A stretch of DNA of 63,476 bases, filler included, from Jimgerdemannia flammicorona (lineage: Eukaryota), in assembly GCA_003990765.1 (NCBI GenBank). It is 3 parts of 3 records of this genome, joined end to end, with 100 filler letters (N's around TTAATTAATTAA, not from the genome) between each part and the next. Parts side by side here need not be neighbours in the genome. Positions count along the whole stretch, not along the records: positions 21,195 to 42,286 come from RBNJ01001537.1; 2 more parts are not named here. One strand, written 5' to 3'. The notes below the pieces were generated by a model that had not been told where the DNA came from, did not search any database, and was given only the letters and a program-made list of their open reading frames with translations. Shown here piece by piece: positions 1 through 63,476 of this stretch (position 1 is its first letter; each line of letters starts with the position of its first letter). The position numbers and the translations under genes are program-made.

Positions 1-16
1 AAAAAAAAAAAAAAAG

Positions 17-177
17 ACTTGTAGTAGGTATCTGGCCAAGGTGAGATTTTCTTGGTGAACTTGAAACTTCTGGAGGGGGTTTCCATTGGCTTGGCTGAAT
101 TGAGGTAGAGGAACTGTTAGGGCCTAGAAGGAGCTGAGGACCAATATCTGAAGGTATTGATTAATTCTTTAGTTCAT
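17..177 (-). pseudogene. N-terminal part of family-1 3' accessory ORF (unknown function)
   Basis: Translates MN*RINQYLQILVLSSF*ALTVPLPQFSQANGNPLQKFQVHQENLTLARYLLQV downstream of integrase; homologous to 13801-14315. Confidence 0.55.
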
Positions 178-179
178 GG

Positions 180-2720
180 TGTAGAGGGAAAATATAGTTT
201 AAGGCAAATGATGTATACTGATATTCTCAGGGTTCATCTATCTATATCTCTTAAATAGATGCTGAATCCTCTGATGTTGTACACAAGATAAGGTCCTTCC
301 CATTTGGGTTCCAGTTTGGTGGCAAAGTTCATTTCAATCATACTTCTCCAAACTAGTACTTGATCTCCAATCTTGATCTTCTGATCCTTCTGCTTCTAGT
401 CATAATACTTCTTTTGTCTTTCTTGGGCTTTGATAATCTGACCATGGGCTTGATTACATAGCTGTTCTGCCCTTTTGAGGAGGTTTCTGAGATTCTCATA
501 GTCAGCAGTTCTGGTCTTCTTGGCAAACATCATTTCAAAGGGCTTTTGTTTGGTGGAGATGGCAGAGGTGTTCCAGATTTCCCACAGGATTTCAGGTAAG
601 CAGAGGTCCCAACTGGTAGAATTGACTCAGGTGAGTTCTTTCTTGATGGTCTGATTCATTCTCTCTGTCATGCCATTGGTCTGAGGGTGGTATGATGTGG
701 TCCATTTGAGGTGGATCTTGTGAATTCAGGCATAAATTTTGATTATGTTATTGATGAATTCCATGCCTTGATCAGAGATGAGTTCTTCTAGTGGTCCATA
801 TCTGAGTATAAGTCCATGGAGAAGGCCTACAATGGTTAAGGCATCTGCAATTTCCATTGGGAAAGCTTCAGGCCACTTGGTCAGATATTCCACAAATACA
901 AGGATGTATTTATTTCTTCTTGGTGTAACTGATAGGGGTCCAATTACATCTACTTCCCATCTTTGAAAGATGTGAGTGGGTGTGGCAATTGGTTGCAGAG
1001 AGGCTTGATAGTTCTTCTTTTCTTGGTACTTCTGGCAGGTGTTATATTTCTGAATGATATTTCAGACTTGTGCTCTGAGGTGGGGCCAATGTTGATATTG
1101 TTTTCAAATCTTGTCTTCTGTACTTGTCTGTCCTTGGTGGGCTTTCTGGTGTTCTTATTGGATGAGATCTTCTTGTTTCTTGATGGTCACAGGGACTTCC
1201 TTTAGGGTGTAGTTCCTTGGGACACCCTTCTTCTGATTCATTGGGGCTGGTAGGAAAGTATATCAATATTGTTGTGAGCTTTCTCTGCTTTATGGATGAT
1301 GGTGATTTTGTAATCCTGAAGGATAAGGATCCAGCAGGCTAGGATTCCGGTGGGTTCCTTGGGGTTGAATAACTATTTGAGGACTGCATGGTCTGTGATC
1401 AGAGTGAACCATTTTCCAATGAGGTAATGCTTGAACAGAGTGACTGCCCATATGACTACAAGACATTCCAGTTTGGTGCTACCATAGTTCATCTGCTGCT
1501 GGTTGGTATCTCTGCTAGTATAAGCTATTACATAGTGTTGTTAATCAGGTCCTTCTTAGGCTAGAACTGCTCCTAGACCATCTTTGGAAGCATCTGTATA
1601 CAGGATGAATGGCTTCTGTAGATTGGGGCATACAAGGATTGATGCTGTGGTCATGCAGTTCTTGAGTTCTTTGAAAGCTTTCTCTTAGGATTCTGTCTAT
1701 TTGTAAGGTACTCCTTTCTTGAGAAGGACTTGGATTGGGGCAGCAATTTGGGCAAAGTCCTTAATAAATCTTCTGTAGTATGATACTAGCATCAGGAATG
1801 ATAGTATTTCCTTCAGGGTTTTGGGTGCTGGCCAATTGTTGATCTTCTCAGTTTTCTTCAGATCTGTATGAGTTCTTTCTTTTGAAACTAGGAATCCAAG
1901 GAATTCAAGTTTCTGTTTTCCAAAGTAACATTTCTTTGTATTCAATCTCAAGTGGTTCTTGTGGGTAAGCTTGAAGAATTCCTCTAGGTGGTGTAGGTAT
2001 TCTTCGAAATTTGCTGAAGAGATGTTGGAATCGTCTATATATACAATCAGGCAGTAGTGGATCCAGGAGGTATAGACTGAATTCATCATCCTCTGGAAAG
2101 TGGGGGGAGTATTGCAAAGTCCAAAGGGCATTCGCAGATACTCAAACAGTTTTTCTAAAGCAAGGAAGGCTGTTTTTTGAATGTCCTTAAGGTCCATGGA
2201 GATCTTGTGGAATCTCGCAAAGAGGTCCATCCTGCTGAAGTATCTGGCATCTTGTAACTGGTCCAAAAGGTCATCAATTCTGAGCAGAGGATAAGTATCC
2301 TTTTTGGTAACTGAGTTGAGTTTTCTATAATCTACACAAAGTCTCCATCCTCCTTTCTTTGGTACAATAAGTATAGGGCTGGCCCATGGGCTGGTAGAGG
2401 GTCAGATGATACCATTGTCTAAGAGTTCTTGAATGTGCTCCTTTTTGAATGTTTTCAAGTGATGGGGTATTCTATAGGGTTTCTGCTGGATAGGTGTTGC
2501 ATTTCCCGTATTTATGCTGTGGTGATATGATAGATTGTATGGCAGGTTGCCATAATCAATACTGAAGATATCTTGATATTTGTTAAGAAGTTCTATTAGT
2601 TGTTGCTGTTGTTGAAGTGTCAATTCTTCTCCAATGTTGATGGAATGCTTCACTATCTCCTGGGTCGCAGAGGGGCCTTTCCTTTCTTCTGAGACCTTTT
2701 GCTGTTTCTGGATAGGTTTC
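180..2720 (-). pseudogene. pol: Gypsy pol RT-RNase H-integrase, disrupted
   Basis: RT (SPWASPIL, CVDYRKLN, YIDD), RNase H (LYTDASKDGLGAVL), integrase (YHPQTNGMTERMNQ) and GPY-like C-terminus (PKWEGPY), with scattered in-frame stops. Confidence 0.93.
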
Positions 2721-3059
2721 ATTCATAAACTTCCCTATGAGTTCAGTTGAGAAAAGGTACCAGATGTCCTATGATGGTTCCTTTTAGCAAGATGATAATT
2801 TCCCAACTTTGGTTGGTTGCTTGGGAGTGTACCAAGTTCATCTTGTCAGGGAAGGTATGTCCCTCTATGTCCAGGTGGGGAATATCTTCCTTGGGTTCAA
2901 AGAAAAGATTTCTGGGGTTGGGTGGTACAAAGATTTCAAAGGTAGCTTGTTCTCCAGGCTCTAGGATTAGATTCTTGTGCAGTCTGACTGGTTGCTGGTG
3001 CACTTGCTGGGGAACATTCTTCTTGAGGTGGTTGACTTGAAGGAGGTGTACTTCCTTCT

Positions 3060-3470
3060 TGTCTGAACTTCCAAATCCTTTGGCTTGTCTTGTCCCTTCA
3101 GATAGTTCAGAGACTTCTTACAGTTGTGGGGTCCTGACCTTTATGAAGACTGCTTGGGCAATCTTCTGTCCTCTAATGATTTGGTGCCATTCTGTACTAC
3201 TGTTATGTAGGATGACCTTGATTTCACCTGTATATCCCAGATCATTAGTTCCTCCTTCTACAGTTATTCCTTGTCTGGCAAGTCCAGACCTTGAGGTTAG
3301 TTGGATGTAGAATTCTTGGGGTAGCTGTATGGCTTATCTGGTTCTAATCATAAAGGTTTTTCCAGACTTGATAGATTCATCCTCCAGACTGTGAAGATCA
3401 TACCCAATATCTTCTGGGTGAGCTTTGGTCATAGGTTTGGCCTTGGGATGCAGCAGGGTATAGTGGGCAA
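3060..3470 (-). pseudogene. dut: dUTPase domain of Gypsy polyprotein
   Basis: Read-through gives DIGYDL...TSRSGLA...GGTNDLGYTGEIKV...GQKIAQ...RQAKGFGSSD, i.e. trimeric dUTPase motifs I-V. Confidence 0.92.
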
Positions 3471-4759
3471 TGTCCTTGCTGAGTTTGGGCTATCATTGGG
3501 CTGAGGCTCTACTAGCAGAGAGCCTCCAGGCTCTGAGGTTGAGGTGTGGCCATCTGGCTCTAGTAGAGGGGTCTCCAAGATAGTTGATTCCTCTTCTTCC
3601 TGTAGGGTCTAGGGCTTCCATGAAGTTGGTAGCATCTTCTGTCCATCCTTAGCAGATTGCATGTCTGATGAGAGCCAGGATGTCTTCTTCCAAATTGTAG
3701 ATCTTGAGGGTTCTCCTTCCTGGCTTCTTGGTCTGGCTTTTTTGAATCTGACCTCTGTTGTCTCCTCTCTTCAAAGTATGGATTGTAATGTCATGACTGA
3801 GGTGGATCTTCTGATATCTACAGTCTCAGCAATCTGGGTGTCTTCTATGGTTGCAATATCCCATTGCTCTGAAATGGTGTTCCTGGTTGTTGATTTCTTA
3901 TTGTCTCAGGAATCGGTATCCATCTTGATCATAAGTTGGGGGAAGGGTAGACAAGGGGTATATGTCTGTTTGGGTGAAGAAGCCTTGTTCCCTAAATCGA
4001 CTTTGTAACCTTGTGGTAACTTCTTCAAAGGTGGTTGACTGTGCAAGTGTAGTTGGAGGTTCTGGTCTTTGGGGTCTCTGCCTCTCCTGTTGGTTTAGTA
4101 AATGGCACTGATAGCAGTAGTCTCAGGGAGAGTGGAAGACCATTTGGTGTTGACATTTTCCTAGCCGAAAAGTCTTTTCTTGGTGAGTTTCTTTCTTGGG
4201 GTTAATGGTGATCATACTGGATCCTTCTTCCATGCTCCAAGGGTCATTGTCTTCAGGTGGTGTCCATCAGGAGTCATCCCAGGGGATGAGTTCAGGGATA
4301 TCTTCTTCAGGTGCTCCTTGTTTAGAAACTTCTTGGTCAGAAGTTTTTTCTTCCTTAGATGATTCTTGGCCCCAGATTGCTTGTACTTCTGCTGCTTCAG
4401 TTGCAGGTATTTCTGGAACATGTCTGCATTTCTTCTTCTTCCTTCTGCACTCTGGACAGGCAGTACCAGGGGATTTCCTTGTTCCCATGATCTTGGAGGA
4501 ATGCTCAGGACACTTGTGTCTCTTGAGGCAGGTGGGGCATCCTTTGATTTCTCCTGCAATAGCTCCAATGGTGATAGGGATGGTATTCTTGACTCAAACA
4601 TTGTCTTCTGGTCTGTCATCTACCAGATTAATCCAAGGATTGAGTCTGGGATTATTTCCATCTTCAGATTCTTCTTCTTCTTCTGTAGTAGACTCCTCGC
4701 TACTGGTGTATTCTTCCTGAATAGTGACCTTCTTCTACTTCTTTGATTGCTCATAACCA

Positions 4760-5140
4760 GTCACCTTAACTCTGTACTTCTTGCCTTAGTAGTCAAACTT
4801 GAGTACTTGTTGACCAATATCAATAACTGCATTCATTTCCTTCATCCAGTTAGTGCTAAGAATTATATCATAGGTGAAAGCTTCTGTGACAACAGCTTTG
4901 GTGATGGAGAACTGAATGTGTCCAAGGGAAATAGTGATGTTTTGTACTTCTCCAAGGAGTTGGGTTCGGGCTCCATCTGCTACTATGATGCTGAGATTGG
5001 ATGGTCCATCAATGGGCCATTGAAGGGTATCCAGGAACTATTTGGCAATGATACAGATAGCTGCTTCGGTATCTATGAGAATCTTCACCTTTTGTCCTCC
5101 AATGTCTCCATATAGGTAGGTGCTGACATGTCTTTCAGCT
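4760..5140 (-). pseudogene. Retropepsin-type aspartic protease
   Basis: VKILIDTEAA (DTGA with G>E) ... VADGAR ... YDIILSTNWM. Confidence 0.85.
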
Positions 5141-5599
5141 ACTTGGATAGGGATGAGAGCTGGTTCTTGCTGTGGGATTGGGACTCAGCTAATACTAGAC
5201 CTGGTGGTTCTCAGCAATTTGTTTTGGACTCCAGCTAGTGTCAGTTGCAAGAACTGCAGGAGAGGGACTTCCATCTTGACTTCTTGAATCTTCTGCCAGG
5301 CTTCATTGTAGATATCTCTGGGCATAGTCTTTAGGGTATACTTCTTTTTGGGCTTTCGGGCAGTAGGTTCCCATTCTTCTTGTCCTATTTCTTCATCTTC
5401 TGGTGGCAACTCATTTGTCTCTGGGGCAAAAGGTGATGGGCTTCAGAGAGGTGTTTCTATCTGCTCCTCTTCATGTTCTTCATCCTCTTCTTTGATAATT
5501 CTTCTACTGGTGTTTCTGGATGGCCTTCCCACAGGTCTCTTCCTTTTTTCTGCTGGGTAGACTGTTTTTTAGATGGTGACTTTGGTAGGATACAAGTCT

Positions 5600-7150
5600 A
5601 GGTCACTATAGTCTTCACTGTTGCTCTCTTCTCCAAAATCTTTGACTGGATGAGCTTCAGTCTTTTTGTACTGGGTGTCATTCCTTTGGTTTGATGATTC
5701 TGGGTCTCTTTGGTCACTCCTCTTATTGTCACATTCAGCAGCATAGTATCCAAATTGTCCACAGTGGAAGTATTAGACCTGGGCTCTGTCTCGGATGGGG
5801 TACCTTCTTTCTTTTTATTGGTAATTCCTATTATCTCTTGGTGGATAACCTTGGCTCCTTTGTGGTGGATATACTCTATAGTCTTGGTAGCCCTGGTTTT
5901 TGTATATAGTGAGTTTTTTGATCTGTCCAACCAATCAGTCCAACTTGGAGCTGAGATTTTTTATTTCACTTCTATTCTTTTTTCCTTCCTTGGCTGATCT
6001 TCTTTCTTTGGATCTTTCTTGTCCTTTAAGGAGTCCTTGTAGAACTTTGACCAGGATGTCTTCTGTATTTTCCTTCTTGTCATGATCACTCTAGGCAGTT
6101 CCTTGTCTGATATCAAAGAATCCTTGGACTGTATCTACTTGCTCTTCAGACCTTCTAATGCCTAGGGTGCAAACATGCTGAACAATGTTTGGGAGAATGC
6201 CATTCATGAAGGTGTTTGGATTGATAATGTCCTGGTTGGTGGCATTGAATCCAGCAGCATGCATTCTCTTCTGGATTCTTATGAAGAAAGCTCTGGGTGA
6301 TTCTCTAAGATTCATCTTCATCCCTATGATAGATTCTTAAGCCTTGTGGCAGGTTTCATTTCCTGCATACTTTTCAATGAGCCAATGGACCATGGCCTCA
6401 TATTCTAGCTCATAAGACATTGCTGCTTGTATCTGTCTTGCCAGTTCTGAATCTGCATTATTTGCTGTTTGATGGAAAATTCCTCTGGCTGGTTCTCTGA
6501 GCTAAGCCTTGTAGATGGCAATTTTTCTTTCATCTGAGAGATTCCTTAAAGCTGCAATACCTTCAATTCTATCAAGGAATTCTCTGGGGTCTTCTTCTGG
6601 ATATCCTGCAAAGGTTGGCAATAAGGTGGCCATTTCATCATCACTTTCTTCTGATTCTGGTTCAGGTTCAGATTCTGGTTCTGATTCACTTTCTGAACTG
6701 TTGCTAGAGGTGTGAGTGCTCGGGTGTCTTGTGGATGGTATTCTGGGCCTTAGATGAAGTAGAATAAGTCTAGGTATTCTTGTAGAAGCTACTTCTAACT
6801 CTGCAAGAGGTTGTGATAAAGGTTCTATTGGTGAGATTGGTGGGGCTGGTATGGGGCATCTGGCTGTATGGTCTCAGATCCATGTGATGAAATCTTCTAG
6901 TTCTTGCACAAGTTCTTCAAAATTTCTAGCAGGGCTGCCTGTATTGTCTGATTGATCTGGTTGGGGATTTGGGACTGTACTGTCTTCTGGTTGGGAACCT
7001 TCTGATGCTGGGTAGTTGGTAAGTCTTGATGTAATTACTTCTCTTTCTGTCCAGATACTGGTGATAACTGGTTCTCCTGTAGTGGCAGAGGTTGGTGTTG
7101 TATCAAATGTATCCAGTTTGACTGTGGGTTCTTGTGAGCTGAAAAGTCAC
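5600..7150 (-). pseudogene. gag: gag (capsid-like region and decayed CCHC zinc knuckle)
   Basis: Capsid-type segment LPTFAGYPEEDPREFLDRI near 6570-6625. Knuckle reads *YFHCGQFGYYAAEC at about 5735-5775, an ancestral CxxCxxxxHxxxxC altered by transitions. Confidence 0.8.
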
Positions 7151-7165
7151 ATTGATTTTAAAATC

Positions 7166-7183
7166 TTCCCAGTTGAGCCCCCA
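7166..7183 (-). promoter_or_regulatory. Primer-binding site, tRNA-Pro type
   Basis: Minus strand reads TGGGGGCTCAACTGGGAA, 2 nt after the LTR end TTACA. It resembles the tRNA-Pro PBS TGGGGGCTCGTCCGGGAT; two of the four differences are CpG decay. Confidence 0.8.
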
Positions 7184-7185
7184 AA

Positions 7186-8362
7186 TGTAATGTGCCTGGC
7201 TCAATGGAGGCAAATTACAAGGTTGAGGGGGTTGATGTAGTTTGGCTTAAGCCCCCAGTTACTTTGTCAAAAAGCAACAAAATGTTCTAAGATTCCTGAA
7301 GTCCTTGGTGTTTAGTGGTATAATAGTCAAAGCTGGATATCTGCGAGCAGTTTCCTTATTTGGATGGTTCTCTGGGTGTAGCAGCGATTTGTATTTCTTT
7401 TCCTTCTTGGGTCAACTGAGAACTAGTAGAATTCGTGTGTAGCGCAACAGGTTCCTTATTCGGGTCAACTGGGAATGCCACAATTTGTGTAGCACAACAA
7501 TCTCTGTGTGTGATGGTCTGGCAATTTAGCGGTTCTCCTTCTTGGGTGGCAGCGGTCTCCAAAAGTATGCAATTTCTGCGTGGCGATCTCTTGTGTAGTG
7601 CAACGATCTCTGTGTAGTGCGGCGGGTTCCTTATGCAGGACTTTCTGATAATTTGGCGGATAACTTGATTTGGCTCACTGGGAACAACGAACAACTTGGA
7701 CGGCTCTTCTGGGAATAATAACTTGGGTGGCGTGGGGTTTCTAGGAATGCGGACAACTTGAAAATGGCAGATGATGCGGATTCTCCTGAATCGGTGGGCT
7801 TCTGGGAATACTATGGCGCAGATTCTTCTGAATCAGCGGCTTCAACTGGGAAACGGTGGCGAAGTTCTTCCTTGAACTTGGGCAGCAAATCTTCAGGCTT
7901 AGCTGGCAAGCATACCAAAAAACGGACTTGTGCTTTGTATCAGAAAGTGGACTGGAGTGGAAAGGGAAGAGAACCAAGCTCACAACTTCTTGGCAGTGGC
8001 TCATTGGCAGGCGTATCTCCTAAGTGTTGCAATCCTTCCTGGATCAAGTGGCTTTTGGCAGGCATTTCTCCTAAGTGTACCAGACAATTGACTTTTACTT
8101 TGGTTTGTATTCAACTTTCAGACTGAGGTTTATTCACTCTTGTCTCTGGGGTAATTTATACAAGTTGGTTGCTATCTGGTTGCTATATGGCTAACTATAG
8201 ATCTGCTACTTATAGCAGGTGTACAGAGTTTGTATGAGTAAACAGACCCTATCTGATATGTCTGGCTAATTATAAGTATGGCAGATATGAGTAACTATAA
8301 TATACTGGAGGTTACATCATCTGGCTAAGTTATGGTTTTGGGTGGTATGTTTAGTTGTTATA
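7186..8362 (-). repeat. 5' LTR of family 1 copy a (~1.18 kb)
   Basis: Plus strand begins TGTAAT and is homologous along its length to 12576-13760. Minus-strand TATAAAT at 8160-8154 and AATAAA at 8134-8129. Right boundary is approximate. Confidence 0.88.
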
Positions 8363-10439
8363 CTAGATATATCTTATATATTTACAAATTCAGATATTAT
8401 AGATATATACAAATATATATCTAGATATATATTTCAGCTATAATGACCATATTTCCCAAGATGATAGTATTAGAGAAAACTGAGATACATTCTTCCACTT
8501 GCTATTATAAAAGATGTTGTATATAGATTTAAATTCTACTAATGTGATTCTTATTATGGAGATAGAGGATAACTTTGATAAATATAGAGAAAAGAATTAC
8601 TGTAGTTGATACAAGCCCATTATTATTTAATATAATACTTATATCATTATATATATTTTCTTTTAGTTAAAATTGAAAAATACAAATCTATTACTATATG
8701 ATTGAGAAGAAAGGAATTAAAATTGTAAGCATTTTTATTAACTTTGAGAGTATCATTTGTACTTCTCTTGATTTTAAAAAAAGAAATGAAGTGAATATAA
8801 TATATAATTTCAGTTATAGAAACAACCTCATATATGTGAATGCTTCTATATATATATTTCTATCTCTTCATTATAAAATTCTTATCTTATAAAGTACTGT
8901 ATATATATAAGAGAGAATGAATTCTCCTCATATTATAATCTAAATAGCAACTGAATTTGACTAATACTAATATCAGAAATATCCTCTTTTCTTTCACTCT
9001 TCTTGATCTAAGTATTATAAAGAGCAATTCAGTTATATTGATAAAGCTTATAAAATATAAGATTATATTAATATATATACTGAGTGAGGCTACCATCATT
9101 CTAGATATTTTGAACTATTATATTTAAGCTTTGAAAGAGAGTAATCTATAAGGTTTAAAAGATAAATATATATTATTATAAATATCAATAATATATAATT
9201 TGAAGAGCTTTATAATATGACTAAATAATTTGAAGTTATAGAATTTACTATAAGATATTGTAATTTCACATTTTGATATAAAAAGTCATATATAGTATAA
9301 GATGAAGAGGTCTGATATAGTACTAGCAATATTCTTAAAATACTTAATTTATTGGCAACTTGTGAAAAGATAGATTTATCTATAAAAATCTAACTTAATA
9401 TTTATCTGTAAGTTAGTTAGCTCTAGAAGGTATTGCTTCTTAGTATAGTGTCTTTGATCTTCACTCAGTCCAAATTTCAGATTGTAAAGAAATATTACAA
9501 TATCAAGTTCCAATCTTTCCAGATTTTTATTATAACTCACAGCTATAATTGACTTTGAATTATTCTTAATTTAGGATCTTAGTGAGTACTTTGGAAGAGG
9601 TTATATTAATTTGAAGCTGACTTTTAAGCTCTCTAAGTATTGGTATTTCAGCTCTAGAGCAGTATATTAATGAATAAAGTACACTATCTATAGTAATGAA
9701 TTATATTTATTAAATACTTGATAAAGTTCATAGCTATATTATACCTATATACTAATGTTCAGTAAATTCAGTTTCAAAATTTCCAGATACTCCAAAATCT
9801 CTAATATACTGATTATAGTTCTATAGTAAATAATACTTAAAAATATCTACAGAGTATCCCATTTTACAAAATTCCTCCTTCAACTTATTAAATTCTTTCA
9901 GTAGTTACTCTAGACACTCCAGAGAATCTTCACTCTATATTGGTAATGAAATTATTATATATCAATTATATTATAAAGAGGGAGGCATTTTATTGAAGTT
10001 GTATAGGTTACATAGTTCACATATTACTAATGAATAATATAAACTGATGAAATAGCATAATTATATATTGATATATTAAGTTACTATCCCAATACACTTA
10101 CTCAATAAGATATATAACTCAAAAAGAGACTGTAATTTGACAGTAAAAATGCAAACTAGGATAAAAAAAAGTAATACAATATATGAAAAAAAAAAAAAAA
10201 ACTATATATAATCTAAAAAACTATATAAAATCCTATATCTAAAGAATTTTTACAAGTTGAAAAGTATTCTGAAATATATCTATCATATCTGAAATACTAA
10301 TAAAATACAATATATATAATTCACTTATAGATAAGAGATATCAATATATATATTCACAAATATAATATAGTAAGGGAGACTTTTGAGGGCTTGAAAAATA
10401 TCTCATAATTAACTGAATACTAGTATACTACTTGTTGTA

Positions 10440-12575
10440 AGACCCATTCCATTAATGTATTGCCCAAACTTTGGCTTTAAAAGGGCTTTCATAAGTGAAT
10501 CAGTGATCATATACTCTATAGAAATATATTTTAAGTATATAGTGCTATTTTCTATATATTTCTATACAAAATAATATTGTATATCAATATATTACATTCT
10601 ACCATAATATACTTATTTCTTAATAAATACTATTGTTGATTGATTGTCTTGCTTGATCAGCATAGAGTTCTTCTGAGTAAAGCTGAGTTTTTTTAATAGT
10701 TTGCAGAGCCATGTGGTTTCTTTTATTACTAATGATAATATTTGGCACTCCATCTATATTAAATATATTACTACTGAACTCTACTTGTGTATTTGCTATA
10801 AGATGACTTCTTTATTATTTTCACTAATGTGAAAGAGATATCTGGTCATAGATCAGCAGTCATCTAGATTATCTATCTAATTGGCATTATATATACTAAA
10901 TAGTTAGATATTATTTCTCTTATTATTACTCCTGCTCAATCCAATATTACTACCCAATATGAGTATATAGTATACCATATCCTTAAGATATCTGAATATT
11001 CTCTTAATAGTACTCTAATACAAATTATCATAATAGGAGGAATACTGTACTATTTTATTCATTGTATATAATATATCAGACCTTATTACTAGTATGAGAT
11101 ATATAAGAGAACCAACTGCTTACTGATAAGATATATCTTTGGTACTATTCTTGGCTGGTATATTGTTATCAGATTTAAGAGTAGTGTCTGGCTTTCTTAA
11201 TTTTATAGAAATATCTATAAGAGTATCAACAGACTTATATTTATTCATATTGTAATATTCAAGAATTGTTTGAGTATATATTACTTTGTAAGAGGTATAT
11301 AGCATACATATTACTATCACATATATATAATGGATATCTCCAAAAGGAAGAATGCATCACCTATATCTGTTATCTTGAACTCTCAGTATAAGGCTTCTTT
11401 AATATCATTATATCTATTCTTTCTGGTATTGATAATTATATTATCAACCCAAATACTAATAAATACTATACTACTATTATTATGGTACTGAATATATATA
11501 TAATTGTCTGTTTTTTAATAGGTAAATCTATTATCAAGGAGATGTTTATTAATTCTTTTATTTCATAATCATGCTACTTGTTTGATATTATATAGTCACT
11601 TACATAATTTACATATGAGTTTATTCTTATTATCATTATAGAGTTCATATTCTTGTAGTTGATAGATATATAGTTCAGTATCTATATCACTATTCAGAAA
11701 TCCTGTCTTTGTATCTATTTGATAGATTTCCAGATTATATAATATATCAATTACAAGAAGTATTCTAAGCAAAGTAAACTTGAATACTTGTGAAAATATC
11801 TCATAATTATCTATATCATAATTCTGAAAGTATTCCTTAGTAATAAAATGAGCTTTATATTGCTCTATTCTTCTATTAGCATTGTACTTTACCTTATAAA
11901 TCTATTTGGATCTAATTGTTTGGTAATTTGATAGAAGGAGTACAAGATTCTATATATTATTCTTTAAAAGTAAATCATATTTCTCATTCATCAGACATTC
12001 TAATTTTTCACTATCCAAAGATTGTATTACTTTATCATATGTGTTTTGCTTATCAGATGTTACAATATATATATATTCATATACTTTGGCATAGCTTATA
12101 TAGTCCTGTCATTACTGTTTAGAGCTTGCTGGCATATCTCAATAACTTCCTAAATTGGAATAAGTCTCTTAGTGAATGTTGGAGTATTTTTACATTTGTT
12201 TATCCTTCATAAGGTATCTCTTATTACTGGAGATTTCACTATTATCTTTATCTTTAATCTCCATTATTCTTGACTCAGGCTTAGATATTTATAAAAGTTG
12301 AAAATAATTTTGATTGACAGCCAGAGAGGTTGATGATAGTTGTTTTGGTTAGTATACTTATACTGGTTGGAATATAGATATCACTACTAGTACATCTATA
12401 TAGAATTTCTGAATTTCTTTTTCTCTAAACTATATATTATACAAAATAACTATATACTACTTGTGTGGATCCCAGAGTCTATATACTTTGCCAGAATATT
12501 CACAAAACATATACTTCTCAGCTTTCAACTTAAATTTATACCAATTAGTATTGTCCTTATCATAGATGTATATAT
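10440..12575 (-). mobile_element. Highly decayed Ty1/Copia pol (RT and RNase H)
   Basis: LLKNNI*NLV...RSK*IYKVKYNANRRIEQYKAHFITKEYFQ (Copia RT start, about 11820-11970) and DNQSTI...YIDIQYYFV...MITDSLMKAL (Copia RNase H, about 10450-10660). Very AT-rich. Confidence 0.85.
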
Positions 12576-13760
12576 TGTAATATACCTGACTCAATGGAGG
12601 CAAATTACAAGATTGGAGGTTGATGTCATTTGGCTTGAGCCCCTAGTTACTTTGTTAAAAGCAATAAAATATTTTTAGTATTTAGTGGTATAATAGTCAA
12701 AACTGGATATCTACAAGCAATTTTCTTATTAAGATGGGTTCTTGGATGTAGTGGCAATTTGTATGATAGATAATCTTTATATAGTATGGTGATCTTCATA
12801 TATATGACAGTCTGGCAATTTAGCAGTTTTCCTTCTTAAGTGATGGGCAATCTCTGTGTAGCATAACAATCTCCAAAAGTATGTAATTTCTGAGTGACAG
12901 TCTTGTTTCCAAAAGTATATGAATTCTGTATAATAATCTCTTTGTGTGGCATGAGTAGACTTCTTATGTGATTTGATAGATAACTTGATTCAGGTGTGGG
13001 TACTCTGAAAATGGCTCACTGGGAATAATACTAGTAGCAGATCCTCCTAAGTTGGATTTACTGGGAATGGATGTATAACTCAGATAACCTGGATATCATA
13101 GGTAACTCAGATAACACAGATAATTCAGATTTCATAGATTCTTTCTGAATCAGTGGGATTCTGAGTAATAACTCAGATTCTTGGCAAGTTACATCAAAGA
13201 ATGACTTTGTTTGCACAAACAAATCAGTGCAAAGTTGTGTCTAATAGACTGGCTTATGGCAAGATTCCTTAAGGGTTCTCTGGAAATATGGGTAACTTGG
13301 ACTCTTCAGGCTTATCTGGTAAGCAAACCAAAAATGTAACAAACTCTTCTTTATATCAGAAAGTGGACCAGAGGGGAAAAGGAAAATTTTGCTCATAATC
13401 TTCTAGCAGTGGCTGTAGTGTTCCTCTCAAAGTGTGGTAGGCAGACTTGTCTTTTACTTTTTGGATTCAATTTCAGACTGAGATTTATTCACTCTTGTCT
13501 CTGGGGTATTTTATACATTGTGGTTGCTATCTGGTTACTATGTTGCTAATTATATTACTATCTATAGCAGGTGTGCTGGTTTAGCAAAGGTGTATAGGTC
13601 TAGTACAGATATGCAGATCCAGTACAAGTATACCTTATCTGGTAGTTCTGGCTATTTATATAGTTTTCTACAGCAATGGTTGCTGTATCTGGTTACTATG
13701 CTATATGTTCATGTTATCTGACTAAGTTATAATTTAGGTGATATATTTTGGTTAGCCACA
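12576..13760 (-). repeat. 3' LTR of family 1 copy b
   Basis: TGTAAT...GCCACA on the plus strand, homologous to 7186-8362. Adjacent to a polypurine tract (minus strand TTTAGGGGGGACTGA). Confidence 0.9.
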
Positions 13761-13800
13761 TCAGTCCCCCCTAAAGGATGGTCTGTCCTCAGACTGTTCT

Positions 13801-14315
13801 TTAGTCATCATCCCAGTGTGGATAGGCATCTTCTGCATCAATATCTGTTCCATCATCTTCATTATCTATACCATGGTTACTTTATTCCAGGGGTTCTTCT
13901 TCTTCCTCTGGAAACAGGATTTCAATAGCATTAATGATGCTCAGGTAGGTGGCGAGATTCATTTCTCATACATCATATCAGGAGAATTATACCTATATCA
14001 GGGCTGTAGGATTTCATTTATAAAGGGTGTAGAGCCTGTTTGCAGCAGTGATATCTCTTCTTGATAGTCCTGTAGTATTTCTGATATACATTTGTTCTGG
14101 GACTGGGAGGTTCTGCAATTGTTCCCCAATTGTATAATGGGCCTGAAGTTGATGGACTTGTAAAAATCATCTGACCAGGACAAGATTCTCTTAATGAATC
14201 TGAATTCTTCAGAGAGTATTCCCATTGATTTCTCAGAATTAGAGAGGGCAACTGGCAGTGATTGAAATGAGATGAGAATAAGAGTCTGAAGGTAGTTGTC
14301 AACTCTCTGATTTAA
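13801..14315 (-). pseudogene. Family-1 3' accessory ORF with acidic C-terminus (unknown function)
   Basis: Read-through (one frameshift) gives ...LQVHQLQAHYTIGEQLQNLPVPEQMYIRNTTGLSRRDITAANRLYTLYK*NPTAL...FPEEEEEPLE...DAEDAYPHWDDD*. It ends just before the PPT. Confidence 0.6.
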
Positions 14316-15047
14316 GATGTGGGGGAAGATATATCTTGAGGCAATTGATGTATACTAGTGTCCTCAGGGTTTATCAATTTATACTTCTTAAATAGATACT
14401 GGTTTCTCTAATATTGTATATGAGTTAGGTTCCTTCTCATTTGGGCTCCAATTTGGTGGTAAAGTTTGTTTCAATCATACTTCTCCAGACCAGCACTTGA
14501 TCTCCAATCTTGATCTTCTGATCCTTTTGCTTCTGGTCATAGAACTTCTTTTATCTTTCTTGGGCTTTGGTAATCTGAACTTAGGCCTGATTATATAACT
14601 GTTCTGCCTTCTTGAGGAGGTTTCCAAAATTCTCATGATCAACAGTTCTGGGTTTTTTTTAGCAAACATAATTTTGAATAAATTTGTTTGGTAGAGACAG
14701 CAGGGGTGTTCTGAATTTCTAATAAGATCTCAGGTAAGCAGATATCCCAGTTAGTAGGATTGACTCAGGCAAGTTCTTTCTTAATGGTCTGGTTTATTCT
14801 TTCTGTTATACCATTGGTCTGGAGGTAGTATGATATGGTCTATTTGAGGTGAATCTTGTGAATTCAGATATAAATTGTAATTATGTTGTTGATGAATTCT
14901 GTACCTTAGTCAGAGATGAGTTCTTCTGAGAGTCTATATCTGAGAGTGAGTCTATGGAGAAGACCTACAATGGTTAAGGCATCTGCAATTTCTATTGGAA
15001 AAGCCTCAGGCCACTTGGTCAGATGTTCTATAAATATGAGAATGTAC

Positions 15048-16240
15048 TTTTTTTTTTTTTTGTTTTATGGACTCAGAGTCGCACAGATTTTTATTAGAAG
15101 GAAACCTAGTCTATATAGGCCAAAACTCTCCCCCACCACCTATCAAGCACTGCTCTTTCATTAATCTAGACTAGTTATTGTCCAGCAGCTTGACCATACT
15201 AAGCACAGTAGGGCCAATAGTGGCCTGCACCTCATTCTACATACCATTCTTTCCCTACTATCAGAGGGAACTCAAGTATATATCAATGACCAATAGCATA
15301 TGTCTGAGATCCCAATATATGTACAAGACCATGCTTAAGCTGAATAGAATAGCCCCTGCCACCCCAAGGAGAATGACAGGCAAAGAAAAAACTCTCATCA
15401 AAGTACATCATAGTAGATAGAGTCTGGTTCTCCCAGATGAGATGAGTAAAGAACTTACATATGAGGTGGGAGGAGACCTCCAATACCCCACTACTCAGGT
15501 CTGTAGGCCTTGATCAAATTGCTATATCAACTTCTGGTTTCAGTTAAGTGCAGCCAAAGTGTCTGAAATAGATAGCCTTAGGCCCTCTTATCTCCCATAA
15601 TGACTGGGGCCCAACTCAACATATTGCCAAAAGAAGCCATGAGTGACACCTACTACCTAACTACTCTGCACCAATCAAAAGACCCCACCAAAGCAGTACC
15701 TACCCCAGCCCTGATGACTGCCCCTAGCCTGGCACCCTACTGGTTCACCATAATTGCCCTTCCTCTTATCTGTGACAGCTATCTCTCCTCTCATCCTGAC
15801 AATACCTGAAAAACAGTCACCAATACCAGAACTATGCTTACCAGAAAGCTTGCCAAAGCCAGAGAGCCCCACCATAGGTACCAAGGACCTGCAGATAACC
15901 TATACCGGGCACTTGATGCCCAAGGTTAGCTGACTCTTTACATAATGTGTGATGCTCCAAGACAACATCTTGTTGGTAATGGCAAAGGAAGAAAGTGCTG
16001 CACCAAAATGAGTATACCCCAGATGTAGCTGAAAATATCAGAATCTGCAAAAATGTGGAGAAGACACTAATCTGACACTGATAAAAGAGTAACTCATCAC
16101 CAATGTCCTCCTCCCACCATCTCCTGTAGGCACAGCAAACCAACCCAAGGTAGAGAGGGTAATAATAGAGGAAAGGAGACTTGGAAGGTTGCCTACCAAA
16201 TCTTGTAACTGGTAAGATAGTGGAGAAAGGAGTGGTTATG
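15048..16240 (-). mobile_element. 5'-truncated non-LTR retrotransposon inserted in Gypsy integrase
   Basis: Poly(T) 15048-15061. 20-bp TSD ctataaatatgagaatgtac (15028-15047) / ccatgaatacaagaatgtac (16241-16260). The host integrase resumes after the TSD. Confidence 0.85.
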
Positions 16241-18369
16241 CCATGAATACAAGAATGTACTAGTGTAACTAGTAGAAGTCCAATTACATCTACTCTTCAT
16301 CTCTAAAAGATATTGTCTAGTGGTATAATTGGTTATAGTAGTGCTTAGTAGTTCTTCCTTCTTTGGTACTTCTGGTAGGTATCACATTTCTTGAGTATAT
16401 CTCAGACTTGTGTTCTGAGATTGGGCCAATGTTGGTGTATTGTTTATAACTTCTTCTCTATATTTGCCTGTCCTTGGTGAGCTTTCTGATGTTCTTTTTG
16501 GATGAGATCTTCTTGTGCCTTAATGGTTTGAGAAGCTTCCTTTTGGGTATAGTTCCCTTCTTCTGATTTATAGGGACTAGCAGGAAAGTACATCAACATT
16601 GTTATGAGCTTTTCCTGCTTTGGGAATGATGGTGATTTTGTAATCCTGAAGGATAAGGATCCAGCAGGCTAAGATTCCAGTAGGTTCCTTATGGTTGAAT
16701 AGCCATTTGAGAGCTATATGGTCTGTGATCAGGGTGAAACTTTTTCCAATAAGGTAATGCTTGAACAGAGTAACTGCCTATATGACTGCAAGGTATTTCA
16801 ATTTTGTGCTACCATAGTTCATCTGCTGCTAATTGGTAGCTTGGCTTGCATAGGCTATCACATGGTATTATTGGTCAGGTCCTTCATAGACTAGAACTGC
16901 TCCCAGGCCATCTTTGGAAGCATCTGTATACAAGATGAATGGCTTCTGTAGATTGGGGCACATAAGATTGGTGCTGTGGTCATGCAGTTCTTTAGTTCTT
17001 TGAAGGCTTTCTCTTGTAATTCTGTCTATTTATAAGGTACTTCTTTCTTGAGAAGGACTTGGATTGGGACAGTAATTTGGGTGAAGTTCTTAATAAACCT
17101 TCTGTAGTAGGATACTAGTATCAGGAATGATAGTGTTTTCTTTAGGGTCTTGGATACTGGCCAATTGTTGATCTTCTCAGTTTTCTTTCAGTCTGTATGG
17201 GTTCCTTCTTTTGAAACTATGAATCTGAGTAATTTAAGTTTCTGTTTCCCAAAATAGCATTTCTTGGCATTGTATCTCAGGTGGTTCTTGTAGGTGAGCT
17301 TGAAGAATTCTTTTAGATAGTGCAGGTATTCTTCGAAATTTACTGAATAGATGTTGGAATCATCCATGTATACAATCAGACAGTAGTGGATCAAGAGGGC
17401 ATAGACTGAATTCATCATCCTCTGGAAGGTGGGGGGTGTATTACAAAGTCCAAAGAGCATTTGGAGGTATTCAAAGGGTTTTTCTAGAGCAAGAAAGGCT
17501 GTCTTTTGAATGTCTTTTGGGTCTATGGGGATCTCATGGAATCCTGCAAAAAGGTCCATACTGCTGAAGTATCTGGTATCTTGTAACTGGTCCAAGAGGT
17601 CATCAATTCTGGGTAAAGGACAGGCATCCTTTTCAGTGACTGAATTGAGTTTTCTGTAGTCTACACAGAGTCTCCATCCTCCTTTCTTTGGTACAATAAG
17701 TATAGAGCTGGCCCAAGGGCTAGTTGAGGGTCAGATGACTCCATTGTCCAGGAGTTCTTGAATGTGCTCCTTTTCAAATGTCTTTAGGTGATGGGGTATT
17801 CTGCTGGATAGATGTTGCATTTCCTGTATTTATACTGTGGTGATATAATGGATTGTATGGCAGGTTGCCATAAGTGATGAAGATATCTTGATATTTATTG
17901 AGGAGTTCTACTAGTTATTGCCATTGTTGGGATATCAGTTCTTCTCCAATATTGGTAGAAGGCTTCACTGTCTCCTGGATCACAGAGGGGCCTTTTCTTT
18001 CTTCTGAGACCTTTTGTCATTTTCCAATAAGTTTAGTTCATAAACTTCTCTATAAGTTTAGTTGAGAAAAGGTACCAGATGTCCTATGATGATTTCTTTT
18101 GGCAAGATGATGGTTTCCCAACTTTGATTGGTTGCTCAGGAGTACACTGGATTCATCTTGTCAGGGAATGTGTGCCCTTCTATATCCAAGTATGGATATC
18201 TTTATTGGGTTCGAAGAAGAGGTTTCTGGGGTCAGGTGGTGCAAAAATTTCGAAAGTGGTTTGTTCTCTGGGCTCCAGGATGAGGTTCTTATGCAGCTTG
18301 ACTGGTTGGCAGTAAACTTGCTGGGGAACATTCCTCTTAAGGTGGTTGACTTGAAGGAGATGTACTTCC

Positions 18370-18790
18370 TTCTTATCTGAACTTCTAAATCCTTTGGCTT
18401 GTCTTGTTCCTTCAGTCAGTTCAGAGACTTCTTGTAATTGTGGGGTCTTGACCTTCATAAAAATAGCTTGGGCAATCTTCTGTCCTTTAATAATTCAGTG
18501 CTATTCTATACTACTGTTGTATAGGATGACCTTGATTTCACCTATGTATCTTGGGTCAATAGTTCCTCCTTCTATGGTTATTTCTTGTCTAGCAAGTCCC
18601 AATCTTGAGGTTAGTTGAATGTAAGTTCCTTGGGGTGGCTGCATAGCTAGTCTAGTTCTGATCATGAATATTTTTCCATGCTTGATGGATTCATCCTCCA
18701 GACCATGAAGGTCATATCCTACATCTTCTGAGTGGACTTTGATCAGGGGTTTGGCCTTGGGGTGTAGCAAGGTATACTGGGCAACATCCT
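18370..18790 (-). pseudogene. dut: dUTPase domain
   Basis: EDVGYDL...TSRLGLA...GGTIDPRYIGEIKV...RQAKGFRSSD. Confidence 0.92.
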
Positions 18791-20105
18791 TGCTGAGTTT
18801 GGGCTATCCTTGGGCTGAAGCTCTGCTAGCAGAGAGCCTCCAGGCTCTGAGGTTGAGGTGTGGCCATCTGGCTCCTATAGAGGGGTCTCAGAGATAGTTG
18901 ATTCCTCTTCTTCCTATAGGGTCTAGGGCTTCCATGAAGTTGGTGGCATATTCTATCTATCCTTGGCAGGTTGCATGTCTGATGAGAGCTAAGATGTCTT
19001 CTCCTAAATCATAGATCTTGAGAGTCCTTCTTCCTGGCTTCTTGGTGTGGCTTGTTCAGATCTGGTCTCTATTATCTCCTCTCTTTAAAATATAGATCAC
19101 AACATCATAACTGAGGTGAATCTTCTGATATCTGCAGTCTTGGCAGTCTGGGTGTCTTCCATGGTTACAATATCCTATTGCTTGGAAATGATGTTCCTTG
19201 TTATTGATTTCTTGTTATCTTGGGAATTGGTATTCATCTTGGTTATAAGTTGGAAGAAGAGTAGACAAGGGATATACTTCTGTTTGGGTGAAGAGACCTT
19301 GTCCTCTAAATTGACTTTGCAACTTAGTGGTAACTTCTTGAAAGGTGGTTGACTGTGCAACTGTGGTTGGGAGTTCTGGTCTTTGGGGTTTCTATCTTTC
19401 TTGCTGGTATAGTAGATGGCACTGATAGTAGTAGTCTTGGGGAGAGTAGAAGACCATTTTGTGTAGACATCTTTCTAGCCAAAAAGCCCTTTCTTGATAT
19501 GTTTCTTTCTTGGAAATAATGGAGATTGTGCTGGGTCCTTCTTCCATATTCCAAGGGTCATTATCATCAGGGGGTGTCCAGTGAGGGTCATTCCAGGGAA
19601 TGAGTTCAGAGACCTCTTCTTCTTCAGGTACTTCTTGTTCAGGAATTTCTTGATCAGAAGCTTCTTCTTTCTTAGACAATTCTTGTCTCCAAATTGCCTG
19701 TACTTCTGCAGCTTCAGCTGCAGATGTCTCTGGGATATATTTGCATTTCTTCTTCTTTCTTCTACACTCAGAGCATGCTGTGCCAGGCGAATTCCTTGTC
19801 TCAATGATCTTAGAGGAGTGCTCAGGGCACTTGTATCTCTTGAGACAGGTAGGGTATCCTCTGATTTCTCCTGCAATGGTTCCAAAGGTAATGGGGATTA
19901 TGTTCTTGGCTCATATATTGTCTTCTGGCCTATCATCTACTAGGTTGATCCAGGGATTGAGTCTGGAATTATTTCCATCTTTGGATTCTTCCTCTTCTTC
20001 TATGGTAAATTCTTTGCTGCTGGCATATTCCTCCTAGATGGTAACCTTTTTCTTCTTCTTCAATTGCTCATACATAACTGGTCATCTTAACTCTGTACTT
20101 CTTGT

Positions 20106-20745
20106 TTTTTTTTTTTTTTTATAATCACTCAGTCTTCTATTTATTATCACTCAATCTATAAATAATACTACATATGTACCCATAACCCCTCAGCTGATGC
20201 CCCTTGGATCCCTCTCCCCACTCTCTATCTCTCTCTACCAAAGTACAACCCAACCACCCACTATCTGAACCCTCTCTCCACTCTACTTGTAAATACAATT
20301 TACTCAATTCTGATGGCCCCCCCCCCACCTAGTCTTCACCCTCTCCACCAACCATTCAAAATGTCAAGTATTATCCATTTCTAATATGCTACCCTATCTC
20401 TAAATACAACTTGCTGGCCCTCCTCAAAGACATGAAGCCAATGACTGGCTATCTCTACTCAAATTGCCAGGGTCCATCCCAAGGTCAACCATTCATCCCC
20501 CACCCCACCCACTAACCTTTGCCAAAGGTCCCCCCATCTTCCTCCTTTCCCCCCACCAGGGGCCTTAAACCCAATCTGCTAGAAATACTATATCAAAACT
20601 CTCCCAAAACTTTACACTCCTCTAGCCAATGTTCAGGCATTTGTACCCCTCCTGACCAATGTCCATGCATTCCTCACACTCCAGTTGTCATCTTTCACCA
20701 GTAATATTCAGGTGACATAAGACCCAGACAACACTTTCTACAATA
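20106..20745 (-). mobile_element. 3' end of L1/Tx1-like LINE
   Basis: Poly(T) at 20106-20120 and a 3' UTR resembling 52987-53040. C-terminal zinc finger CEECMDIGQEGVQMPEHWLEEC parallels CEWCCELDGGVVQTPKHVLAEC of the full LINE. Confidence 0.8.
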
Positions 20746-21094
20746 TTTTTGGTGAAAGAAGACTAGTAATATAGATAGCAATAAGTATACTGATGAGTAT
20801 GTTGGCCAGGGGAGCAGTAGTGCCTTTGACTGATAGCATGTTGGAAGGAGGCAAGGAGATGGTTTGGAGATGCCAGAGCCTTCTAGGGCTAGCTATGGTG
20901 TTGGGGGTACAGAGAGGGGCAGTCTGAGGCAACAAGGAGGAGGGAGGATGATCTTTGCTGATAAGGTCAAGATGGAGAGAATGGCATCTGGTCTGGATAG
21001 TTAGTTGGGACTGAGGAAGGTGTTGATGGCTTCAGATAGAGGACAGAGAGGGGCTCCCATGGTAGGATCAGGCAGTAGGGTTGGAGCCGGAGTA
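20746..21094 (-). mobile_element. Probable 3' end of a different, C-rich non-LTR element nested in the LINE
   Basis: Abrupt strand-skew switch after a short T run. Nucleotide similarity to 22535-22790 (minus strand tcttgaccttatcagcaaagatcatcctccc vs tcttaaccttattgacaaagctcattcttccc). Confidence 0.45.
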
Positions 21095-21194
21095 NNNNNN
21101 NNNNNNNNNNNNNNNNNNNNNNNNNNNNNNNNNNNNNNTTAATTAATTAANNNNNNNNNNNNNNNNNNNNNNNNNNNNNNNNNNNNNNNNNNNN
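21095..21194. other. Artificial contig spacer (N44-TTAATTAATTAA-N44)
   Basis: 100-nt gap with a central six-frame stop linker; identical to 42287-42386. Confidence 0.98.
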
Positions 21195-22530
21195 AAAATG
21201 GCTGGATATCTTAAGCCATATTGCTTAAATTAGGAAAGTCTATCTGATACATATCTCTATAAATTTAAAATATAAAGAATTTTAGAGCTAAAAACTGAAA
21301 ATATATATTTAATAAAAATAATCATAAAAATTCTTATCTTTTACTAATCTAATATACTAATACTCTTTAATAAGACTACTCAATCAGTAGATAAATATAT
21401 TATAAGCTTATCTATAAAAGATTTCTTTTTTCTTTTTTTTACTATAAAGATACTATATAATGAAATTATTTATATAGTTATCTAAACCATAATTAGAGTC
21501 TGGTAAAGATATATAGTTTTTCTGAAATATGATTACTCTGTCTTCTCAATAAATTATTTTTCCCAATCTTGATCTTTATGATATTGAAGCTTTAATTATA
21601 GATCTAAAACTGATCAAATATTCAAATTATAATTAAAATAATGAAACTTTTTATTTTAATTTATAAAAAGTAATACTTCACTCACCAGTACTAACAGAAA
21701 ATACAGAAGTATCTATTTTTGAATAATATTATTTAAGCTTCTTCAAAGCTGTTTCAATAGCTTTCTTTTGTTTTAAGAGAGATGTATCTTCATTTCCCGA
21801 TAAGTCTGATAGATTCATAAGTTGATCAATTAAAAAATTATATATATATCAGAATTACAGAATATATTATTAAAAACTTTTATTAAATAACTTCTTTTAT
21901 ATATTCATTAAAATGCTAAAGTAAAATAAAGAGTAAAATAATAAAAAAAAGATAAATAAAGTAAAACTAAATCTGCAAAAATATTAATAAATACTTCTCT
22001 ACTTACCTTTAAAACTTTAACAACTTCTCTCAATTTTGCCCACTCATTCTCTTTAATTACCATATTCTGTATTTCCTTATCTGTAGTAGTCACAGAATCT
22101 AATATCTAAATTATATATATTTAAATAATTAATAAGCCTAATACTATTCTATAATATGTATTATTATTAGTAACCTATATACTATAGCAAGTATTAGTAC
22201 TTATTCAATTATTGAAAATATCAAGTTCTAATATATATTAACATCCAAAATAAGTTCTTTTAGATTGAATTGATTACTTTATACTATTCATTAAGTTTTT
22301 TTCACCATAGTGGTAATGATTGAATTGTAATAATCAATTTGCATAACTTTGAAATAGTATTAAAGCTCTTGCTAGTTTTACTCTAATTACTAAATAGTTA
22401 TGAGAGATAATCTTAAACAGTAAGATTCAGAATATTGATCTGATACTATATATGATTATTATTAGTATTAAAGATTACATCTTTCTTAACCACTATTTAA
22501 ATTATACAAAAAATTCTCAATACTTTCAAT
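21195..22530 (-). pseudogene. Decayed intron-containing hAT transposase (C-terminal half)
   Basis: LILDVNIY*N (consensus LILDVxTRWNS), EWAKLREVVKVLK followed by gtaagt, KKLK*YYSK...ST[gtgagt...cag]VLDL*LKL (consensus LDPRxK), and FPNLSNMA*D of the dimerisation domain. Confidence 0.8.
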
Positions 22531-22534
22531 ACAG

Positions 22535-22790
22535 TTTTCTGGAGAAACAAGCTAATATAATATTATTAACTCAAGTTTTAGAGGAGTATACTGAGTAGAG
22601 AAGCTTCAGTACATTTGACTAGCAGTATGTAAAGAGATAGAGTAGTATTAGAGAGAGCTCAGTGAGCTCTTATATAAGTGAAGACAGGGTCAGAGATGGT
22701 AGAAGGTTGAGAGGTGGGGGGCTAGGAGTGGGAAGAATGAGCTTTGTCAATAAGGTTAAGACCAGGAGTATGTCTGCAGAGCTGGATAGA
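22535..22790 (-). mobile_element. Short decayed 3' fragment of the C-rich non-LTR family
   Basis: Similarity to 20746-21010 in both the coding tail and the 3' end. Confidence 0.4.
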
Positions 22791-23489
22791 TCAGATCAAA
22801 GATTATATCTTTGATACTATCATTGATACCAGTACTAGAGAATATCTTATGTGTAAGAAGACAATTGACCATCTAGACTAGGATATTGAAGAATCTACCA
22901 AAATAATCTATATCATAGTAGATTATATATAAGCTACCCTCCTAGGTAAGATCTGAGAAGTCTCTATTAAGATTGAAGGAGTTACTATCTCAGTAGATAT
23001 GATCATTACAAGTACCACCAACTATGGTATCCTCATTAGTAACTAATGACTTTACAAGACCAAAACTATCATTGATCTCAATACCCAGAAGATACAGATC
23101 AACTATAAAGAAAGAAAGATATGAGTCTCTATCAATGTCTATAAAGAAGTACTATCAGACATAGAGGAAGGAGATGAAGAGGATACAGAAGTCTTCATAT
23201 ACTCAGTGTATAAGAACAAGAGCAAGACAACCAAGCTCACAGATGATAAGCAGTAGTATAATAAGATTATTAATAGCTATGCCCCTTAAGGAAGATGCCT
23301 CTATAGTGTCAAGATGTACTACTCTGAACACTTAAATAACTGCTAGTCCTATATCAGTGAAGTCAGAAAAATCTATCAACAAAGGAATAAGCAAGAAGCA
23401 GCTGAAGCAAAAAAGAAAGCTGAAGAAGATGACCAGCCCCCAGAGCTTCAAGCTGATAGTAATGATAAGGAGAAACAAGAACCAGACAT

Positions 23490-23900
23490 TATCCTCAAGG
23501 TTAAGAAGTTTTACTCTAAAGCCAAGATCTTAGAATATAAGACTGAAGGAACAGTAGAAATAGACCTTACTAGTATCCAAGATGCTATCCTTGAACCACA
23601 AACTACTACTCTACTTGGTACTGGAATTTAAGTCAAGTTACCAGAGAACCATGCCAGAATTATCAAGACCAGGAGTAGTCTGATCAAGAGTAAAATCTCA
23701 GTTAAAGAAGGAGTCATTGACCCTGATTACACTAGTGAGATCTTCCTTATAGTCAGAAATCACAACCACCCCATTCAAAGTCAAGAAGTATAACAGAATT
23801 GGCCAGATACTGATCCATAAAGTTAAGAAGCCTAAGATCACTGAAGTCATTAAACTCATCAAGACTAAGAGAGGAGAACAAGGCTTTGGATCTACTAGAA
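23490..23900 (+). pseudogene. dut: dUTPase domain
   Basis: LKVKKF...IDL...LGTGI...KTRSSL...EGVIDPDYTSEI...RIGQ...RGEQGFGST (one frameshift). Confidence 0.9.
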
Positions 23901-26900
23901 GAGGAGCCTATACTATCACTAAGATTACTGAACTTAAGCATAAAAAAGACAAAGACCAGAATAAGCACACATATACCATTAGAGAAAACTTTTCTCTAGA
24001 AGAACAACTTTTCAAGATTCTGTACTAGAATAAAGGAGTACTCACTACAGACTTTAGGGATATCTATAATAAAGAACCCAAGTACTATTATAAAGTTGAC
24101 ATTAGTGATACTAAGCCCATCTACCAGAAAGCCAGACCTATACCACTTGCCTACAGAGAATGGCTGTGAGCAGAACTCAAAGAAATGAAAAAAGCTAATA
24201 TCATCAAGCAAGCTATTAGTCTCTGGGCTTCACCTATTGTTCTCACCCCAAAGAAAGAGAGCAAGCCTGGAGAGTTTGCTCCAAGACTTTATATTGATTA
24301 CAAGAAGCTCAATGTAATTACTAAGAAGGATAGGCAGCCCTTGCTAAATATTCAAGAAATCCTTACCACCCTTGGAAGCAAAGCCAAATACTACACTACC
24401 TTAGATCTGTTCTCAGGCTTCTATCAGATTGATCTCACTTAAGATACTAGTGAGAAATCAGCCTTCATTATACCTGATACCACCCATGTCTATCTATAAA
24501 TGCCATTTGAAATGTGTAATGCCCCAGTAAATTTTCAGTGAATGATGAATAAAGTCTTCAATAATGAAATTGGAAAATGGCTCTTTGTCTATATTGACAA
24601 TGTGATCATCTTCAACAATACTGTATGGGAACATATCAACTACATACAGCTAGCTCTCAAGAAGCTCAAGGAGTATGGCCTCTATATCAAGCCTAAGAAG
24701 TGCAAGTTTGTAGCTCAAGAAATTACCTATCTAGGACACATCATCAATCAGACTGGTATTTATATAGATCTCATGAAAATTGAGACTGTTGTGGCCTACC
24801 TAAGACTCAGAACAACTACAAAAGTCTATGTCTTTCTCAGACTAGCCTCCTACTAGAAGATTTATCAAAATATACTCTAATATTACAGTACTTATCTATA
24901 AGCTACTGAAGAAGGAGATCAAGTTTGAATGGACCAAGGAATGTTAAGAAATCTTCAATGAACTCAAGACCAAGTTGACCCAAGCACCCATTCTCAGAAG
25001 ACCAGATTGGAACCTAGAGTTCATTCTGCAGACAGATGTAAGTGCTATAGAACTTGAAGCAGTACTAGCTCAGAAGAAAGATGGATATAAATATGTCATC
25101 TTCTATGCAAGCCAAGATACCTACAGAGTAGAACAGAACTATGAGTTATGTTAGCTTGAATACTTAGCAGTAGTCTGAGTAGTAGATAAGTTCCACTACT
25201 ATCTGACTGAAAAATACTTCATTATTCAAACAGACTATTCTGCTCTCACCTGGCTATTCCACACTTTGAACCTCAAAGAAATATATACTAGATAGATCTA
25301 CAGACTGCAAGAGTATGACTGTACTGTCAAACACTACTCAGGAAGAACCAATACACTGATGCACTTTCAAGAATACCCTGAAATATCCCCCATTAAGACT
25401 ATTTAACATAAATAAAGAGCTATACTATAGATTAATCAGCTACCTTGAGCAGTGGAAGATACCTAACCACCTTGAACCCTGGACTATTACTATTATTAAC
25501 TAGACTTGAAAACAATTTGAACTAGACAATACTATACTCAGAAAAGGAGAAAAGCTTATCATACCTGAATATAAGAAGTATCAAGTAATAAAGGAAGTAT
25601 ACAAACAAGAATACTTAGGAGGAACCAATACATATAACAAGGCAAGAAGAACTATGTAGTGGTCTAAGATAAAAGAAGACCTACACTAATTTGTCAAGAG
25701 TATAACAAGTACTAAAAATAGAAATAAGATCAGTAAGACCAGATATCTGAGTTATCAAGAATTGAACCTATCTCCTTCTACTATGTATATTATAATAGAT
25801 ATCATTAGACTACTACCAGTAACTCTATCAGGAAATCACTATATTATAGTTATTATAGATCTCTTTACTAAATAGATAGAAGCAGAAGCATTACAAGAAG
25901 CTAATACTCTCTCTTGCTGACTTTCTGTATCAAGAAATTATCTACCACTATAAGACACTAAGGCAAATCACCATAGACTGCAATACAGAATTTGTCAACA
26001 GATTCTATGAGATAATATATCAGAAATATAAAATTCAGTATATCAAGACTACTATATATCGCTCTCAAGGAAATAGATAGATAGAAAGAATAAATAAGAC
26101 TCTCAAGAACATCCTGGCCAAGATCTCAGACATATATGAGAATTGAAATAGCTATCTCCCAACTGCTCTCTCCACCCTACAAGATATATAGTCACAGAGT
26201 ACACACTTTATCCCAAGAGAACTGCTCTTTGGAGAAGAAAATTCTGATAAAACCTCAGCTACAAATCTAGATCTAACTTGGCAATAGATTGACTCAGAAA
26301 TCCAGAGACTATACTAAATCAGGAAGAAGGCAGAATATTATATCATCAAGTTACAAGTATTAATAAGAAAGAATGTGGAAAAGAATTACAAGACTCTAGA
26401 ACTCATTCAAATCAGAGAAAAGGTCCTACTATATTAAATATAGTAGAAGCCTCATGGTCATAAAAACTAGAGTCCAAATAGAAAGAACTCTTCTATGTGT
26501 AAGATATTAAGAGAACTACCTTCTGGCTTAGAAAATACTCAGGAACTATACTGCCTACTACAGTACACAGAAACAGACTCAAGAAGTACCATAAACCTAT
26601 ATAAGAGAAGTAAAACATAATGATCACCTGTGAGGTTCTAGTCTACAAATCATAATAGCATGTCCCATGACCAGCAGACAATCTGTCTAGACTATTCTCT
26701 AAGAGATATAGTACTAGCAACTACTCATCTATGAGACTTTCAAAGTTAGAGGAGTTTGAACTATCAACTGATTGGTCAAGATCAGAATCAGGCTATTGAT
26801 TTATATGAAGAAAGCTACTCTTCACTATTATGCCAAAATATATAAGAAAGACATCAGCCCATAAATACTACTTTTTGACCCCCTGTCAGAGGTTATGGAA

Positions 26901-27229
26901 TCAGAAAAATTTTCAGACCAGACTAATGAATAAGATCATTCAAGAGAAGATCCTTATTTAGGAGAAAGATATAATAGTAATCTCAGAATAGTAATATTAT
27001 TATAGGAGACAGTCTTTCCTTATAAGTTATTAGATTGAAGTACAAGAAGATTATATGGCATAACTTACCCAAGCTATAAGATGAGTAATAATGACCAATC
27101 CTAAGTCACAATGACTATAAGATAGATATCTCAAGGAATATAAAAGAAGGACCAGAAAACTACAGTAGCAGCAACTCCAATAAGATTCACAAAAATCTAA
27201 AATAGTTCAAAAGACTTACTATAAACAAA

Positions 27230-27900
27230 ATGCCTCCAGGAACCACCAAGGCCTCTCAGTTCAAGAAAGAATATTCCAAGACATCAGGAGAGCTATGAGG
27301 ACCCACACTAGAAGGATTCCTAGCCTCAACTTGGGTACTAGTGACTCTTACCACTTTATTCTCTACTACTATAAAATGGAGACAAGGATTACTACTACTA
27401 CCAAATGCCTCTGGATGTAGTAGGAATACAAAATAGAAAACCTCCTCTATCAGGAATTCTCTCAGACCAGTCCCCAAGAGATACAAGATGCATGCATATA
27501 AATTGAGAGTAGCCAAAAAGATCCATCAGATCTTCAGGCATGTATCTTGATCAATCTCCAATTTAGAGTATACCAGAGTCTCAGACTTCAAGAAATTATC
27601 AGCCCACCATATAGATATACTGGAGGCCATAGTGGTCACAGAAGTCCAATCCACCATTACTCTCAAAAGTGATAAGATAGAAGAGTTCTGGAATCCTATT
27701 ATTAAGGACAATCTAGATCAATTCCTATAAGGATTAATCTCAGTATTCTAAGGCTCTGGTATCTAGGTCAGACTCTCTCAAGATCCCACCTTTATTCCCT
27801 ACTTTGTGGAGAAAAACATCATAAATTAGAGAGCTCCTGATCTCCTTCCCACCACTATTGAACATGATGATATCATCAGTGATGATGTCATCCTACTAAT
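27230..27900 (+). pseudogene. Family-2 homologue of accessory ORF-Y
   Basis: Translated segments KLRVAKKIHQIFRH...ISNLEY...DF...ITLK...FWNPIIKDNLDQFL*GL...PYFVEKNIIN*RAP align with 49424-50254. TATAAAA at 27139-27145. Confidence 0.75.
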
Positions 27901-28685
27901 CAATATATGTATATGAAACAAATGAAATAGAAATGTTCACTGACCTTATTTCCTTCAAAGACATCCTATTCCTAATCTCTAGTCTTAGTGATAGTGGTAA
28001 AGATAGAGTCTTCAGAATTCTGAATATTCTACTCTAATTTATTTGTATAACTATTTGTTTGAACACTTGAATATTCTAGCATCCTAACCTTGTATAACTG
28101 TTAGAAATTATTTCAGCATTCTGATCTTGTACAATCAATTATATGGATACTTGAATTTGTACTTACAACTTGAAGTTTTCTATATTCAAATATCTTATTT
28201 AGTTATTGGATTTTATATTTAGCTTTATATCTTAGTAATCATTGAATTATATTTTATATAAATACCCCTCTCATTTCTTCAAAATAAAGTCAGTATTAAA
28301 ACACTCCAGCATTCAAGTACCCAACTACTCAAGAGTATAAAAGTTCTAGTCCTCTACTCAATTCCATGCAAGTAAATTCAAGAGATAATATAACAGTTTA
28401 AAGATAAGAAGTTTGAGGACTATAAGACCTTGGAAAAGTACTCCAATAGAACTTGCTTATAAGAAACTTGTAGTTGGTCTAAGAGATATATCTTAAAGAG
28501 AATCTGATATACTTGGAGAACTCAGTGCCCACTATATGACAACAGGTATAGCAAACTATACTGAAATAGAGAGTATAAAGTTAGAGAAAAAGAAACTTAG
28601 ATAGTTATCTATCCATATCTTATAACCAGTATGGTAGCAGAGAAATAAGTCTATTGTCACTCATTCTAATATATTTTACTACTCA

Positions 28686-29160
28686 TTCTAGTCAGTAGGG
28701 AAGAAAAAAGAAAAAAAAAACAAAAGGTTCAGAGCTTTTAAAATTCTTCTTATTATATAGTCTGAAATCTTACTCTATCTTTCTGTCTTCTAAAGCTCCT
28801 TTTTTTGAGGGGGCCTAATGCTTGATACACTCTCTACTATTTATTCTAATATCCTTCACTACTTATTTCAGCCACTTGACATTATCTCAACTCATTACTT
28901 ATTCTAATATATCTTGACTTATTACTTGTCTTACTGCTAATTCTAGTTAGTAGAGAAAAAAAGAATTAAAAGATTTAAAGCTTTCAAAATTCTTCTCATT
29001 ATATAGTCTAAAACCTTACCTTATCTTTCTGTTTTCTGATATATACTTCTTTTTTTAAGAGGAGAAGGGGGGGGGTCACTGCTTATTTCAGCACTCTCTA
29101 CTATTTATTTCAGTACTCTCTACTACTCATTCTAGCACTCTCTACTACTTAATCTAATAT
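28686..29160. repeat. Degenerate ~100-bp direct repeat pair plus short ~20-bp tandem units
   Basis: 28686-28790 resembles 28940-29038 (attctagt.agtag...aaaattcttct.attatatagtct.aaa.cttac). cactctctacta.tta.t units recur near 28828 and 29092-29155. Confidence 0.55.
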
Positions 29161-30185
29161 CTTCTACTATATCTTCTTCTTCATCTCTTCAATTTAACAT
29201 TACCTCACCTCATCTTGTCATATTACTTATTCAATACTATGCTACTCATTTTATCTATCCAATCAGTAGAGTAATTAATTTAGAAATTAATTAATTTACT
29301 TATATTAATTATTTTATCTTATATACCCTACCTTGTCTACTGATAAGTCTACAAACAAATAAATAGTAATACTTAATATCTCATATATTATATTCTATTC
29401 TATTCTACTTAATAATTATTAAAAGAGAGAATATTTTAGATAAAAAAGTACTTTCAGCTAACAATATTAAATTCTTCTCATATAGATAGTACAAAAGCTG
29501 CTTGTCAAAGATAGTGATGAAAATAATGAGGGAGAGTTTTAGTAAAAAAATTATAGAGACTCTTTAGATCTCAGAATTCATTAATCTTATAGCTATATAT
29601 ATAGTAATCTTTGTAGAGTAACTGACAATAGATATAGATTGCAAATTTTTATTATAGTATAACTGATTAAACTTTGAGCTTTTTTTTTTTTTCCTATCCT
29701 TAGGGTCTATAACTCTATAGTGAGATCTACTGATTTTATTCACAATATCTAGTTAAGATAAAGAAAGACTAAAGAACAATTTAAGATATGTCTTTGGTAG
29801 CTAAGCTATTGAGTTAGTATATTATATAATAGAGGTCTCAAAAAGAACAGAAGTAAGCCTTTATAAGTATTTTTATATAACTTAACTACATATAACTCAA
29901 TTCTCATACTCATACTAAATACTCACTCTTTTTTAGCCAAAACTTATATATGACTCACACAACTTATACTGTAATTTATCTTCAGATCAAGGCTCAGTTC
30001 TACTATAGAGGGAAATTCAAAGTAACTCAAGTTTGATCATATCTAACTTCTAATAAATCAAAGAAGTTCAAGGATAAGTTATTTAGTATAAGTAATACTA
30101 ACTTGACCATTAAAACTTAGAGATCAATATTTAAATCAAAACTAATTATTCTTAACTAAGAAATCTACTGATCTGTAAGAGTCTT

Positions 30186-33100
30186 TAGAGACTTCTTTTG
30201 CTCAAACCACTCAGAGTGAGCTAAGCCACACAGATATATTTTTGTGAAAAGCAATACATTTTTAAGTTTTCACTTCACCTACACTAGTATACTAGGTATG
30301 GCAGGAGTCTAGCAATAATATACAATAAGTTTCTTCAATTTCTGTAGAGTTTTCATCTGATAGTGACCTAAGGTTTTTCAAGCTCTGAGCATTTGAAGAG
30401 AAGAAAGCCTGGCCTGGGCCTCTCCAAGAGTTTCGTAGTGGTGGCAGGGGCTGGTGCTGGGGCTGATGGGGCAAGTGGTCAGGGGAGGCTAGCTGGTATT
30501 GAAAGTTGGCATATAGTGATGGAGGACAGGAGGGCTACTGTTAGGCCCATGGGGATAGGGCAGGGGGAATATAGTATTGATAGGAAGAAGAGTCAGATGA
30601 CTGGTCAGATGACTGGTCAGGTGTCTGGCAGAGGTCAGGGGTCCAGAGACATGATGGTCAGGACTAGAATTCCTGAGGCTGAGCTGGTGGCTGGTGGAGG
30701 GACCACTGGTGGGCTTGTAGAGGCTAGAGGAGTGGCTATAGGAGTTTCTGAGAATAAGAGAAAGACTATAATAGTGGCAGGCTCTGATGAACTGGTGGTG
30801 TGCTCTTTCTTTCACAAGTTAGTGTTGATGTGGGTGATCTCAGTGAATTTCTTGGAGCTGGATATGTCTGTCAGAGAAGTTTTGCAGCTAGTGAGTGAGG
30901 AGGTTACTGGTGTAGAGTTACTGAAGTTTATCCCATCAGCAGAGGCAGTAGAGATAGACTTTGTGGAAGAGGAGAAGATGGTGAAGGTCTTAGAGAAAGG
31001 GATGGTAGTCAAGAATATTAAGGTTGAAATAGTGAGATGCTTAAGGTGGGATCTGTATACTATGTATTTAGTGATAGAGGGGCTGCTGATATTGGGGAGA
31101 CAGGAGACTAAGAGGATTGTGGCAGAGGCACTGGGGGGCTTTGGTGAGATGGAAGACTTCAGGTTCATGTTCTGGGAGAGAACTAAGCTAAGGAATAACA
31201 ACTGTGAGGTTATGATGAGGCTAGAGAGAAAGGAAGTCATGGGGCTAGATAGGGACTGGTCAGAGGTGATTCATGTTGGAGGACAGAAGTATAAGGTATG
31301 AAGAAGGAAAGGATCTGAGCAGGAGGAGGAGGAATTGTTACTTACCCTGGAAGAGAGAGAGGTAACAAAGGAATTGTAAAAGAGGAGATAGAAGGAGTTT
31401 ACTAAGGACTGAATCTGAATTCTGACAGATGGGAGAAGGAAGAGATGGTGGAAGACAAACTGGGAGTATCTGCAGATAGTCCTCCAGGGCTTGAAAGTAG
31501 TGGAAGAAGTAAGGGCAAATATGGCCAAAAGTCAGATAGAGGAGGTGGAGGCAGCAGAGGTGTCTTTTTTACAACTAGGAGGTGTGAAAAACTCAGCTCA
31601 TATATTGGTGAAGGGGAAGTGGGCTGATAGGGGGGAGGTAGGCAAAGAGAGTTTTGAGGATATCACTGAGAGAGTACCAGAGACTCAGTTGGAGGATGTC
31701 TATATGGCAGAGGCAGTGAATGTTCATTGGGAATATTCAGAGGCAGGTGAAGTAGTGTGGCTGGAGAAGGATGCTGAGGAGGATGATCTGGTGAATGTAG
31801 CCTCTGATGTTTTGGCAGACAGAGAGATGCTACAGGAGTTGAGTAAGACCTTAAGGCCAGCCACCCCTAGACCTCTGGTGATGACAGCTGATAACTGATA
31901 TCAGGTAGTGCTTGAGGAACTTGTGGAGGAGGATATCAAGGAAGTAGATGTATTTAATGGGTCTCAAGAGACCTGGGAGGGATTCCTCAATATTGTAATA
32001 TAGGGGCCAAAGTTGGTAACAGCAATGGTGGTGGTACTTCTGGATGATGAAGGGTATGAGGTAGATGAGGACCAAATGGCTGATATTAGGAAAGTGGTAT
32101 CTGAGTAAGTGGAGGTCTTCTGTAGCAGTATGAATGGGACCTGTATCCAGAGGGCTATCTGTAAGGAATGAAAGGAAATAATCTGCAGTCATACTGAGAA
32201 GGTGGTAGTAATTCCTGTAGAGCTTTAAACATTTTTATTATTAATGATGAACAGTCTATATATCTTATTGTTAAATATCAATAATCTGTATGATGGAGTG
32301 AAGCAAAGGCATCTATTTCGATAGCTAAAGGTCAGGATATATAATGTGGTGTTTCTTCAGAATATTTGAGTCTATGGTGAGTAAGATTATAAGAAATGGA
32401 GCAGGGAATGGTATGGCAGTATAGGTTGGAATGGGCAGATGGGTATCTTGGTTGGTTTGGAGAGAGGTGAGCTGGTAAAGGTTAAGGTATATGGTGATTG
32501 ATTGATTTGGGGGAAATTAAAAGAAAGAGCTGGAGATAGGTTAGTTGTAGGCTCTACTTATTTACTGATGGTTGGCAGAGAGTGAAACTAATGGGTGGAG
32601 GGCTGGCTGGCTTAGAGAGACTGAGAGGGAGTCAGACTAGACATTCTGGGGGGGGGGGGACTTTAATATGGTACATAACAGGACATTAGATAGGTCTGAT
32701 GGTGGAGTTGGTATAGTAGTCTCAGTGGGGCTCTCACAATGGCTTCAGATGGAGAGGGATATGGGATTGGTTGATGGGGTATGACAATGTCAGAGAGAGA
32801 GGCCAGGGCCCTTTACTAGATAGTACTCTATTGGCAAGAACTTGGTGGGGACAAGGATTGATTGGATTCTGATAGCAGAATACTGGGATAATGTATTGAA
32901 TATGGCAGAAGTATGGTAGTGTCCTTGGTCAGACTACTGGAGAGTAGAGGTGTGTGGAAGATTTCAGGTAGTCAGCAGAGATAGAGGTTGCTAGTGGCTC
33001 AATGTAGCTCTACTCAGAAGAAAGGTAGAGCAGGAATGATTTGTGATGATTGCAAGACAGGAAGTAATGTAGTAGAAGAATAGTAGACAGCTAATTGAGT

Positions 33101-35831
33101 AGTGGTAGGGTAAATTCAAACATTTGGCAGGTACCTACTGGTATGATATAGGGGATGTTGCTGGAAGAGAGCAGAAGAATAAAGAGAGGAGAGTTGAGTA
33201 AGGGCTATGATGGCAGCTGAGGATGTTGGAAGGGGAGAACTTATTAGAAGAGTGATGCTCCTGGTTGATCAAGGAGGCGGCTGAGTTGAAGTGAAATTTA
33301 AAGGCAGCTGAGGATAGAGTGGTAGATGGTCTGTTGGCAAGATTGTGGGCAAGGTGGTTAGAAGAAGGAGAGCAGCCTACTAAATATTTATCAGGAATTT
33401 TGAAAGCCAGGAGGGTGTAATACAGCTGGGCTTTGGTGCTATGAGAGGATGGTATTGAGATTACTGAAATTACTGATATGCTTGAAGAGATCTCAGGATG
33501 ATGGTGCACTCTCTGGCAGGATGAAGGAGGACCAGTGGGGGGAGAGGTCTTATAGGAGGATAATGATAATTTAGTAGGCAGCTGGTCTGTAGTAGCAGTA
33601 TCTGAGATAGGTAGAGCAGTAATAGGTACAGTGGCCCTTGAAGAGGTGATGGAGATGCTGAGGAATATGTAAGCTAATTTATCACTGAGGGAGGATGGAC
33701 TGCCTTGGGAATTCTGGAAGGAGTTCTAGGTTGAGTTTGATGGATGATTAGTTGAAATAGTGAACTTTGTATTGAGAGAAGATATATAACTAGATTGGTA
33801 ATAGTTCCTTAGGGTTGGTCTCTCTACTATATATATAAGGAAAAAGGGGATTGATACATATGGTAGAACTGGCAGCCTATCATATTATTAAATGTAGACA
33901 GGAAGTTAGTGTCCAAAATTCTGGCTGGGAGGATGCAGTGGTGGATTGGCTGATTAGTGGGTGAGGACCAGTGAGATTTTGTGAAGGAGAGGCAGATTTG
34001 AGATAGTACTGCCTGGGTGCAAAATATTTTAGAGAGCTGTAGAAGCTGGCAAGTAGATGGGCAGATGGTCTTCTTGGATCAAGAGAAGGCATATAACAGG
34101 GTATAGTAGAACTATTTGAAAGTAGTACTGCAGAAAGTAGGGTTTGGCACAGTAGAGGCTTGAAGATTGATGGGTTTGGTGTGAGACTACTGAGCAGCAG
34201 TACTGATGAATGAGTGGTGTGGCCCAGAGTTTGCCTTAGGGAGAGGTGTACCACAGAGGGATCCTCTCTCTCCTCTGCTTTACATTTTGTCCTTAGAGCC
34301 TTTGCTGGCTTGGCTAAAGGGGAGACTGACTGGGTTATAGATAGGGGATGTGGTCTGGAAGTTGGGGGCTTTCACTGATGATATAGTGGTTGAATTAGGC
34401 TATATAGCAGATGTAGAATGCCTGCAGGAAGGGGTTGGACAGTATGAGAGACTGGCAGGGGTAAAGTTGAACTGGGGCAAGTGTGAGACAATGAAGCTTG
34501 GAGCTGGTCTGGGAGAGAATGGGTGTTTTGGACAAATGGTAGATATAGGAGAAGTAGTTCAGTATTTGGGTATCTGGTTCTCAGTATATGGGATGGTGCT
34601 GTCAAAGATATGGTGGTGTGGCATGATATAGAAGTGGGAGAGTGCTTTGATGGGCTGGTCAGAGAGGGGTTTCTCCTTGGTTGGAAGAGTTGTAGTATTG
34701 AATATATATTGGCTGCCTAAGTTGTAGTATTTGGGATACTATCTGGATTTTTCTGGATAAGTGATAAGGAGACTAAAGAAGGTGATAGAAGGATGGCTAT
34801 GATAAGAGAGACAGCTACAGATTAGTTGGGAGACAGTAGTAATGTGGATGGTAGATGGTGACCGGGGACTGGTAGACTTTAGGAGGTGGTTTAAAGTGCT
34901 CTGAGGCTGGTAGGGTTGTCAATTAGCAGAATTAGGAGTAGATGGTTGAGGCAGACTGGCTATGGACAATTGGGAGGTCAGGTTCTGCCCCCATGGTGAG
35001 ATTTGGAAGGATATGCAAGGTTTGCTTCAGGTGGGAAGGGTCAGCAGACTGTATTACAAGGGGTTCTGGTGGGGTATTTTAGAGGCCTGGCTGGCAATAG
35101 GACTTATAGGATCAGAGCTGGGAGAAGGGGAGGACCCTGAGCAGAAATGATAGTGACTAGGAGACCTTCATATTGGTAGCCATTAGTTGGCAGAGTACTC
35201 TCTGTCTGGAGCAATGGAATGGATCAGAACAGGCCCACTTGAGATATGGCTAGTTGGTTGGCAGAAGGCTGGGCTTGGTGAAGACTGGGAGTGGGGTTGG
35301 GTCTGGAGTTGGGGGGCCTCTCTGCTCAAAGTTGTACTGCCAAAGTATTGGATTATATAGTGGAGATTCTTGAGAAGGAATGTGATGCTGGGGTACCAGA
35401 TAGGATGGATGGAGGTGGAAGATGACAAGGAATATGAGTAGTATTATGAGGTAGATAGAGATGTGGTCCAGTATGTCTTAGTAGTGTGTCCGGGGGTTGA
35501 GGGGTATTGGTAGATATTAGAAGGTTATTGGGGTTGTGAGGGTGGGCAACCAGAGGGCCCCACTAGTCAGATGGTTAAGCAGTAGCTAGTGAGAGAGACT
35601 GGGAATATCTGGGATAGTCTGGGCCATGTTCTTGGTACCTGGATCCTGATGGCAGTGTACTGGTAATGGATGTTTAAGAGAGGATCTATAGATGGAAATT
35701 GGTGAATTAGTGAAGTGGTGGAGGTGGTTGCTTCAGGAAGTAGTATAAGGGTGGTGGTATTAGGGGAAGAGACACCAGCTAGGGGTCTTGAGGAAGGTAC
35801 AGAACATTGTACAGAGGAGTTGAGGGCACCT
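30186..35831 (+). mobile_element. L1/Tx1-like LINE, older copy, interrupted near its 3' end by an LTR element
   Basis: 5' UTR, ORF1 (~30360-32230) and ORF2 (from 32244: APE, RT GVPQRDPLSPLLY / FTDD) are colinear with 58819-52959. Many stops. Confidence 0.93.
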
Positions 35832-37338
35832 TGTAAGAGGATTACTTGTTAGGATAACCATTACATAGTTCTGGAAGAGTTTTCTAGAAATTCTGAATAT
35901 TCTAGAAGACTATTTTCTTAAGGTTAAGATCAATTTCATATGGAGTACATCCTCTATGCTTATTGATTTCAGAATTGGGTTGACATCTCAACCAAAGTCC
36001 TTTTTCAGACTAGTTCTGGATGTTCAGGATTTTTTGTATTTTAGGAAGTTCAAGAAACTAAGACCAGCTTAGCTTAATTGGTGTATTACTGCAGACAATA
36101 CCCAATTAGGAATTTTCATGATAGGGTTAGAAGTGGGACCTAATGGGGGGCAGATTTACTTAAGAGTGGTTTGTGGATTATTAAATAGATTTATTTGCTA
36201 TTCATGATATTGCTATACTAGGAGTAGTTGTGTGAAGGGATATTGTGGGAAAGTGCTCAGGAGTTATGTTCAGATTGTTCAAGTATTCAAGTCTGAGATT
36301 CTGAGGTCTGAGAGAGGGAGTATTTATACTAGTAAGGGACTATCTGGGCTATACTGAATATAGATATAGCACTTAGTGTCTTGCTGAGTCAGAATACAGT
36401 CACATAGTGCAAGTGTGATCTGATATGTTAAGAGATCATCTGACTGCTGAGTCAGTTTACAGTTATGTCATATTAGGCTAGTCTAACTATACTATGACTG
36501 CTAAGCTATCTATAGATTTAGATGCTATCTGGGTAGTCTTTGATGATATCACCATTGATAACATCATCTCTGGCAAAGTCTAAGCAGTTTTCTGACTTCT
36601 GATATCATCAGTTTCAAAGGTGTCATCACCTCTGTCTCTTGTAAAATTAAGGCTATCCTTGGTGGTAGTAGTTATACAAGAATAATAGGTCTTGGTTCTC
36701 TTTTTTTGGACTACTGGTGCATTTGTAAGGACTGGCCATTCTTATCTAGGGTGAGGGCTCCCAATGTCATGGCTGGGGGTTCAAATCTCTCAGAAATGAT
36801 ATTTTCTATAATCCAAAGCAATTTCTAGTAGTAATACATATCTGTCACATAGATGGGCTTAAGATTGGTTTTGACAATATTAGCTTTCTTGAGTTTAGAT
36901 GAAGTATCTGTCATTCTCCAATAGAGGTGATACAGATAAAGCAAATGGAGTTGTTCAAATGTATTTTGCTTCTGCTAAGTAATGAGGTCTTTGTATAGTT
37001 ATAGTAGTGTATCTTGGTCTTGAGTTGATAAGTGTAGTTCTTGAACCTTTGGTAGATAAGAGAGGTTCTTCTCATCTTGGTTTGAGTTTGGTACTTCAGT
37101 TTCCTTTTATAATAGTATAATACATCAAAACTAGTAGTAGAGGTATAGGATCAGTCTTATGGTTAGAGTACTTTTTCTGGTATTCTTATGTCTTGGTGGT
37201 AGGTTCTTGTGCTTACTGGTGTATTTTGTATAACCAGGTGATCTCTTCAGTAACTTGTTTTATAGTCTTACATGTGGTTTCCAAATTAGTTCTGAGGATG
37301 ATATGTGATTTTGGTAGCTTGAAGGTTGTATGCTTACA
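35832..37338 (-). repeat. 3' LTR of family 3 (contains ORF-X homologue in U3)
   Basis: Direct repeat of 40720-42209; minus-strand TATAAATA at about 36328-36321. Confidence 0.92.
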
Positions 37339-37739
37339 ACTCTCCCCTTCTTAGCTTTTGATATTCTTATTGAGATCTTCTAATTTGATCTAGTATTGTT
37401 GTACTATTTGGATGATTCTTGTAGTTATATTTATTAAGGATTTGTTCAACTTTGTATTCTTCTTGGTTATTAATAATGACAGGTACAGGTGGTTTTGTAG
37501 TTCAGTTCAGAAATATGTCTCAGACTTTCTAGAGTAAGGGTCTGACATGGCTATCAACTTTGGAAAAATCTTCTTTAGAGTTCTCAGGTTCTCCTTTGGA
37601 TGGGCAGATGGAGATGGCAAAGAGAGGGCATTTCTTAGCCAATTTCTTAAGCTGTAGCTTATTGATGTAGGTGATCTTTGGTCCAGAGTCATTAGAACTG
37701 AGTGGGTCCTTTTTACCTTGTAGTTTGAAGTTGTGGCAT

Positions 37740-38090
37740 CCTTTCTTAATAGTTAGGGAATAGTTTACCCAATTGATCAAGAGGTTCTCTTATTTTAACC
37801 ATGGGGTCCCAAGGATGATTTTGTTATCAGAAAGTAGTACAATTTGAAGAGTAACATATACTCAGTAGTCACCAATTCAGAAGGGTAGATTGCAGACTTC
37901 CTTGCTAATGATATGTGAGATTCCATCAGCTGTGGCAACTGCTTGAGTTTGTTGTACTGGAGATGTCAGAACCTTGAGTCTGTTGGCTATTTCTTCATTG
38001 ATGAAGTTGCCTGAGACACTACTGTCTATCATAATCTTGACAGGTACTTGGTTGACAAAGGCTTGAAGTGTAAGCAGTTTGTCTGATCCA
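37740..38090 (-). pseudogene. Aspartic protease
   Basis: VKIMIDSSVSGNFI...VATADG...IILGTPWLK. Confidence 0.85.
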
Positions 38091-38294
38091 ATGATAGTGA
38101 TTTTGGTTGTAGGAGCTTTCCTTCTGTTGGTTCTTCTCTGAGCCAGTTCATTGATACAAGAGAAGCAATTGTCAATCATTCAGGAAGAGTATATTCTAAT
38201 GCCATAGAGATATCAGCCACTTGGTATATATCCATCTTCAATTTTCTTGTAGAATTATTCTTCTTTACTTATGGTAGGTTGGGCTGGGGTCTTG

Positions 38295-38704
38295 TTTGAT
38301 GAGCCAAATCCTTTGGATCCTCAGATGGTAGGCAGTAGTTCAGGGACTTCTTTAACTATCAGAGCTGATTTGATTTTCTCAAACAGGATCTGAGCAATGC
38401 AGAAACCAATGGGGATCTTGAAGGGTGTCCAACTGTAGTTTCAGATAAGAACAATGATTTTGCCTATATAATCTTTGTCAATGACTCCTTCTTCTACTGA
38501 GAGTTCTTTCAGTGCTAGGCTACTGTAACAGCATATTCTTTCAACATGTTCTTCAGGGATTTGGATGCTGATTCCTGTATAGACTTGCTTGACTTCTTGG
38601 TTGGAGACTATAGCTTCTTTGACTATATATAGGTCATAACCAGCTGCTTTTTGACTTCCTTTAGTTGGGGCCTTGGCAGTTGGCCTTAACTTGATAAAGT
38701 CCAA
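38295..38704 (-). pseudogene. dut: dUTPase domain
   Basis: PTKGSQKAAGYDLY...TGISI...SSLA...EGVIDKDYIGKI...IAQ...GSKGFGSS. Confidence 0.93.
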
Positions 38705-38769
38705 TATCTTGGTGGTCAGATTGTTGAGGTAGTGCAGAGTAGTAACAGTTGCTTGTATTGCTATTCAGG

Positions 38770-40520
38770 GTTTTCAGTTGGGGCAGGCACTGGCCATGTG
38801 TCTTGTCTTTCAGTAATAGAGGTATACTCTGCTTCTTCAAAGTTCATTTCTCTCTTCTTCAGTAAGTTTCTTGAAGGTACTCAGCTGGGTGAGTTCATGA
38901 TTTCAGAGTGTCCAAGAGGGAGCTCAGAGTGCTTCATGCTTGGGTTCTTCTTTCTTAGTCCAAGTTTTTTCCTTGTTATTAAATTGTCTTCAGGGCAGAA
39001 TTGGTCCAGCTATTAGGATTCACTTGACCATAGTCATGATTCTTGCCAGGCACTATTGTTGGTGGTCACAACCAACTAGGCATCCTTGTTCTCAGATTTT
39101 CCTTATAAGCCATTCAGGTAGTGTATTGAATAAATGATCTGCTCTTGTACCATTTCATACTTTATCATTGGCAATGTATCCTAGGCCAACAGTGTTCAGA
39201 AGTAACTCAAGTTTTGTATAGAAGGTTTTGAATTCCTCCTTGCCATATATATCAAATTTGAGATTGCAGAGTTTAACTTGAGATTTGGCAATTATGGTTT
39301 TGCTGTTGTATTGAGCAATCATGAGTTGTTTGAGTCCAGGTACTGCAGGATGGACTCCATATCCTGGAGTATTATTTGCTGCATTCTGGGCAACTACTGC
39401 AGGTCAGGTATCCTATATGAGGGGTTTTTCAGGAAGGGTTTGCCACTATTCTTTAGTAAGTCCTTGGAAGAATGTAACAACTTGACAGATATAGGCTGTA
39501 GTAGTAGCAAAGAGTTATTCCAGAGTGTGGTCTTGATTGTTTGTCAGAAGACAGTCAGCAACTCACTCATTGGTCCATTGATTAGCTTCAAAGTTGGTAT
39601 CAACTATACTAATAAAGCTTTGGACTTCTTGTACAGTGCCATTGAAGGTAGGTAGACTCAGATTTTTAGTTGGTCAGGTCTGTTTAGCTAAGGTAGTAAT
39701 GGTTGCTGTCATTATGACTACCTGGGCTGTAAGATCTAGAATCTGTTGATTTGCCATGTTGTTTGCTGGAGGTGGTTGGACTACTAGTAGTGGTATTATT
39801 GATACTACTTGAGGTACTGGTGCAGAGTGTGATGGGGTTCTTTGAATCTATATAAGTTGCTAGAGTAATAATTGTGGGTCTGGAGTGAGGGCTCAATAGA
39901 TAGCTATCTGTTGCTGTGTAGGTGTGTTCTGTCATAATGGAGATATGTCTCCTTTGGTAGTATATTCAGGATTGAATTCACTGAGATACTCCTCCTCCTC
40001 TTCAACTTGGTCCCTGTGTAGTTGGATTTGCTCAGTATCAAAGTAGACAGAATCAGTTATATATCTGATTTCAGATAGACTTAATTCAAAATCAAGTTCT
40101 GGTTCAGTATTGGTTTCAGTTTCAGGTAGAGCTATAGCTAGGCCTGCTTCAGGTTCAGAGTCAGATTGTTGATGAAGGGTTTCTCTTGCTCCTTTCTTTA
40201 GAATATGGCAGGCCTTGCTGTTCTAGAATCAGTAGTATAATGCAGTCTTGGTCCTGGTATAGTGAAAGTTGGTAGAGTTGAGCTACTTGGCTATGGATGC
40301 TTGCACTTTGTGAGAGACTAAGGCTAGAAAGACTGCTGCTGATTATCCTATATCACTCAGATTTGTGGAGCTAACAAAACTCTTATTGAGAAGTATAAAG
40401 AAGGCTTCTATAAGACCTTCTTTATCTTGACTTGTGGGGTGTAGAGCAAGGAGTTCAGTGAATAAAGTTTTGCCTATCTGCTGATTTAATTAGAGTACTT
40501 CTTTCTTTGAATAAAGTCTG
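38770..40520 (-). pseudogene. gag: gag with N-terminal extension, capsid and decayed zinc knuckle
   Basis: LPTFNGTVQEVQSFISIVDTNFEANQW (capsid start, homologous to 43690-43770). Decayed knuckle YLYY*KTRHMASAC; N-terminal block FHYTRTKTALYY. Confidence 0.8.
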
Positions 40521-40719
40521 TCCCACTTGTTGCAGGTGTGGAGATCAAATTGTCCTTGTATATTAGGTTCAATTCTCTCCAGATTATCAGATAGTTCAGA
40601 ATAAATTCCAGTTCAGAGGTTGGGCTTTATACCAACTTATAGAAATTCTCAGAGGGTTTTGTAGTGGGGTGAGAAAGCATCTTGAAGCAGAATTGGATTG
40701 TAAACTGCTACTATCAAGT

Positions 40720-42209
40720 TATAAGAGAATTACTTGTTAAAGTAACCATTACATAGTTCTGAAAGGGTTTTCTAGAAGTTCTGGATATTTTGAAAGACTA
40801 TTTTCTTAAGGTCAAGATCAATTTTATATAGAGTATGTCCTCTAAACTTATTGATTTCAGGATTGGATTGATATCTCAACTAAAGTCCTTTTTTAGACTA
40901 GTTCTGGATGTTTAGGATTTTCCATATTTCAGGAAGTTCAAGAAACTAAGACCAGCTTAGTTGAATTGGCATATCACTACAGACAATACCCAATTAGAAA
41001 TTTTCATGATAGGGTTAGGAGTGGGACCTAATGGGGGGCATATTTACTTAAGAGTGATTTGTGGATTATTAAATAGATTTATTCGCTATTCATAATATTG
41101 CTATACTAGGAGTAGTTGTGTGAAGGGATATTGTGGGGAAGTGCTCAGGAGTTGTGTTCAGATTGTTCAAATATTCAAGTCTGAGATTCTGAGGTCTGGG
41201 AGAGGGGGTATTTATACTAGTAAGAGACTATCTGGGCTATGCTGAATATGGATATAGCACTTAGTGTCTTGCTGAGTTGAAATACAGTCACATAGTACAA
41301 GTGTGATCTGATATGTTAAGAGATCATCTGACTACTGAGTCAGTTCACAGTTACATCATACAAGACTAGTCTAACTATACTATAATTGCTAAGTTACATA
41401 TCTATAGATTTAGACACTATCTGGATAGTCTTTGATGACATCACCATTGATGACATCATCCCTGACAAAGTCTGAGTAGTTTTCTGACTTCTGATATCAA
41501 TCTCTGTCTCTTATAAAATTAAGGCTATCCTTAGTAGTGGTGGTTATACAAGAATAACAGGTCTTGGTTCTCTTTTTTTTTTGAACTACTAGTGCATTTG
41601 TGAGGACTGGCCATCCTTGTCTAGGGTGAGGGCTCCCAATGTTATAGCTGAGGGTTCAAATCTCTTGAAAATGATATTTTCTATAATCCAAGGCAATTTC
41701 TAGTAGTAATATCTATTATGTGGATAGGCTTGAGATTGGTTTCAACAATATCAGCTTTCTTGAGTTTAGATGAAGTATCTGTCATTCTCCAATGGAGGTG
41801 ATACAGATAGAGTGAACAAAGTTGTTCAAATATATTTTACTTCTACTAAGTAATGAGGTCTTTGTATAGTTGTGGTGGTATATCTTGGTCTTGAGTTAAT
41901 AAGTACAGTTCTTGAACCTTTGGTAGATAAGAGAGGTTCTTCTCATCTCAGTTTGAGTTTGGTACTTCAGTTTCCTTTTGTAATAGTATGATATACCAAA
42001 ACTAGTAGTAAAGGTATAGGGTCAGTCTTATGGTTATAGTACTTCTTCTGATATTCTTATATCTTGATGGTAGGTTCTTGTACTTGCTGGCATATTTTGT
42101 ATAACCAGGTGATCTCTTCAGTAACTTGTTTTGTAATCTTGCATGTAGTTTCCAAATTAGTTCTGAGGATGACATGCAATTTTAGTGACTTGGAGATTGT
42201 ATGCTTATA
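40720..42209 (-). repeat. 5' LTR of family 3
   Basis: Direct repeat of 35832-37338. Followed on the minus strand by TGATAGTAGCAG, a possible decayed TGG-type PBS. Confidence 0.92.
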
Positions 42210-42211
42210 CA

Positions 42212-42286
<75 letters not shown>

Positions 42287-42386
42287 NNNNNNNNNNNNNN
42301 NNNNNNNNNNNNNNNNNNNNNNNNNNNNNNTTAATTAATTAANNNNNNNNNNNNNNNNNNNNNNNNNNNNNNNNNNNNNNNNNNNN
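42287..42386. other. Artificial contig spacer (N44-TTAATTAATTAA-N44)
   Basis: Same 100-nt linker as 21095-21194. Confidence 0.98.
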
Positions 42387-42777
42387 CCCTGAGTCTTAGT
42401 AATGACATCTAAGTGACTCTAGTGTTTCTGACTAAACTCCAGAAGCCTAGCTAACTTCTGCCAGAACTGAGACTGGTATATAAATCCCCAAAGACTTAAG
42501 TAAACCCATTGAATCTGAATTCCAAGGCGAATTCAATCTGTACATAGCAAAGAACAAGACCTTCGAAATAGGACATAAGAGAAAGACCTTTGAAACAGAA
42601 GGCAAACTCAAGAAAGACCTTTGAAAGATAAGGCACTACCACTACACTTACTTACAAGTGAGTACTACCTCAAACTGAAGGCTTCTTGGTATACATTGTA
42701 TACTAAGTCCCTAAGTAATAGTCCACTTCCCTAATTATCCAAAGGATAAGAGAGGGGTAGAAGTGAGAGTTATTACA
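42387..42777 (+). repeat. 5' LTR (3' portion) of copy A
   Basis: Matches about 50654-51013 and ends GAGAGTTATTACA. Confidence 0.93.
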
Positions 42778-42797
42778 AGTAACCCCCAGAATCAACT

Positions 42798-44600
42798 GTG
42801 GATCCTCAAACCAGAGCCAGAGAAGTCCTTGTCATTAAGACCAGATGGTATCAGGAAACTACAGACCCAAGAACCCACCAGCTTGTAATTGATCAGGCTT
42901 ACAAGGATCTATACCAGGCCTTTAGGACATACCACCCAGGACTTAGGAATATTGTCAGCTACTGTAGGTTCTATGAACTCCTCCGAGGACACATTGGAAC
43001 CACTAGGACCCCAGAATCTACTGCTGCAGCCACCCAGGATTTTCTAGATTATATTACACCCCCTGCTGTAAGAGAAGCAGCTGCTGAGTGGATTGCCTCT
43101 GACAGATATCATCATACTCCTACCAAGACCTCCCTCTACTACAGACTAGTTGTATACTATTCCTCTGCTATAACCAGGTACAAGAATGAGCAAGCAGGCC
43201 AATCATCCCCTACTGCTGAACAAGGAGCAGGCCCATCTACCCAGCCAGAGACTGATATCCTCTTTGAAGGACCTAGCCAGTACAAGGACATACTATCTCA
43301 TCAGGGAAGGGAGTCAGACAAAGACTCTACAGGTTATCAGTCTGATGATAGCCAATAAGGAACAGCAGGTTTAGGAATTTACCAAGGAACCACAGGTCAA
43401 GAAGATCAGACCCCAGAACCAACTCAGCCACCTATACAGAGGTTTGGTTTACCCTCTCTCACAGGACTCTTTGACTTAATATCCAGAAATCAAGTAACTC
43501 CAAGTCATACAGCCCCACAACCCCACCAAGCAGAACAATCTTCAAGAGAATCTACCCCAACAGGCCCACCACCAATAGTCAACACAATGGTAGATACCAA
43601 TATTGCAGCACTGACTACCCAGCTAGTGGTACTAGCAGAGATAGTAGGACAGATTGCCGAACAGAACAAACCAATCAAGACTTTGCGAATCTCAACATTC
43701 AGTAGAAAAAACAGTGACATTGAAAACTTCATCAATGCAGTTGACACAAGCTACTGAGCAAACCAATGGAATGATAACCAAGTGCCTATAGGAATGCTCA
43801 CCAATAACCAGAACAGCACCCTTCAACAGCTGTTTGCTACATCAGCAGCACAAGTAGAAACAGTAGCTACATTCTTCACTAGAACAGCAGCGGAATTCTG
43901 GTAAACCTTGGAACAATACCCAGTAACCTGGGAAGTCCACCCTCAAGTCAATGGACAAGTACCTGGCAACAATAGACCAGTTTGGGATGACCATGAAGCA
44001 GGCCCAGGACTCAAGGCCTTACTACTGACCAAATTCCAAAATGCGGCCTACATATAAGAAACTTGGAACAAACTGTCCCAGATGAAGTTCCACAAGAATG
44101 GTGAAGAGGATCTAGAGACCTTTGCCACCAGAATGGATGCCTACCTCATAACCATTAGACTTACCTACCAGGAGAACAATTTGGCCATTAATGGTACCAG
44201 AGCCAACCATCTCTTTGCAGCCCTACCAGACTGGCTCACCCAGAAGATCAAGGAACAAGGTCTTCTCCAAGGATGCCCTCACTACTCATGGTGTTTTGCC
44301 CAAGTACCAAGAAGAGCCCATGAAATCCTTACTGCACAAGCTCCACAAATTTAAGAACACAAGAAGAATAACCAAGATAGGAGAAATCCTACTAGGAGAA
44401 ATGATCAAAGGAATGATCAAAGATATGATCAACAGAATTATCAAAGGAACCAGTGAAATCCCAGAGGACCCAGACCTCCCACTGAGGATGAGAAGAAGCA
44501 GCTTCATGAAAAGAGATTGTGCTTCATCTATAAGAAGGCAGGACACATCTCAGTCAAATGTCCCAAGAAGAGAAACAGATCAGGTGAACTCAGTAACCAG
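42798..44600 (+). pseudogene. gag: gag with long N-terminal extension, capsid and zinc knuckle
   Basis: ORF 42798-43358 reads through a TAA in frame into RISTFSRKNSDIENFINAVDTSY*ANQW. Knuckle CFIYKKAGHISVKC at about 44517. Confidence 0.85.
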
Positions 44601-44649
44601 AACATTACTGTCATTAGAGAAGGCCCAGGAAAGAAGAACCCCAAGAATA

Positions 44650-45065
44650 TTATCAAAGTACAGAAGATATGGTACAAGGCTACCATCTCTACTAAGGCTC
44701 ACCCAACTGATACTGGATATGATCTCTACAGCAGCCAAGACCTCACTATTCCACCAAATACCAATGCTACAGTGTGAATAGGAATTGCAATACAAGCCCT
44801 CAAAGGAATATATATCTGCCTTGCTGAGTGAAGTAGCCTAGTCAAAGTGTTCAATATTGGACTAGGAGGAGGAGTAGTTGACTAAGGATTTACTGGCAAA
44901 ATCCATATCATCTTGCAAAATTTTGGAGACACATCATTTGAAGTCAAAACAGGCCAAAGGATTGCCCAAGCAATCATTGAAGAAATCCGTCAAGATCTCA
45001 CCATTGAAGAAGTCCCCAAACTCTCCCAGATAGACTGTAGCAAGAAAGGGTTTAGATCTACCAAC
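44650..45065 (+). pseudogene. dut: dUTPase domain directly after nucleocapsid
   Basis: KAHPTDTGYDLY...IGIAI...*SSL...GGGVVD*GFTGKI...GQRIAQAII...KKGFRST, in frame with the zinc knuckle. Confidence 0.93.
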
Positions 45066-45369
45066 AAACCTCCCAGTCAAAAGGGCACTACCATGAAGAA
45101 AGATGATGAAAACTGGTATAAGAGAATTGCAGATGGTTATGTACCATGTGGACGATGCCCTCATTCTATTTGAATGTACTGCATGGAACATATTGGTGAA
45201 TGCCATGCATGCCTCTTCAAAGTTTTCAAAATTCAATCTGAGAAACGCCAAGATCAACAGACTGAGGAACTCAAACAAGACAACCCTCCTTGTGAAAGAT
45301 GGAGAGAAACTGACTTTGAGGAGACTGACAGCAATTGGGATAACAATGAAGATAAAGAGCTCAATACTA

Positions 45370-48300
45370 TAAAAAAGGAGGACAGTTGCATCAAGTTCAC
45401 AGGCCAAGTTCACAGACAAAATATCAATGTCTTGCTTGATAGTAGTGCTACTGGAAACTACATCAGCACTAAGACCACCAAGATGATTGGAGCCCGAAGC
45501 AGACCAACCACTGAGAAAAGAAGTATTACCTTTGGTAATGGTAAAACTGCACCATTGACCAAGATCTGCAAAGATCTTTTGCTCAAGATTGGCAAATATC
45601 AAGAGAAGTTAGACTTTAGCATTGTAGACCTCCCAGGACAAGATATTATCTTAGAAAAAGCCTGGTTGACCCAGCACAACCCAGACATCAACTGGAGAAC
45701 CAACGAGATTAACCTGATCCATGAAGGCAGAAAGATCACCCTGACACCACAGGAAGGTACCAACTATCAAGGAATCAAAATCATCTCTGCCATTCAAATG
45801 AAGAGACTCTCTTGAAAAAAGGGAAATACCTACTTCATCTGTACAGTACAAGAAGTCACTGAAGCTACAAGTAGCCCAATCCCAACAGAAGCTCAAGAAC
45901 TATTTAAAGAATTTCAAGATGTATTCTAAGACCCCCAAGGACTTCCACCCAAGTGCCAAATCCAATATGAAATTGATCTTATTCGAGGATCTGAACCCCT
46001 ATACAAGAGTATCTACCAACTAGCCCAACCTGAGCTCAAGACCCTCAAGGATTAATTGACCAAACTACTGGCCCAAGGATACATTGAACCCAGCCACTCT
46101 CCATTTGGAGCCCCCATTCTATTTGTCAAGAAGAAGGATGGTTCTCTGCAAATGTGTATTGACTACAGAGCTCTCAACAAGATCACTATCAAGAACTGGT
46201 ATGCCTTATCTAGGATTGATAAGTTGCTACACCAAATCTTCAAGGCCAAGACCTTTTCTCTACTGGATTTGCGAAATGGCTACCACCAGATTCTCATTGA
46301 TGAGAAGAACATCAAGAAGACAGCTTTCTGAACACAGTTTGGACACTACCAGTTCTGAGTCATACCTTTTGGATTGATCAATACACCAACAACATTCCAG
46401 TATCTGATGAATGACATCTTTGGACCACTCCTCAACATCTGTGTTCTTGTGTATATTGACAATATACTAATCTACAGTAAAACAGTAGAGCTACATTACA
46501 CCCACCTCAGATATGTACTGACCCTCCTGCGAGAACACTAGCTCTATGCCAAGATGAGTAAGTGTAAGTTCTATCAAGACCAGATTGAGTACTTAGGACA
46601 CATCATCTCTGCCAAAGGTATTAATTTAGACCCCCGAAAGGTATCAGCCCTTAAGGATATCCCTATTCCTACTACCCTCAAGCTACTCCAGCAATTTCTG
46701 GGTATTGCCGATTATTACTGAAGGTTTATCCAAGGATACTCTGCTATTACAGCCTCACTGACCAGCCTGGCCCACAAAGGAGTAAACATCAAAGCTGAAT
46801 GGACTCCTGAATGTATCCTGGCTATGGACCATCTCAAGAGACTCCTTACTGAGGCCCTAGTACTAATTGCACCTGACCCAACCAGATCATTCACTCTGAC
46901 CATGGATGCCTCTGACATTGCCATTGGAGCAGTGCTCAGCCAAGAAGACTGCCCAGTGGCCTACCTTTTCCAAAAGCTCAAGCCAGCTGAGACCCAGTAT
47001 ACTATCCATGAGAAGGAACTCTTGGCTATTGTCACTGTACTTTAGGAATAGCGCCATTTCCTCCTAGGACAGCCATTTGTGGCCTACACTGATCACTATG
47101 TATTGTAGTATATTTACACACAGCTCATACTGACCCACAGACAAGCCTGCTGGATGGAAATCATTGCCAACTTTGATATAGAAATCAAGTATATCCCAGG
47201 CAAAACCAACCATGTGGCTGATGGTTTCTTCAGGTATATGGAGGATGAACTTGTCTTCATGGTCAAAGTAATTGAAGACCTTATCCAAATGATCAAGGAT
47301 GGCTACCAGCAGGATAGCCCCCTGATGAACTTCCTTCAATTCTGCCAAGATCCAGAGGCCAAGGTTCCAGAATCCATGAGACAAATGGCCAAGAGATTCA
47401 CCTATCATGATGGACTTATCTACAGAGACCATGACAGAGTAGTTGTACTCAACAATGATACTCTGCGGCTCAAGATCATGCAGGAACTCCATGATACTCC
47501 TGCAGCAGGACATTTTGGTTTCAAAAAAACCTACAACCTCCTCTCAAGAGAGTTCTACTGGCCAAAGATGACCAAGAACATCAAAGACTTTGTGACCTTA
47601 TGTAAGATGTACCAAAGGTTTAAAAGTAGTAACAAGCTACCAGCCAGACTCCTGCAACCCTTGCCTATCCTGAGTCATAACTGGGACCAGATTGCAATGG
47701 ACTTTATTGTCCAACTCCCCAAGACCAAGGCAGGATGGGATGCCATTGTGGTATTCATAGACTGTCTAAGTAAACAAGCCCATTTTGCACCCACCAAGAC
47801 CACCACTATAGTACCAGAGATTGCTGAGATTTTTCTCAATCAAGTATTCAGGCTACATAGCATGCCTAGTACTATTGTATCTGACCAAGATGCCAAGTTC
47901 ACAAGCAACTTCTAGAAGGCATTTTTCTCTCTCCATGGAACCAAGCTGAAGTTCTCTACTGCCTACCACCCTCAGACTGACAGTCAAACTGAGCATACCA
48001 ACAGGACTCTCAAACAGATGCTTAGCATCTTCTGCTGTTATAAGCAAAATGATTGGGACAAATACCTAGCCCATGCCGAGTTTGCCTACAACAACAGTCA
48101 GCAAACCTCCACAAAGAAGACTCCATTCTTTCTAAACCATAGTCAACACCTGAGGACCCCAAGTACTACTGCGAAATCAGTAGTCCCAGCAGCCCAAGAT
48201 CTGGCTGAGACCATTTCTGATCTTACCCAAATGACAAGAGATGCTCTCATAGAAGCACAAGACTACCAGACCAAGTATGCGAACTTGAAGTAAAGAGAAG

Positions 48301-48780
48301 CCTCCTACAATATTGGTGACATGGTTATGCTTAGAACAGACCACCTCCACCCAGACACTCTGACATAACAACCAGCCAAGAAACTCTGTGCTAGAAGAAT
48401 TGGACCATACAAGATTATGGAAAAAATCAGTGAAGTCAACTACAAGTTGCAACTCCCCCACAATATCTGAGTACACCCAGTATTCCATATCAGCCAATTG
48501 GTGGACCATCATGAGAATCTATTCCCCGAGCATACAATTCCACCACCACCCCTAATTAGGATCAATGATTATGAGGAATTCAAAATTGAGGAAGTACTTG
48601 ACTATAAGGTCTGCAAATATCCCAAAACAGTCAAGCAGTTTTTCCTGATCAAGTGGAAGGGTTACCCCACTCATGATGCCACCTGGGAAAAAGAAGAAGC
48701 CCTGAAGAATACATGCGAAGCCCTCTAGGACTATATGGAAACACTCACTCCCCAGCAAAGAAAGGAACTGCAGCTCTAGG
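45370..48780 (+). pseudogene. pol: pol: PR-RT-RNase H-integrase-chromodomain, disrupted
   Basis: [70 protein letters not shown]; chromodomain EEFKIEEVLD..FLIKWKGYPTHDATWE. Confidence 0.95.
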
Positions 48781-48899
48781 ATTTGGAGCACACAGTGAGC
48801 AGAAGGATATCACATACTTATCTGGAAACATATAATATCAAATATTGTGAAAAAGGGAACACTATGGATAACCAATAAGAAGATACCTGAGCAAAAGAG

Positions 48900-49213
48900 C
48901 AATCTAGTACAGTACAGCAAAATACATTTGAACAACTCCATTTCATACCATCTGTACCATTTCCGCTGGATGATGATGGATACTTCATATAGAACTTAGG
49001 AAAGCTGACAATGTCGAAACCAGTCTAAGTCCATCCACATGACAGATATTATTACTAGGAATTACCTTGGATTACAAGAAAAGTCTATTTCTGAGAGGTT
49101 CAAACTCTCAGCCATAATAATAGGAGCCCTTGCCCTAGACAAGGATGGCCAGTCCTCGCAAATGTGCCAACCAGACAAAAAAAAAGAGGACCAAGACCTG
49201 TTAACCCTGTGTA
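48900..49213 (+). pseudogene. Putative accessory ORF-X (unknown function; start uncertain)
   Basis: QNTFEQLHFIPSVPFPLDDDGYFI*NLGK...HDRYYY*ELPWITRKVYF*EVQ...GWPVLAN...KKRGPRP. Present in copies B and C and in the family-3 LTRs. Confidence 0.5.
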
Positions 49214-49350
49214 ACCACAACTACAAGTGATGATATCTTTGAAATCAGGATTTTCTCATATGACCAGCACATGCTCTGCTTACAGCAACAGGTCATGCAT
49301 TTTGCCAGAAAGCATGACCAAAGGAAGGTCACATCAGATAGGTGAATAAG

Positions 49351-49358
49351 TATAAATA
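49351..49358 (+). promoter_or_regulatory. Internal TATA box upstream of ORF-Y
   Basis: TATAAATA 73 nt before ATG 49424; conserved in copy B (~59702) and copy C (~62490). Confidence 0.6.
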
Positions 49359-49423
49359 CCCAAGGTAAGAATACTTTGCCACCCTCATCCCCCTCTCCTC
49401 ACAAAGAAAAGGACAAGATAAAA

Positions 49424-50254
49424 ATGCCTGCCACTTGCCACCAAACTGCCCGCCATAGCCAGCCCCTCCTAAGCCAGATTGACTACCTCTTTGGACACAT
49501 CCAGATTACTATCTAAGGAAGGAACCACCACTCAGAGGCTCTTAACCTCTCCAGCCAGGATCTAGGACATTATGTCCTCAACTGCCATGAAGTCATTGAA
49601 AGGGCTTACCTTGCCACTAGCTGCCTAGAGATCTGGTATGAATATGAGATTGGCCATAAACTCCTCCAACGAGCAAAGGACCTGCCCATGGACTAAGTCT
49701 CTGATTGGACCCACCTGGATGGGAGCAAGCAAAGACTTGTCAAGAAGGTCCATCAAATCATGTACCATGCACCCTTTGCAATCCCCAACCTCAACTATGT
49801 CCAACTGAAGGACTTCCAGAACCTCTTCTTCTTTGAGGTTGACAAACTAGAAATCAAGGTAGCCTAAGAAGCCAACTCCTGGATCACCCTCAAGTTTACT
49901 GACTGCAAACCCTACTGGAGCCCCCTTCTGAATAACAACCCTGATCAATGGCTCCAAGGCCTCTCTGACCTCTTTGAAGGACTGCCCATCTGAATAGATA
50001 TTCTCAGGCATGAGGACAAAGAACCCTACTTGGATGGCCCCAACTACATCAGATGGAGAACCCCTACACCAGCACCTATCCCAATGCAAGAACCATTTGC
50101 AGACCTCATTGACTTCTCCATCCTGGACAGTGAGCCATCAGCAACCACCACCCCCCCTACTACTGAAGAAAATACCAACAACCCTGAGCAGGATTCTCTA
50201 CCTTTCTCTCCTCTAGTTCTCAATTTCTCAATCAACGAGGACATTGATTTCTAA
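49424..50254 (+). pseudogene. Accessory ORF-Y, 277 codons, unknown function
   Basis: Single frame from ATG to TAA with no frameshift. Four internal stops: three are Gln codons in copies B/C, and one is TGA/TGA/TAA, consistent with ancestral CGA. The stop overlaps the PPT. Confidence 0.85.
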
Positions 50255-50265
50255 GAAGAAAAGAA

Positions 50266-51013
50266 TGTAATAGAACAAGGCATGATGAGTGATCATGTGA
50301 CCCAACGGTAATGACGTCATCATATGAATGAAGCGTAACATACGAATGATGCAAAACGATACAGAAAATGATATCTAGCTTATTTCCAACAATTGGCACT
50401 ACAGCAACTATTGCCACAGCTACTGATCATTGCCTAGTAATTGAGGTCCTAATTATAAAGATATTCTTTATCAAAAACTACCTGATAAAGGTCACAATCA
50501 CAAACCTCATTATAGTTATCAAATTAATTACTCATACTTAGTCAGAAATCGCAGACTAACTTGTATAAATACCTCCCAGTTTCTATCTAAAATAAAGCAG
50601 TTTTAGTTTAGTCCTTGATACAAGAATCAAGTTCCCCCCCTACACACACATTCCCCTGAGTCTTAGTAATGACACCTAAGTGACTCTAGTGTTTCTGACT
50701 AAACTCCAGAAGCCTAGCTAACTTCTGTCAGAACTGAGACTAGTATATAAATCCCCAAAGACTTAAGTAAACTCATTGAACCTGAATTCTAAGGTGAATT
50801 CAGTCTGTGTACAGCAAAGAACAAGACCCTTGAAATAGGGCACAAGAGAAAGACATTTGAAACAGAAGGTACTGCTGCTACAACTACTTATAAGTGAGCA
50901 CTTCCTCAAACTAAAGGCTTCTTGGTATACATTGTGTACTAAGTCCCTAAGTAATAGTCCACTTTCCTAATTATCCAAAGGATAAGAGAGGGGTAGAAGT
51001 GAGAGTTATTACA
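50266..51013 (+). repeat. 3' LTR of copy A (748 bp)
   Basis: TGTAATA...TATTACA termini, preceded by PPT AAGAAGAAAAGAA. TGACGTCA at 50312, TATAAATA at 50564, AATAAA at 50591. Confidence 0.95.
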
Positions 51014-51951
51014 GTTACTGTACTCTAGGAATGGTGCTATTTCCTCCTAGGACAACCATTTGTAGCCTACACTGATCACCATGCCCTACAGTATATTCAC
51101 ACACAGCCCATGCTGACCCATAGACAAGCCTGCTGGATGGAAATCATTACCAACTTTGATATAGAAATCAAGTATATTCCAGGCAAAACCAACTATATAG
51201 CTGATGGTTTCTCCAGATATATGGAAGATGAACTTGTCTTCATAGTTGAGGTAATTGGAGATCTTACCCAAATGATCAAGGACAGCTACCAGCAAGATAG
51301 CTCCTTAATGAAATTCTTTCAATTTTACTAAGACCCAGAAGCTGAGATCCTAGAACCCATGAGACAAATGTCCAAGAGATTCACTTACCATGATGGACTT
51401 ATCTACAAAGACTATAATAGAGTGGTTGTACTCAATAATAATACTCTGCAACTCAAGATTATGCAGGAACTCTATGATATTCCTGCAGCAGGACACTTTG
51501 GTTTCAAAAAGACCTACAACCTCCTCTTAAGAGAGTTTTACTAACCAAAGATGACCAAGGATATCAAAGACTTTGTATCTTATGTAAGATATATCAAAGG
51601 TTCAAAAGTAGTAACAAGCTACCAGCAGGACTTCTGCAACTGCTACCAATCCCAAGTTATAACTGGGATCAAATTGTAATAGATTTCATTGTCCAACTCC
51701 CCAAGACCAAGGCAGGATGGGATGCCATCATGGTATTTATGGATCACCTAAGTAAATAAGCCCATTTTGCATCCACCAAGACCACTGCTACAGCACCAGA
51801 GATTGCTGAGATTTTTCTCAATCAAGTATTCAGGCTATATGGCATGCCTAGTACTATTGTATCTGACTGAGCTACCAAATTCACAAGCAACTTCTAGAAG
51901 GTATTTTTCTCTCTCCATGGAACTAAGCTGAAGTTCTCTACTGCCTACTAC

Positions 51952-52627
51952 TAGTGCTCCAAATGAGTCAATCCGGATAGGATTCGGATGGATTCGAATC
52001 CCATCCGGATCAACTCGGATCGATTCGGATCAACTCGGATTGGATTCGAATCCCATCTGGATGGATTCGAATCAAACATTGTTTTGATTTCCAAATTGGA
52101 CAATTAAATGTTTACATCAATAACTCGATGAATAATTATCCAAATTTGATGATCTTGGTGTCATTTGAAAGCCCTTAATAAGGCCTTTCTAATGATATCA
52201 AGAACATTAAAATCAGATTACATATTGCCGAGATATTAAGGAAAACGTTCTATTTGACGAAATTTCCAAAATTGGCAAATCGAAGAATTTCCAAAATCGG
52301 CGATTCAGACGGTTTCCTTCATAACTCAGCAACGCATGATCCGATTTCAATGTTCTTGGTATCATTAGATAGGCCTTATTAAGGGCTTTCAAATGACACC
52401 AAGATCATCAAATTTGGATGATTATTCATTGAGTTATTGATGTAAACATTTAATTATCTAATTTGGAAATCAAAACAATGGTTGATTCGAATCCATCCGG
52501 ATGGGATTCGAATCCCATCTGAGTTGATCTGGATGGGATTCGAATCCCATCCGAGTTGATTCGGATGGGATTCAATCTGAATCAATCCGAATCCAATCCG
52601 GATTAAATTGACTCATTAGGAGCACTA
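51952..52627. mobile_element. Fold-back non-autonomous DNA transposon (MITE), hAT-like termini
   Basis: TIR TAGTGCTCC(A/T)AATGAGTCAAT at both ends, ~300-bp inverted arms, subterminal GGATTCGAATCCCATCCG repeats, CpG-rich. Confidence 0.9.
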
Positions 52628-52956
52628 ACCCCAAGTACTACTGCGAAATCAGCAGTCCCAGTAGCCCAAGATCTGGCTGAGACCATTTCTGACTTTACCC
52701 AAATAACAAGAGATGCTCTTATAGAAGCACAAGACTACCAGATCAAGTATGCAAACTTGAAGCAAAGAGAAGTCTCTCATAATATTGGTGATATAGTCAT
52801 GCTTAGAACAGATCACCCCCACCCAGACACTCTTGTATAACAACTAGCCAAGAAACTCTGTACTAGAAGAATTGGACCATACAAGATTGTGGAAAAAGTC
52901 AGCAAAGTCAACTACAAGTTGTAACTTCTCCACAATATCCAAATACATCCAGTATT

Positions 52957-52989
<33 letters not shown>

Positions 52990-53150
52990 GTCACTTGGAC
53001 TCCTTTATTCCACTAGTCTATAGAGTTATACTATTCATATCTCTCATCAATTACCCTAGAACAACAATGGCTCCTTCCCTCCACTATATAATAGTAATAC
53101 AAGAAAGGGCCCTTCAGTCTACACCCTCTTTCCACCTCACCCCCTTTTCA

Positions 53151-56100
53151 CTAAGTATAAGATGCTCCTGACTCTTCTGAACAATGTCCAACACCTTTCT
53201 CATAGCCCCCATCTGGTGCCTCTTCCCCTGATACCACCACCCTTATACCACTTCTAACAGCAACCCTTTCCACTGCTCCACCAATTCTCTGATTCCCATC
53301 TAAGGATCTCTCTCGAACACCCATCGCCAGTGTACTGCCATCAGTACCCAGATGCTGATAATCCAACCCAGGCCTCCCCAGATGTCCCCAATTTCCCCCA
53401 CCAGTCGATGCTTGATCACCTGACAAGAGGGGCCACCTGTCTGTGTACTCTCTACTCTCCAATAACCTTCTAATGTCTGCCAAAATCCTTCGACCCCTGG
53501 GCATTCAGCCAGAACATGCTTGGGCGTCTGCACTACTCCACCATCTAGCTCACAACACCACTCACATTTCTTTATACCATCCTCGACCATTCACCCTGTC
53601 CTGTACCCCAGCATGACATTCCTCCACAGAAATTGCCACCATACTACCCAGAACTTAGGTGGGACAATCTTGAGTAGAGAGGTCCCCCAACCCCACACTC
53701 AGCCCCACTCCCACTTTTCGCCATACCCGGTCTTCTGCCAACCAACCGGCCACCTCTCAAGTGGTCCTATCCAGATCCACTCCATTGCCCCAGTTAAAGA
53801 GTACTCTACCAATGAGTGGCTGCCAACACGAATCCCACTAAGTCACCACCATCGCCGTTCTGGGTCCTCCTCTTCTCCGCCAGGCTCCGGGCCCATAAGC
53901 CCCATTGCTAGCCATACTTCTACAATGCCCCACCAGAATCCCTGATAGTGCAGCCTGCCAACCTTTCCAACCTGGAGCAAACCATGCATATCCTTCCGAA
54001 GTTCATCCCGGGGGCAGAACCTTACTTCCCAATTGTCTATGGCCAGTTTGCTCCAACCCTCCCCTCCTAATTCTACCATTCGACAACCCCACCAGCCCCG
54101 AAGTGCCTTCAGCCACCTTCTAAAGTCCACCAGCCCCAGACCCCCATCTGCCTTCGGCATCACTATTATCTCCCAGCTAATCTGTGATCTTCTTCTCTGC
54201 CATAACCATCCTTCGACCACCTTCTTCAGTTTCTGTACCACCCACCCTGGAAAGTCCAGGTGGTACCCCAGATACCACAGCTTTGGCAACCAATATACAT
54301 TCAAAACTACAATCCTCCCAACCAAAGAAAATCCCCTCCCTGACCAGCCTACCAAAGAATTCTCCCACTTCTGTATCAATCTACTTGGCAGCACTATCCC
54401 ATATACCGAGAACCAGATGCCCAAATATTGCACTGCCTCCCCAGAACCAACCAAATGTCCAAAATGTCCATGCTCCCCCAAGCCAGCTCCAAGCTCCATA
54501 GTCTCACACTTACCCCAGTTCAGCTTCACCCCTGCCAGCATCTCATACTGCCCTACCCCTTTCTGCAAGCTCACCACATCCTCCACACTGCCTAACCCTA
54601 CCACCATGTCATCCACAAAGGCCCCTAGCTTCCAGACCACCTCCCCTATCTTCAACCTGGTAAGTCTCCCCTTCAGCCATGCCAATAAGGGCTCCAAAGA
54701 CAAAATATAAAGCAGGGGTGAAAGAGGATCTCCCTGTGGCACACCTTGTCCTAAGAAAAACTCCAGGCCACTCCACCCATTCATCAATACTGCAGCCTGG
54801 CAACCTCACACCAGACCCATCAGCTTTTGAGCCTCCCCCATGCCAAATCTGGCCTTCCATAGAACTGCCTCTAAGAAGTTCCACCTCACCCTATCATAAG
54901 CCTTTTCCTGATCCAAGAACACCATTCTTCCATCAACTTGCTGGCTTCTACATCTCTCCAAAACATTTTGCACCCAGGCTGTACTGTTGCGAATCTGTCT
55001 CTCCTTCACAAACCCTTGCTGTTCCTCACCAATCAATCTACCAATCCATTGCTGCATTCTCTCTACCAGAATCTTAGAGACCAACTTCCTATCTACATTC
55101 AGTAACATGATGGGTCTCTAGTTCCACCACACACATCTGTCCCCTCTCTCCTTGTAGAGCAGAGAGACTAGTCCCAAGGAGCCATTGCCAATCCAGCAAC
55201 CTTCCCCCAGTGTAAAGTTTGCCATTTCCACCAACTATTCCCCAAACTCAGTCTGAAACTCCTTCCAGAACTCCCAGGGCAGACCATCCTCCCCTGGCGA
55301 TAAGCCCACCTGCACTTTCCTCAGAACCTCCAATACTTCTTTGAGGGCCACCCTACCCATTACTGCCCCACCAATTGTAGGCTCTGCCTCCACTGACCAG
55401 CTGCCAACCAAATTGTTGTTATCCTCTAGTGCTGCCTCTCCTTCCACCAGCCCTCCATCATCCTGCCATAGGGAGCACCAATGACCAGAGATCTCCCCAA
55501 GCATATCCATGATATCTGTCACCTCTGTTCCATCCTCTCGCAACACTGAGGCCCAACTGTGCCGCACTTTCCTGGCCTTCAAGATTCCTGATAAGTATTT
55601 GGTGGGTCGCTCTCCTTCCTCCAACCTCCTTGCTCGCAATCTTGCCAGCAACCCATCTACCACCCTGTCTTCTGCTGCCTTCAAATCTGACCGCAACTCA
55701 GCTACCTCTTTGATCAATAGGGAGTGCTATTCCATAGAGGAGTTCTCTCCTTCCAGAAGTTTAAGCTGCCAGCGAAGCCCCTGCTCCACTCTCCTTTCTC
55801 TATCCTTCTGCTCTCTTCTAGCTACTTCTCCTATATCATGCCAATATGCACCTGCTAGATGTTTAAATTTCCCCCACCACTGTGCTATTGGCTGGCCACC
55901 ATGCTTCTACCATGCTACTTCCTGTCTTGTGATTTTCACAAACTTGTCTCGCTCCACCTGTCTCTTAAGTAGTGCCACATTAAGTCTCCATCTACCTCCA
56001 CTACCACTGGTCACCTGGAATCTCCCACACACCTCCACACCCCAGTGATCTGACCAGGGACACTACTGTACCTCTGATAAGTCTAAAATATTACCCCAGT

Positions 56101-56737
56101 ATTCTGCTATCAGGATCCAGTCAATCCTTGTCCCAACCAAATTCTCACCAAATGGATGCCACCTAGTAAATGGCCCTGACTTCTCACCTTGACATTGCCG
56201 TACTCCATCAATCAATCCCATTTTCTTCTCAGCTTGAAGCCATCATAAGAGCCCAGTGGAGACTGCCACACCGACTCCACCATCCGACCTATCTAATGTC
56301 CTATCATGCACCATATTAAAGTCCCCTCCCAGAATGTCCAGCCCAATCTCATCTCGGCCTCCCCAATTCAGCCAACCTTCCACCCATTGATTTTGCTCCC
56401 TGCCAACTGCCAGCAGATATACTGAGGCAACCACCAGTCCATCACTAGCTCCTCCTTTCAATCTCCCCCAGATCAATCGATCACCATAATTCTCAACCTC
56501 CTTCAGTTCTCCTCTCCCCACTCCAATCAAGATGCCCACCTGCTCATTCTACCCTGCACTACCAAACCATTCCTTGCTCCACTCCTCATAATCTTGCTCC
56601 CCATAGGCCCGAATGTCCTGTAGAAATACTACATCATACCTCCTGTTCTTTAGCCACCGAAACAAACACCTCTGCTTCACTCCATCCTGCAAACCATTGA
56701 CATTTAGCAATAATATATGTAGACTGTTCATCATCAT
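53151..56737 (-). pseudogene. LINE ORF2 (AP endonuclease-RT-C-terminal zinc finger)
   Basis: LLLNVNGL, VVFLQD, GGDFN, RIDW, SDH (APE); LLNVDRKLVSKIL, LDQEKAYDRV, GVPQGDPLSPLLY, FVDD (RT); PKADGGLGL; CEWC..HVLAEC. Confidence 0.93.
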
Positions 56738-56749
56738 GAATATAAATGT

Positions 56750-56887
56750 TTAAAGCTCAGCCGGAATCGCCACCACCTTTTTGGCCCTACTGCAGATTAT
56801 TGCCTTCTGTTTCTCACAGATAGCCCTCCAGATGCAGGCTCCATTCACACTACTGCAGAAGGCATCCACTCGCTCTGATGCCACCTT

Positions 56888-56926
<39 letters not shown>

Positions 56927-58645
56927 CTGATGCCACCTTCCTGATATCAGCCATACGATTCTCATCCACCTCATATCCTTCATCATTCAGAAGTGCTGCC
57001 ACCATCACTGTCACCAACTTCAGCCCCTGCAATGCCACATTGAGGAACCCTTCCCAGGTCTCCTGCGATCTATTAAACACATCCACTTCCTTGATATCCT
57101 CCTCTGTAAGTTCCTCGAGCACTGCCTGATACCAGTCATCTGCCGTCATCACCATGGGCCCAGGCGTGGCTGGCCTTGGGGTCTGCTCAGCTCCTGCAGC
57201 ATCTCTCTATCCACTGATACATCAGAAGCCACATCCACCAGGTCATCCTCCTTAGTGTCTTTCTCTAGCCGAACTACTTCGCCTGCTTCTGGGTATTCCC
57301 AATGAACATTCGTTGCTCCTGCCATGTGGACATTCTCCAACTGGGTCTCCAGTACCACCTTGATAGCCTCCTCAAAGCCCCCAGTGTTCGCCTTCTCCTT
57401 ATCCACCCACTTCTCCTTTACTGGTGTGTGGGTGGAGCTCTCCACTCTCCTTAATTGCACAAAGGACACCTCGGCTGTCTCCACCTCTTCCATCTGATTC
57501 TTGGCCACCTCTGCTCTCTCCTTTTTCTCCTTTTCCGAGCCCTGGAGGACCGTCTGCAGGCGCTCCCAGTTTGCCCTTCACCACCTCTTCCTCCTCTCAT
57601 CTGTCAGGATCCAGATCCAGTCCTTGGCAAACTCCTCCCATCTCCTCTTCCGCAATTCCTTTGCAGCCTCTCTCTACTCTAGGACAACTAGCAATTCCTC
57701 CTCCTCCTGTTCAGAACCTTTCCTTCTCTACACCTTGCACTTCTGCCCTCCAATACGGATCACTTCCAGCCAGTCCCTCCCTTGCCCTGTGGCCTCCTTA
57801 CCCTCTAGTCTCACCATCACCTCGCAATTGCCATTCCTCAGCTTTGTCCTCTCCCAGAACATGAATCCAAAGTCAACCATCTCGCCAAACACCCCCAGCA
57901 CCTCTGCCACCATTTCCTTGGTCTCCTGTCTCCCCAGTGTCAGCAGTCCTTCAACCACCAGTCACACTGCCCTCAGGTCCCACCTCAGATACCTTGCCAT
58001 GCCAACCTTGATGCTTTTGATGACCAGCCCTTTCTCCAGGGCCTTCACCATCTCCTCCTCCTCAACAAATCCTATCTCAACTGCCTCCGCCGATGGGATG
58101 AACTTCAGTGACTCGGCCCCTGCAATCTCCTCTCCCACTAGCCGCAGGACCTCTCTAGCAGACATCCCCAGCCCCAAGAAATTCGCCAAAATAGCCCACA
58201 TTGACACCAACTTGTGGAAGAAGAGATGTACCACCAGTTCACCAGAATCTGCTGCCATTGTTGCCTTCTTCTTGTTCTCTGATACTCCAGCAGTCACCCT
58301 AGCCACCGGCCCAGCCCCAGGAATACCAGTCTCAGCCACACCACTTCCAGACCCCTGGCCCCTTGCAGGCACCTGACCAGTCACCTGACCAGTCACCTGG
58401 CTGGTCACCTGACTCCTACCCCTGTCAACACTACGTCCCCCCTGCCCTACCCCCATGGGCCTGGCAGCCGCCCTCCTGCCCCCCATCACCATGTACCAAC
58501 TCTCAATGCTAGCCTGCCTCCCCTGACCACCCGCATTCCTTGCCTCTACACCAGCCCCAACCGTCGCTGTGAAACTCTTAGGAAGACCCAGACCAGGCCT
58601 CCTTCTCTCCAAATGCTCAGAGCTTAATGAACCCTGGGTCGCCAT
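56750..58645 (-). pseudogene. LINE ORF1 (Gly-rich N-terminus, RRM-like region, charged helical region)
   Basis: ORF pieces 57962-58645, 57728-57958, 57149-57508 and 56850-57155; homologous to 30393-31898. Confidence 0.8.
56890..56926 (-). mobile_element. Poly(A)-only retro-insertion with perfect TSD
   Basis: 37-nt T run flanked by identical ctgatgccaccttcc (56875-56889, 56927-56941). Absent from the homologous site near 32095. Confidence 0.9.
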
Positions 58646-60602
58646 CCGATAAAAACTCCACCAAAACAGACGAGACTTGTTATATATTGTAGCTAGACTC
58701 CTGCCACACCTTGTACACCAGAATAGATGACAGGAAAACTTGAAAACATGTTGCTTGTCGCGAAAAGATGTCTGTGTGGCTTAGCTTGCTCTGAATGGTT
58801 CGAGCAAAAGGAGTCCTATTATACCTAGTATTCCATATCAGCCAACTGGTGGACTACTATGAGAACCCATTCCCCAAGCATAAAGTTCCACCACCACCCC
58901 CAATTAGGATCAATGATCATGAGGAATTTGAAATCAAGGAAGTACTTGACCATAAGGTCTGCAAATATCCCAAAACAGTCAAGCAGTTTTTTCTGATCAA
59001 GTGGAAGGGTTACCCCACCTATGATACTACCTAGGAAAAAGAAGAAGCTCTGAAGAATGTACATGAAGCCCTTCAGGACTATATGGAAACACTCACTCTC
59101 CAGCAAAGGAAGGAACTGCAGCTCTAAGTATTGGAGCACATAGTGGGCAGAAGGATACTATATATTTTATCTGGAAATATATAATACTGAATATTGCAGA
59201 AAAAGGAACACTATAGATAACTAACAAGAAGATATTCGAGCAAAGGACAATTTAGAATAGTATAGCAAAATATATTTGAACAACTCCATTTCACACCATC
59301 TATGTCATCTCTGCTGAATGATGACAGATGCTTCATATGGAACTTAGGAAAGCCAATGATGTCAAAACCAGTCTAAGTCCATCTACGTGACAGATATTAT
59401 TACTAGGAATTGCCTCGGATTATAAGAAAGTCTATTTCTAAGAGGTTCAAATCTCCAGCCATGACAATGAGAGCCCTCACCCTAGACAAGGATGGCCAGT
59501 TCTCACAAATGTACCAACCAGATAAAAAAAAAGAGGACCAAGACCTGTTAACCCTGTGTAATTATAAGTATGAGTGATGATATCTTTGAAATCAGGATTT
59601 CCTCATATAACTAGCACATGCTCTATTTATAGCAACAGGTCACACATTTTGCTAGAAAGCATGACCAAAGGAAGGTCACACCAGATAGATGAATAAGTAC
59701 ATATAAATACCCAAGGTAAGAATACTCTGCAACTCTCATCTCCCTCTTCTTACAAAGAAAAGACAAGACAAGAATGCCTGCTATCTACCGCCAAACTGTC
59801 CGCTATAGCCAGCCCCTCCCAAGCCAGGTTGACTACCTCTTTGGACACATCCAGATTGCTATCCAAGGAAGGAACCGCTACTCAGAGGCTCTTAACCTCT
59901 CTAGCCAGGACCTAGGATATTATGTCCTCAACTACTGAGAAGTTATCGAAAGAACCTACCTTGCCACCAGCTGCCTAGAGATCTGGCATGAATATGAGAT
60001 TGACCATCAACTCCAAAGAACCTGCCCACTGACCAAGTCTCTGATTGGATCCACCTAGATAGACATGAGCAAAGACTTGCCAAGAAGGTCTATCAAATTA
60101 TGCACTATACATCCTTTGCAATCCCCAACCTCAACTATGTCCAACTAAAGGATTTCCAGAACCTCTCTTTTCCCAAGGTTGATGAGCTAGAGATCAAGGT
60201 AGCCCAAGAAATCAACTCCTAGATCTCTCTCAAATCTACTGACTGTGAATCCTACTGGAGCCCCCTCCTGAATGACAACTTAGACCAATGGCTCCAAGGC
60301 CTCTCTGACCTCTTTGAAGGACCCCCAATCTGAATGGATATCCCCAGGCATGAGGATTAAGAACTCTACTTGGATGGATCCAACTGCATCAGATGGAGAA
60401 CCCCACCACCAGTACCTATCCCCATGCAAGAACTATTTACAGACCTCATTGACTTCTCCATCTTAAAGAGCAAGCTATCAGCAACCACCCCTCCTGCTAC
60501 TGAAGAAGATGATAACAACTCTGAGGAGGATTCTCTACCTTTCTCTCCCCTGGTTCTCAATTTCCAAATCAATAAGGATGTTGATTTCTAAGAGGGGAAG
60601 AA

Positions 60603-61398
60603 TGTAATAGAATGAATGAGCAAGTAAATAGATGGAATGTGATGAGATGAGTGATCACATGATCCAGCAGTAATGATGTCACTATATGATCGAGCATGAC
60701 ATATGAATAGTGAGTGATGAATGAATGAATGATATAAATAATGCAAAAAACAATATCCAGCTTATCTCTGACAATTGGTGCCACAGTAACAGTTGTTATA
60801 GTAGCTGATTATTGCCTAGTAATTGAGGTTCTGATCACAAAGTTGTTTTTGCCAAAAACCACTTAACAAAGGTCACAATCACAAACCTCATTATAGTTAC
60901 CAAATTAGTCACTTATACTTAGTTAGAAATTGTAGACTAACTTGTATAAATACCCCCCAGTTTCCATTCAAAATAACGCAGTTTTAGTTCAGTCCTTGAT
61001 ACAAGAATCAAGTCCCCCCCATACATATACATTCCTCTGAGTCTTAGTAATGACACCTAAGTGACTCTAGTATTTCTGACTAAACTCCAGAAGTCTAGCT
61101 AACTTCTACTAGAACTGAGACCAGTATATAAATCCTCAAAGACTTAAGTAAACTCATTGAATCTGAATTTCAAGGTGAATTCAGTCTGTGTATAGCAAAG
61201 AACAAGACCTTTGAAATAGAAGGCAAACCAGAGAAAGATCTTTGAAATAGAAGGCACTACTACTACAACTACTTATAAGTGAGTGCTTCCTCAAACTGAA
61301 GACTTCTTGGTACATATTGTGTACTAAGTCCCTAAGTAATAGTCCATTTCCCTAATTATCCAAAGGATAAGTGAGGGATAGAAGTGAGAGTTATTACA
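60603..61398 (+). repeat. 3' LTR of copy B
   Basis: PPT AAGAGGGGAAGAA then TGTAATA...TATTACA; homologous to 50266-51013. Confidence 0.95.
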
Positions 61399-63458
61399 AA
61401 AACTATCAGACCAAGTATATGAACTTAGAGTGAAGAGAAGTCTCCTATAACATTGGTGACATAGTCATACTTAGAACAGACCACCTCCACTCAGATATCC
61501 TGGTACAACAACCAGTCAAGAAACTCTATACTAGAAGAATTAGACCATACAAGATTGTAGAAAAAGCCTGCAAAGTCAACTACAAGTTACAACTTCTCTA
61601 TAATATCTAAGTATACTCAGTATTCCATATCAGCCAATTGGTGGACTATTATGAGAACTCATTCTCCAAGTATACAGTTCCACCACTACCCCCAATTAGG
61701 ATCAATGATCATAAGGAATTTGAAATTGAGAAAGTACTTGACCACAAGGTCTGCAAATACCCCAAAACAGTCAAGCAGTTTTTCCTGATCAAGTGGAAGG
61801 GTTACTCCATCCATAATGCCATCTGGAAAAAAGAAAAAGCTCTGAAAAATACACACAAAGTCCTCCAGGACTATATGGAAACACTCACTCCCTAGCAAAG
61901 GAAGGAACTACAGCTCTAAGAATTAGAGCATATAGTAAGCAGAAGGATATCACATATTTTTATCCAAAACATATTATACCAAATATTGTAGCAAAAGAAA
62001 CACTATAGATAATCAATGAGAAGATACTCAGGTGAAGGACAATCTAGTATAGTATAGCAAAATGTATTTGAATAACTCTATTTTATACCATCTGTATTAT
62101 CTCTGCTGGATGATAACAGATACTTCATATGGAACTTAAGAAAGCCAACAATGTTGAAACCAGTCTAAGTCCATCTATGTGACAGATATTGTTACTAAGA
62201 ATTGCCTTAGATTACAAGAAAGTCTATTTCTGAGAGGTTTGAACCCCCAGTCATAATAATGGGAGCCCTCACCCTAGACAAGAATGGCCAGTCCTCACAA
62301 ATGCACCAACCAGACAAATAAAAAAGAGGGCCAAGACCTGTTAACTCTGTGTAACCATGACTATGAGTGACAATATCATTGAGATCAGGACTTTCTCATG
62401 TGACCAGCATATGCCCTGCTTTAGCAATAGATCATATGTTTTGCAGGAAAGCATGACTAAAAGAAGGTTACACCAGATAGGTGAATAAGTATAAATACCC
62501 AAGACAAGAATACTCTGCAACTCTTATCCCCCTCTCCTTATAAAGAAATGACAAGACAAGAATGCCTGCTACCTACTACCAAACTGCCTGCTGTAGCCAA
62601 CCCCTTCTAAGCCAGATTGACCACCTCTTTGGATATATCTAGGTTACTATCCAAGGAAGGAACTGCTGCTCTGAGGCCCTTAACTTCTCCAGCCCAGACC
62701 TAGGACAGTATGTCCTTGACTGCTGTGAACTGATCAAAATGGCCTATCTTGTTACCAGCTACCTAGAAATCTAGCATGAATGCAAAATTGGCCACCAGCT
62801 TCTGCAACATACAAATGGCCTATCCACTGACCAGGTCTCTGACTGGACCTACCTAGATAGGCATAAGCAAAGACTTACCAAGAAGGTTTATTAAATCATA
62901 TACTATATATCCTTTGCAATCTCCAACCTCAACTACATACAACTAAAGGACTTCCAGAACCTCTCCTTCCCTGAGGTTGATGCCCTAGAAACCAAGGTTG
63001 CCCAAGAAGCCAACTCTTGAATTGCCCCCAAGTCTACTGATATTGAGCCTTACTAGAGCCCTCTCCTGAATAATAACCCAGACTAATGGCTCCAAGGCCT
63101 CTCTGACCTCTTTAAAGGACCACCTATCTAAATAGATATTCTCAGGCATGAGGATCAAGAACTCTACTTGAATGGCCCCAACCACATCAGATGGAGAACC
63201 CCTACACCAGCATCTATCCCAATGCAAGAACTATTTATAGATCTCATTGACTTCTCTATCCTGGACAGCAAGCCATCAGCAACCACCCCTGCCACTGAAG
63301 AAGATGGCAACAACTCTGAGGAAGATTCTCCACCTTTCTCTCCCCTGGTTCTCAATTTCCAAATCAACAAGGACATTAATTTCTAAAGAGAGAAGGATGT
63401 AATTGAATGAGGTGCAATGAGCAATCATGTGACCTAGTGAGTGATGACATCATCATAC
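61399..63458 (+). mobile_element. Family 4 copy C, 3' part (IN tail-chromo-ORF-X-ORF-Y-LTR start)
   Basis: 61399 onward matches about 48259 onward. Chromodomain ORF 61638-61895, ORF-Y 62562-63386 in one frame, LTR from 63398 cut by poly(T). Confidence 0.93.
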
Positions 63459-63476
63459 ATTTTTTTTTTTTTTTTT

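Follow-up and report, generated by a model that had tools for sequence, protein, structure and literature searches.

A predicted accessory gene conserved between two anciently split, dUTPase-encoding Gypsy families of Jimgerdemannia flammicorona

Extra genes of LTR retrotransposons are the raw material of retrovirus-like complexity, and very few of these genes have a known function. The foamy virus gene Tas (Bel1) is a small regulatory gene at the 3’-end of the virus that is served by an internal promoter, and the herpesvirus protein VP16 contains an acidic activation domain. Among Ty3/Gypsy elements, those of bdelloid rotifers are described as carrying varied ORF3s, some of which are common to several retroelement types (PMC5408684), and for fungal chromoviruses an unnamed ‘add. 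ORF’ is drawn in Fig. 3 of a paper that also places the dUTPase of fungal Gypsy elements at different positions in Pol (PMC2864245). Cer1, a Gypsy element of C. elegans, encodes CERV, a lineage-restricted accessory protein that is needed in trans for element expression/genomic RNA export (PMC10309623). In the plant Retand elements, conserved antisense TRP28 ORFs are described between pol and the 3’ LTR, and these ORFs are considered possibly regulatory (PMC11963269).

Here we describe ORF-Y, which is an undescribed family of accessory genes within a known category, the extra ORFs of Gypsy elements. Similarly to the rotifer ORF3 elements and the fungal chromoviruses, the elements that carry ORF-Y contain an extra gene besides gag and pol and also encode a dUTPase (PMC5408684, PMC2864245). 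Unlike the ORF3 types described for rotifers, which are env-like, GDSL esterase or DEDDy exonuclease proteins, ORF-Y has an unrelated sequence and matches no Pfam domain (PMC5408684). The fungal ‘add. ORF’ is named in a figure legend and may be identical with ORF-Y (PMC2864245); full-text literature searches returned no description of the ORF-Y protein family, and the figures or supplement of the same paper might show a similar ORF. ORF-Y resembles CERV in being a Ty3/Gypsy accessory protein with homologues confined to a narrow group, but CERV has 517 aa and a G-protein-like domain and is produced from a five-exon spliced mRNA with first exons common to gag, whereas ORF-Y consists of one uninterrupted ORF that follows pol, and its product has an acidic tail (PMC10309623). 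The likeness to Retand is that of a conserved ORF in the region between pol and the 3’ LTR; the Retand ORFs, however, are antisense TRP28 ORFs in a region of 2.9-6.6 kb, whereas ORF-Y lies on the sense strand of a region of ~1.5 kb and has no known domain (PMC11963269).

The window, that is, the whole stretch of 63,476 nucleotides that was analyzed, is made up of three pieces of ~21.09 kb each and is not one continuous locus. Linkers between the pieces, each consisting of 44 N, TTAATTAATTAA and 44 N, are located at positions 21095-21194 and 42287-42386. All parts of the window that were examined are transposon sequence, scans of the window for tRNA genes and Rfam families gave no match, and the longest stop-to-stop frame is 320 aa. 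Four Gypsy families (families 1-4) are present, and all four of them encode a dUTPase; the second piece contains family 2 and the third contains family 4.

For family 4, the order dUTPase-protease-RT with a chromodomain had been read from the sequence, and Pfam searches returned the same order as gag-dUTPase-PR-RT-RH-INT-SH3-chromo, with RVP_2, RVT_1, RT_RNaseH, Integrase_H2C2, rve, SH3_Tf2-1 and Chromo in one frame. In element X, pol (44682-48735, plus strand) contains dUTPase (44682-45063) and protease (45369-45723) followed by RT, RNase H, integrase, SH3 and chromodomain (48582-48735). The host element is a Ty3/Gypsy LTR retrotransposon of the chromovirus type because of its PR-RT-RNase H-integrase order and the chromodomain at the integrase’s C-terminal end, and it belongs with the LTR elements because of its TG...CA ends and the polypurine tract before the 3’ LTR. 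The 3’ LTR of element X (50266-51013, plus strand) has terminal inverted hexamers (TGTAAT...ATTACA), and self-blast aligned the 5’ LTR remnant at 42387-42777 with 50654-51013, which pairs LTR end 42777 with LTR end 51013. The piece border truncates the 5’ LTR, and we therefore infer the start of the 3’ LTR at 50266 from the polypurine tract and the TG.

ORF-Y of element X (copy c1, 49424-50254, plus strand) follows the chromodomain after a non-coding spacer of 683 nt. It consists of 276 codons with four in-frame stops and no frameshift. The polypurine tract (50253-50265, plus strand) overlaps the ORF-Y stop codon, and the same order of stop codon, purine run and TGTAAT was also found in the other two family-4 copies (c2 and c3), in an environmental contig (L001) and at the loose end of a metagenome contig; this order makes ORF-Y the last gene of the internal region and places it outside the LTR. 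Copy c2 (element Y, 59774-60592, plus strand) has in-frame stops and a 10-nt deletion that causes a frameshift, and copy c3 (element Z, 62562-63386, plus strand) keeps the frame and has many in-frame stops. The family-4 copies look like nested insertions, with X inserted into Y and Y into Z; beyond the LTR ends at 51013 and 61398, the interrupted sequence continues from positions that correspond to 47031 and 48259.

Family 2 is represented by a heavily decayed copy in which Pfam detected the zinc finger of the integrase in addition to dUTPase, RT and RNase H. Pfam together with tblastn against family 4 placed its pol remnant at 23227-25872 (plus strand), with a Cys-rich motif (23227-23373), dUTPase (23519-23900), RT (24053-24853), RNase H (24858-25352) and part of the integrase (25582-25872). 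No LTR pair was found within the piece. The original prediction gave this family the order protease-dUTPase-RT and no chromodomain. The dUTPase does precede RT and no chromodomain was detected, but the place of the protease in this order is presumed, as neither protease nor chromodomain was found by Pfam even at E<=5. The dUTPase of family 2 lies 381 nt before RT, a distance too short for a protease, compared to 1065 nt in family 4. The missing chromodomain may be due to decay of this copy. A Cys-rich motif is common to the two families (41% over 49 aa) and is located 3’ of the dUTPase in family 4 and 5’ of it in family 2, so that the architectures of the two families differ, as had been claimed.

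The main claim of the earlier reading was that ORF-Y is conserved at the protein level in both families. When the whole window was searched by tblastn with the family-2 frame at 27497-27883, the hits were confined to the three family-4 copies, which all lie on the same strand (identity of 33-37% in alignments of 121-129 aa, E-values from 3e-21 to 3e-15). The individual matches were to c2 at 60064-60429 (36.9% over 122 aa, E 3.3e-21), to c1 at 49727-50089 (35.5% over 121 aa, E 4e-19) and to c3 at 62862-63242 (33.3% over 129 aa, E 2.9e-15). In another frame, the N-terminal part of family-2 ORF-Y matched 59756-60013 and 49406-49669 with 27% identity over 86-88 aa (E 2e-5 to 5e-5). Four peptide pairs that had been aligned by eye are all present in the sequence. 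The similarity exists at the protein level only, with a best blastn hit between the family-2 and family-4 regions of E 0.12 over 26 nt. When the family-2 DNA was subjected to 200 codon shuffles, none (0/200) reached the real best score of 79.3 bits; the shuffled scores had a mean of 17.7, a standard deviation of 2.1 and a maximum of 24.6 bits.

A profile built from metagenome proteins only, without any window sequence (profile A3), recovered family-2 ORF-Y on its own in three segments, and it also detected c1 (iE 5e-82). In family 2, the start codon and first residues (MPPGT...) are encoded at 27230-27273 in frame 2 of the window; both this ORF and its family-4 counterpart begin with MP, as had been noted. 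The N-terminal helical part follows in a shifted frame with three in-frame stops (27274-27495, iE 9.6e-22), the conserved core (AKKIHQIFRH ... NPDQFLxGL ... PYF) contains five in-frame stops (27497-27892, iE 1.8e-54), and the acidic tail (..FTDLISFKD..RILNILL) is encoded in a third frame (27903-28037, iE 0.003) and matches the tails of the metagenome proteins P0004 and P0005. All segments are on the plus strand. The ORF had been thought to end at 27900; it extends ~140 nt further, from the ATG at 27230 to a stop at 28035-28037, and comprises four frame segments, i.e., three frame changes, with at least eight in-frame stops. These comparisons confirm that the predicted products of the family-2 stretch 27230-28037 and of the three family-4 copies are homologous proteins.

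Relatives of ORF-Y are rare in protein databases. A word-index protein search returned one relative, P0001, with 61% identity to c1 (E 2.5e-76), and an exhaustive profile search of 1.84 billion representative proteins returned six clusters (E 2e-120 to 3e-6), all of them uninterrupted ORFs from metagenome sources and each either unnamed or named ‘hypothetical protein’. The uninterrupted metagenome homologues are P0001-P0008, of which P0001, P0002 and P0003 are family-4-like and P0004 and P0008 (247 aa) are near relatives of the family-2 copy. No fused or longer form of ORF-Y was found among 6129 candidates. A locus search with a five-sequence alignment identified one related locus in metagenome contigs (L001) and none in viral contigs. 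L001, an environmental contig of 1535 nt, contains an uninterrupted ORF of 291 aa that starts with MPALR and ends directly before a purine run and TGTAAT. The 375 nt upstream of this ORF are closed in all three frames, and an extension of pol is therefore excluded. A search of the ESM Atlas with P0004 gave a best score of 0.86, which is under the lead level of 0.9; the nearest clusters were unnamed, with a few members labelled Basidiomycota, and a search with an integrase piece gave mixed phyla.

In four of the four sequencing runs examined, ORF-Y and the LTR were covered by many contigs 80-99% alike. Three of these runs are labelled soil metagenome and one is labelled with a coded organism, and 30, 30, 27 and 23 of 30 bins had depth. 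The sequencing runs that contain the stretch are soil metagenomes, in small shares, and the one coded organism; no RNA run was listed as containing it. Compared to the window, the changes in the contigs of the four runs were for the most part T>C and A>G, which is opposite to the direction of decay.

The earlier suggestion of purifying selection was borne out both by the uninterrupted metagenome homologues and by codon comparisons. Nei-Gojobori dN/dS was 0.20 between L001 and c1 (264 codons) and 0.26 between L001 and c3, compared to 0.35 between c1 and c3, both of which are dead. Differences between L001 and c1 were distributed over the three codon positions as 82/63/126, despite the decay of the window copies. 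These data support purifying selection as having probably acted on ORF-Y while the elements were active. Stops interrupt all four copies in the window and the family-2 copy requires three frame changes, as would be expected if the similarity were due to chance, or if the sequence were non-coding or an extension of pol instead of a separate gene. This explanation, to which we give next to no credence, is refuted by E-values as low as 3e-21, by the 200 shuffles that all fell short, by uninterrupted ORFs in independent metagenome contigs, by the closed frames upstream of the L001 ATG and by the dN/dS of 0.2. Taken together, the sequence data indicate that ORF-Y is a real, selected and separate accessory gene.

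The ORF-Y protein is 250-340 aa long. In three intact members, a near-neutral core of 191-216 aa (pI 5.6-6.4), which does not suggest direct binding to DNA or RNA, is followed by a tail of 56-126 aa with a net charge of -15 to -22 and ~30% bulky hydrophobic residues. The most acidic 39-residue tile has a net charge of -9 to -16 in 9 of 10 sequences, the exception being P0001, which ends before the tail. The motif [DN]-L-[IL]-x-F-[SEK] and, near the end, [VIT]-L-N-[FI] are found in six of the seven database and L001 sequences that extend past the core, with P0001 excepted, and both motifs are also found in c1-c3 and in the family-2 copy. P0003 contains three copies of the first motif, and the most distant members, P0006 and P0007, are without it. 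The tail is predicted to be disordered and very acidic, with short, conserved hydrophobic motifs (D-L-I-x-F-S and V-L-N-F). Two AlphaFold2 runs, one of the whole P0003 (9 sequences) and one of the L001 core (13 sequences), both yielded a core that is mainly helical and includes a short beta-hairpin, but their confidence is poor (pLDDT 44 and 48, respectively), and this model should be read as tentative.

The position of ORF-Y between pol and the 3’ LTR is that of env, and this position is the only feature that would favor an envelope-like or membrane protein for spread from cell to cell. The maximum 19-residue Kyte-Doolittle mean is 0.59-0.66 in the three intact proteins, the N-terminus is not hydrophobic or signal-peptide-like, and the tail is highly acidic. 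The absence of a hydrophobic segment excludes an env role with a signal peptide and a transmembrane anchor, and we regard the envelope interpretation as extremely improbable. ORF-Y is predicted to be a soluble protein without a membrane segment. A duplicate of gag or capsid was also considered and rejected, since hhalign of profile A3 against the family-4 gag gave a probability of 0.4%. Searches of Pfam-A returned no match above the gathering threshold (best E 0.011-0.13), and a sequence profile search of the PDB gave a best E of 0.18, which is not meaningful.

A TATA motif had been reported upstream of both ORFs, and it was found in both. In family 2, TATAAAAG (27139-27146, plus strand) lies 91 nt before the ATG of ORF-Y, and in family 4, TATAAATA (49351-49358, plus strand) lies 73 nt before the ATG and is identical in c1, c2 and c3. 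L001 also has a TATA motif, ~80 nt before its ATG, and the bases directly 5’ of the ATG are alike in L001 and family 2. The TATA motif and ATG context are conserved across these three lineages (family 4, L001 and family 2), and the motif is a candidate internal promoter of ORF-Y. The candidate is a short AT-rich motif only, of a kind that could recur by chance.

Conservation of ORF-Y in two families of different architecture had been taken as a sign that the gene was exchanged as a cassette between lineages, and here the comparison with pol did not bear out the original prediction. Between the same two decayed copies of families 2 and 4, identity in pol is 31.7% over 271 aa for RT, 32.3% over 167 aa for RNase H and 30% over 100 aa for the integrase, and identity in ORF-Y is 36% in the core, 27% in the N-terminal part and ~32% overall. 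The extent of divergence is about equal in ORF-Y and in RT, RNase H and integrase (30-32%), and a recent swap is disfavored because ORF-Y is not clearly more similar than pol. The simplest reading of these identities is that ORF-Y diverged in step with pol and descended vertically from a common ancestor.

Exchange would mean that recombination, for instance between co-packaged RNAs, carried a module of ORF-Y and the motif upstream of it from one Gypsy lineage to another, otherwise unrelated one. Pol identity among all four families of the window is 26-38%, so that they are about equidistant, and ORF-Y is present in families 2 and 4 while profile A3 did not detect it in families 1 and 3. The best candidate in families 1 and 3 (14318-14238, minus strand, iE 1.2) resembles the NPDQWLQGL motif and is not significant, and family 1 keeps ~750 nt between the integrase and the 3’ LTR. 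The different position of the dUTPase relative to the Cys-rich motif shows that these elements do rearrange modules, and ORF3 types are described as shared between retroelements in bdelloid rotifers (PMC5408684). In spite of this, ORF-Y identity (36% in the core, 27% in the N-terminal part) does not exceed that of RT, RNase H or the integrase (30-32%), no DNA similarity remains, and any transfer would have to date back roughly to the time at which the families split. We consider exchange unlikely, and the finding does not show gene swapping between families. Families 1 and 3 may reflect either loss or absence of ORF-Y or an ancient transfer; since ORF-Y was not detected in these two families, vertical descent needs one or two losses. 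Two lineages of the window carry both RT and ORF-Y.

All four copies of ORF-Y in the window are dead relics. Differences among the copies are overwhelmingly transitions, and every Gypsy copy has a low CpG observed/expected ratio (0.00-0.11). The family-2 copy shares 145 of 221 aligned residues with its intact relative P0004; C>T/G>A changes by themselves can account for 46 of the 76 differences and for all seven of the aligned stops (7/7). Repeat-induced point mutation (RIP) was considered as the cause of decay and rejected, as its indices do not fit ((CpA+TpG)/(ApC+GpT) 1.15-1.54). The decay is most simply explained by methylation-driven, CpG-centered deamination.

The pattern of decay bears on one possible role of ORF-Y, that of a counter-defence factor. 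Lentiviral accessory genes occupy a slot that matches the position of ORF-Y, and Vif and plant VANC provide analogies for counter-defence. A Vif- or VANC-like ORF-Y would act against host silencing or against restriction of cDNA by cytosine deamination and uracil, with the tail serving as a decoy or degradation adaptor. The dUTPase in all four Gypsy families suggests pressure from uracil in cDNA, and both C>T/G>A decay and the loss of CpG are extreme in the copies. However, ordinary methylation of dead copies also produces CpG-specific decay, making an editing enzyme unnecessary; no homology or motif links ORF-Y to a known antagonist, and families 1 and 3 manage without the gene. A counter-defence role therefore seems improbable to us, though less so than an envelope function.

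A role as a trans-acting regulator or adaptor, with a tail that would recruit host co-activators, is a tentative proposal that we hold to be possible. Similarly to Tas and VP16, ORF-Y is a gene at the 3’-end with a candidate internal TATA promoter, and its core is followed by an acidic C-terminal tail rich in hydrophobic residues. However, ORF-Y has no detectable homology to these proteins, and its promoter is a motif only. With respect to Tas/Bel, a Pfam search with five members returned no family at E<=10 and the PDB search returned no chain below E 0.18, and no homology to any known regulator was found in the Pfam and PDB searches. Other classes of short linear motif may match the tail equally, among them clathrin-box-like, Atg8-interaction-like, SUMO-interaction-like and histone-chaperone-like motifs. 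A trafficking adaptor is another possible role of ORF-Y.

We favor, as a moderately probable reading, that ORF-Y is an accessory ‘ORF3’, the last internal gene of an old dUTPase-encoding Ty3/Gypsy group in a probably soil-dwelling eukaryote, with weak hints of a fungus, and that it is vertically inherited and internally expressed. ORF-Y lies on the sense strand, after the non-coding spacer that follows pol, and has its own ATG (MP...). It would be translated from a subgenomic mRNA that is initiated at the candidate TATA promoter located 73-91 nt upstream and terminates within the 3’ LTR. A more tentative part of this reading is that the protein acts in trans. Its core would bind an element-specific partner, and host factors, most probably co-activators of transcription, would be recruited by its acidic-hydrophobic tail, with positive feedback of the foamy-virus Tas or VP16 type as the outcome.

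Across two families that split long ago, ORF-Y has been conserved to the same degree as the enzymes of replication, and this suggests that it is important for propagation of the elements. Intact copies are present in environmental DNA, and the ORF-Y protein can therefore be made and tested. The gene also provides an annotation marker for a group of elements that is barely present in protein databases, with 6 clusters among the 1.84 billion representatives. More speculatively, and in our judgment rather doubtful, these elements may be ‘complex’ retrotransposons: in a soil eukaryote, a deep Gypsy lineage would encode a trans-acting regulator or counter-defence protein of its own, expressed from an internal promoter. 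If this is true, ORF-Y would have been conserved as strictly as reverse transcriptase for as long as the lineage has existed, and it would be a counterpart outside animals of accessory genes such as Tas, Vif and Rev, which are found in complex retroviruses.

The window consists of three pieces, each of ~21.09 kb, with the linker N44-TTAATTAATTAA-N44 joining pieces 1 and 2 at 21095-21194 and pieces 2 and 3 at 42287-42386. Because these linkers separate the pieces, families 2 and 4, the two Gypsy families that carry the accessory gene ORF-Y, are not adjacent on a single contig. Where an element stops at a piece border, that end is artificial.

Every element in the window showed extreme loss of CpG (observed/expected 0.00-0.24), and divergence was dominated by transitions. 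RIP was considered, but the indices of the window's elements do not fit it. Relics of still greater age may be represented by two AT-rich stretches (8300-12500 and 28100-30000), in which GC is 24-27%. All three family-4 copies of ORF-Y (c1, c2 and c3) carry a TGA at the same alignment column, 49991-49993 in c1, a position that encodes R, K or Q in intact relatives. The TGA could be a CpG-containing arginine codon that decayed independently in each copy, or an ancestral lesion shared by the subfamily.

Within the family-4 spacer between chromodomain and ORF-Y, the part at 48942-49187 resembles 36945-36697 and 41816-41572 on the minus strand at the amino-acid level (37-59%, E 4e-8 to 3e-5). Those stretches lie in family 3's 1.5-kb repeats, at 35831-37336 and 40719-42207, which have only gag-dUTPase-protease between them; the stretch in which families 4 and 3 are alike could be coding or could be a regulatory block. 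One Cys-rich motif, which matched no Pfam family, is common to families 4 and 2 (41% over 49 aa); it is located after the dUTPase in family 4 (45087-45233) and before it in family 2 (23227-23373). In family 1, the best-conserved ORF-Y motif (NPDQWLQGL...F) found only a weak, non-significant likeness (iE 1.2-6), directly after the integrase on the minus strand at 14318-14238.

The three family-4 elements at 42387-63476 look nested, with X inside Y inside Z. Past the LTR end at 51013 the sequence picks up at the equivalent of 47031 (RNase H), and past that at 61398 it picks up at the equivalent of 48259 (integrase SH3). Element Y also holds a GC-rich (0.505) foreign insertion at 52959-58819, and on either side of it stands a repeat of ~15 nt from family 4, equivalent to 48472-48486. 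The insertion's plus strand has a strong C excess, and an RVT_1 match lies on its minus strand (53846-54805, E 1e-10). A stretch with the opposite skew occurs at 30000-35800. The nesting pattern of X, Y and Z is what would be expected if chromodomain-guided integration targets other copies.

Follow-up and report, generated by a model that had tools for sequence, protein, structure and literature searches.

The window that we analyzed is 63,476 nucleotides of DNA from Jimgerdemannia flammicorona (GCA_003990765.1), in which three pieces of the genome are joined end to end with filler. On its + strand, it carries a retrotransposon (copy 1) with an LTR at each end. What can be seen of the 5' LTR spans 42387..42777 (+ strand) and ends with ATTACA; the start of this LTR is missing at a contig join (N linker, 42287-42386). 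The 3' LTR is at 50266..51013 (+ strand; 748 bp, from TGTAAT to ATTACA). The terminal inverted repeat, as read directly, is 6 nt. Over 391 nt, the 5' LTR is just 84.9% identical to 50654-51013, so this insertion is old.

The internal region (42778..48770, + strand) is decayed, with numerous stops. From 5' to 3', it encodes a zinc-knuckle gag, then dUTPase and protease, and then reverse transcriptase, integrase, and the chromodomain. The Pfam matches are dUTPase, RVP_2, RVT_1, Integrase_H2C2, and rve. The dUTPase match in copy 1 is weak (21.6 bits versus a cutoff of 22), and the Chromo match (E = 1.5e-9) falls on the equivalent piece of another copy of the element (copy 3, 61638-61892). The order of the Pfam domains on the + strand indicates that the family of copy 1 is a dUTPase-bearing Ty3/gypsy chromovirus: protease, reverse transcriptase, and integrase are followed by a chromodomain (in copy 3), and the LTRs have the form TGTAAT...ATTACA. 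Thus, at least one of the elements that carry the gene described below is a chromovirus.

The pol frame closes after ...KELQL in all three copies of this element in the window (at 48770 in copy 1). Downstream of pol there is another reading frame, which we call ORF-Y. In copy 1, ORF-Y runs on the + strand from the ATG at 49424 to the TAA at 50252-50254 (49424..50254; 276 codons). It has four in-frame stops and is 61% identical to an open protein, P0003. Between the pol stop and ORF-Y are a non-coding spacer (48771..49350, + strand) and a candidate TATA box, TATAAATA (49351..49358, + strand), which lies 73 nt 5' of the ATG and is present in all three copies. At the other end, a polypurine tract of 13 nt, AAGAAGAAAAGAA (50253..50265, + strand), overlaps the stop codon of ORF-Y and abuts the LTR. 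All three copies have the same arrangement of the ORF-Y stop, the purine run, and TGTAAT, which is the start of the LTR. The first-pass annotation had placed the gene between pol and the polypurine tract at these coordinates and had listed further copies at 59774-60591 and 62562-63386; the placement is right and both of the other copies are real.

We considered two other possible coding relationships in this element. The spacer might be a second coding region, but this is ruled out by stops that are common to all of the copies in each frame. Also, near the 5' end there is an open 186-aa ORF (42798-43355) that has the word "FEGP" in common with ORF-Y; homology between the two is ruled out (hhalign probability of 0.7%).

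Decayed copies in the window and a second lineage

Copy 2 of ORF-Y (59774..60591, + strand) has four stops and a 10-nt frameshifting deletion, and copy 3 (62562..63386, + strand) has seven stops. These belong to truncated members of copy 1's element family and are 84.1% and 82.7% identical to copy 1, respectively. Copy 2 is flanked by a TATA box at 59702-59709, a polypurine tract at 60590-60602, and an LTR from 60603; copy 3 is flanked by a TATA box at 62490-62497, a polypurine tract at 63385-63397, and an LTR from 63398, with the contig ending at 63476 (all on the + strand).

The first-pass annotation described ORF-Y as a single frame running from ATG to TAA whose consensus is essentially open. 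Both ends of that frame are correct, but the frame is not open in any of the three copies: there are stops at codons 31, 91, 148, and 190 of copy 1; at codons 55, 153, 190, and 199 of copy 2, besides its deletion; and at codons 27, 71, 111, 153, 165, 175, and 190 of copy 3. As for the consensus, 12 codons have an internal stop, and at 10 of these codons only one copy is affected. Codon 153 is stopped in two copies, by different stop codons, and codon 190 is stopped in all three (TGA, TGA, and TAA). Since codon 190 is the one position that is stopped in every copy, a majority consensus of the three stays open everywhere else.

Each of the stops is one transition away from a Gln, Trp, or Arg codon that is found in another copy or in a relative. 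Across 1865 aligned columns, 377 of the 420 single-copy differences are transitions (~90%). Also, the ratio of observed to expected CpG is 0.12, 0.09, and 0.00 in copies 1-3, versus 0.50 in a metagenomic relative (L001, described below). These values agree with the earlier proposal that this host hypermutates its repeats. At the position of codon 190, the relatives have R (four sequences), K, Q, or T. Given these residues and the depletion of CpG in the window copies (0-0.12), parallel changes of CGA to TGA at CpG suffice to account for the stops at codon 190; alternatively, a stop at this codon may have been inherited from the common ancestor of the three neighboring copies.

Using tblastn and a profile of the family, we found a fourth copy of ORF-Y at 27230..28037 on the + strand (i-E of 3e-48 and 1.9e-23). 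This copy was absent from the first-pass annotation. It represents a different lineage (lineage 2): by tblastn, its identity is 64-69% to the open proteins P0005 and P0006, compared with ~35% to copy 1. It is AT-rich (~27% GC), frameshifted, and filled with stops. On the + strand, 5' of this copy, we found a dUTPase (23753-24025), a reverse transcriptase, and an RNase H, so a second and diverged Ty3/gypsy element keeps ORF-Y at the same place. The domain search did not detect an integrase or a chromodomain in the second element, which is too decayed. There is a TATAAAAG at 27139-27146, which is 91 nt 5' of the lineage 2 ATG; this box carries little weight because the surrounding DNA is very AT-rich. 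There is no purine run after the lineage 2 stop. All four copies of ORF-Y in the window are dead relics that are riddled with transitions, but the family is alive elsewhere.

Intact relatives and the predicted protein

A single-sequence search of 5.8 billion proteins yielded 201 candidates and one hit, P0003, which is open, 214 amino acids long, and 61% identical (E = 2.5e-76). An exhaustive search of 1.84 billion representatives found five proteins with E ≤ 0.001. A profile search added P0011 and P0012, and looking up clusters added P0008 and P0009. This gave nine open relatives from seven clusters, with lengths of 119-342 amino acids and E values from 2.5e-76 to 8.7e-4. All nine are metagenomic and of soil origin, and they are either unnamed or annotated as "hypothetical protein." We found no relatives among viral contigs. 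No usable relative came from querying the ESM Atlas with P0010 and P0003; a single row pointed toward the Mucoromycota, at 0.89, and we treat it only as a lead.

The family has three subgroups. Subgroup A includes the window copies, L001/P0003/P0008, and P0004; subgroup B includes P0005, P0009, P0006, and lineage 2; and subgroup C includes P0007, P0011, and P0012. In the core, the words that the family conserves are W-H/Q-E/D-Y-E-I, A-K-K-x-H-Q-I/V-F-R-H, L-Q/N-D-N-P-D-Q, F-E/Q-G-P-x-I, and I-x-W.

L001 is a 1535-bp metagenome contig, and it is the sole contig from a relative that we retrieved, so the element context outside of the window rests on this one relative. It contains an intact ORF of 291 codons that begins with the ATG at 376. 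The end of this ORF reads TAA, AGGAGGGAGGAT, TGTAATA, which is the same order of stop, polypurine tract, and LTR start as in the window.

To quantify selection, we computed dN/dS by the method of Nei and Gojobori, in frame and in the two shifted frames. For L001 versus copy 1, the ratio is 0.20 in frame and 0.95 or 1.33 in the shifted frames; for L001 versus copy 3, it is 0.26 in frame and 0.76 or 1.50 in the shifted frames. The differences between L001 and copy 1 are distributed across the three codon positions as 82/63/126. In frame, neither ratio is near 1, which, along with frameshifts shared by the consensus, the first-pass annotation had named as a refutation. For copy 1 versus copy 3, the ratio is 0.35 in frame and 0.59 or 0.83 in the shifted frames. 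This last comparison is not decisive because non-coding spacer controls from within the window have ratios of 0.38-0.80; these are low because the bias towards transitions depresses dN/dS whatever the frame.

If ORF-Y were not a gene at all, but a chance open frame in decayed repeats, then it would be natural that every copy in the window has stops and that dN/dS within the window is barely better than in the spacer controls. However, the open relatives of 247-342 amino acids, the ratios of 0.20-0.26 in frame versus 0.76-1.50 in shifted frames, and the motifs that are conserved in three subgroups refute this explanation, and we give it practically no credence. From these sequence comparisons, we consider it confirmed that ORF-Y is a genuine family of accessory genes that is under purifying selection and has at least three diverged subgroups. 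The earlier description of ORF-Y as the gene for an accessory protein of a retrotransposon fits with the three subgroups, with purifying selection, and with a coding region that ends at the polypurine tract.

We also aligned the contigs from three soil-metagenome DNA runs, which carry small shares of this stretch, to 48780-50300. In run X2, 428 contigs aligned to the stretch, of which 32 were at least 99% identical and 122 were 95-99% identical. Given this number of contigs, ORF-Y is present in many copies. At the first base of the stop codons of copy 1, X2 has C at codon 31 (depth 153/163) and at codon 148 (55/55). Three X2 contigs run past 50255 as GGGGGAAGGATGTAATAG, which is an unmutated polypurine tract and the start of an LTR.

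These results also bear on where ORF-Y came from. Transduction of host genes is one known origin of additional ORFs (PMC7264820), so ORF-Y might be a captured host gene, a passenger without a role in the life cycle of the element. But transduced ORFs are described in the same source as occurring in one or a few copies, while ORF-Y is found in four copies from two lineages and in hundreds of X2 contigs. Furthermore, ORF-Y keeps its place beside the polypurine tract in L001, a relative of 61% protein identity, and there is no cellular homolog among the 5.8 billion and 1.84 billion proteins that we searched. We consider a passenger gene to be very unlikely. ORF-Y may derive from an ancient capture and have been domesticated by the element later.

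The predicted protein has two parts. The N-terminal part, of 190-240 residues, has a pI of 5.6-6.4 and is thus mildly acidic. The tail of 56-126 residues is strongly acidic, with a pI of 4.05 and a net charge of -12 to -22. Two motifs, D-L-I-x-F and P-L/M-V-L-N-F, are found in the tails of subgroups A and B. Both are absent from the tails of P0007, P0011, and P0012 (subgroup C), which have other acidic-aromatic words instead. There is no conserved pattern of cysteines. AlphaFold predicts, at low confidence, a largely helical structure as far as residue ~186, along with two short strands and an unordered tail; the mean pLDDT is 46.7 when the whole protein is modeled and 59.9 when the model is confined to residues 1-220.

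We did not find any similarity to a known protein by sequence or by fold. Nothing was above the Pfam cutoffs in any of the 11 members, and copies 1 and 3 had sub-threshold noise only. Against the sequences in PDB, the best E values from single-sequence and profile searches were 0.43 and 0.67. The structural searches relied on low-pLDDT models: Foldseek found no matches with E ≤ 0.001 in PDB or among the viral models of BFVD, and the best Z scores from VIA-align were 4.8 and 4.7. Some helix-turn-helix rows were scattered at Z = 3-4.4, which is under the stated noise level, and we did not use them. Overall, neither Pfam nor the fold searches with these low-pLDDT models turned up a DNA-binding domain. 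The checks of structure and fold that the first-pass annotation had proposed (AlphaFold and Foldseek) thus gave no match to a known protein, albeit from models with mean pLDDT of just 46.7 and 59.9. There was also no confident match to an accessory protein of a retrotransposon in Pfam or in the available text of the literature that our searches turned up.

The region between pol and the 3' LTR, in the sense orientation, is the classical place for env (PMC7264820), so an env-like protein or a cell-to-cell movement protein has to be considered. However, the four intact members that we examined (P0010, P0004, P0005, and P0011) have polar N-termini with no signal peptide, and they have no transmembrane segment: the highest Kyte-Doolittle average over 19 residues is 0.43-1.07. 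Also, ORF-Y is acidic and is predicted to be helical and disordered. We therefore discount an envelope or movement protein almost entirely, in line with the earlier view that ORF-Y is not a typical env because it lacks an evident signal peptide or transmembrane stretch. Rather, the models and the composition suggest that ORF-Y is a soluble protein, probably with a mostly helical part of ~200 residues followed by a strongly acidic tail that is probably disordered.

The upstream region and proposed expression of ORF-Y

The first-pass annotation noted a box about 70 nt upstream of all three copies, and indeed TATAAATA is 73, 72, and 72 nt 5' of the ATG in copies 1, 2, and 3. In L001, TATAAAAG is 80 nt 5' of the ATG. 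If lineage 2 is included as well, then a TATAAA box is found 72-91 nt 5' of the ATG in every case. Another shared word, CATCCCCC, follows the start of the TATA box by 35 nt in copy 1 and by 34 nt in L001. The TATA box persists at 72-80 nt from the ATG between lineages with just 61% identity of their proteins. On the other hand, TATA-like words are frequent in AT-rich DNA. And the leader region is moderately conserved throughout, so the box does not stand out as a footprint of its own. From this sequence conservation, it is plausible that ORF-Y has its own internal promoter with the candidate TATA box.

Further upstream, the spacer includes a conserved block of ~310 nt (48916-49224, or 130-430 nt upstream), with a core at 49133-49155. 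The core, CCCTAGACAAGGATGGCCAGTCC, has 5 matches versus 0 expected. The block aligns with L001 and also with both LTRs of another element in the window. That element (35831-42207) is an internally deleted gag-dUTPase-protease element whose 1.5-kb LTRs carry the ~310-nt block; it lacks reverse transcriptase, integrase, and ORF-Y, and neither tblastn nor a profile search found remnants of ORF-Y within its 1.5-kb LTRs. LTRs are the usual seat of promoter elements. We searched 48700-50400 against Rfam and found no match.

ORF-Y might instead be part of Pol, either as its last exon, via splicing of the ~650-nt spacer, or as an extension that is reached by read-through or frameshifting. ORF-Y is directly downstream of pol and in the same sense, and in copy 1 its frame is open for ~75 nt 5' of the ATG. 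But beyond the shared pol stop after ...KELQL, all frames of the spacer have stops in common, and the ORF-Y frame is shut shortly 5' of the ATG both in copy 1 and in L001 (where the ORF starts from the ATG at 376). Also, ORF-Y starts with methionine and proline: subgroups A and C, as well as lineage 2, all keep the M-P start, and the form M-P-A/P is conserved across subgroups. Finally, none of 7997 candidates among proteins of 600-2000 amino acids had the fused form, although this is weak evidence. Altogether, we find a Pol extension very hard to credit, slightly more so than a passenger gene.

We favor independent translation of ORF-Y. Because it is a 3' cistron and begins with a conserved M-P of its own, it would need a subgenomic mRNA from which to be translated. 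If the candidate TATA box is used, then this mRNA would start ~30-40 nt past the box and would end at the poly(A) site of the LTR. Given the arrangement of the upstream sequence, we would put roughly even odds on an internal promoter as the source of the mRNA; a spliced subgenomic mRNA seems somewhat less probable. Splicing is known for Bagy2 (PMC7264820) and for Cer1 (PMC10309623).

For an internal promoter, there is a precedent in the Ty3/gypsy-like Tor elements of Oikopleura. Their 3' gene is transcribed from an internal promoter (Penv), independently of the 5' LTR, as mapped by 5' RACE (PMC4402516); the same paper cites internal promoters for the accessory genes of complex retroviruses. 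The promoter of the Tor 3' gene is located either within pol or in the spacer that follows it, which is the layout that we propose for ORF-Y. But in Tor, the promoter was mapped and the 3' gene encodes a membrane glycoprotein, Env (PMC4402516), while the candidate promoter of ORF-Y is a conserved TATA box.

Proposed role and relation to known systems

Our explanation as a whole, to which we assign a probability of about 0.6, is that ORF-Y is a previously unnamed gene of the sense additional-ORF type, carried by dUTPase-bearing Ty3/gypsy elements, that would be expressed from a subgenomic mRNA and would encode an adaptor or regulator. The protein would not be an enzyme and would act in trans, and its acidic tail would recruit a host factor. 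Proteins that recruit partners are usually built in this way, with a folded helical part and a very acidic tail that bears motifs. We draw this reading of the function from the composition of the protein and from analogy.

Among the possible roles, we tentatively favor an activator of the element's own transcription, by analogy to the accessory activators of complex retroviruses; we regard this specific variant as possible but doubtful. The Tas protein of foamy viruses has ~300 residues, is encoded next to the 3' LTR, is expressed from an internal promoter, and has an acidic C-terminal activation part. ORF-Y is similar in its size, its place, and its acidic tail, but we found no homology (no match with E ≤ 0.001 to viral fold models). 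Also, the DNA-binding part that a Tas-like transactivator has is not evident in ORF-Y. Direct binding to DNA or RNA is disfavored because the N-terminal part is not basic (pI of 5.6-6.4), and this weakens the activator variant. Other roles, which we rank after an activator, would be in the export or handling of RNA, in shielding the element from silencing or hypermutation, and in the trafficking of particles.

Protection of the element deserves separate consideration because of the mutations in the window. ORF-Y could be an anti-silencing or anti-hypermutation factor that guards new copies from repeat-directed mutation or methylation of cytosines. Conceptual models for such a factor are VANC from the VANDAL transposons of plants and the retroviral antagonists of APOBEC. 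With repeat mutation as heavy as it is in this host (90% transitions, with CpG almost gone), a counter-measure by the element would be selected, and an acidic tail with short motifs would suit a protein that blocks a host factor by binding to it. However, ORF-Y is not similar to any known factor in Pfam or among PDB sequences, and no feature of its sequence points specifically to anti-silencing. Furthermore, because all four copies in the window have been mutated to death, any protection by ORF-Y did not last. The first-pass annotation had suggested an anti-silencing or DNA-binding role, as for VANC; with no match to a domain or a fold and with a pI of 5.6-6.4 for the N-terminal part, this suggestion was not borne out, and we now think it unlikely.

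We return to ORF-Y as an adaptor or regulator and how it compares with what has been described. Additional ORFs in the sense orientation between pol and the 3' LTR are known from plants and insects, where they are mostly env-like (PMC7264820), and additional ORFs are also described from rotifers (PMC5408684) and nematodes (PMC10309623). ORF-Y has the same place and orientation as the class termed aORF-3S (PMC7264820), and most members of the element family carry it: it lies in the sense orientation between the pol stop and the polypurine tract in all three copies of the chromovirus, in the second lineage, and in L001. In contrast to the aORF-3S of plants and insects, which are mostly env-like with transmembrane segments (PMC7264820), ORF-Y does not have any transmembrane segment, does not belong to any named protein family, and apparently has a soil fungus as its host.

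Another family-less accessory protein of a Ty3/gypsy element is CERV, from Cer1 of C. elegans, which is expressed from a spliced mRNA and is required for export of the genomic RNA (PMC10309623). CERV acts in trans, as we propose for ORF-Y, and its target is the RNA of the element. It differs in its spliced mRNA and in its role in RNA export (PMC10309623), and its likeness to ORF-Y is one of description.

In fungi, dUTPase-bearing Gypsy elements and chromoviruses were described by Novikova et al. 2010 (PMC2864245). Together with the soil origin of the relatives of ORF-Y, these elements suggest a fungal host. The legend of their Figure 3 labels an "add. ORF" of undescribed function in a full-length LTR retrotransposon. 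Both this "add. ORF" and ORF-Y are additional ORFs of Gypsy elements, as compared by description only. In the available text of a survey of fungal LTR elements (PMC3248453), we found no accessory ORF. More broadly, the available text of the papers from our literature search had no description of the ORF-Y protein, and the "add. ORF" in the legend of PMC2864245 is the nearest thing to it.

Extra ORFs in LTR elements are not surprising by themselves. What is new here is a conserved family of proteins that had no name, together with a proposed regulatory layout that can be tested. ORF-Y defines both a protein family and a conserved block of upstream DNA that annotation pipelines currently miss.

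A more elaborate possibility, which we consider quite improbable, is that these parts form the circuit of a "complex retrotransposon." ORF-Y would be an activator that is made from the internal promoter, and the ~310-nt block would be its response element. The element at 35831-42207, which lacks reverse transcriptase, integrase, and ORF-Y, would then be a parasite on the activator of the autonomous elements. If this is true, then a circuit of regulator and response element of the foamy-virus type would have evolved independently in the retrotransposons of an apparent soil fungus.

When LTR retrotransposons carry extra genes, these represent steps on the way to the complexity of viruses. To our knowledge, a role is known for very few of these genes, and hardly any have been investigated in fungi. 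ORF-Y offers a tractable case for asking which functions, besides those of gag and pol, a retrotransposon needs when its host mutates repeated DNA.

Contig joins and other repeats

Two linkers, at 21095-21194 and 42287-42386, each consist of 44 N, TTAATTAATTAA, and another 44 N, so the window is three contigs that were joined artificially. Two sequences separated by a linker are not necessarily neighbours in the genome. Long T runs are found at contig ends (42213-42286 and 63457-63476).

The first contig contains a large repeat pair, at 16-4783 and 14155-20104, with 78.7% identity over 909 nt and 83.4% identity over 3875 nt. We also found two copies of an element of ~5.6 kb, at 30190-35820 (plus strand) and 53171-58815 (inverted), which are 73.8% identical. 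Their GC skew is extreme (+0.42 to +0.53 and -0.45). Chromovirus copy 2, the element that carries ORF-Y (the accessory gene between pol and the polypurine tract) at 59774-60591, is broken up by the insertion of one of these copies. Because the ORF at 53843-54787 contains the word F-V-D-D, the ~5.6-kb element looks like a non-LTR retrotransposon.

dUTPase-bearing elements

Three different Ty3/gypsy elements in the window carry a dUTPase domain. In chromovirus copy 1, the domain (44517-44774) follows the gag zinc knuckle and precedes the protease, and the match is weak (21.6 bits, where the cutoff is 22). The domain of lineage 2, a diverged element with a fourth copy of ORF-Y, is immediately before the RT (23753-24025). 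The third dUTPase (38444-38764, minus strand; E = 1.5e-16) belongs to an internally deleted LTR element on the minus strand at 35831-42207. This element has LTRs of ~1.5 kb each (35831-37336 and 40719-42207; 88% identical) and a protease (37880-38179). It lacks RT, integrase, and ORF-Y, and is therefore probably non-autonomous.

Directly 3' of the 5' LTR of chromovirus copy 1 is a frame of 186 codons (42798-43355), which is open throughout in an otherwise decayed element. It had no match in Pfam and presumably corresponds to the N-terminal portion of gag. We ruled out that this frame is a relative of ORF-Y (hhalign probability of 0.7%).

A conserved block upstream of ORF-Y

The spacer between the pol stop and the TATA box of ORF-Y contains a non-coding block of ~310 nt in all three chromovirus copies (48916-49224, 59264-59564, and 62056-62363). 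Rfam gave no match for this block. It is 76-81% identical to a segment in each of the two 1.5-kb LTRs of another element, the internally deleted one (36662-36970 and 41534-41841, minus strand). Its core of ~70 nt can also be aligned with L001, a metagenome contig with an intact relative of ORF-Y. The block could be a shared regulatory module.
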